Origin: Anaeramoeba ignava BMAN
Taxonomy: Eukaryota; Protista; Anaeramoebae
Direction: 5' to 3'
Assembly (NCBI GenBank): GCA_028826165.1
Contig: JAPDFW010000020.1
Coordinates: 36,713 to 77,882, forward strand
Length of the DNA: 41,170 nt
The notes under the pieces are model-generated. The model did no database searches. It had not been told where the DNA came from and worked only from the letters and a program-made list of their open reading frames with translations. How positions within the stretch are numbered: the first letter of the stretch is position 1; every line of letters starts with the position of its first letter. A program made the translations under genes and the position numbers. This document shows, piece by piece, positions 1 to 41,170 of the stretch.

Positions 1-320
1 AAATTAAAATTCAATTCATAATTCAAAACAAAATAATTCAAAATTCAATCCAAAATAATTCAATTCAAATTTAAATTCAAAATTATTCAAAATAATTCAA
101 TTTAATTCAAAATAATTCAATTCAAAATTCAATTCAAAATAATTCAATTCAAAATAATTCAAATTAATTCAATTTAAAATAATTCAAAATAATTCAATTC
201 AAAATAATTCAATTCAAAATTCAATTCAAAATAATTCAATTCAATTCAAAACAAAATTATTTAAAATAATTCAATTTAAAATTCAATTCAAAATTCAATT
301 CAAAATAATTTAAATTAAAA
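1..320 (+). repeat. Degenerate (AATTC/AAAAT)n microsatellite, intronic to the first gene
   Basis: Continuous aattc/aaaat units ending just before the AG acceptor at 330-331. Confidence 0.85.
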
Positions 321-331
321 TAAATATTTAG

Positions 332-3300
332 TTCACTCAAAATTGGGCAATGTTTCACCTTAAAACTTTAGTCACAATTCACAGAAAACAAAATATGAGA
401 ATTGCTAAAGACATTGTCCAAAACTTTTTCAATCAATTATCCCAATTTAACTCAAACGATAATACAAACGAAAACCCTCAAGAACAAAATGAACTCTTAA
501 AAGTTTATTTCATCTCTTTACTTATATTAAGACATGCAGGAAAATTTATGTCTTTATCAGAAATTGATAATTTTATTCCAATCATTTCGAAATTTTATCC
601 CAAAAAAAATTTCTATTTATTTATAATTTATCTCCATATTAAAGCACACAAAATAACAAAACCCAATCAAATTGAATTTTATGAGAATATTAAAGATATG
701 ATTGAAATGTACACTTTAGAAAAAAAAGAGTTAAAGGAAGAAAAACTAACTAAAATTGAAGGTAAATTTTATTCTTTCTTTTTTTTTATTGATAAAAATT
801 AAAAATTAAAAATTAAAAACTAAAAATTAAAAACTAAAAATTAAAAACTAAAAATTAAAAACTAAAAATTAAAAACTAAAAATTAAAAATTAAAAATTAA
901 AAAGAACTTTATATTCAAGCTGAATCACTTGTGAGTTTGCAATTATATATTAATAGTTTCTCACCTTTAACAACTCATAATCATCTTTCGGATGAAACCG
1001 AAACTGATGAATTAATTTTGGAGGAAATTGATGAAGATGATTTACCAGAAAATGTTATTCTTTTAAGAGATGAATTATTAGAAAAATATCAAATTCTTTC
1101 AGATGAAAAATTTCGAATTGAAAATTTAGAAAAAATTTATCAATCAATAATAAATACTGAAATCAATGGATTTCTTAAAGCCAAAATTACATTTTCAATA
1201 GGAAATTATTATTATGATTCTGAACAATATGCATTATCAGAACAATTACTATGTGAATCTTTATATATACTTGATCAAATATCACTTAATCCCGAAGTCA
1301 ACAAAGAAAATTTCATTTCGATAAATGAAAATTTAGATGAAAATTTAAATGAAAATCAAAATGAAAATCAAAATTTAAATGAAAATCAAAATTTAAATCA
1401 AAATTTAGATCAAAATTTAAATCAAAATTTAAATCAAAATAATATTGAAAATTTAGATCAAAATAATATTGAAAATGGAATCATTCCTTTAATCTCAGAA
1501 TTGGGAACAAATGTAATGATAGCATATGGAGATGCATTATTAAGCAATTCGAAATATAAATATGGAATTTTATCATTAGAAAGTGGACTTAAAAATTTGG
1601 ATTTACGCTCGAAAAAAAGAGCTTATTCTTTCTTAAGAAGAGTGGCAATAGAATGCAGTAAAAACAATGACTGGGCACGTTCTCTTACATATTACATGAT
1701 GATTCTTGATGAAGTCAAACAACAAAACAAAACAAACGAAATCATATTCATTTCAGAAGTCATTTCATCAATGCTTGTCGACAAAGGAGAGTTCAAAGCA
1801 GCAGAGAAATATCTAAACGAAGCTGCTTCATATTTGGTTCCCAGTCGAATTATGGATGGAAATGCGCAAAAACTCGACTCAAGATTTCTTGATATTCAAC
1901 TCAAGATGGCAAAACTTTACATGCAAAGTTATTCTTATGAACGAGCTGTTTCGTTGCTAAGCGATCTGCAGAATACAAGTCTTCCAAGAGGAAAGAAATC
2001 GCAAATATTGATTCTTCTTACTGAAGCATTCTATCGAAAACGATGGATCAAAGAAGGAATATCCACTCTTCAATTCTACGAACAGGAAGAAATTGTGCAT
2101 ATACTTCATGCAAATTATTTCAGTGATTCAGGCAAAAAAGAACGCGATTTGCAGAAACAAGCACGTTCTTTATACGGTTCTTTGGAGATAAAAAGAAGAG
2201 AGAAAATACAGAATGCAATTGTTAAGAAAAATTCTGCGCTCATTGAACATCCAAGATATCTTGAGTTTCTCGCAAGATTTTATTATCATTCTTCTTCAAA
2301 ACACTCAATGGACTCGATTTTTTGGATCAATCTTGCAATCAGCTTTGTTCCTGAAGAAAATCTTGCAACTCTTGGAAGATACAATTATTTGAAGGGGAAA
2401 ATTTTTCAGAAACTTGCACTTCCAACAAACAAAATAAAATTCCCTTTGACAATTAGTCTTTCTTTCGATATGTGCCGCGAAAGAAAGTTCGGCGAGTTTA
2501 TCCCCAAACAGGATCTTTCCGAAATGAAGTTCTTGTGTGTTGGCGATATTATTAATCAAGCAATTTTTTACTATCAAAAAGCTGCCAATTATTTTAAAGC
2601 TTCTGGTGATGAAGTTAAGCTTAGTAAAATTTACACTAGGCTTTCGGAAACTATTTTGGAATATGTTTTCCCTCTTGTTTCTTTATTGGGTCATGATTTC
2701 AATGAAGTTGGAAAATTACCTTTGATGAGTGATCCTTTGGAAAATGAAATTATTGATTCTTCAAAAGAACGCAAAAAAACCACCTTTTCAGATCAAAATA
2801 ATTTCCAATTTTTGATTCCTTTGCATGAGGAGTTTGAATACGATGATGATGATAATGATGATAATAATAATGCTAATAATGATGATAGTGATAGTGATAG
2901 TTATAGTGATGATAGTGATGATAGTGATATTATAAATGATATTAAAGATCTTAATAAAAATAAAAATAATAACTCAAAAGATCCAAAAAATCACAATCAC
3001 AATCACAAACATAAACACAATCACAAACACAAGCACAAACATAAACATAAGCATAAGAATAAACACAAGAAAAAAAGCCATAAAAAATCAACATCAGTAA
3101 ATTCAAACAAAGTAAACAAACAACCAGTAAATTCAAAAGAAAAACAAAGATATGGACTAATTTCTTTGGAAGCTTTAGAAGAAGTGATAGAATCATCGCT
3201 ATCAACAGCATCAGCAATTTTGGATCCAATTTTAATTCTTCGCGGATACATGAATTTTGCTGAATTGAAATATTTACAAGCAAATTTTTCATTATCAAAA

Positions 3301-6300
3301 GTGTATTGGAACGAATCCAAAAACATGCTTTTCCAATTGTTTATGAATGGAATATCATGCATTGTTAAAGATCAAACATCGTATTCTTTCCTCCTGAAGA
3401 TATTCAAAATTTTAAAGCGAATAACCGCGTTTTTATTTTGTTTGGATTCGGAAATCATTTTCAAAAATTTGATTGTGATCGACTCATTTATTCAAATGGA
3501 AATTGATTTGGATTATGTCAAAAAAAGAAAAGTGGATTCATTACAAGCAATATTTGGAGATAGTCACATCAAAAAAATTGACTCCAAAAGATCTTCCAAG
3601 CAAAAAAGAAACAAGAAAAAACAGAAAAGAAGAAGTTTTAAAGAAAGAGAAAAGATCAAGAGCAAGAACACCACTCCAATAAAACCCAATTCGATGCTTG
3701 TTTCTAAATCATTCCAATCACCCAATCCAAACATGAAAAGCTTTTTAAGTGATTCTGAAATTTCCGAAATCACGCTTCCTTTGGATTATTCGCTTTTGTG
3801 GAGAAAAAGTGTTAGATGTTTATTAACAAAAGAAATGAGAATGGAACTTTTCAATGAGAAAAACGATGAATCGCAAGAAAAGAATGAAAAGGATCAAAAA
3901 AATTCGAATCAAAATGAAGACCAAAAAAATTCTGTTTTTTCTTCAAATGATAAACATAACGGAAACAAAAAAATGAATAAAGCAGTTCAAGATAAAAACC
4001 AAGATAGTCGCCACACACATTTCGCAAACGATTTGTATTTATCCAATTCGAATTTGCAGAAATTCTCTCAAAATGATATTCCTCAACAATCCCGAGCACT
4101 CAAAAATGTGGGGAAAACAAAATCTCAATCTGTTGATCTTCCTTATCATTTCCAAAAGGAAAATGATTTAACAGAAAAATTCATCTTAAAACAAAAGCAA
4201 GAGAATCCGCCAGAACAAATATGGAGTTGTCTTTATAAAATCTATCAAAATCACAAGAAATTTGTTGTTGGAAACATTTCGCAAAGAGAACTTAAGAATC
4301 ACAACAATCAATTATTATTACAAATTGTGGATTTAGCAAATAAAGAAAGATCTCAAAATTCGTTATTAAATAGATGTCTTAGTCAAAGTGTCATTGAATT
4401 AGAAACAAATAATGAAAGAATAAGTAAAAATGGAAACGGAAAAATCAACAATAAAATTGACAATAAAATATGGTGTAATAATCCTGCTTTTTATTATAAA
4501 TCATTAACAAAGATAAAAATTCAAGCAAAAAGATTGATCTATAAAATATTAGTTGGCGATATTTTGATCACATTTGTTCCTGAACACAAATCAAGACAAA
4601 TACAATGTTTGGGTGGAAGTCGACAAACTGAGTTCAATGTAAATACTCAAACAAAAGGATTTGCTACAAATACAATTCGAAAAAGATCTTTAACTTGGAA
4701 TCAAAAATTTGCACGTCATGATTCTGTTAATTTAAAAAATGGTTTAAATATTGAAATGAACAATGAAGATTTTCAAGATGATTTTTTTAAAGATGATGAA
4801 GTTGATAAAAGAGATGGTCTTAAACAAGTTTTTCAACTGAAAAATAATGAAGAAAATGAGCTTGTTATTTTAGACTCTTCAGAAAATGAAGATGGAATTA
4901 AAGATAAAATTAAAGATAAAATTAAAGATAAAAATGAAGATAAAACTGAAGATAAAACTGAAGATAAAACTGAAGATAATTTCGATGATAAATTTAAAGA
5001 TAAAACTGAAGATAAAAGTGATGATAAATTTGAAGATAATTTCGAAGATAAAATTAAAGATAAATTTAAAGATAAAAGTGATAGTGATAGTAATATTGAA
5101 GATTTTTTAGATTTAGGAGAAAAATCTGATTCTTTTATATTTACAAATGAAAATTTAAATTTAAATTTAAATTCAAAAGAAAATTCCAAATTAGATTTAG
5201 ATTTAGATTTAAATGAGAAAGAAAATGAAAAATTCAATTTAAATTTAAATTCAAATTCAAATCAAAAAGAAAAAGAAAAAGAAAAAGAAAATTTAAATTT
5301 AAATTCAAAAGAAAAAGAAAAAGAAAAAGAAAAAGAAAAAGAAAAAGAAAATTTAAATTCAAATCAAAATGAAAAATTCAATTTAAATTCAAATCAAAAT
5401 CAAAAAGAAAAATTTAAATTTAAATTCAAATCAGAAAGAAAAAGAAAATTTAAACTTAAATCAAAATCAAAATGAAAAATTCAATTTAAATTCAAATCAG
5501 AAAGAAAAAGAGAAATTCAATTTAAATTCAAACCAAAATCAAGTTTTAGATTTAAACAATGAAAATATTTTGATGGATATGATTTTACCCCATCTTAACT
5601 TCAACGAAACAATCCTAACATTTCTAGAAACATTAATCATCAACGAAAATCACAAATACACAGGATTCGAAATGGATCTATTCCTATTAGATTACATGCT
5701 TCATCCAAAAGAATTTCTACCAATTCATCCAATAAAAGGAAAATCCAAATCAAAAAAAGAATCACAAAAACAAGAAGTCCAAAAAATGAATCTATTAGGA
5801 TCAAAAAAGCCAAGCAAACAAGTAGAAATTGTAGATGATTATCCAATAGTTCTTGTTTGCAGCAAATGGCTCCAAGTTTTACCTTGGGAAGAACTATTTG
5901 AACAAAATACAGTTCGAAGTTTTTCGGGATTGAAATTCGCAAATTTGGAGCAAATTAGTAACGATGAAGAACTTGGAATGGTTGCTCAACCTCATTATTT
6001 TACTTGTTATTCTTTACCAGAAATTTCGAAAAAATTCACGATCCAAAAAATTCGACAACAACAAAAATCCATTTATAAAGAATTAGTATTTAATTTACAT
6101 CATTCGGATAATCCAAATCTGAACGGAAAAGAATCACAAAATAAACCGCCTTTTCATTCTCCACTTGTTAAATATGGAACACCTAAAAAAACACTTGAAA
6201 AAATCACAAAATATTACATTTTTTGAAACAAGTAAAATTATGAAACATGAAGCAATATTAAGTCACTTAGTTGACCAATGTCTCCTATCTAATGATTATC

Positions 6301-6581
6301 CAGTGTTTTTATTAACTATTCCTGATATTCTTGAATTATCTCCTCCTATTTATTATCTTTTTCAATCTAGATATGATTGTACTTTTATTGTTTCAACTGA
6401 AGAAAAAATGAAGGATATTTGGAAGTTTCTTAGAATTTTTCATAAAAATTATTTGAAAATTGCTCACAAATCAAAATCTTATCTTACTCCTTATCAATTT
6501 TTACATTCTGCTGTTAACAAAATTCGACAAATGATTGATGGAATGATTTTTATTTTTTCTCCTATTTTAACTAATAATTGA
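332..6581 (+). CDS. Large TPR-like alpha-solenoid protein with a C-terminal CHAT/separase-like motif; 5'-partial; exons 332-761 and 905-6581, with two apparent +1 A-run frameshifts (~5410, ~6190)
   Basis: AG|TTC at 331/332 is in frame with ORF 350. The phase-1 GT-AG intron 762-904 joins it in frame to ORF 931. TPR-like helices (IGNYYYDSEQYALSEQLL, DKGEFKAAEKYLNEA, MAKLYMQSYSYERAVSLL). Removing one A at each run links ORFs 931, 5570 and 6165. Motif PIVLVCSKWLQVLPWEEL. Confidence 0.7.
795..902 (+). repeat. 7-mer tandem repeat (AAAAATT/AAAAACT) filling an intron
   Basis: Directly visible. Confidence 0.85.
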
Positions 6582-6654
6582 ATTTTGTAATTTCAAAAAG
6601 AAAACGAAAAAGAAAACAAAATAATTTGTTTAATTCTTTAAAAAATAAAAAAGA

Positions 6655-6655
6655 A

Positions 6656-6687
<32 letters not shown>

Positions 6688-6722
6688 CAAAACAAAACAA
6701 AACAAAACAAAACAAAACAAAA
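6655..6722 (+). repeat. (AAAAC)n microsatellite
   Basis: About 12 perfect units between two convergent genes. Confidence 0.9.
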
Positions 6723-6859
6723 TAATTTGTTCCACTTTTTCATTTTTTGATTTTAACTAAATAAAAAATTTAATTTTGTTTTTGTTTGCTTTTTTTATTT
6801 CTTTTCCTATTAAAAAAAAAGCAAATAATTTTTCAAAAAAAAAAAAAAGATTTTCCAAA

Positions 6860-7140
6860 TTAATTTTGAATTTGAATTTAAATTAATTTTGATTTTAAAT
6901 TTAAATTTAAATTGATTTTGATTTTGATTTTGATTTTGATTTTGATTTTGATTTTGATTTTGATTTTGATTTTGATTTTGATTTTGATTTTGATTTTGAA
7001 TTTGAATTAATTTTTGATTTGAATTAATTTTGAAATTGATTTTGATTTTGATTTTGAATTTAAATTAATTTAATTTTGAATTTGATTTTGAATTTGAATT
7101 TGATTTTGATTTTGAATTTAAATTAATTTTGAAATTGATT
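6860..7140 (+). repeat. (GATTTT/GAATTT)n hexamer microsatellite
   Basis: Directly visible, immediately 3' of the minus-strand 734-aa gene. Confidence 0.9.
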
Positions 7141-7144
7141 TTTT

Positions 7145-9349
7145 TCATCTCTTGAAAATGAAAAAAAGATAAGCAAAAATCAATATGAAAATGGAAGCTT
7201 TAATCATCTTTCCTTTAAAAGAAGGAATTCTTCTCTTTTCAAAATAACCTTTTTTAATCTCAACAAAATTTGCATAAAGAGAATCTTTTGGAGTTTGAAC
7301 AACATTTAAAAATCTTTCAAATTTAAAAATTTTCCAATCACTTTGAAGATTTTGAGGTTGTTGTTTTTGTTGTTGAGAATCAGAACTAAAAACTGAAGGT
7401 TGTTTACTAAAATCAACGACTTCTTGAATTGAACCTGAAAATTCACTGTATCTGAAATTGGAAGGAAGACGTAAAGAAATGAATAAATGAGTGATTGGAA
7501 GATCAAAATTTGGGAAAAGAATTGATAATTTTCCTGACAATTCAATTTTTGTTTGTTCAGTAATAAAAATAAGTTCTACTTGATAACCAGAATCATCCGC
7601 ATCTTTCTTCTCAAGCGGAATCATGATCTGGTTTTCATCATTCTTGACTGTTTTAACAGGTTTGCTGTTAAGTAAAGTGGACCATAATTCGTATTTTTCA
7701 TAAGGTATTTCCACATGAAGAAATTGTTTTTGAGTATTTTTGATTTTCAAGACACAATTGAATTTAATTGTTGATTCTGAATACGAGACTATGTAATGAG
7801 CCTCGTCAATCACAGCAATAAGAACTTCTGTTTCTGAATGTTTTATAATATCCAACTTCAAATTAAAATCTGGAGCCAAAAATTTATATGCAAATAAAAT
7901 GGTTGTTTCTTTATCTGCGTTTTCTACTAGATTTGGTAGCTCACTAACATCTATTTTGGCTACGTTTGAAAGATTCATTTCGTTGATTTCAATGTTTGTT
8001 TTTGCAAATATTCCAATCCATCCTTTTTCTCGATCAATATTTTCATTTTTGAATCGAGGGATTTGTAATTGATAACTTGAAGATTCCATTATTGTTTCTC
8101 CTTTGATAGTTAGTTTGTATTCTGAATCAACACTCATTTTGAGCCATACTTTCAATGTTTTTGTTTTATTTTGATTTTGATTCAAATTTTGATTTTCATT
8201 TTGATTTTCATTTAAATTTTGATTTTCATTTTGATTTTCATTTAAATTTAAATTTTGATTTTCATTTTGATTTTCATTTTGATTTTCATTTAAATTTAAA
8301 TTTTGATTTTCATTTAAATTTTGATTTTCATTTAAATTTTGATTTTCATTCGAATTTAAATCTTGATTTGATGCATCAATAATTTTCCATTCCTGAATAA
8401 AATCACCATCAACACTTGAAACATTAAAGCTCTTTGGAAGCACAACACCAAATTCCGACCTAGTTCCATGCAAGATGGAGTACTTAAAAGCAAGCAAACT
8501 AGAAATAACACCTTCACCCAAAGAATGGGAAACAAATTGTTCGCAATTAACAATCAATTTTTTCTTTTCCCTTTCCTTTTCAGCCCTAGCGCGCTCACGT
8601 TCTCGTTCTCTCTCACGCTTGCGCTTTTCTCTTTCAAGCCGCTTCTGCTCCTTCTCTTGCTTCCTTCGTTCAATTTCTTCCTTGATTTTCATTTCTTCTT
8701 GTAATTCTTTTTCTTTTTCTTTTTTTTCTTCTTCATCTTGATCCTTATCAGTCCATGCTATATTCAATTTGGTAATCGTTGGCAACAAGCAGTTCAATTG
8801 AACCGCGTTCTCTGTATGTTTTAAAACCGGATCTATTGCGGAAAGCACGTTGATTTGTACGTCCTTTCCGGGAACTACAAACTCGACTTTATTTTCTTCT
8901 GTAATTGGAATTAATAAGTTAATTATTCTTGCTTTTTCACTAACATAACTAGTTTCGAAATTAAGAGTCAAAAAAAATTCTCCGTTTTGATCTGTAATAA
9001 AAACATATTTCCCATTATCAATTCCAATGAAACCCTTGCCGAGTTCTGGGCCTTTGAGGGTCGTGGATGTCAGTGCCACTGTTGTGCTCAATAATTCAAT
9101 GCAAACCCATTGATTTTTACTTAAAATTTTGATTTCATAATTCACTTCGAATTCGGCCTTTTTCTTCAATGATTTCCCTTTGTATTCCGCTTTCTTGATT
9201 ATCGTCGTTGTTCTTGTTGTTCGATCTTCTGCTAGTTTCATCAGTTCGAAAAATCCTTCGTTTGTAATTGTGATTATGTTATTTTCACTTTGTTGGATTT
9301 GATTCACTATCGATTCAGAAATGTAAAGTGTTTTTTCTTCTTTTTGCAT
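7145..9349 (-). CDS. Intronless 734-aa hypothetical protein: beta-rich domains, a K/E/R coiled-coil insert, an N/Q/L low-complexity insert and a C-terminal hydrophobic anchor
   Basis: Uninterrupted ATG-to-TGA ORF with higher GC than its flanks; C-terminal ASIFILIFAYLFFIF followed by KR. Confidence 0.85.
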   Translation of the reverse strand: MQKEEKTLYISESIVNQIQQSENNIITITNEGFFELMKLAEDRTTRTTTIIKKAEYKGKSLKKKAEFEVNYEIKILSKNQWVCIELLSTTVALTSTTLKGPELGKGFIGIDNGKYVFITDQNGEFFLTLNFETSYVSEKARIINLLIPITEENKVEFVVPGKDVQINVLSAIDPVLKHTENAVQLNCLLPTITKLNIAWTDKDQDEEEKKEKEKELQEEMKIKEEIERRKQEKEQKRLEREKRKRERERERERARAEKEREKKKLIVNCEQFVSHSLGEGVISSLLAFKYSILHGTRSEFGVVLPKSFNVSSVDGDFIQEWKIIDASNQDLNSNENQNLNENQNLNENQNLNLNENQNENQNENQNLNLNENQNENQNLNENQNENQNLNQNQNKTKTLKVWLKMSVDSEYKLTIKGETIMESSSYQLQIPRFKNENIDREKGWIGIFAKTNIEINEMNLSNVAKIDVSELPNLVENADKETTILFAYKFLAPDFNLKLDIIKHSETEVLIAVIDEAHYIVSYSESTIKFNCVLKIKNTQKQFLHVEIPYEKYELWSTLLNSKPVKTVKNDENQIMIPLEKKDADDSGYQVELIFITEQTKIELSGKLSILFPNFDLPITHLFISLRLPSNFRYSEFSGSIQEVVDFSKQPSVFSSDSQQQKQQPQNLQSDWKIFKFERFLNVVQTPKDSLYANFVEIKKGYFEKRRIPSFKGKMIKASIFILIFAYLFFIFKR

Positions 9350-9419
9350 TTGTTTTTTAAAAAAGAAAACTGAGGAAAATGAAAAAAAATGAAAAAAAAT
9401 GAAAAAAATGAAAAATGAA

Positions 9420-10250
9420 AAATTTAATTTTAAATCAAAATAATAAATGAAAAATTTATTTTAAATCAAAATAAATGGAATATTCATTTTAAATCAAAAT
9501 AAAAAATGAAATATTTATTTTAAAACAAAATAAAAAGTGGAATATTTATTTTTAAATCAAAATAAAAAGTGGAATATTTATTTTTAAATCAAAATAAAAT
9601 GAAATATTTATTTCCTTAATTTCAATTTAAATCAAAATAAAATGAAATATTCAATTTAAATCAAAATGGAATATTTATTTTAAATCAAAATAAATAGTGA
9701 AATATTTATTTTTAAATCAAAATAAAAAATGAAATATTTATTTTAAATCAAAATAAAAAGTAAAATATTTATTTTAAATCAAAATAAAAAGTGAAATATT
9801 TATTTTTAAATCAAAATAAAAATGGAATATTTATTTTTAATCAAAATAAAAAGTGGAATATTTATTTTAAATCAAAATAATAAATGAAAAATTTATTTTT
9901 AAATCAAAATAATGAAAAATTTATTTTAAATCAAAATAAAAAATGAAATATTTATTTTAAATCAAAATAAAAAATGGAATATTTATTTTAAATCAAAATA
10001 AAAAATGAAAAATTTATTTTTAAATCAAAATAAAAAGTAAAATATTTATTTTAAATCAAAATAAAAAGTGGAATATTTATTTTAAATCAAAATAATGAAA
10101 AATGGGATATTTATTTTAAATAACAAAATAAAAAATGAAATATTTATTTTAAATAATAATAAAAAGTGGAATATTTATTTTTAATCAAAATAAAATAAAA
10201 AGTGGAATATTCATTTTAAAATCAAAATAAAAAATGAAATATTTATTTCC
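9420..10250. repeat. Minisatellite of ~28-32-bp units (consensus GGAATATTTATTTTAAATCAAAATAAAAAGT)
   Basis: Roughly 25-28 head-to-tail degenerate copies with no unique spacers. Confidence 0.85.
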
Positions 10251-10324
10251 TTAATTAAATTTTGGTTTTAATTGAGTTTATTTTTTTTAAAAAAAAGAAA
10301 GAAAAATTTTTTGTTTTTCTTTCA

Positions 10325-13300
10325 TCATTTTTCTTTCAAAATTTGGATTAAATTTTTTCCAATTCTTTGAATTGTTTGATCATGTGAAAATTTTGTTATC
10401 GCTTTTTCAATAAGTAAAATTTTTTTATTAGTATTTCTAATTTTTGGAAAATCTAATTAAAATTAAAATTAAAATTAAAATTAAAAATTTAAAATTAAAA
10501 ATTTTTTAATTATTATTTACCAGTTTTTGAAATTATATTAAATAAAGAACAACATGCATTTTCTTGAACATCTTGAGAATTCGGAAAAAGCTTCATTGAT
10601 TTAATTACTGCTTGAATTCCTTTTAATCTAACAATTTTGATTCGATTTTCTATTTTCAATTAAAATTTTCAATTAAAATTTTCTTCTTGTTTTCTTAATA
10701 TTTTTAAAAATAACCTTCATAAAAAGCTAAATTCCCTAAAGCAAGACATCCATAATTTTGAAGATCATGATTATTAGTATTACTAAGCATGGCTTTAATT
10801 ATTATTTCAATTCCTCCTAATGATCCAATTTTGATCCGATTTTCTTTTTAAAAATTTTTTCAATTAAAATTTTTTTCAATCCAAATTTTTTTCAATTAAA
10901 AATTTACCATCATTTCCAAAAGAAAGTATCCACAAAGATTCACAACCTTTTTCTGGAACATCCCTTATAAATGATAAATTTTTCATTGCTTGAATTATTG
11001 CTTCAATTCCTCTTAATTGTTGAATTTCAATTTTATTTTCTATTTTAAAAATTTTTTCAAAAAAATTATTTTCTATATTTGTTTCCCAATTTTTTTTCTT
11101 TCCAATAAAAAATACTTTCATCAAATCCTGCAATTTGTGCTAAAGCACAACATCCTGAATATTGAACATTTGGATTGTATGAAAAATTATTCATTGATTG
11201 AATTATTGGTTGAATTCCTCCTAAATTTCTAATCAATGTTTTGTTTTCTAATTTTGGATTTAATTTTGAATTTAATTTTTGAATTTTGAATTTTGAATTT
11301 AATTTTGAATTTAAATTTTGAATTTAATTTAATTTTGAATTTAATTTTGAATTTAATTTTGAATTTAATTTTGAATTTAATTTTGAATTTAATTTTGAAT
11401 TTAATTTTGAATTTAATTTTGAATTTAATTTTGAATTTAATTTTGAATTTAATTTTGAATTTAATTTTGAATTTTGAATTTTGAATTTTTGATCTAATTA
11501 ACCTAAATTTGAAAATGATAAATTTCCTAAAGCTCGACCTCCAAAATATTGAATAGATTCATCATTTGGAAAATTAAATAATGTTTGAACTAATGTTTCA
11601 ATTCCATGCAAATTTCTAATTTCATTACCATTTTCTTTTTTGATTATTAAAGGAAAACAAAATCACAAATTGTTTTTGATTTGTATAAATATAAATATAA
11701 ATATAAATATAAATATAAATATAAATGTTTATTTAACTGTAATTAAGTGCAAGATTTAAAAAAGCTCCACAACCATGATATTGAATACTTGGATCATTTG
11801 AGAAATTATTCATTGCTTTTATAATTGGCTCAATTCCTTTTAATTTTCTAACTATAGATTTATTTTCTTTTTTATTTTTATTATTTTTAATTTTATTATT
11901 TTTAATTTTAATTTTTATTTTTTTTGAAATAAAAGTCTACTTTCATTAACAACAATTCCCCATAAAGCATTTATTCCATGATCTTGAATATCTTTATTAT
12001 TTGGGAATTTATTCATTGCTTTAATCACTGGTTCAATCCCTTTTAATTTTCTAACAGTAACTTTGTTTTCTTTTTGTTTTTTAATTTTGTTTTTAATTTA
12101 GTTTCGTTTTTAATTTAAATTTTGATTTATTTACGATAATCAACATCAATATTCCCTATTGCTCTACATCCATTACGTTGAACATCTTCATCATTTGGGA
12201 AATTATTCATTGCTTTAATTATTGGTTCAATTCCTTCTAATTCTCTAATTAATATTTTGTTAGCTAAACAATATTTTTTATAAATTAAAAGAATTTATTT
12301 TTGTTATTTTTTTTTTGCAAAGAATATTTCGAATTTGTTTTCATTTTAACTACTTTTTTCAATTCCAATATTTCCTAAAGCTCTACAACTATATTCTTGA
12401 ATTGATTTATTTGCTGAGAAATTAGTCATTGCTTTAATTAATAATTCAATTCCTTTTGAATCTACAACTTTAGATCTATTTTCTGTTTCAATTTTTTTAG
12501 TTATATATTTATATTTATATATCTATATTTATATTTATATTTATACTTTTTCTTTCAGTAATTCTTGAAAGAGAACGACATCCATATTCTTGAATATTTA
12601 TAAAATTAGAGAAATTTTCCATTGCTTTTGTTATTACTTCAATTCCTTTTAATTCAGATATTTTTTTGCGAAATTCTATTTTGAAAAAAAAAGAAAATGT
12701 TGAGAAAATTTTTAATTCAATTATAAATAAATATTTGAATCCATTTTTTTTTTCTTCATTAAAAAAAGCTTTTCTCTTTTGTAATTTTTGTTATAGATTT
12801 ACGATTTAATAAAACTAAATCACCTAAAGCACTACAACCTTGTTCTTGAATCTTTTCAGAAACGGGGAATTTATTTAATATTTCAATTATTAATTCCATT
12901 CCTTTTAATTCGAATATTTTTTGTCGATTTTCTGTTGTTTCATTATTAATAATAATATTTATATTAAGATTTATAATTATATTTATATTTATATTAATAT
13001 TAATATTTATTTTTGTTAAAGTACTATCTGAAAGATTTGCAAGATTTCCTAATGCAAAAATTCCATATTGTAAAAGTTCTTCATTATTTAAGAAATTTTT
13101 CATTGAATTTATGATTAAATCAATCCCTTTTAATTCTTCAATTACGATCTTATTGTCTAGATTATTTGATAGATAATTTTTATTTTTTGAAGAAAGAAGA
13201 TTCATTTTTAATTTAATTTTTAATTCAATTTTAATTTTATTTTTATTTTTATTTTCTATATTTTATCTACTTTCATCTAAACCTAAATTCCCTAAAGCAA

Positions 13301-14966
13301 GAAAAGCATTTACCAACATTTCACCATTATTTGGTAAATTAGTTATTGCTTGTATTATTTTTTCAATTCCTTGAAGCTGAAAAATTTCAATTTTCATTTC
13401 TTTTTTTTTTTTTCAAATAAATTTTTGGAAAAGAATTTTTGGAAAAGAATTTTTTAAAAGAATTTACGATCATCAGAACCTATATTTCCTAAAGCACGAC
13501 AACAATGTTCTTGAATATCAGGATTATTTGGAAAATTGCTCATTGCTTTAATAATTAATTCAATTCCTTGAAGTTGATAAACTAATTTTTTATTTTCTTT
13601 TGAAAATTGGATTTTTTGTAAAATTTAATTTTTAAAATTGGAATATATTTTCTAAAAATACCACTATTATAAATAACAATATTAGCTATTGCACAAATAG
13701 CTTTTTCTTGAATATTTGGATTTTCTGGGTATTTTTCTATAGATTGGATTGCAGCTTCAACTCCTTTAAATTTATTAATTTCAACTCTACCTTCTAATTA
13801 TTTAAGCATAATAGTGATTTTGGAATAAAAAAAATAACTCGAATTGATAAATTTATAAAAGAAATGAGTTGAAATTACTTTCATCTAAAGCTATATTGAT
13901 CAAAATACACAAAATGTTATATAAGATTACTTGATTTTGAGGGAAATTTATTATTGCATCTAATATTGGTTTAATTCCTTCTAAATTTCGTATTTCATTT
14001 GCTTTTAATTCTCTAGTTACCATTTTTTTTTCTTTTTTGATTTTGTTTTTGATTTTGATTTTGATTTTGATTTTGATTTTGATTTTGATTTTGATTTTAA
14101 TTTTAATTTTAATTTTGATTTTAATTTTGATTTTGATTTTGATTTTGATTTTGATTTTGATATTGATTTTGATTTTAATTTTTGATTTTTATTTTAATTT
14201 TAATTTTAATTTTAATTTTAATTTTGATTTTGATTTTGATTTTGATTTTGATTTTGATTTTGATTTTGATTTTGATTTTGATTTTGATTTTGATTTTGAT
14301 TTTGATTTTTATTTTGATTTTGATTTTGATTTTGATTTTGATTTTGATTTTGATTTTGATTTTGATTTTAATTTTGATTTTCATTTTCATTTTGATTTTG
14401 ATTTTTATCAATTTAATTTAAATTCTAATTTCAAAATTTACTATCATTATCACCAACTAATTGCTTTAAAATTATTGATGATTTTTCTTGAATAATTTCA
14501 TTTTTTGGAAATTTGCTAATAATTTGTATCATTTTTTTTAAATCAAATGATTGATTATTTTTTTCGTCTTGAATTTTAAAAATTTTAAAAAAAGAAAAAA
14601 AAAATTTAATTTTTTTCCCATTTTAATTTTTAATTTAAATTTTTAATTTAAAATTATGCCTTGAGTAATTGGATCATTTTCTGTAAATTCTTTTAAAATA
14701 TTTTCTATTGTTTGTTCATCTTCTAAAATTTCTGTTTCATTTTCTTTTGTAATTTCCATTTCATTAGAATTTCTTTAAAAAAAAATTTTGAATTGAAAAA
14801 ATTTTGAATTGAAAAATAAAGAATTTTAAACTTACAATTTTTCTTTTTCATTTTCAATTTCATTTTCAATTTGATTTTCATTTTCATTTTCATTTTCATT
14901 TTCATTTTGATTTTCATTTTCATTTTCATTTTCATTTTGTTGTTGTTGTTGTCTTTTATTACTCAT
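10325..14966 (-). CDS. Diverged multi-exon armadillo-repeat protein (20 exons: 3 N-terminal, 16 one-repeat-per-exon, 1 C-cap)
   Basis: Manual splicing gives MSNKRQQQ...; repeats such as ENKKLVYQLQGIELIIKAMSNFPNNPDIQEHCCRALGNIGSDD; all repeat introns are phase-1 GT-AG; ends ...GKNLIQILKEK* (TGA 10327-10325). Confidence 0.85.
11260..11490 (+). repeat. Intronic 12-mer repeat (GAATTTAATTTT)n
   Basis: Directly visible within an ARM-gene intron. Confidence 0.9.
14037..14405 (+). repeat. Intronic (GATTTT/AATTTT)n microsatellite
   Basis: Directly visible; explains the spurious ILIL/IKIK/FDFD ORFs. Confidence 0.9.
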
Positions 14967-15356
14967 TTTATTTTATTTTTTATTTATATATTTTTATATT
15001 TTTATTTTTATTTTTAAAAAAAATTGAAAAAAAAAATGAAAAATTATTTTTCCGATTTTTTAATCCAAAAATTTGAAAGAATAAAAAAAAATAAAAATCT
15101 GTTTCATTTCCTCTTTTTTTTTTGGAGATTCAATATCAAAAAAAAACCAAAACAAAACATCAAAAAAAAAGAAAAAGAAAAAAAAAATCAAAGCTACATG
15201 AAAGTAAAAGTAAAAGTAAATTGAAGAGAAATGAATATAAAAAAAATAAGCTAATTTATGATTTGAATTAATTAATTAATTAATTGATTTAAAAAAAAGG
15301 GAATTAATTTGTTTTATTTTGTTTTTTCTTCTTTTTCTTCTTTTATCTGTTTTTTT

Positions 15357-18127
15357 TTAAATATTTCCCATTTCTTCAATTGATACTTGTTTTCCCATTT
15401 TATTAAGATATAAAATATGTAATTCTTGAACAATCATTTCACGTTCTTCAATATCTTTTGCAAGAAAAGAATAAATTGTACTCATTTTACTTTGTGAATT
15501 TTTCTTGAGAGCTGTATTATTAATTTGTATTCCAAATGCTCTTAAATTGTTTCTATAAAGTAAAACCTTTTCTAATCTTGAAAGTGGAATTGCCCACTTT
15601 TTAAAAATATTTTTATTTTTATTTATTTATATTTATATTTATTACTTTTTTGATTATTTTTTAAAAAAGAAATTTAATAACATACTCTAACTTTGCTTGG
15701 TTTCATATCTGAGAGTTTAACTCCAATATTAAAAACTCTTTCTGTAGACAAAACTAAACATCGAATTTGTTTCTTTTTTTTTCTATTAAATTTAGTTAAT
15801 AAAGCATGAACTTGATAAATTTCTGGTTCTGGGACATATTGTTCTTTTTTGGAATTAAATTTTATAAATAAATTTTATAAATAAATTTTATAAATAAATT
15901 TTATAAATAAATTTTATAAATAAATTTTATAAATAAATTTTATATAAATAAATTTCATAAATAAATTTCTTATAAATAAATTTCTTGTAAATAAATTTTA
16001 TATAAATAAATTTCTTGTAAATAAATTTCATATAAATAAATTTCTTGTAAATAAATTTTATATAAATAAATTTTATATAAATAAATTTCTTGTAAATAAA
16101 TTTCTTGTAAATAAATTTTATATAAATAAATTTCTTGTAAATTTTATAAATAAATTTCTTGTAAATAAATTTTATATAAATAAATTTCTTGTAAAATAAA
16201 TTTCCTTAAATAAATTTTATAAATAAATTTTATAATTAAATTTCTTATAAATAAATTTCTTGTAAAATAAATTTCTTGTAAATAAATTTTATAAATAAAT
16301 TTTATAAATAAATTTTATAATTAAATTTCTTGTAATCAAATTTCTTGTAATTAAATTTTGTAATTAAATTTTATAATTAAATTTCTTGTAAATAAATTTT
16401 ATAATTAAATTTCTTGTAATTAAATTTTATAAATAAATTTTATAAATAAATTTCTTGTAAATTTTATAAATAAATTTCTTGTAATTAAATTTCTTGTAAT
16501 TAGATTTTATAAATAAATTTCTTATAAATAAATTTCTTATAAATAAATTTCTTGTAAATAAATTTCTTGTAAATTTTATAAATAAATTTCTTGTAATTCT
16601 TGTAAATAAATTTCTTTGAAATTTTTGATTACTTTCAAAAAATTGTTGCCAAAAATCTCTTAAGGCTTCATAAAAACTATCGACCCATTCTGTTCTTTTT
16701 TCAGTACTTTCACAAAGATAAGATTGAACTTTCAAGTAAGAATTTATATCAGTTGCTGATTTTAAAAACTAATTAAAAAAAATTAAGATTGATATAAATC
16801 CTTTTATCCAAAAAAATAATTATATATAATTTTTCTTTAAAATACTCTTGATTTAGATTTTTTGTAAACAAAAAGTTGAAAAATATAAGATGATTCTGCA
16901 TCATTTTCAATGCTATGTATTGACCAAAGATCATTAAATTTAACTTTTGCAGTTTTAGGATCAATTTTTCCAAGTCTTTTATTTGTTAAAACCAAAATGA
17001 CTGGTTTATCCTCTTTTAAATTTCATTATAAATTTATTTTTGAATTTATTTTTAAATTTATTTTTGAATTTAGTTTCGAATTTAATTATGAATTTAATTT
17101 TGAATTTAATTATGAATTTATTTATGAATTTAGTTTTGAATTTAATTATAAATTTATTTATGAATTTATTTATGAATTTATTTATGAATTTATTTATGAA
17201 TTTATTTATGAATTTATTTATGAATTTATTTTTGAATTTATTTATGAATTTATTTATGAATTTAATTTTGAATTTATTTTTAAATTTATTTTTGAATTTA
17301 TTTATAAATTTATTTATGAATTTATTTTTGAATTTATTTTTGAATTTAGTTTTAAATTTATTTTTGAATTTATTTTTAAATTTATTTATAAATTTATTTT
17401 TGAATTTATTTTTGAATTTATTTTTAAATTTAGTTTTGAATTTATTTTTAAATTTATTTATAAATTTATTTTTGAATTTAGTTATGAATTTAGTTTTTGA
17501 ATTTAATTTTGAATTTAATTATGAATTTATTTTTGAATTTAATTATGAATTTATTTTTGAATTTATTTTTGAATTTATTTTTAAATTTATTTTTAAATTT
17601 ATTTATAAATTTATTTATAAATTTATTTATAAATTTAATTATGAATTTCATTATAAATTTATTTATAAATTTATTTTTGAATTTATTTTTGAATTTATTT
17701 TTGAATTTAATTATGAATTTATTTTTAAATTTAGTTATGAATTTAGTTTTGAATTTAGTTTTAAATTTAGTTTTAAATTTATTTTTGAATTTATTTATGA
17801 ATTTATTTTTAAATTTATTTATAAATTTAATTGTGGATTGCATTTAAAATTTGTAAATTGAATTTGAAATTTAAAATTTGAGATTTAAATTTGAATTTAA
17901 TTATTATTTTTAAAGTTAAATTTATTGTTATTTTTATTTTAGATTTGTCTTTTTTTTTTGAGGATTAACTTTTAACAGAAACTTTTTATATTTAAAAAAA
18001 AAATTTTATTCTTTTAAAATTTTAAATATATAAAGAATAAAAAAATACCTTTTGTTGGTTGAAATAAACGACCTTCATATTTAAGGGTTTCATCTTTTTC
18101 AAGATATTCTTGATATTTAACTTCCAT
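15357..18127 (-). CDS. 5-exon protein with two PH-like domains (second resembles the myosin-I TH1-type PH fold)
   Basis: Spliced reading MEVKYQEYLEKDETLKYEGRLFQPTK|EDKPVILVLTNKRLGKID...KKSKSR|FLKS...EKRTEWVDSFYEALRDFWQQFFE|KQY...LLTKFNRKKKKQIRCLVLSTERVFNI...KVR|WAIPLSRLEKV...EMGNI*; GT-AG introns with consistent phases. Confidence 0.75.
15858..16620 (+). repeat. Intronic 13-16-mer tandem repeat (ATAAATTTTATAA / ATAAATTTCTTGTAA)
   Basis: Directly visible; fills intron 3 of the PH-like gene. Confidence 0.9.
17015..17832 (+). repeat. Intronic 12-mer tandem repeat (GAATTTATTTAT/AAATTTATTTTT)
   Basis: Directly visible; fills intron 1 of the PH-like gene; source of spurious NLFL/EFIY ORFs. Confidence 0.9.
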
Positions 18128-18279
18128 TTTTTATAAAAAAATTTAAAAAATAAAATTTAAAAAAATAAAAGGAAAAAAAAAAATGAAAAAAAAATTGAAA
18201 AAAAAAATCATTTTTAATTTTTCTTTTTGTTGTTCTTTATTGAAAAAATTTTTTGCTTTTTTTATTATTTAAATTAGAA

Positions 18280-18311
<32 letters not shown>

Positions 18312-18516
18312 TTTTTTTTTATTGAGCTTAATTATCAAAGAATTTTGAAACTTTGAAGTGAAGAAAAATAAGTTTTTGAAAGTTAGAATTATGAAAAAGA
18401 TCAAATTATAATTTTGTTAGTTGAAAAAAAAAAAGTGGAAAAAAAAAAAAATTTTTTTCTTTTTGGAATTTTTTCCAAAAAAGAAAAAACAAAAGAAGAA
18501 AGTGAAAAAAATGTAT

Positions 18517-21500
18517 TTAAACTTTTTCATAAGTAGATTGCTTTCTTGATCTTTTTCCTTTGAAAGTAAAGACGAGGAAACCAGCAAGGAAACCGACACC
18601 AAGAGAGCCCAAAACACCAAAAGCATATCCAGCTCCATTACAACCTGGGCAACTTGAAGTAATAACTTCTTGATAACAAGATAATTTTGTGCTGAAGAAA
18701 ATTTCAACCCAATTTGGTGTGTGATCACTGTGAAATAATACATCTTCTAATCTTCCAGTCTCGTCAAGATCACAAAAGAAATCATATTTCATTGAAAAAT
18801 TTTGATGTCCAAGTCCATCTAATTGATAATAATCAAGTGAAATTCCATCTTCAAGTGAAAACATAGCTATATTTTTTCAAAAATTTTAATTTTAATATTA
18901 ATTTTAATTTTAATTTGAATTTTAATTTTAATTTTAATTTTAATTTTAATTTTATTTTTAATTTTGATTTTAATTTTAATTTTAATTTTAATTTTAATTT
19001 TATTTTTAATTTTGATTTTAATTTTAATTTTAATTATATTTTTAATTTTGATTTTAATTTTAATTTTAATTATATTTTTAATTTTAATTTTAATTTTAAT
19101 TTTAATTTTAATTTTAATTTTAATTTTAATTTTAATTTTAATAATTTTAATTTTAATTTTAATTTTAATAATTTTAATTTTAATTTTAATTTTTAATTTT
19201 AATTTTAATAATTTTAATTTTAATTTTAATTTTAAATTTAATTTAATTTTAATTTTAATTTTAATTTTAAATTTAATTTTAATTTTATTAATTTTAATTT
19301 TAATTTTAATTTTAATTTTTATTAATTTTTAATTTTAATTTTAATTTTAATTTTAATTTTAATTTTAATTTTAATTTTAATTTTAATTTTAATTTAAATT
19401 TTAATTTTAATTTTAATTTTATTTTTAATTTTAATTTTCATTTCAAATTAAAATTTTAAAAATTACATAAATTAATTTTAACGATTTAAATTTTAATTTT
19501 GACCCATTGGTATACAACTTCCATCAACACGAAACATCCATCCTGGATTTGTATTTATACCACAACAAGGACAATAAGCAGTAAAATCAGGAACATTAGC
19601 ACAAACATTAGTGATATATAAATTTCCCTCATATCCCATATGTGAATAAGGTTCATCACTATATTCCATTAAAATTTAAAAAAAATATTATTTATATTTA
19701 TATTTATATTTATATTTATATTTATATTTATATTTATATTTATATTTATATTTATATTTATATTTATATTTATATTTATATTTTTTTATTTATATTTATA
19801 TTTATATTTATATTTATATTTATATTTATATTTATATTTATATTTATATTTATATTTATATTTATATTTATATTTATTTATATTTATATTTATATTTATA
19901 TTTATATTTATATTTATATTTATATTTATATTTATTTTTTTTATTTTATATTTATATTTATATTTATATTTTGATTTATATTTATATTTATATTTATATT
20001 TATATTTATATTTTATTTATATTATATTTTATATTTATATTTATATTTATATTTATTTTATATTTATATTTATATTTATATTTATATTTATATTTTATGT
20101 TTATATTTTATATTTATATATTTATATTTATTTTATGTTTATTTATATTTATATTTATATTTATATTTATATTTATATTTATATTTATATTTATATTTAT
20201 ATTTATATTTATATTTAATTTATATTTATATTTATATTTATATTTATATTTATATTTATATTTTATTTATATTTATATTTATATTTATATTTAATTTTAT
20301 ATTTTATATTTATTTTATATTTTATATTTATATTTATATTTCATTTTTTATATTTATATTTATTTTTATTTATATTTTATTTATATTTATATTTATATTT
20401 ATATTTATATTTTATATTTATATTTATATTATATTTATATTTATATTTATATTTATAGTTTATATTTTATATTTTCATATTTTTTTATATTTTATATTTA
20501 TATTTTATATTTATATTTATATTTATATTTATATTTATATTTTATATTTATTTATATTTATATTTTTATTTATATTTATATTTATATTTATGTTTATATT
20601 TATATTTATATTTATAATTATATTTTATATTTATATTTTTATTTTTTTATGTTTATTTTATTTTATATTTTATATTTATATTTATATTTATATATTTATA
20701 TTTTATTTATGTTTATGTTTATGTTTTTATTTATTTATGTTATATTTTTATATTTTATTTTATATTTATATTTTATTTATATTTATATTTATATTTATGT
20801 TTATATTTATATTTATATTTATATTTATATTTATTTTATTTATATTTATATTGATATTTTATTTATATGTTTATATTTATATTTATATTTATATTTATGT
20901 TTTATTTATTTATTTTTTATATTTTTATTTTATATTTATATTTATATTTATATTTATATTTATATATGTTTTTATTTTATTTTTATATTTATATTTATAT
21001 TTATATTTATATTTATATTTATATTTATTTATTTTATATTTTATATTTATATTTATATTTATATTTATATTTATATTTATATTTATATTTATATTTATAT
21101 TTATATTTATATTTATATTTATTTTATATTTATATTTATATTTATATTTATATTTATATTTATATTTATATTTATATTTATATTATTTATTTCTATATTT
21201 ATATTAATATTTATATTTATATTATTTATTTCTATATTTATATTTATATTAATTATTTCTGTATTTATTTTTGATAATCAAATAGATTATTGAATTAATT
21301 TTATTCAATAATTGATTATTTTTTTATTTTTTATTTTTTTATTTAAATGAAAAAAAATTTTTTAGAAAGAGATTTACTATCTCATTAATTGAGAAAAATC
21401 ATAATAATGTGAACTACCGTTTTCATCCTCTAAAGTAACTGTGCAATACTGAGGAGCTAAAGTAAATATCTGTTGTGAAATAACAATAAGAACAAGTAAA

Positions 21501-21523
21501 ATTAAGCTTATTCGAAATCTCAT
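18517..21523 (-). CDS. Type I membrane protein with an MRH (mannose-6-phosphate receptor homology)/ATG27-like domain; 3 exons (~21523-21378, ~19658-19500, ~18866-18517)
   Basis: Signal peptide [21 protein letters not shown]; C...YYDFSQL; YITNVCANV; FFCD...FSTKLSC; [25 protein letters not shown]; tail ending in YxxPhi motif YEKV. The exon-2 donor position is uncertain. Confidence 0.7.
18885..19445 (+). repeat. Intronic (AATTTT)n microsatellite
   Basis: Directly visible. Confidence 0.9.
19688..21270 (+). repeat. ~1.6-kb intronic (TATATT)n microsatellite
   Basis: Directly visible; source of spurious [12 protein letters not shown] ORFs. Confidence 0.92.
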
Positions 21524-21867
21524 TTTAACTAAAACAATGAGGAAAAAAAAAATGAAAAAAAAAATTTAAATTAAAAAAAATTTTTTTTGTTTATTTTTTT
21601 TTTAATTTTTTTTTAATTTTTAATTTTGTTAGTTTAATTTAATTTAAAAAAAATTTGCTTTTGTTTTTTATTTGTTTTAATTAAAAAAATAAAAATTAGT
21701 AATTATTATTAAATATTTAATAATTTTTCTCCTTTTATTTTTTATTTTTTTTTTCTTCTTTTTTTTTTTTAACGTTTTTTTTTTAATTAACGAATAAATT
21801 TATCTTTTCTTCTTTTTTTTTTTTTTTTCATTTTTTTTCTTTTTTCTTTTTATTTACAAATTAAATT

Positions 21868-22407
21868 ATGACAAATATTTTATTTCCAAATTCAACAAAT
21901 TCAATATTTCATCAAGATCAAGAAAATCAAACATTATCTCGTTTTAATTCAAAAGATTTTTCACAAAAAAAGCAAATAAATTTATCAAAAAAAGAAAGAA
22001 AACCACTTGGAGATTTAACAAATCGGAAAAATCAAAATCAATTAAAAAAAGGAATTTCAAGAACAAAATCAATTCCAACTCAAAAACAAAAACCAAAAAC
22101 GAAATCAACAACAAAAACAATAACAAAAAAACAATCAAAAGTAAAAAAGAAAAAAATCCCAAATATTGAATATGCTCCTCCTTCAAATAACAACTTTAAT
22201 ATGAACGATTTCTTATTTTTTGCTTCGCCTTCAGAATCTTCTTTTAATTTTAATAACTCAATTTTGGAACTTGAAACCCCTTTTTTTAATTCAATTGATC
22301 AAAATCCAAAAAATGATGAAATCTCTTTTCCTAATTCTTTTGAAATTGAAGATACAAGTCAATTTGAAATGGCAGATTTTGTTGATTTAAATAATGGATT
22401 TATTTGA
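21868..22407 (+). CDS. Securin-like protein (APC/C substrate, putative separase inhibitor)
   Basis: 179 aa and disordered; KEN-like IFHQDQEN, D-box RKPLGDLTN, pseudosubstrate-like PNIEYAPP; basic N-half and acidic/Phe-rich C-half. Confidence 0.7.
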   Translation: MTNILFPNSTNSIFHQDQENQTLSRFNSKDFSQKKQINLSKKERKPLGDLTNRKNQNQLKKGISRTKSIPTQKQKPKTKSTTKTITKKQSKVKKKKIPNIEYAPPSNNNFNMNDFLFFASPSESSFNFNNSILELETPFFNSIDQNPKNDEISFPNSFEIEDTSQFEMADFVDLNNGFI

Positions 22408-22494
22408 TGAAATGAATTAATAAAATAAAATTAAAAATAATCAAAAAATTCTTTTTCTTCTTCTTTTGTTTTTTATTAATTTTTCTTCCATTTT

Positions 22495-22655
22495 TTTTTT
22501 AATGAAAAAAATAAATGCATTTGAATCTTTAAAAAAAAAATTCATTTCGTAAAATTTTGATTTATAAAATAATTCATCTAACTTTTGTAAATCCTCCAAA
22601 AATAGAATAATTTTTCTTTTTTTCAGTAAAATTTCTGGTTTTTGTTTTCTTTTTT
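22495..22655 (-). pseudogene. Degenerate TLDc-domain relic
   Basis: Minus strand reads ...NYSIFGGFTKVR* (cf. TLDc IFGGFTxxGW), then KDSNAFIF(fs)SLK (cf. DxxAFIFSL), with a stop and frameshifts. Confidence 0.6.
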
Positions 22656-23980
22656 AAATAAAATTAGATTTTATATATTAAGTAAAAAAGAATTGGGAAA
22701 AAAATTTTAATTATTTCTGTTCTTTTGATTTTCCTTCATTAAATTGTATTTTTTAAATAGTTCTTTTTTATAAAATTTAAAGTAAAATTAATTAAATTCT
22801 TCTTTCAACTTTTTACAAAAATTTAATTAATTTTAAAAAGATAAAATTATAAAAGATAAATATAAGAATAAATTTCATTTCTTTTTTTATGGAATGAATT
22901 CTTAAAATTTTTATTTGAGAAAACTTGAAAAAGAAATGGAAAAAAATGAAAAATTTATTTTAAAAAAAAAATTATTTTTCATTTTTTTTTTCATTTTTTT
23001 TTTTAAATGGAGAAAAAAATTCAAAATACTTTACAAAAATTGATCAAAAAACCAAAAAAACAAAGTAATAATTAAATTTAAAAAATAATAATTTTTTTTT
23101 TTCAATACAAATTTTTTTTAAACTTTGATTTTTTGAATTTTTTGAATTTTGGATTTGGTTTAAAATTTATTTAAGAGTGTATATTTTTCTTATTTAATTT
23201 TCATTCAAAAAAATTAAAATTAAAATAAAATTTCAATTTATTTAATTAAGAAAAGAAAAAAATTTAATAAGAAATCAAATTATGAAAATAAGATTATTTT
23301 TATTTTTTCAATTTCATCAAATTTTTTATTTTGATTTTACTTTATTAAAATTTATAATAAATCATTTAAATCCAAAAATAAAAAAAATTTTAATTTATGA
23401 GAAGAAAATGATTCAACATACACTCTTAAATGAATTTTAAACCAAATCCAATTTTAACAATAGAAGAAGTTATAAATTGGATGAATCAATTTCCAGAAAA
23501 TGAAAAATTACAAGAAAATTGTTGTATTGCTTTAAAAAAACTTGGAGAAGGTAATCAAAATAAAAAAAGGAAAAATGAATTTAATTTAAATTAAAAACAA
23601 ATATTAATAAATTTCAATAGGAGTTAAAGTTGAACGTAAAAAATTAGAAGAAATCAAAATGACAAAATTTAATGCAATTGAATCAATTATTCAAGCAATA
23701 AATAATTTTCCAAATAATGAAAAAATCCAAGAAGCAGCTATTTCAATTTTAAAAGATGTTGTTATTGATTCCAGTAAAAAAATCCCATTTAATATTCCTT
23801 ATAATTTTAAACTTATTTATATTATTCTTTTTAAAAAATCAAAAAGAAAATCGAATCAAAATTGTAGAATTAAATGGAATTGAATTAATTATTAAAGCAA
23901 TGAATAATTTTCCAAAAAATGAAAATATTCAATTAAGTGGATGCTTGGCATTATTAGATATTGGTGTTACTTCAGGTAAT
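22552..23980 (+). repeat. Segmental duplication copy 1 (upstream region plus 5' exons of ARM gene A); paralogous to ~33021-34430
   Basis: Near-identical sequence including the ~400-nt first intron. Confidence 0.9.
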
Positions 23981-26900
23981 TAATTATATCTTTTTTTTAG
24001 ATTAATCCCAATTTTAATATTTTTAAAAAATAAAATAGAAAATCAAATCAAAATTAGAGAATTAAATGGAATTGAATCAATTATTAAAGCAATGAATAAT
24101 TTCCCAAATAATGAAAATATTCAATGGAGAGGATGTTGGGCATTATTGAATATTAGTATTGATTCAGGTAATTAATTAAATAAATTATTCCATTTTTTTT
24201 AGATTAATTCCCATTTTATTTATCATTTAAAAAATAAAAAGAAAATCAAATCAAGATTAGAGAATTAAATGGAATTGAATCAATTATTAAAGCAATGAAT
24301 AATTTTCCAAATAATGAAAATATTCAATGGAGAGGATGTTGGGCATTAAAGAATATTAGTACTAACTCAGGTAATCAAATAATTGATTAAAATAAATTAT
24401 ATCTTTGTTTAGATTAATCCCAATTTTATGTATTATAAAAAAGAAAATGAAAATCGAATCAAGATTAGAGAATTAAATGGAATTGAACCAATTATTAAAG
24501 CAATGAATAATTTCCCAAAAAATGAAAATATTCAATTAAGAGGAAGTTTTGCATTAATGAGTATTGGTGTTGATTCAGGTAATCAATTAAATAAATTATT
24601 CCATTTTTTTTAGATTAATTCCAATTTTATGTATTATTTAAAAAATAAAAAAGAAAATCGAATAAAAATAAGAGAATTAAATGGAATTGAACCAATTATT
24701 AAAGCAATGAATAATTTCCCAAAAAATGGGAATATTCAATGGGCTGGATGTTGGGCATTAATGAATATTAGTGCTAATACAGGTAATTAATTAATGGAAA
24801 CAAATATCTTTTTTTTTAAGATTAATTCTTTATGTCTTATGAAAAAAAAAAGAAAACAAAATCGAAATTAGGGAATTAAATGGAATTGAACCAATTATTA
24901 AAGCAATGAATAATTTCCCAAAAAATGAAAATATTCAATGGAGAGGATGTTGGGCATTATTGAACATTAGTGTTGATTCAGGTAATTAATTAAATAAATT
25001 ATTCCATTTTTTTTTAGATTAATTCCAATTTTAATATTTTTAAAAAATAAAACAGAAAATCAAATCAAAATAAGAGAATTAAATGGAATTAAATCAATTA
25101 TTAAATCAATGAATAATTTCCCAAATAATGAAGATATTCAATTAAGAGGATGTTTGGCATTAATGAATATTAGTGTTAATTCAGGTAATTAATTAAATAA
25201 AAAAAAAATTATTTTGGAAAGATTATTAATTATTTTATAAATAAATAAAAAGAAAATCAAATCAAAATTAGAGAATTAAATGGAATTGAATCAATTATAA
25301 AAGCAATGAATAATTTTCCAAATAATGAAGATATTCAATGGAGAGGTTGTTGGGCATTAATGAATATTAGTTCTAATAAAGGTGATTAATTAATTGAAAC
25401 AAATTATATCTTTTTTTTTAGATTAATTCCAATTTTATGTATTATTTAAAAAATAAAACAGAAAATGAAATCAAAATTAGAGAATTAAGTGGAATTGAAT
25501 CAATTATTAAATCATTGAATAATTTCCCAAATAATGAAGATATTCAATTAAGAGGATCTTTGGCATTAATGAATATTAGTGTTAATTCAGGTAATTAATT
25601 AAACTGAATTATTAATTTTTGAAAAGAATATTAATTATTTGAAAAAATAAATAAAAAGGAAATCGAATAAAAATTAGAGAATTAAATGGAATTGAATCAA
25701 TTATTAAAGCAATGAATAATTTTCAAAATAATGAAGATATTCAATTAGCAGGATTTGATGCTTTGAATAACATTAGTATGAATCAAGATAATTAATTAAA
25801 ATAAATGATATTTTTTTTTTGGGATTAATTTCAATTTTATTATAATTTGGAAATAAAATAGAAAATGGAATCAAAACTAATGAATTAAATGGAATTGAAT
25901 CAATTATTAAAGCAATGAATAATTTCTCAAATAATGAAAATATTCAATTAGCAGGATTAAATGCTTTGGACAATATTATTATTTATGCAGGTAATTAATT
26001 AAACAAATGATATCTTTTTTTTTGAGATTAATCCATATTTTATGTCTTATGAAAAAATAAAATAGAAAATCGAATTAGTGAATTAAATGGAATTGAACCA
26101 ATTATTAAAGCAATGAATAATTTCCCAAATAATGAAGATATTCAATTAAAAGGATTAAATATTTTGGACAATATTATTATTTATGCAGGTAACTAACTAA
26201 ACAAATGATATCTTTTTTTTTGAGATTAATCCATATTTTATAATTATGAAAAAATAAAAAGCAAATAGAAACAAAATTAGTGAATTAAATGGATTTAAAC
26301 CAATTATTAAAGCAATGAATAATTTCCCAAATAATGAAAATATTCAATTAAAAGGATTAAATATTTTGGATAGAATGAGTAATAATCAAGGTAATTAACT
26401 AAACTGAATTATTGATTTTGAAAAGAAAACTAATTATTTGAAAAAATAAAACAGAAAACCAAATCAAAATTAGTGAATTAAATGGAATTGAACCAATTAT
26501 CAAAAGCAATGAATAATTTTCCAAAAATAATGAAGATATTCAACAGGTTGGATGTTGGATATTAACGAATATTAGTTATAATTCAGGTAATTAACTAAAC
26601 TGAATTATTGATTTTGAAAAGAAAACTAATTATTATAAAAAATAAAATAGAAAATGAAATCAAAATTAGTGAATTAAATGGAATTGAATCAATTATCAAA
26701 GCAATGAATAATTTTCCAAAAAATGAAGATATTCAATTAAGAGGATGTTGGACATTATTGAATATTGGTGTTAATAAAGGTAAATAATTAAAATTATATC
26801 CTTATTTTGAGATTATGAAAAAATAAATAAAACAGAGAATCGAATCAAAATTAGAGAATTAAATGGAATTGAACCAATTATTAATGCAATGAATAATTTC

Positions 26901-27956
26901 CCAAATAATAGAGATATTCAATTAAAAGGATGTTGGGCATTAATGAATATTAGTGTTAATAAAGGTAAATAATTAAATAAAAAGATCGAAAAAGATATTC
27001 ATTTTAGAAATAAATAAAACAGAAAATCAAATTAAAATAAGAGAATTAAATGGAATTGAACCGATTATTAAAGCAATGAATAATTTCCCAAAAAATGAAG
27101 ATATTCAATGGAAAGGATGTTGGGCATTATCGAATGTTAGTGTTGATTCAGGTAATTAATTGAAACAAATTATATCTTTTTTTTTAGATTAATTCCAATT
27201 TTATGTATTATTATAAAAAAATAAAACAGAAAATCAAATCAAAATAAGAGAATTAAATGGAATTGAATCAATTATTAAAGCAATGAATAATTTTCAAAAA
27301 AATGAAAATATTCAATTAAAAGGATGTTGGGCATTAGCGAATATTAGTGTTAATAAGGGTAATTAATTAAATAAAAACAGAAAAAATTATATCTATTTAG
27401 TGAAAAATATTAATTATTTTAAAAAAGCAAATAAAATCATAATCAGTGAATTAAATGGAATTGAACCAATTATCAAAGCAATGAATAATTTCCCAACTAA
27501 TGAATATATTCAATGGAAAGGATGTTTGGCATTATCGAATGTTAGTGTTGATTCAGGTAATTAATTGAAACAAATTATATCTTTTTTTTAGATTAATTCC
27601 AATTTTATGTATTATTATAAAAAATAATAAAAAGAAAATCAAATCAAAATAAGAGAATTAAATGGAATTGAATCAATTATTAAAGCAATGAATAATTTCT
27701 CAAATAATGAAAATATTCAATTAGAAGGATTATATGCATTATCAAATATTTCTTTAGATAATAAAGGTAATTAATTAATTAATCAAAAATAAAGAAAATG
27801 AATTATAAAAAATTTTTATTTTTTCCAATAGAAAATATAAAAGAAATCCAAAGATTAAATGGAATTAATTTGATTATTCAAACATTGAAAAATTTCCCAA
27901 ATCAAGAAAAAATACAAGAAATAGGAAACAAAATACTTCAACATTTATTTGATTGA
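23007..27956 (+). CDS. ARM-repeat exon-array gene A: 3 N-terminal exons, 20 single-repeat exons and a C-cap exon
   Basis: ATG 23007 MEKKIQNTLQKLIKKPKKQ; phase-1 exons, mostly 129 nt, encoding ENQIKIRELNGIESIIKAMNNFPNNENIQWRGCWALMNISVNS-type repeats; ends GNKILQHLFD* (TGA 27954-56); repeat exon 10 has an AT donor and exon 14 an in-frame stop. Confidence 0.85.
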
Positions 27957-28042
27957 ATTTTATTCATTTTTCTTTTATTTTCATTTTTTCAAATTTTTAC
28001 AAATTCGAATAAAATGAATTCAAATAAAAAACAAAAACAAAA

Positions 28043-28757
28043 ATATTGTTTGTTCTTCTGATACAGTTTACTTATTAAGTTCAAATCAAAATTGTTATGG
28101 TTTTGGATCTAATTTTCATTGTCAACTTGGATTAGATTTTGAAACACTTAAAATATCTGAAAAACCTGTTTTAATGATGAAAAATGTTTCTAAAGTCTTT
28201 TCAGGAATTTCTTCTAATTCTGTTTTTATTTTAAATTCAAATCAAAAATTATTTGGATGTGGAAAAAATAACAATAGTCAACTTGGATTAGGTCCAAACA
28301 AAAGAAAAGATATTCATGAATTAACTCAAGTTCAAAGTATTCCAAAAGGCAAAATAATCGATATTCAAATGAGTAAAGGTCATTCAATAATGTTGATTGA
28401 AGATGAAAATGAAAAAAGAAAAATTTATTCATGTGGAAATTATGAATTAAATGGATTTGGTAGAAGTATCAATAAATTTACTGAACTCAAATCATCTTTT
28501 TTTGAACATGGTGATGTTATTGATTTTTCTGTTGGAGAAAATCATACTTTGATTTTAATATCAAATCGTACAATTATTGGATTTGGAAATAATGAATGGC
28601 GTCAATTAGGAACGAAAAAAAAATACTTTTATCAAACAAAACCAATTCGAATTAAACTTCATAAATTAACATTCAATATTTCTGATTATCATCTTTCTTG
28701 TGGTTTTCAAAATTCATTTATTTATTACATTTCTTCTCCTTTTTCTAATCTTGAAAC
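28043..28757 (+). pseudogene. Internal fragment of the RCC1-BTB gene (RCC1 blades only); duplicate of ~39399-40110
   Basis: Near-identical to the downstream gene; lacks its first ~130 codons and the BTB domains. Confidence 0.85.
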
Positions 28758-28857
28758 ATTTTTGATCTCTTCTTTCCTTTTTTAGGAAATAAACTAAGAA
28801 AATTATTATTATTTTTTATTTTCATTTTTCATTTTTTTTTTAAAATAAAATTTACAA

Positions 28858-31800
28858 ATGCAAAAAAAAATCCAAAATTCTTTACAAAGCTTTATCACCA
28901 GTTCAACACAAAGTAATAAATCTATTTTCCAAAAAAAAAATTGTAAAAAAAAAATTAAAAACAAAAATTAGTTGTTACGATAGAAGAAGTTATAAATTGG
29001 ATGAAACAATTTCCAGAAAATGAAAAATTACAAGAAAATTTTTGTATTGCTTTAAAAAAACTTGAAGAAGGTAATCAAATAAAAAAAGGAAAATTGATAA
29101 AAAATTAAATTAAAAACAAATATTAATAAATTTAAATAGGGAATGGAGTTGAACTCTCGAAAGCAAAAGGAATTAAAATTGCAAAATTAAATGGAATTGA
29201 ACCAATTATTAAAGCAATGAATAATTTCTCAAATAATGAAAGTATCCAAGAAGACTCAATCTCAATTCTAAAAGATGTTGTTATTGATTCCCGTAAAAAA
29301 ATTTACATTTAATATTTTAATTCCAATTTTAATAATAATAATATTATTAATTAATTAAAAAATTTGGAAAAATAAAGAAAATCAAATCAAAATAAGAGAA
29401 TTAAATGGAATTGAACCAATTATTAAAGCAATGAATAATTTCCCAACTAACGAAGATATTCAATGGAGAGGATGTTGGGCATTAATGAATATTGGTATTA
29501 ATTCAGGTAATTAAATAAATCAAATTACATCTTTTTTTTAATATTAAAAAATCATTATTATTCTTTGTGAATTCAATAGAAAATGAAATCAAAATAAGAG
29601 AATTAAATGGAATTGAACCAATTATTAAAGCAATGAATAATTTCCAAACTAACGAAGATATTCAATGGAAAGGATGTTGGGCATTAATGAATATAAGTGT
29701 TAATAAAGGTAATTAATCAATTAATTAAATAAAAACATAAAAAATTTTATTTATTTAAGGAAATAAAATCAAAAAAAGAAAATAAAATCAAAATAAGTGA
29801 ATTGCATGGAATTGAAACAATTATCAAATCAATGAATAATTTCCCAAAAAATGAAAATATTCAATGGAGAGGATGTTGGACATTATGGCATATTTCTTTT
29901 AATGAAAGTAAAAATCAAAATCAAAATCAAAATCAAAATCAAAATCATTTGATTGATTTAAATACAATTTAATTTAAAAATATCGGTTTTTTGAAATAAA
30001 TAATAAATAAAAAAAGAAAATAAAATCAAAATTAGAGAATTAAATGGAATTGAACCAATTATCAAAGCAATGAATAATTTCCCAAATAATGAAAATATTC
30101 AATTAAGAGGATGTTTAGCTTTGAATAATATTAGTATTAATTCAGGTAAATAATTAAAACAAATTATATCTTTTTTTTAATATTTGTTATTAATTCTAAT
30201 TTATTATTATTATTATTATCATTATTATTATTTGGAAATAAAACAGAAAATAAAATCAAAATTAGAGAATTAAATGGAATTGAACCAATTATTAAAGCAA
30301 TGAATAATTTCCCAAAAAATGAAAATATTCAATTAAAAGGATGTTTTGCATTAATGAATATTAGTGTTAATTCAGGTAATTAATTAAAATTATATCTTTT
30401 TTTAATATTAAAAAATCATTATTATTCTTTGTGAATTCAATAGAAAATGAAATCAAAATTAGAGAATTAAATGGAATTGAATCAATTATAAAAGCAATGA
30501 ATAATTTCCCAAATAATAAAGATATTCAATGGAGAGGATGTTGGGCATTAATGAATATAAGTGTTAATAAAGGTAATTAATCAATTAATTAAATAAAAAC
30601 ATAAAAAATTATATTTATTTAAGGAAATAAAAAATCAAAAAAAGAAAATAAAATCAAAATAAGTGAATTGCATGGAATTGAAACAATTATCAAATCAATG
30701 AATAATTTCCCAAAAAATGAAGATATTCAATGGAAAGGATGTTGGGCATTATGGCATATTTCTTTTAATGAAAGTAAAATCAAAATCAAAATCATTTGAT
30801 TGATTTAAATACAATTTAATTTAAAAATATCAATTTTTTTGGAAATAATAAATAAAAACAGAAAATAAAATCAAAATAAGAGAATTAAATGGAATTGAAT
30901 CAATTATCAAAGCAATGAATAATTTCCCAAATAATGAAAATATTCAATTAAGAGGATGTTTAGCTTTGAATAATATTAGTATTAATTCAGGTAAATAATT
31001 AAAACAAATTATATCTTTTTTTTTAATATTATTACTTTGAATTTGAATTTGAATTTTAATTTTATATGATTATTTGGAAATAAAAAAGAAAATAAAATCA
31101 AAATAAGAGAATTAAATGGAATTGAATCAATTATTAAAGCAATGAATAATTTCCCAAAAAATGAAGATATTCAATGGAAAGGATGTTGGGCATTAATGAA
31201 TATTAGTGTTAATTCAGGTAATTAATTAAAATTATATCTTTTTTTTAATATTAAAAAATCATTATTATTCTTTGTGAATTCAATAGAAAATGAAATCAAA
31301 ATTAGAGAATTAAATGGAATTGAACCAATTATCAATGCAATGAATAATTTCCAAACTAATGAAGATATTCAATTAAGAGGATGTTGGGCATTAATGAATA
31401 TAAGTGTTAATAAAGGTAATTAATCAATTAATTAAATAAAAACATAAAAAATTATATTTATTTAAGGAAATAAAAAATCAAAAAAAGAAAATAAAATCAA
31501 AATAAGTGAATTGCATGGAATTGAAACAATTATCAAATCAATGAATAATTTCCCAAAAAATGAAAATATTCAATGGAGAGGATGCTGGACATTATGGCAT
31601 ATTTCTTTTAATGAAAGTAAAAATCAAAATCAAAATCAAAATCATTTGATTGATTTAAATACAATTTAATTTAAAAATATCGGTTTTTTGGTAAATAAAT
31701 AATAAATAAAAACAGAAAATAAAATCAAAATAAGTGAATTAAATGGAATTGAACCAATTATCAAAGCAATGAATAATTTCCCAAAAAATAAAGATATTCA

Positions 31801-32907
31801 ATTAAGAGGATGTTTAGCTTTGAATAATATTAGTATTAATTCAGGTAAATAATTAAAACAAATTATATCTTTTTTTTTAATAATATTACTTTGAATTTGA
31901 ATTTTAATTTTAATTTTATATGATTATTTGGAAATAAAAAAGAAAATAAAATCAAAATTAGAGAATTAAATGGAATTGAACCAATTATCAATGCAATGAA
32001 TAATTTTCCAAAAAATGAAAATATTCAATGGAAAGGATGTTGGGCATTAATGAATATTAGTGTTAATAAAGGTAATTAATTAAAATTATTTCTAATTTAA
32101 TATTAAAAAATCATTATTATTCTTTGTTAATTCAATAGAAAATGAAATCAAAATTAGAGAATTAAATGGAATTGAACCAATTATTAAAGCAATGAATAAT
32201 TTCCCAAATAATGAAGATATTCAATGGAGAGGATGCTGGGCATTGGTGAATATTAGTGTTAATAAAGGTAATTAATCAATTAATTAAATAAAAACATAAA
32301 AAATTTTATTTATTTAAGGAAATAAAAAATCAAAAAAAGAAAATAAAATCAAAATAAGAGAATTAAATGGAATTGAAACAATTATCAAATCAATGAATAA
32401 TTTCCCAAAAAATGAAGATATTCAATGGAGAGGATGTTGGACATTATGGCATATTTCTTTTAATGAAAGTAAAAATCAAAATCAAAATCAAAATCAAAAT
32501 CAAAATCAAAATCATTTGATTGATTTAAATACAATTTAATTTAAAAATATCGGTTTTTTGGTAAATAAAAAATAAATAAAAACAGAAAATAAAATCAAAA
32601 TAAGAGAATTAAATGGAATTGAATCAATTATCAAAGCAATGAATAATTTCGAAAAAAATGAAAATATTCAATTAAGAGGATTATATGCATTATCAAATAT
32701 TTCTTTAGATAATAAAGGTAATTAATTAATTAATCAAAAATAAAGAAAATGAATTATAAAAAATTTTTATTTTTTCCAATAGAAAATATAAAAGAAATCC
32801 AAAGATTAAATGGAATTAATTTGATTATTCAAACATTGAAAAATTTCCCAAATCAAGAAAAAATACAAGAAATAGGAAACAAAATACTTCAACATTTATT
32901 TGATTGA
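28858..32907 (+). CDS. ARM-repeat exon-array gene B: 3 N-terminal exons, 16 single-repeat exons (period-4 higher-order repeat) and a C-cap exon
   Basis: ATG 28858 MQKKIQNSLQSFITSSTQ; all introns phase-1 GT-AG; no lesions noticed; TGA 32905-07. Confidence 0.88.
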
Positions 32908-33020
32908 ATTTTATTCATTTTTCATTTTTCATTTTTCATTTTTCATTTTTTCAAATTTTTACAAATTAAATAAAATGAATTCAAATAAAAAACAAAAACA
33001 AAAATGAAAGCCAATGAATG

Positions 33021-34430
33021 AAATTTTGATTTATAAAATAATTCATCTAACTTTTGTAAATCCTCCAAAAATAGAATAATTTTTCTTTTTTTCAGTAAAA
33101 TTTCCGGTTTTTGTTTTCTTTTTTAAATAAGATTTAGATTTTAAATATTAAGTAAAAAAGAATTGGGAAAAAAATTTTAATTATTTCTGTTCTTTTGATT
33201 TTCCTTCATTAAATTGTATTTTTTAAATAGTTCTTTTTTATAAAATTTAAAGTAAAATTAATTAAATTCTTCTTTCAACTTTTTACAAAAATTTAATTAA
33301 TTTTAAAAAGATAAATTATAAAAGATAAATATAAGAATAAATTTCATTTCTTTTTTTATGGAATGAATTCTTAAAATTTTTATTTGAGAAAACTTGAAAA
33401 AGAAATGAAAAAAATGAAAAATTTATTTTAAAAAAAAAATAATCTTATTTTTTTTCATTTTTTTTTTTAAATGGAGAAAAAAATTCAAAATACTTTACAA
33501 AAATTGATCAAAAACCAAAAACAAAGTAATAATTAAATTTAAAAATAATAATTTTTCAATACAAATTTTTAAACTTTTTGATTTTTGAATTTTTGAATTT
33601 TGGATTTGGTTTAAAATTTATTTAAGAGTGTATATTTTTCTCATTTAATTTTCATTCAAAAAAATTAAAATTAAAATAAAATTTCAATTTATTTAATTAA
33701 GAAAAGAAAAAAATTTAATAAGAAATCAAATTATGAAAATAAGATTATTTTTATTTTTTCAATTTCATCAAATTTTTTATTTTGATTTTACTTTATTAAA
33801 ATTTATAATAAATCATTTAAATCCAAAAATAAAAAAAATTTTAATTTATGAGAAGAAAATAATTCAACATACACTCTTAAATAAATTTTAAACCAAATTC
33901 AATTTTAACAATAGAAGAAGTTATAAATTGGATGAATCAATTTCCAGAAAATGAAAAATTACAAGAAAATTGTTGTATTGCTTTAAAAAAACTTGGAGAA
34001 GGTAATAAAATAAAAAAATTTAAAATGAATTTAATTTAAATTAAAAACAAATATTAATAAATTTCAATAGGAGTTAAAGTTGGACGTAAAAAATTCGAAG
34101 AAATCCAAATAGCAAAATTAAATGCAATTGAATCAATTATTCAAGCAATAAATAATTTTCCAAATAATGAAAAAATCCAAGAAGCAGCTATTTCAATTTT
34201 AAAAGATGTTTCTATTTATTCCCGTAAAAAAATTCCATTTAATATTCCTTATAATTTTAAAATTATTTATATTATTCTTTTTAAAAAATGAAAAAGAAAC
34301 TATTATCATAATCAGTGAATTAAATGGAATTGAATTAATTATTAAAGCAATGAATAATTTCCCAAAAAATGAAAATATTCAATTAAGTGGATCTTTGGCA
34401 TTAATGAATATTAGTGCTAATTCAGGTAAT
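33021..34430 (+). repeat. Segmental duplication copy 2 (includes part of the TLDc relic on the minus strand)
   Basis: Matches 22552-23980. Confidence 0.9.
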
Positions 34431-37400
34431 TAATTAACCAAATTATATCTCTTTTTTAGATTAATTCCTATTTTATTTATCATATAAAAAATAAAAAAGA
34501 AACTATTATCAAAATAAGTGAATTAAGCGGAATTGAATCAATTATCAAAGCAATGAATAATTTCCCAAATAATAAAGATATTCAATCAAGAGGATGTTTT
34601 GTATTAATGAATATTAGTGCTAATTCAGGTAAATAATTAAATATAAGCATAAAACAAAAATATTTATTTAGGGAAATAAAAAATAAAGCAGAAAATAAAA
34701 TCAAAATTAGAGAATTAAATGGAATTAAACCAATTATCAATGCAATGAATAATTTCTCAAATAATGAAGATATTCAATGGAGAGGATGTTGGGCATTAAT
34801 GAATATAAGTGTTAATTCAGGTAATTAATTAAATAGAAGTATAAAACAAAAATATTTATTTAGGGAAATAAAAAATAAAACAGAAAATAAAATCAAAATT
34901 AGAGAATTAAATGGAATTGAACCGATTATTAAAGCAATGAATAATTTCCCAAATAATGAAGATATTCAATGGAAAGGATGTTGGGCATTGGCGAATATTG
35001 GTGTTGATTCAGGTAATTAATTAATTGAAACAAATTATATCTTTTGTTTAGATTAATTCCAATTTTATGTATTTTTATAAAAAATAAAAAAGAAAATCAA
35101 ATCAAAATTAGAGAATTAAATGGAATTGAACCAATTATTAAAGCAATGAATAATTTCCCAAATAATAAAGATATTCAATGGAGAGGATGTTGGGCATTAA
35201 TAAGTATTAGTGTTAATTCAGGTAAATAAATAAATTGAAACATAAAAATTGTATTTATTTAAGGAAATAAAAAATCAAAAAAAGAAAATAAAATCAAAAT
35301 AAGAGAATTAAATGGAATTAAACCAATTATCAAAGCAATGAATAATTTTCCAACTAAAGAAGATATTCAATGGAAAGGATGTTGGGCATTGGCGAATATT
35401 GGTGTTAATTCAGGTAATTAATTATTAAACAAATTATATCTTTTTTTTAGATTAATTCCAATTTAATGTATTATTATAAAAAATAAAAAAGAAAATCAAA
35501 TCAAGATTAGAGAATTAAATGGAATTAAACCAATTATTAAAGCATTGAATAATTTTCCAAAAAATGAAAATATTCAATTAAGAGGATGTTTTGCATTAAT
35601 GAATATTGGTGTTAATTCAGGTAATTAATTAATTGAAACAAATTATATCTTTTGTTTAGATTAATTCCAATTTAATGTATTATTATAAAAAATAAAACAG
35701 AAAATCAAATCAAAATTAGAGAATTAAATGGAATTGAATCAATTATCAAAGCAATGAATAATTTTCCAAAAAATGAAGATATTCAATGGAAAGGATGTTG
35801 GGCATTAGAGAATATTGGTGTTGATTCAGGTAATTAATTAATTGAAACAAATTATATCTTTTGTTTAGATTAATTCCAATTTAATGTATTTTTATAAAAA
35901 ATAAAAAAGAAAATGAAATCAAAATTAGAGAATTAAATGGAATTAAACCAATTATCAATGCAATGAATAATTTTCCAAATAATAAAGATATTCAATGGAA
36001 AGGATGTTGGGCATTAATAAGTATTAGTGTTAATTCAGGTAAATAAATAAATTGAAACATAAAAAATTGTATTTATTTAAGGAAATAAAAAATGAAAAAG
36101 AAAATAAAGTCAAAATTAGAGAATTAAATGGAATTGAACCAATTATCAAAGCAATGAATAATTTTCCAACTAACGAAGATATTCAATGGAAAGGATGTTG
36201 GGCATTGGAGAATATTGGTGTTAATTCAGGTAATTAATTATTAAACAAATTATATCTTTTTTTTAGATTAATTCCAATTTAATGTATTGTAAAAAATAAA
36301 AAAGAAAATAAAATCAAAATTAGAGAATTAAATGGAATTGAGTCAATTATTAAAGCAATGAATAATTTTCCAAAAAGTGAAAATATTCAATTAAGAGGAT
36401 GTTTTGCATTAATGAATATTGGTGTTAATTCAGGTAATTAATTAATTGAAACAAATTATATCTTTTGTTTAGATTAATTCCAATTTTATGTATTATTATA
36501 AAAAATAAAACAGAAAATCAAATCAAAATTAGAGAATTAAATGGAATTGAATCAATTATCAAAGCAATGAATAATTTCTCAAGTAATGAATATATTCAAT
36601 TAAAAGGATGTTGGGCATTAATGAATATTAGTGTTGATTCAGGTAATTAATTATTAAACAAAAACATAAAACAAAAATATTTATTTAGGGAAATAAAAAA
36701 TAAACAAAAAAGAAAATAAGATCAAAATTAGAGAATTAAATGGAATTGAATCAATTATCAAAGCAATGAATAATTTCCCAAAAAATGAAGATATTCAATT
36801 AAGAGGATGCTTGGCTTTGGGTAATATTGGTGTTAATTCAGGTAATTAATTAATTAATTGAAACAAATTATATCTTTTGTTTAGATTAATTCCAATTTAA
36901 TGTATTATTATAAAAAAATAAAACAGAAAATCAAATCAAAATTAGAGAATTAAAAGGAATTGAATCAATTATCAATGCAATGAATAATTTCTCAAAAAGT
37001 GAAGATATTCAATTACAAGGATGCTTTGCATTAATGAATATTGGTGTTAATTCAGGTAATTAATTAATTGAAACAAATTATATCTTTTTTTTAGATTAAT
37101 TCCAATTTAATGTATTATTATTATTATGATTATTTGGAAATAAAAAAGAAAATGAAATCAAGATTAGAGAATTAAATGGAATTGAATCAATTATCAAAGC
37201 AATGAATAATTTCCCAAATAATGAAGATATTCAATTAAAAGGATGTTGGACATTAATGAATATAAGTGTTAATTCAGGTAATTAATTAATTAATTGAAAC
37301 AAATTATATCTTTTTTTTTAGATTAATTCCAATTTTATGTATTATTATAAAAAATAAAAAAGAAAATCAAATCAAAATTAGAGAATTAAATGGAATTGAA

Positions 37401-38922
37401 TCAATTATTAAAGCAATGAATAATTTCTCAAAAAGTGAAGATATTCAATTACAAGGATGCTTTGCATTAATGAATATTAGTGTTGATTCAGGTAATTAAT
37501 TATTAAACAAAAACATAAAACAAAAATATTTATTTAGGGAAATAAAAAATAAAACAGAAAATAAAATCAAAATTAGAGAATTAAATGGAATTGAATCAAT
37601 TATCAAATCAATGAATAATTTCCCAAATAATGAAAATATTCAATGGAAAGGATGCTGGGCATTATCGAATATTAGTGTTAATTCAGGTAATTAATTAATT
37701 GAAACAAATTATATCTTTTTTTTTAGATTAATTCCAATTTTATGTATTATTATAAAAAAATAAAACAGAAAATCAAATCAAAATTAGAGAATTAAATGGA
37801 ATTGAATCAATTATTAAAGCAATGAATAATTTCTCAAATAATGAAAATATTCAATTAAAAGGATGTTGGGCATTAATAAGTATTGGTGTTAATAAGGGTA
37901 ATTAATTAATTAATTATTTATTTATTTATTTTGGAAAGAATATTAATTAAATAAAAAATAAAAAAGAAAATCAAATCAAAATTAGAGAATTAAATGGAAT
38001 TGAATCAATTATTAAAGCAATGAATAATTTTCCAAAAAATGAAAATATTCAATTAAGAGGATGCTTTGCATTAATGAATATTGGTGTTAATTCAGGTAAT
38101 TAATTATTAAATAGAAAAATAAAACAAAAATATTTATTTTGGAAAGAATATTAATTAAATAAAAAACAAAAAAGAAAATCAAATCAAAATAAGAGAATTA
38201 AATGGAATTGAATCAATTATTAAAGCAATGAATAATTTTCCAAAAAATGAAGATATTCAATTAAGAGGATGTTGGGCATTAATGAATATTGGTGCTAATT
38301 CAGGTAATTAATTAATTAATTATTTATTTATTTATTTTGGAAAGAATATTAATTAAATAAAAAACAATCAAAAAAGAAAATAAAATCAAAATAAGAGAAT
38401 TAAATGGAATTGAAACAATTATCAAATCAATGAATAATTTCTCAAAAAATGAAGATATTCAATTAAGAGGATGTTGGACATTATGGCATATTTCTTTTAA
38501 TGAAAGTAAAAATCAAAATCAAAATCAAATTCAAAATCATTTGATTGATTTAAATACAATTTAATTTAAAAATATCGGTTTTTTGGAAATAAATAAAAAA
38601 AGAAAATGAAATCAAAATTAGAGAATTAAATGGAATTGAATCAATTATCAAAGCAATGAATAATTTCTCAAATAATGAAAATATTCAATTAAGAGGATTT
38701 TTGGCTTTATCAAATATTTCTTTAGATAATAAAGGTAATTAATTAATTAATCAAAAATAAAGAAAATGAATTATAAAAAAATTATTTTTTCCAATAGAAA
38801 ATATAAAAGAAATCCAAAGATTAAATGGAATTAATTTGATTATTCAAACATTGAAAAATTTCCCAAATCAAGAAAAAATACAAGAAATAGGAAACAAAAT
38901 ACTTCAACATTTATTTGATTGA
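33471..38922 (+). CDS. ARM-repeat exon-array gene C: 3 N-terminal exons, 22 single-repeat exons and a C-cap exon
   Basis: ATG 33471 MEKKIQNTLQKLIKNQKQ; phase-1 exons, mostly 129 nt; TGA 38920-22; no lesions noticed. Confidence 0.88.
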
Positions 38923-39007
38923 ATTTTATTCATTTTTCATTTTTCATTTTTTCAAATTTTTACAAATTAAATAAAATGAATTCAAATAAAAACAAAAGCA
39001 AAAACCA

Positions 39008-40722
39008 ATGAATGAAATTTTCTTTTTTGGCAAAAACTTATTTTTTGTATTCATAGATGAAATTCCATCAATAAAAGAACCATTTCCATTCAATTTTCCA
39101 AATGAAAAACAAATTAAACAAATTATTCCCAAAGAAACATCTGCAATTTTCCTTTTTGAAAATGGGGAAGCAATTGAATATAGAGATGATGCAAATAAAT
39201 ATTTAAAAAAAATTCAATTCAAAAATATCAAAAAAATAATTTCTGGTTATCAAATTGAAGCCATTTTAACTGAAGATGGGAACTTATTTGCTGAAGGATT
39301 AATGAAAACTTTATTAGGTATAAGAAATCGTAATTTTTCAACGAAATATCCTAATATTTCATCATTAATTGAAGATCCAAATGATAGAATAATTGAAGAT
39401 ATTGTTTGTTCTTCTGATACAGTTTACTTATTAAGTTCAAATCAAAATTGTTATGGTTTTGGATCTAATTTTCATTGTCAACTTGGATTAGATTCTGAAA
39501 CACTTAAAATATCTGAAAAACCTGTTTTAATGATGAAAAATGTTTCTAAAGTCTTTTCAGGAATTTCTTCTAATTCTGTTTTTATTTTAAATTCAAATCA
39601 AAAATTATTTGGATGTGGAAAAAATAACAATAGTCAACTTGGATTAGGTCCAAACAAAAGAAAAGATATTCATGAATTAACTCAAGTTCAAAGTATTCCA
39701 AAAGGCAAAATAATTGATATTCAAATGAGTAAAGGTCATTCAATAATGTTGATTGAAGATGAAAATGAAAAAAGAAAAATTTATTCATGTGGAAATTATG
39801 AACTAAATGGATTTGGTAGAAGTATCAATAAATTTACTGAACTCAAATCATCTTTTTTTGAACATGGTGATGTTATTTGATTTTTGTTGAGAAAATCATA
39901 CTTTATTTTAATATCAAATCGTACAATTATTGGATTTGGAAATAATGAATGGCGTCAATTAGGAACGAAAAAAAAATACTTTTATCAAACAAAACCAATT
40001 CGAATTAAACTTCATAAATTAACATTCAATATTTCTGATTATCATCTTTCTTGTGGTTTTCAAAATTCATTTATTTATTACATTCCTTCTCCTTTTTCTA
40101 ATCTTGAAGAAGATTTGATAAAAATATTTCGAAGAAAAGAATTTTGCGATATTTCATTTAAAACAATTAATCCAAATGAAAAGATTGAAGCTCATAAATT
40201 AATATTGAAATACAGATTAAAAGATCAAAATCAAATTGAAAAACTTCAAGAAATTATTTCAAAAATCAATTAAAGAATCAAATCAAATATTTGAAATGAT
40301 TTATTCAAATAATTCCAAAGTAAATCCAAAATTATATCCTGAAATTAAAGAAATTATAAATTTAAATGAAAAAATTGAAGAATCAATGAAAAGAATTTAT
40401 TTAAATGAAAATGAAAAAGAATAAAATGAAAATGAAAATGAAAATAAAAAAAAGTATAAATTCCCTAAATTAATATTAATAATGAGAAGTGAATTATATC
40501 GAGGAATGTTTTTATCTGTAACTGAAGATAAATCTAATAAAGTTACAGATTATAGTGAATTAAGTAATAAATCATTTCAAATATTTGAATATTGGATTTT
40601 ATTCAAATCAAATTAAAGATGAAATTCAAATTACACAACAAATTATCGATGAACTTAAAATGAGATTGATTATTTTCAATTAAATCAAAGCAAATCCAAA
40701 TTTATTGGATTTTATTAATTAA
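39008..40722 (+). CDS. RCC1-like beta-propeller plus C-terminal BTB/POZ domain(s); frameshifted in this assembly (error or young pseudogene)
   Basis: RCC1 motifs YGFGSNFHCQLG, FGCGKNNNSQLGLG, IGFGNNEWRQLG; BTB start FCDISFKT...IEAHKLILKYR; second BTB-like part LILIMRSELYRGMF; indels at ~39875-39905, ~40265 and further 3'. Confidence 0.8.
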
Positions 40723-40749
40723 AATTTTGTTTGCTAATCAAATTTGTTG

Positions 40750-41170
40750 AAATTCAATTCAATTTCAATTCATTTTTAAAATTCCAATTCAATTCGATTC
40801 AAAATTCCAATTCCAATTTGAATTAGTTAATTCGTTTTAATTCCAATTTAATTCAATTCAATTCAAAAGAATTTGATTCAATTTTAATTTTAATTCCAAA
40901 ATTCCAATTCCGATTCCCCATTCAAAATTCGATTCAATTCAATTTTAGATACCAAATTCCAATTCCAATTCAATTCCAAAATTTCCCAATTCAATTCAAT
41001 TCAAAATTGAAAATTCTAAAAATTCAATTCAGTTGATTCAATTCAAAATTCCAATTTCGATTTTAATTCAATTCAATTTAATTTCAATTCAATTTAATTC
41101 AATTCAAAAATTCAATTCAGAATTCCAAATTCAATTTAATTCAATTTAATTCAATTTGATCCAATTCAAT
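40750..41170 (+). repeat. Degenerate (AATTC/AATTCC)n microsatellite
   Basis: Directly visible; same family as 1-320. Confidence 0.85.

Follow-up and report, generated by a model that had tools for sequence, protein, structure and literature searches.

Tandem Armadillo-Repeat Exon Arrays in Anaeramoeba ignava: Putative Intracellular Binding Modules of a Very Large Lineage-Specific Family

Introduction

Gene families with one protein repeat per exon have been documented for LRR and TPR repeats, in Tetrahymena and Ectocarpus. The Tetrahymena LRR genes consist of arrays of 3–50 exons of exactly 90 bp separated by phase-2 introns, and about 50,000 such exons make up the family; the arrays grow by unequal crossing-over and are under purifying selection, and their function is unknown (PMC6564038). 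The ROCO-LRR and NB-ARC-TPR genes of Ectocarpus are exon-shuffled candidate immune receptors, with LRR exons of 72 nt and TPR exons of 126 nt (PMC3341825; PMC11378527). Regarding armadillo (ARM) proteins, ARMC5 binds its substrate through the ARM domain and CUL3 through the BTB domain (PMC9462479; PMC5309699).

No report of an armadillo-repeat exon-cassette family was found in the literature, and, according to the original prediction made for the locus described here, no such ARM system is known to have been described in protists. A stretch of 41,170 nt of the A. ignava genome (the window) was analyzed. The best explanation, to which we assign a probability of roughly 80%, is that three tandemly duplicated genes (A, B, and C), together with an older array on the minus strand (gene D), are members of a very large lineage-specific A. 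ignava ARM family and encode intracellular binding modules.

Results

Organization of Genes A, B, and C

The features of the window are collected in Table 1. Genes A–C are complete, with a start, caps, a stop, and canonical splice sites but for one donor, and this completeness argues against an assembly of the VLR type. The original prediction had proposed 58 interchangeable repeat exons, flanked by short phase-1 introns and placed between common N-cap exons and a practically identical C-cap exon. Every one of the 58 (20, 16, and 22 in A, B, and C) was located by script, the N-cap exons proved to be common to the three genes, and the C-cap exons were 99–100% identical. Additionally, the 5' regions of genes A and C were 95.7% identical. 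Tandem Repeats Finder reported periods of 203 nt at positions 23830–27730, 201 nt at 29370–32490, and 209 nt at 34282–38751.

Table 1. Features of the window, with positions counted from its first nucleotide.
Feature	Position	Strand	Remarks
Gene D	10521..14567	-	At least 17 exons of 126–132 nt, phase 1, one ARM repeat each
Gene A	23007..27956	+	Nominal product of ~1,002 aa
Gene A exon 1	23007-23064	+	
Gene A N-cap exons	23464-23550 + 23621-23773	+	
Gene A repeat exons	23847-27766	+	n = 20
Exon A10	25659..25787	+	Non-canonical AT donor; cryptic in-phase GT 12 nt upstream
Exon A14	26455..26586	+	132 nt; in-frame TAA flanked by a +1 and a +2 insertion, both in A/T runs; three frame fragments
Gene A C-cap exon	27832-27956	+	TGA at its end
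Truncated RCC1-like gene fragment	28020..28790	+	Between genes A and B
Gene B	28858..32907	+	~828 aa
Gene B exon 1	28858-28912	+	
Gene B N-cap exons	28984-29070 + 29140-29292	+	
Gene B repeat exons	29378-32717	+	n = 16; organized as a 4-exon higher-order repeat
Gene B C-cap exon	32783-32907	+	
Gene C	33471..38922	+	~1,086 aa
Gene C exon 1	33471-33525	+	
Gene C N-cap exons	33915-34001 + 34071-34223	+	
Gene C repeat exons	34297-38734	+	n = 22
Gene C C-cap exon	38798-38922	+	
RCC1-BTB gene	39008..40720	+	Starts 86 nt past the gene C stop

The repeat exons had been expected to be nearly all of 129 nt, with a few of 123 or 132 nt. This held for 129 nt (52 of the 58), 132 nt (four exons), and 123 nt (A12), but not for A04, which has 135 nt. 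The acceptors of the repeat exons were AG in all cases (58/58) and the donors were GT in 57/58, with GTAAxTAA in most of them. Since exon 1 is 3n+1 nt long and all of the internal exons are multiples of 3, all of the introns of genes A–C are in phase 1, and their internal exons (the 58 repeat exons and the two N-cap exons of each gene) are symmetric (1-1) throughout; any module can therefore be skipped or swapped in frame by design, as had been claimed. The introns measured 56–117 nt (median 73 nt), with a GC content of 12% versus 23.5% in the exons. Their lengths were distributed 22/19/17 by remainder modulo 3, with no bias toward multiples of 3, so they are genuine introns rather than in-frame linkers. 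One ARM repeat of 43 residues (helices 1–3) corresponds to one 129-nt exon, and the phase-1 introns sit in the inter-repeat loop. The same one-repeat-per-exon organization, with uniform length and a single intron phase, was found in 20 other loci. A ciliate genetic code was rejected because the window holds an ORF of 1,514 codons under the standard code; it is also contradicted by intact exons without in-frame TAA or TAG and by repeat-unit lengths that are not multiples of 3.

The original prediction needs correcting for exons A10 and A14, on account of the AT donor and the in-frame TAA, respectively; the other 56 of the 58 repeat exons are intact. Exon A14 is either a defective exon or an assembly error, and gene A, which carries both lesions, may be decaying. 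The two defective exons could be skipped without a frameshift, and this, together with the symmetry of the repeat and N-cap exons, would suit a combinatorial diversification at the RNA level, in which regulated or stochastic exon skipping produces, as a DSCAM-type repertoire, many isoforms per gene that differ in the number and order of their repeats. We regard this explanation as very unlikely, since exon symmetry is an automatic by-product of cassette duplication, the splice sites are canonical and strong throughout and nothing suggests competing or selector elements, the loss of one of 20 near-identical repeats would alter the binding surface little, and the published LRR analogues have constitutive arrays (PMC6564038).

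Growth of the Arrays and Selection

Repeat number and order differ between the paralogues, as originally stated: 20, 16, and 22 units lie between near-identical caps, and the exon+intron identity matrices revealed how these are arranged. The array ends are collinear between the three genes, units C04–07 match C08–11, and gene B consists of roughly four copies of a 4-exon block, with an identity of 90–95% or more at a 4-unit periodicity, introns included. Some pairs of exon+intron units are at least 95% identical, also with their introns, and others are 5–30% different. The A–C arrays grow as exon+intron units are duplicated in tandem. They lengthen, shorten, and are reordered through duplication and deletion of blocks of one to four units, probably by unequal crossing-over or replication slippage, and whole genes multiply by segmental duplication. 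The RCC1-like fragment between A and B, which is ~99% identical to a section of the RCC1-BTB gene that follows C, is a marker of a recent segmental duplication. In this RCC1-BTB gene, a patch of compensating indels contains an in-frame TGA (39881-39883), which counts against the preferred reading of the locus. The repeats of gene D are far more diverged among themselves, which indicates an array older than A–C.

The number of stop-bearing exons to be expected under neutrality was calculated from the observed substitutions for the 52 exons of 129 nt. Between 25 and 33 were expected and none was observed, a difference far beyond chance. Moreover, indels were frequent in the introns, and the exon lengths changed by multiples of 3 only. 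Purifying selection acts on the open frames, the exon lengths, and the splice sites. All of this, and the 56 intact exons, speak strongly against a non-functional satellite-like amplification or an assembly artefact, that is, decaying pseudogenes or repeats collapsed or expanded in the assembly. The two lesions of gene A and the truncated RCC1 pseudogene adjoining it would agree with such an origin, and the copy number of the gene B blocks could be mis-assembled because these are at least 95% identical. However, units differing by 5–30% are distinct enough for long reads to resolve, and the design is repeated in the 20 other loci and in a transcript-derived paralogue, so this origin is highly improbable.

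The overall dN/dS of the repeat exons of genes A–C, by the pairwise Nei-Gojobori method, was 0.5–0.6. On the helix-3 face, omega reached 0.93 (all pairs) or 0.81 (independent pairs) versus 0.45–0.49 elsewhere; these pairwise values are raised but not above 1, and positive selection on the ligand-contact residues was therefore not detected by this method. On this face, a dN/dS near 1 could result from relaxed constraint no less than from diversifying selection. Entropy peaked at repeat positions 26, 29, 30, 33, 36, and 40, both in the window exons and in 252 repeats from other loci, and the variable residues lie on one face of helix 3, in the groove where ARM proteins usually bind their ligands. 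A programmed or splicing-based diversification had been proposed for the arrays. Nothing was found that points to it: the differences between the arrays are explained by ordinary germline tandem duplication of exon+intron blocks, and dN/dS does not exceed 1.

Identity of the Repeats and Predicted Structure

The searches were carried out with single exons, with a single-exon alignment (A1), or with database paralogues. Single exons of genes A–C scored 17.8–19.3 bits against ARM_LRRK2, whose cut-off of 26.2 is set for the whole domain, and one exon of gene D was above the Pfam Arm gathering score (21.0 vs. 20.6). Whole paralogous proteins reached 46–86 bits with Arm and 52–123 bits with ARM_LRRK2, and ARM_ARMC5 matched weakly. 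The structure was modeled on P0002:499-835, from the closest database paralogue, whose repeats share ~70% of positions with the window consensus (judged by eye). With a 38-row alignment (A2), AlphaFold gave a pLDDT of 96.1 and, in each period of 43 residues, three helices with 9, 10, and 14 residues, versus a pLDDT of 36.6 for P0002:545-835 from the single sequence. Foldseek returned 329 PDB matches to the model at E ≤ 0.001, the best being designed armadillo proteins and beta-catenin (probability 1.00, TM 0.60–0.78). The profile matches of the paralogues, the P0002 model, and the Foldseek results support the earlier identification of the repeats of genes A–C as armadillo repeats, with a predicted three helices per ~43 residues and a right-handed superhelix.

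The Trp/Asn ladder of importin-alpha and of designed armadillo repeat proteins (dArmRPs) binds extended peptides. In the window, 33 of 52 exons have Trp as residue 33 of the repeat and 42 of 52 have Asn as residue 37; family-wide, Gly is more common than Trp at position 33. No match to an importin-beta-binding domain was obtained on the single N-cap exon scanned. The exon 1 peptides of genes A–C are short and basic, and neither a signal peptide nor a membrane segment was found in the products of these genes.

A Genome-Wide Family

The genome-wide count of the exon, suggested with the original prediction, gave 1,577 candidates on a first look at the A. ignava genome (150/150 scored at E < 1e-20), spread over more than 20 contigs, and 20 other loci were characterized. 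The family comprises about 1,500 ARM cassette exons in this genome, of which the A–C arrays are a small sample, and gene D, which the original prediction had overlooked, adds a fourth array to the same window; the three arrays are not a special locus. The 20 loci contained 364 repeats, nearly all one per open segment, in AG..GT phase-1 exons of 129 or 132 nt. At least 13 of them had an N-terminal BTB domain, encoded ahead of the array on the same strand, and the partner domains at other paralogues were RING-kinase-SH3 (one locus) and RCC1-BTB at the C-terminus. No BTB domain was detected by tblastn in genes A–D, and the sole BTB-related sequence of the window is the separate RCC1-BTB gene after C.

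The transcriptome-derived A. ignava protein P0083 was collinear with a BTB-ARM locus paralogous to these genes, across its GT..AG introns in phase 1, and the paralogue P0003 (A. ignava KAJ5068999.1) matched the window's own genome at 99%. No product of genes A–C was among the matches of a profile search of 1.84 billion proteins and of word-based searches, from which the genome's own records are possibly absent. Armadillo, aardvark, BTB, and RCC1 are absent from the text of the A. ignava genome paper (PMC11550330), and armadillo, aardvark, RCC1, and catenin were not found in the portion of its supplementary files covered. Since this paper is silent on these domains, the large BTB-ARM, RCC1-BTB, and ARM-only family seems to be undescribed.

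The repeats within A–C are 86% identical on average, the Trp/Asn ladder of most of them would read a periodic ligand, and the arrays, with 16–30 repeats, are far longer than typical ARM binding domains. These features would also be expected of a structural scaffold of the cytoskeleton, the membrane, or the symbiosome, in which long uniform solenoids serve as rulers, spacers, or scaffolds and repeat number matters rather than sequence diversity. The groove, however, is hypervariable family-wide, which like the BTB, RING, and kinase fusions fits target recognition better, and a scaffold seems improbable to us.

Discussion

The lack of a signal peptide and of a membrane segment is more in keeping with a binder or adaptor inside the cell than with a receptor on its surface, and the paralogue fusions to BTB, RING-kinase-SH3, and RCC1-BTB point to intracellular ubiquitin-ligase or signaling adaptors. 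The same observations count against the originally proposed "receptor" for symbiont or pathogen recognition; to speak of an "evolvable family of modular binders" is reasonable, given the armadillo identity of the repeats, the symmetric modules, their varying number and order, and the helix-3-face variation. Each of genes A–C would encode a soluble solenoid made of an N-cap, 16–22 near-identical 43-residue ARM repeats, and a C-cap, and the arrays would act as intracellular protein- or peptide-binding modules. Selection preserves the reading frames, the splice sites, and the exon lengths, and the residues that vary lie on one face of helix 3. The BTB-ARM paralogues are candidate Cullin-3 substrate adaptors, as in ARMC5, and the ARM-only genes of the window probably act as binders on their own or in partnership with the RCC1-BTB gene next to them. 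An adaptor role for genes A–C, which carry no BTB or effector domain, is extrapolated from these paralogues. The diversity of the repertoire would derive from ordinary germline birth-and-death, with symmetric exons making change frame-safe. The whole BTB-ARM, RCC1-BTB, and ARM-only family may possibly be a large set of ubiquitin-ligase adaptors.

A germline arms-race repertoire, in which BTB-ARM Cullin-3 adaptors and stand-alone arrays survey symbiont, prey-bacterial, or viral proteins inside the cell, would be comparable with expanded BTB-MATH or F-box families and with the LRR/TPR exon families of Ectocarpus. The large lineage-specific expansion, the hypervariability restricted to the helix-3 groove face, the young arrays with copy numbers unequal between paralogues, and a visible birth-and-death (gene A decaying, the RCC1 copy truncated) would be in line with it, as would a host that lives with sulfate-reducing symbionts (PMC11550330). 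By contrast, the dN/dS of this face is 0.8–0.9, not above 1, and the young arrays of the window are nearly uniform instead of diverse, so that we hold this alternative to be tentative and rather doubtful. It is decidedly improbable that the ~1,500 ARM cassettes are a true repertoire generator, working by rapid germline reshuffling and possibly combinatorial exon skipping, whose large and changing set of mostly BTB/Cullin-3-mounted peptide binders surveys and degrades foreign symbiont, prey, or virus proteins. If true, this would be a protist intracellular immune system and a natural counterpart of designed armadillo binders.

Returning to the preferred reading, intracellular binding modules of a lineage-specific family, the closest parallels are in the Tetrahymena LRR arrays and the Ectocarpus LRR/TPR exons. 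Common to the Tetrahymena and Anaeramoeba arrays are one repeat per exon, a uniform exon length and intron phase, conservation of the exon+intron unit at the nucleotide level, a copy number that varies among close paralogues, purifying selection, a very large family, and, probably, growth by unequal crossing-over. The Anaeramoeba arrays differ in being ARM and not LRR, with exons of 129 and not 90 nt, introns in phase 1 and not 2, and a metamonad and not a ciliate as host. Their family has ~1.5 thousand exons and not ~50,000, its partner domains are BTB, RING-kinase, and RCC1, and no associated retrotransposon was seen at the arrays. With Ectocarpus they share repeat-per-exon cassettes whose number and order vary in recent paralogues, a clustered birth and death, and a variable binding face. 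Positive selection has been demonstrated there, whereas the helix-3 omega is 0.8–0.9 in Anaeramoeba; furthermore, the Ectocarpus repeats are attached to NB-ARC or ROC-COR, and the Anaeramoeba arrays to BTB, RING-kinase, or RCC1-BTB, or, in the window genes, to nothing.

As in ARMC5, ARM and BTB occur in one polypeptide in most of the sampled paralogues, which also match Pfam ARM_ARMC5 weakly. Unlike in ARMC5, however, BTB is the N-terminal and ARM the C-terminal domain, the arrays exceed that of ARMC5 by far in length and uniformity, the family has undergone a huge expansion, and genes A–C lack a BTB domain altogether. The dArmRPs (PDB 4rv1, 6s9o, 5mfm) were the best structural matches of the P0002 model and likewise have near-identical consensus-like repeats in a regular superhelix. 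Most window repeats also share with importin-alpha and the dArmRPs the helix-3 Trp and Asn four residues apart (W-x-x-x-N). The Anaeramoeba arrays are natural and not engineered like the dArmRPs, they have 16–22 repeats instead of 4–10, and their peptide binding is putative; such natural near-consensus arrays may interest engineers of designed armadillo repeat proteins. The Anaeramoeba ARM arrays arose independently, as a case of convergence, in a metamonad, and the same architecture on a different fold supports symmetric exon cassettes as a general route to the fast expansion of solenoid binders.

Exon-per-repeat arrays in genes A, B and C

Three complete gene models, A, B and C, were obtained from sequence reading and scripted exon finding, and the exon counts and coordinates of the original prediction proved exact; the arrays it described, with one exon for each armadillo (ARM) repeat, are fully real. 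The window is extremely AT-rich (GC about 18–20%), and Tandem Repeats Finder detected three long arrays on its plus strand, whose periods are 203, 201, and 209 nt. Each gene starts with a short, ATG-bearing exon 1 of 58 or 55 nt, followed by two N-cap exons (87 and 153 nt), the repeat exons, and a C-cap exon of 125 nt with TGA at its end. Most of the 58 repeat exons are 129 nt long (52/58), the others being 132 nt (4), 135 nt (1), and 123 nt (1). All 58 have an AG acceptor, and a GT donor, mostly GTAAxTAA, follows every one but A10 (AT).

Since exon 1 measures 3n+1 nt and all of the internal exons are multiples of 3, the introns are all in phase 1 and the internal exons are all symmetric. The intervening segments (56–117 nt, median 73) have a GC content of 12% versus 23.5% in the exons. 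Their lengths fall evenly into the three residue classes modulo 3, which rules out a reading as in-frame linkers; they are true introns. The longer ones (88–117 nt), after exons B03, B07, B11, B15, and C21 (e.g., 29908–30016), open with an (AAAATC)n microsatellite, and the repeat subtype preceding them carries Trp-His at repeat positions 36–37 instead of the usual Met-Asn.

Coordinates of the genes and other features of the window
Feature	Position	Strand	Basis or remark
Open frame, 1,514 codons	931–5475	+	Asn/Gln/Lys low-complexity runs; no convincing Pfam family
Open frame, 734 codons	7145–9349	-	Asn/Gln/Lys low-complexity runs; no convincing Pfam family
Gene D	10521–14567	-	Fourth ARM gene
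(TTTTGA)x61 microsatellite	14035–14405		In a 431-nt intron of gene D
Gene A	23007–27956	+	Sequence reading and scripted exon finding; 20 repeat exons
Truncated RCC1-BTB copy	28020–28790		Between genes A and B
Gene B	28858–32907	+	Sequence reading and scripted exon finding; 16 repeat exons
Gene C	33471–38922	+	Sequence reading and scripted exon finding; 22 repeat exons
RCC1-BTB gene	39008–40720		After gene C
Simple repeat, 31-mer x27	9405–10248
Simple repeat, 15-mer x50	15862–16574
Simple repeat, 12-mer x66	17031–17829
Simple repeat (TATTTA)x262	19689–21250
AATTC-type repeats, both window ends	1–320 and 40751–41170

Fold of the repeats and their variable face

Genes A–C were analyzed exon by exon or through database paralogues. 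Single exons gave weak but consistent ARM-type Pfam matches, and one exon of gene D scored above the Arm gathering threshold. A profile of 62 single-exon translations retrieved 4,412 proteins at E ≤ 0.001 from a library of 1.84 billion, the top named matches being Anaeramoeba ignava proteins auto-annotated as “aardvark”, one of which has a 99% match in the window’s own genome. The ARM region of the nearest paralogue, modeled with AlphaFold from a 38-row alignment, reached a pLDDT of 96 with three helices per 43 residues, and its best PDB matches were designed armadillo repeat proteins and β-catenin. The introns lie in the loop joining helix 3 of one repeat to helix 1 of the next, so that one exon equals exactly one structural repeat.

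Among 52 exons of the window, entropy peaked at repeat position 36 and was high at positions 2, 13, 23, 29, 30, 33, 40, and 42. For 252 repeats taken from other loci, entropy was greatest at 36, 40, 30, 29, 33, and 26, with near-invariant scaffold positions. Positions 26, 29/30, 33, 36/37, and 40 sit together on a single face of helix 3, which we take to line the ligand groove, by comparison with importin-α, β-catenin, and designed ARM proteins. Trp33 and Asn37 are kept in most of the window repeats, a ladder like that of importin-α. On this face dN/dS was 0.8–0.9 versus 0.45–0.49 elsewhere, raised yet below 1, and diversifying selection may possibly have acted there.

Selection and array growth

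Relative to their consensus, the 129-nt exons (n = 52) carry 5–28 substitutions each, and none bears a stop; under neutrality, stops would be expected in 25 of them with a uniform spectrum and in up to 33 with an AT-biased one. Indels are frequent in the introns, and exon lengths shift only by multiples of 3. Pairwise Nei-Gojobori dN/dS among repeat exons was 0.5–0.6. Therefore, the repeat exons of A–C are maintained as coding sequence, with the exception of two in gene A: A10 lacks a GT donor, and A14 has an in-frame TAA flanked by a +1 and a +2 insertion, both in homopolymer runs. These lesions may reflect genuine decay or faults in the assembly. The RCC1-BTB gene has an in-frame TGA at 39881–39883 inside an indel patch netting -3, which the A14 patch, netting +3, resembles; both patches may thus stem from faulty assembly or polishing of A/T runs, or be genuine mutations.

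The history of the arrays was read from identity matrices of exon-plus-intron units. Gene B is a four-unit higher-order repeat in about four copies, identical at 90–95% or more, introns included. In gene C, units 4–7 match units 8–11, and gene A is older, with a decayed middle. Between genes, the first and last units, the caps (C-cap 99–100% identical), and the 5′ region (95.7% between A and C) are collinear, and the truncated RCC1-BTB copy is about 99% identical to the gene after C. Together, these patterns show that A–C were shaped by tandem duplication and deletion of exon-plus-intron blocks within arrays and by segmental duplication of whole genes. Ordinary germline unequal recombination would drive this turnover, which the symmetric exons make frame-safe.

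Family members across the genome

Gene D contains at least 17 exons of the A–C design (126–132 nt, phase 1, one repeat each), far more diverged than those of A–C. The original prediction had proposed a genome-wide count of the exon; the search returned 1,577 first-look candidates, with E < 1e-20 in all 150 scored, on more than 20 contigs, and the family is genome-wide. Across 20 other 10-kb loci, 364 repeats were found, almost always singly in an open segment, in phase-1 exons bounded by AG..GT and measuring 129 or 132 nt. A BTB domain lies upstream on the same strand in at least 13 of these 20 loci, and RING-kinase-SH3 in one.

The paralogue P0003 (KAJ5068999.1; L009, G000:C111:93458-98218), an ARM-RCC1-BTB protein, is encoded nearly whole in one open frame of 1,066 codons, so that the genome carries intron-poor as well as cassette-exon versions of the ARM family. 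RCC1-BTB genes have undergone a huge expansion of their own, with 3,468 first-look candidates; among the loci scored, 41 besides the P0003 gene (42 in all) each share about 60% identity with P0003 across some 575 residues. For many RCC1-BTB members, and for several of the ARM arrays, a contig end is only a few kb away (e.g., C62, C127, C69, and C17).

P0083, a transcriptome-derived A. ignava protein, matches a BTB-ARM locus at 100% and stays collinear with it beyond phase-1 GT..AG introns, reaching the first ARM exons. This collinearity shows that the phase-1 introns of such arrays are spliced in vivo, at a paralogue outside the window. Against contig C74 (L011) the match is perfect over residues 1–487 and then falls to 94% and 59%, and the end of P0083 has a 92% match on another contig (G000:C24:230494-230916); the P0083 transcript was probably assembled as a chimera spanning paralogous repeats. 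Moreover, a gene at 3001–16365 of a Logan SRR33036520 contig (L034), adjoining VPS13 fragments, encodes an intronless eukaryotic protein of 4,454 residues with 39 related ARM repeats, so the cassette structure belongs to this lineage and not to the protein family.

Putative function and comparison with known systems

No signal peptide or membrane segment was found in the products of A–C, whose exon 1 is short and basic. Across paralogues the partner domains are BTB, RING, kinase, SH3, and RCC1, and A–C are ARM-only members adjoining an RCC1-BTB gene. The best-supported reading of these sequences is that the arrays would form an intracellular protein- or peptide-binding module. By analogy with ARMC5 (PMC9462479), the ARM array of most family members would serve to recognize substrates within adaptors of the Cullin-3 type. 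The original prediction of a modular binder family is reasonable, as the variable positions cluster on the helix-3 face. A surface receptor finds no support, given the intracellular partner domains and the lack of a signal peptide or membrane segment, and a receptor diversification system is unproven and partly contradicted by this domain context. There is no support for splicing-based combinatorial diversity, a reading of low probability.

No description of an ARM version of exon-per-repeat arrays was found in the literature, and none of the terms armadillo, aardvark, BTB, and RCC1 occurs in the A. ignava genome paper (PMC11550330). The closest analogue is the LRR family of Tetrahymena, with tens of thousands of exons of exactly 90 bp separated by phase-2 introns and attributed to unequal crossing-over and purifying selection (PMC6564038); the LRR/TPR exon families of Ectocarpus come next (PMC3341825). 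The ARM arrays of A. ignava differ from those of Tetrahymena in their mostly 129-nt exons and phase-1 introns, and represent a known kind of genome architecture, yet one apparently undescribed for the ARM fold and for this organism.

Follow-up and report, generated by a model that had tools for sequence, protein, structure and literature searches.

Do the near-identical armadillo (ARM) repeats of this locus, which differ from one another at a limited set of positions, spell out a ligand code in the manner of TALE proteins, or do they form a repertoire of binders of another kind? The window (the whole stretch of 41,170 nucleotides analysed here) belongs to Anaeramoeba ignava, an anaerobic, AT-rich amoeba that carries bacterial symbionts (PMC11550330). 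A sequence-only reading had claimed 58 repeat exons in it, and all of them were found, at 23847-38734, in three tandem ARM genes A, B and C with arrays of 20, 16 and 22 repeats (Table 1). Each gene consists of three head exons, an array of repeat exons and a cap exon with the stop codon. The repeat exons, nominally 129 nt in length and flanked on either side by phase-1 GT-AG introns of 56–117 nt, each encode one 43-aa LRRK2-type armadillo repeat. The arrays differ in repeat number and order despite an identical cap protein and flanking DNA that is 92–96% identical among the three genes. The mean nucleotide identity between the window repeat exons is 86%, and no pair of them is identical. In gene B, exons four positions apart share 0.94 of their nucleotides, compared with 0.86 at other lags. 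Protein database searches did not find a database protein encoded by the window itself, and the best matches of the family are A. ignava proteins carrying the name "aardvark".

Table 1. Positions of the armadillo genes and related features in the window.
Feature	Position	Strand	Details
Gene A	23007..27956	+	GT-AG phase-1 junctions and lengths; ~1002 codons from exon lengths
Gene A head exons	23007-23064, 23464-23550, 23621-23773	+	Phase-1 GT-AG junctions
Gene A repeat array	23847..27766	+	20 exons of 123-135 nt
Gene A cap exon	27832-27956	+	Terminal exon
Gene B	28858..32907	+	Three head exons; ~828 codons
Gene B repeat array	29378-32717	+	16 exons = 4-exon unit x four
Gene B cap exon	32783-32907	+	
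Gene C	33471..38922	+	Three head exons; ~1086 codons
Gene C repeat array	34297-38734	+	22 exons, every one intact
Gene C cap exon	38798-38922	+	
Duplicate of 22552-23849 (1.3 kb upstream and head of gene A)	33021..34299	+	96% identity
Truncated copy of the RCC1-BTB gene lying after gene C	28040..28766	+	98% identity; both ends missing
RCC1-BTB gene directly downstream of gene C	39008..40616	+	Pfam RCC1; tblastn to P0017
Older, diverged one-exon-one-repeat ARM family member	10521..14005	-	At least 16 repeat exons; Pfam ARM_LRRK2 E 9e-7

A few exons are irregular. The donor of exon A10 is AT in place of GT, and exon A14 (26455-26586) carries +1 and +2 insertions in A runs that give an in-frame stop as assembled; both may be consensus errors in gene A. 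Frameshifts in A runs are seen in A14 and at several other genomic loci. Exons A4 and A12 have shifted in-frame acceptors. The residues listed earlier for gene A at sites 30-31, 34 and 37-38 agree with ours exon by exon, in the case of A14 only when its two insertions are read past. The RCC1-BTB gene behind gene C also contains frameshifts in the sequence as assembled. A spliced fusion of gene C with this neighbour is not indicated, because the cap exon ends in a stop and has no donor.

Among Pfam families, the repeat exons score best against ARM_LRRK2 (PF23744); single exons lie below its gathering cut-off and full-length family proteins above it. The family also gives cross-hits to ARM_ARMC5 and ZER1-like. 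An AF2 model of the database relative P0151 (not a window protein; pLDDT 96), whose register with the window exons is ungapped, contains three helices per 43 aa, with helix 1 at 43–8, helix 2 at 12–21 and helix 3 at 26–39. Its best fold matches are designed armadillo repeat proteins (ArmRPs) and beta-catenin, with Foldseek TM values of 0.65–0.8 to ARM structures. Judged from this model, the family repeat is an armadillo solenoid with three helices per repeat and a superhelical course. The register to the designed-ArmRP motif had been assigned rightly: exon B1 aligns without gaps to a designed repeat across helix 3, where sites 30, 31, 34, 37 and 38 correspond to Q29, E30, W33, S36 and N37. The helix-3 Asn ladder is present, with N38 in the place of N37 of the designed repeat. 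In designed ArmRPs, the peptide site exposes Glu30 and Trp33 at its surface, and the peptide backbone is held by conserved Asn residues (PMC4756613). Entropy along helix 3 has a periodicity of 105 degrees per residue, and its peak lies about 170 degrees from the core. Sites 43 and 3, which come after helix 3 in the linker and in helix 1, are predicted to lie close to the groove. The positions randomised in the first ArmRP library reportedly include position 4, which we take to be the equivalent of site 3. The window groove is aromatic and net basic (1.5 Lys/Arg versus 0.9 Asp/Glu per repeat over eight sites), which is compatible with acidic ligands but is not proof of them.

Which sites vary was then read from the exons themselves. 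Per-site entropy in the window is highest at site 37 (2.86 bits) and site 3 (2.10, six residues), followed by sites 41 (2.03), 43 (1.86), 34 (1.79), 31 (1.69), 14 (1.52), 24 (1.49), 27 (1.17) and 23 (1.10). Positions 30, 31, 34, 37, 38 and 40–42 had been named as the variable ones, and as a set these eight sites do stand out, with a mean of 1.55 bits against 0.49 at the remaining sites (permutation p 1e-4). Moreover, the seven sites of the helix-3 face exceed other surface sites (1.63 versus 0.82 bits, p 0.008). The list itself needs correction, since site 38 is Asn in 80% of the window exons (80–82% across exons), site 40 is a small buried site and site 43 had been overlooked. Sites 30, 31, 34, 37 and 41 make up a single variable face of helix 3, and the variable sites form a stripe along this helix, plus site 3 in helix 1. 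The companion statement that residues 1–29 are almost constant has to be given up: they hold 44% of the total entropy of the window exons and include the second most variable site as well as sites 14, 23, 24 and 27. Within the arrays of 20 other loci, the entropy profile tracks that of the window (Spearman 0.83) and peaks at sites 3, 30, 31, 34, 37, 41 and 43, while variation at sites 14 and 24 is largely window-specific.

These 20 loci belong to a family spread over the genome. A single-exon query gave 1409 candidate places in A. ignava, 150 of which were scored, and among the matches listed the family occupies at least 38 of the 147 contigs. The 20 loci, chosen for their resemblance to a single exon, supplied 243 intact exons of 43 or 44 aa; the repeat length is 43 aa in the window and 44 aa in a quarter of the exons elsewhere. 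Judged from the ORFs beside the arrays and from annotated proteins, the domain upstream of the array is BTB at 13 of these loci, RING at one and NUDIX at one, with none assigned at five. Annotated members comprise BTB-ARM, ARM-RCC1-BTB and RING-kinase-SH3-ARM proteins; BTB and ARM stand within one protein in P0005, P0008, P0012 and P0042, and at other places in the genome the annotation has ARM-RCC1-BTB fusions (P0003, P0010, P0017 and P0023). The BTB fusions of the family lie outside what the sequence-only reading could see. A transcriptome-derived BTB-ARM protein agrees with the genomic exons at phase-1 GT junctions, and therefore such family exons are spliced in frame. As in Ectocarpus, the family has one repeat per in-phase exon, variable in number and order. 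No BTB or RING domain was found in genes A–C, which are ARM-only, the RCC1-BTB gene being merely a neighbour; NACHT, NB-ARC and ROC-COR domains were absent from the scanned flanking ORFs and the annotated members.

The explanation that we prefer, at a probability of roughly 60%, is a fast-evolving, exon-shuffled family of ARM binders with a selected groove, likely serving as a repertoire of ubiquitin-ligase receptors. The window genes are members of a large family in A. ignava, made up of armadillo proteins of the LRRK2/ZER1 type with one symmetric phase-1 exon per repeat. Unequal crossing-over alters repeat number and order, as the 4-exon periodicity of gene B indicates. Recombination or conversion between repeats mixes alleles while the scaffold stays uniform; linkage falls off with distance in all arrays tested, a sign that repeats recombine. 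Selection holds the core and the Asn38 ladder and favours novel residues on the concave face of helix 3 and at the adjoining sites 43 and 3, both effects being evident in the family and weak in the window. With a fast-changing face on a shared scaffold, each gene would show a different aromatic, net basic groove, suited, to judge from ARM structures, to extended protein segments. Since the majority of members carry a BTB or RING fusion, the likeliest job would be that of ubiquitin-ligase substrate receptors against fast-changing, probably foreign bacterial or viral proteins, a role that we propose tentatively; the ubiquitin and immunity steps are presumptive, and so is Cullin-3 binding by the BTB members. 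Genes A–C, lacking BTB and RING, may be stand-alone binders or recent offshoots. A bolder version, which we regard as speculative and improbable, would make the family a natural counterpart of designed armadillo libraries, in which exons act as exchangeable modules, their peptide preferences partly predictable, and are recombined, perhaps also alternatively spliced, into ubiquitin-ligase receptors policing symbiont, prey or viral proteins.

The grooves might instead bind endogenous proteins of families that have expanded in the amoeba, such as the GTPases of membrane traffic and the proteins that regulate them, and the diversity of the grooves would then reflect the specialisation of paralogues rather than an arms race. 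The LRRK2 ARM domain, the closest Pfam family, binds Rab GTPases, which speaks for such a role. So does the expansion of phagosome-trafficking families in Anaeramoeba (PMC11550330). We nevertheless consider it unlikely: some arrays are very young, with nearly identical flanks around reshuffled repeats, and together with broken exons and the turnover of genes they accord more with birth-and-death under conflict than with stable recognition of self.

Relaxed constraint alone could also leave such a pattern, if the groove face were the least constrained surface and conversion homogenised the remainder. When a codon model with a shared dS was fitted by maximum likelihood to a tree for each array, omega at the seven face sites was 1.23–1.43 in the window (p 0.07 with one frequency model, 0.001 with the other) and 2.4–2.7 in the other arrays, compared with 0.68–0.78 at other surface sites and 0.16–0.29 in the core. 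In all 21 arrays the dN/dS of the groove face is about 2–3 times that of other surface sites, and the five-site face alone also exceeds other surface in 21 of 21. Sites 3, 30, 31, 37, 41 and 43 pass Bonferroni correction in this model, and site 24, off the groove, also has an omega of 2–3 in the window, which counts against the preferred reading. Recombination between repeats can inflate tests of this kind, which depend on trees. A count of distinct alleles that needs no tree gave 1.55 in the window, 1.88 in the 20 arrays and 3.48 in 14 young arrays (a subset chosen after tree lengths were seen); neutral recombining simulations have a mean of 1.0, never reach the family values and reach the window value in 2–5% of runs. 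When dS is class-specific, omega at the face is 0.8–1.1 in the window and 1.0–1.25 over the 20 arrays, and rises to about 2 (1.7–2.4) only in the 14 young arrays. These values near 1 are what favours relaxed constraint; the test errs on the side of caution, as it counts the silent steps of multi-step paths at the very same codons. However, the distinct amino-acid-changing alleles at the face far outnumber those of the neutral simulation (222 versus 51–67 in the young arrays, 394 versus 126–161 in the 20 arrays and 38 versus 15–19 in the window), and adjacent core codons have no extra silent change, so that relaxed constraint by itself is improbable. The claim of diversifying selection is thus borne out for the family, where positive selection on the groove face is well supported, and is marginal for the three window genes alone (dN/dS 1.2–1.6, p about 0.02–0.07). 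The third-position diversity of helix-3 core codons is not raised, and regional hypermutation is ruled out for want of extra silent change in them. Adenine-specific, DGR-type mutagenesis is also ruled out, because changes hit all four bases.

In the TALE-like code with which the locus had been compared, a few variable residues per repeat would fix one ligand unit and the array would read a linear polymer. The near-identical scaffold and the retained Asn ladder accord with such a code, and modules do recur, such as the WR/W/WH exon. At 16–22 repeats, however, the arrays are longer than any ARM peptide site known to us. Variation is spread over 7–9 sites per repeat instead of two adjacent residues; the top two sites, 37 and 3, are 34 residues apart and contribute 17% of the entropy. 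Six-site combinations number 40 in 56 window exons and 242 in 299 exons. Each repeat of a designed ArmRP reads one dipeptide (PMC6838082), which would suit a code, but positions 29 and 33 of armadillo binders take part in the pockets of two adjacent target residues (10.64898/2026.03.18.712636; PMC11228518). In designed ArmRPs a pocket is built by two neighbouring repeats, and therefore exons are not independent letters. Because variation covers so many sites and pockets span neighbouring repeats, the code is unsupported and the analogy very doubtful.

That the pattern stems from faulty assembly or polishing of AT-rich tandem repeats, to which the A-run frameshifts might point, is scarcely credible, since the window exons are all different, the same codons are substituted in 21 arrays with the core spared, and errors would not track a helical face.

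Taken together, the family resembles a naturally occurring library of variable binders and not a TALE-style code. With it, repeat repertoires that are shuffled and under positive selection gain a new scaffold, the armadillo, and a new output in the form of BTB/RING ubiquitin adaptors, here in a metamonad that is free-living and has bacterial symbionts. The family also provides several hundred natural groove variants at positions varied by protein engineers, and a concrete candidate for foreign-protein recognition in A. ignava. Our literature search found no report of armadillo-repeat exon arrays of such kind and, with the genome paper and its supplements included, nothing on the family other than its automatic name, "aardvark".

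Several known systems share parts of this design. ARMC5, ZER1/ZYG11B, plant U-box-ARM proteins and Dictyostelium aardvark are ARM-containing ubiquitin-ligase receptors, and as in them an ARM substrate module is joined to a ligase module here; they are mostly conserved genes with diverged repeats, whereas the Anaeramoeba arrays are young, near-identical and shuffled. Importin-alpha and designed ArmRPs share the fold, the groove register and the Asn ladder (PMC4756613), but they have Glu at position 30, whose equivalent here is Arg or Lys, and the family differs further in its 43-aa LRRK2-type repeat, in lacking an importin-like domain and in varying naturally. Nematode F-box and MATH-BTB adaptors evolve by birth and death, show positive selection on their substrate domains and, as summarised in PMC4334554, have been proposed to break down foreign proteins. 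They resemble the family in combining a cullin-adaptor domain with a selected substrate-binding domain under birth-death evolution; the substrate domain is here a tandem exon array in which internal recombination is possible.

Among repeat repertoires, the Tetrahymena LRR genes with 90-bp exons (PMC6564038) are likewise genome-wide and lineage-specific, their exons are of equal length, share one intron phase and vary in number, and they too recombine ectopically and are fused to other domains; they differ in encoding LRRs, in phase 2 and in numbering tens of thousands of exons, and they are linked to a retroelement. The WD40, ANK and TPR repeats of fungal NLRs (PMC4986451) show the same high internal identity, concerted evolution and positive selection on the binding face, but these proteins carry NOD and effector domains, of which none were seen in the arrays sampled here. 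The brown-algal ROCO LRR and NB-ARC-TPR genes, proposed immune receptors, have one-repeat exon arrays with selection on the concave face (PMC3341825, PMC11378527). They share with the family one repeat per in-phase exon, shuffling and positive selection on that face (marginal in the window), and differ in having LRR or TPR instead of ARM and ROC-COR or NB-ARC instead of BTB/RING fusions; alternative splicing has been shown for them. By comparison of these systems, the better analogy for the locus is the shuffled, positively selected repeat repertoire of the brown-algal ROCO/NB-ARC-TPR genes and fungal NLRs.

The transcript-derived BTB-ARM protein P0042, when compared with the genomic loci, proved to be a chimera of two genes of the family. 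Its residues up to 550 match the gene on contig C74 (locus L021), from residue 543 on it matches the gene on contig C24 (locus L022), and the junction lies within a repeat. The chimera is most likely an artefact of transcript assembly; recombination between the loci would also yield the same protein.

Further arrays and reading frames were found in the genome and in the window (see table). The matches on contigs C91, C64, C108 and C126 are possibly intronless or retro-copied family members, and the NUDIX frame at locus L015 could represent another kind of effector domain. The minus-strand ARM gene of the window is broken up by long microsatellites. Several AT microsatellites, kilobase-long and within minus-strand genes, also lie in 14035-21250, and between 20 and 21 kb the GC content is as low as 1.6%. 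In Pfam searches the 179-aa frame gave no match and the large TPR-like frame only a weak one.

Features in the A. ignava assembly and in the window
Location	Strand	Feature	Details
C35:141000-158000		Far longer ARM-family array or cluster	~80 exon spacings across 17 kb
C91:109274; C64:1354726; C108:137199; C126:688698		ARM-family matches	Within open frames of 440-493 aa
L015:1753-2559		NUDIX ORF	Upstream of diverged 29-repeat array
Window 10521-14005	-	Older, diverged ARM gene	Exon-per-repeat layout as in genes A-C
Window 21868-22407	+	Basic ORF, 179 aa	Destruction-box-like motif
Window 931-6581	+	Large ORF containing TPR-like stretches	Several frameshifts

Outside this assembly, related ARM proteins (P0100/P0173 and P0033/P0171) are encoded on long metagenomic contigs; one of them is labelled viral metagenome, and another carries a RING-H2 domain.
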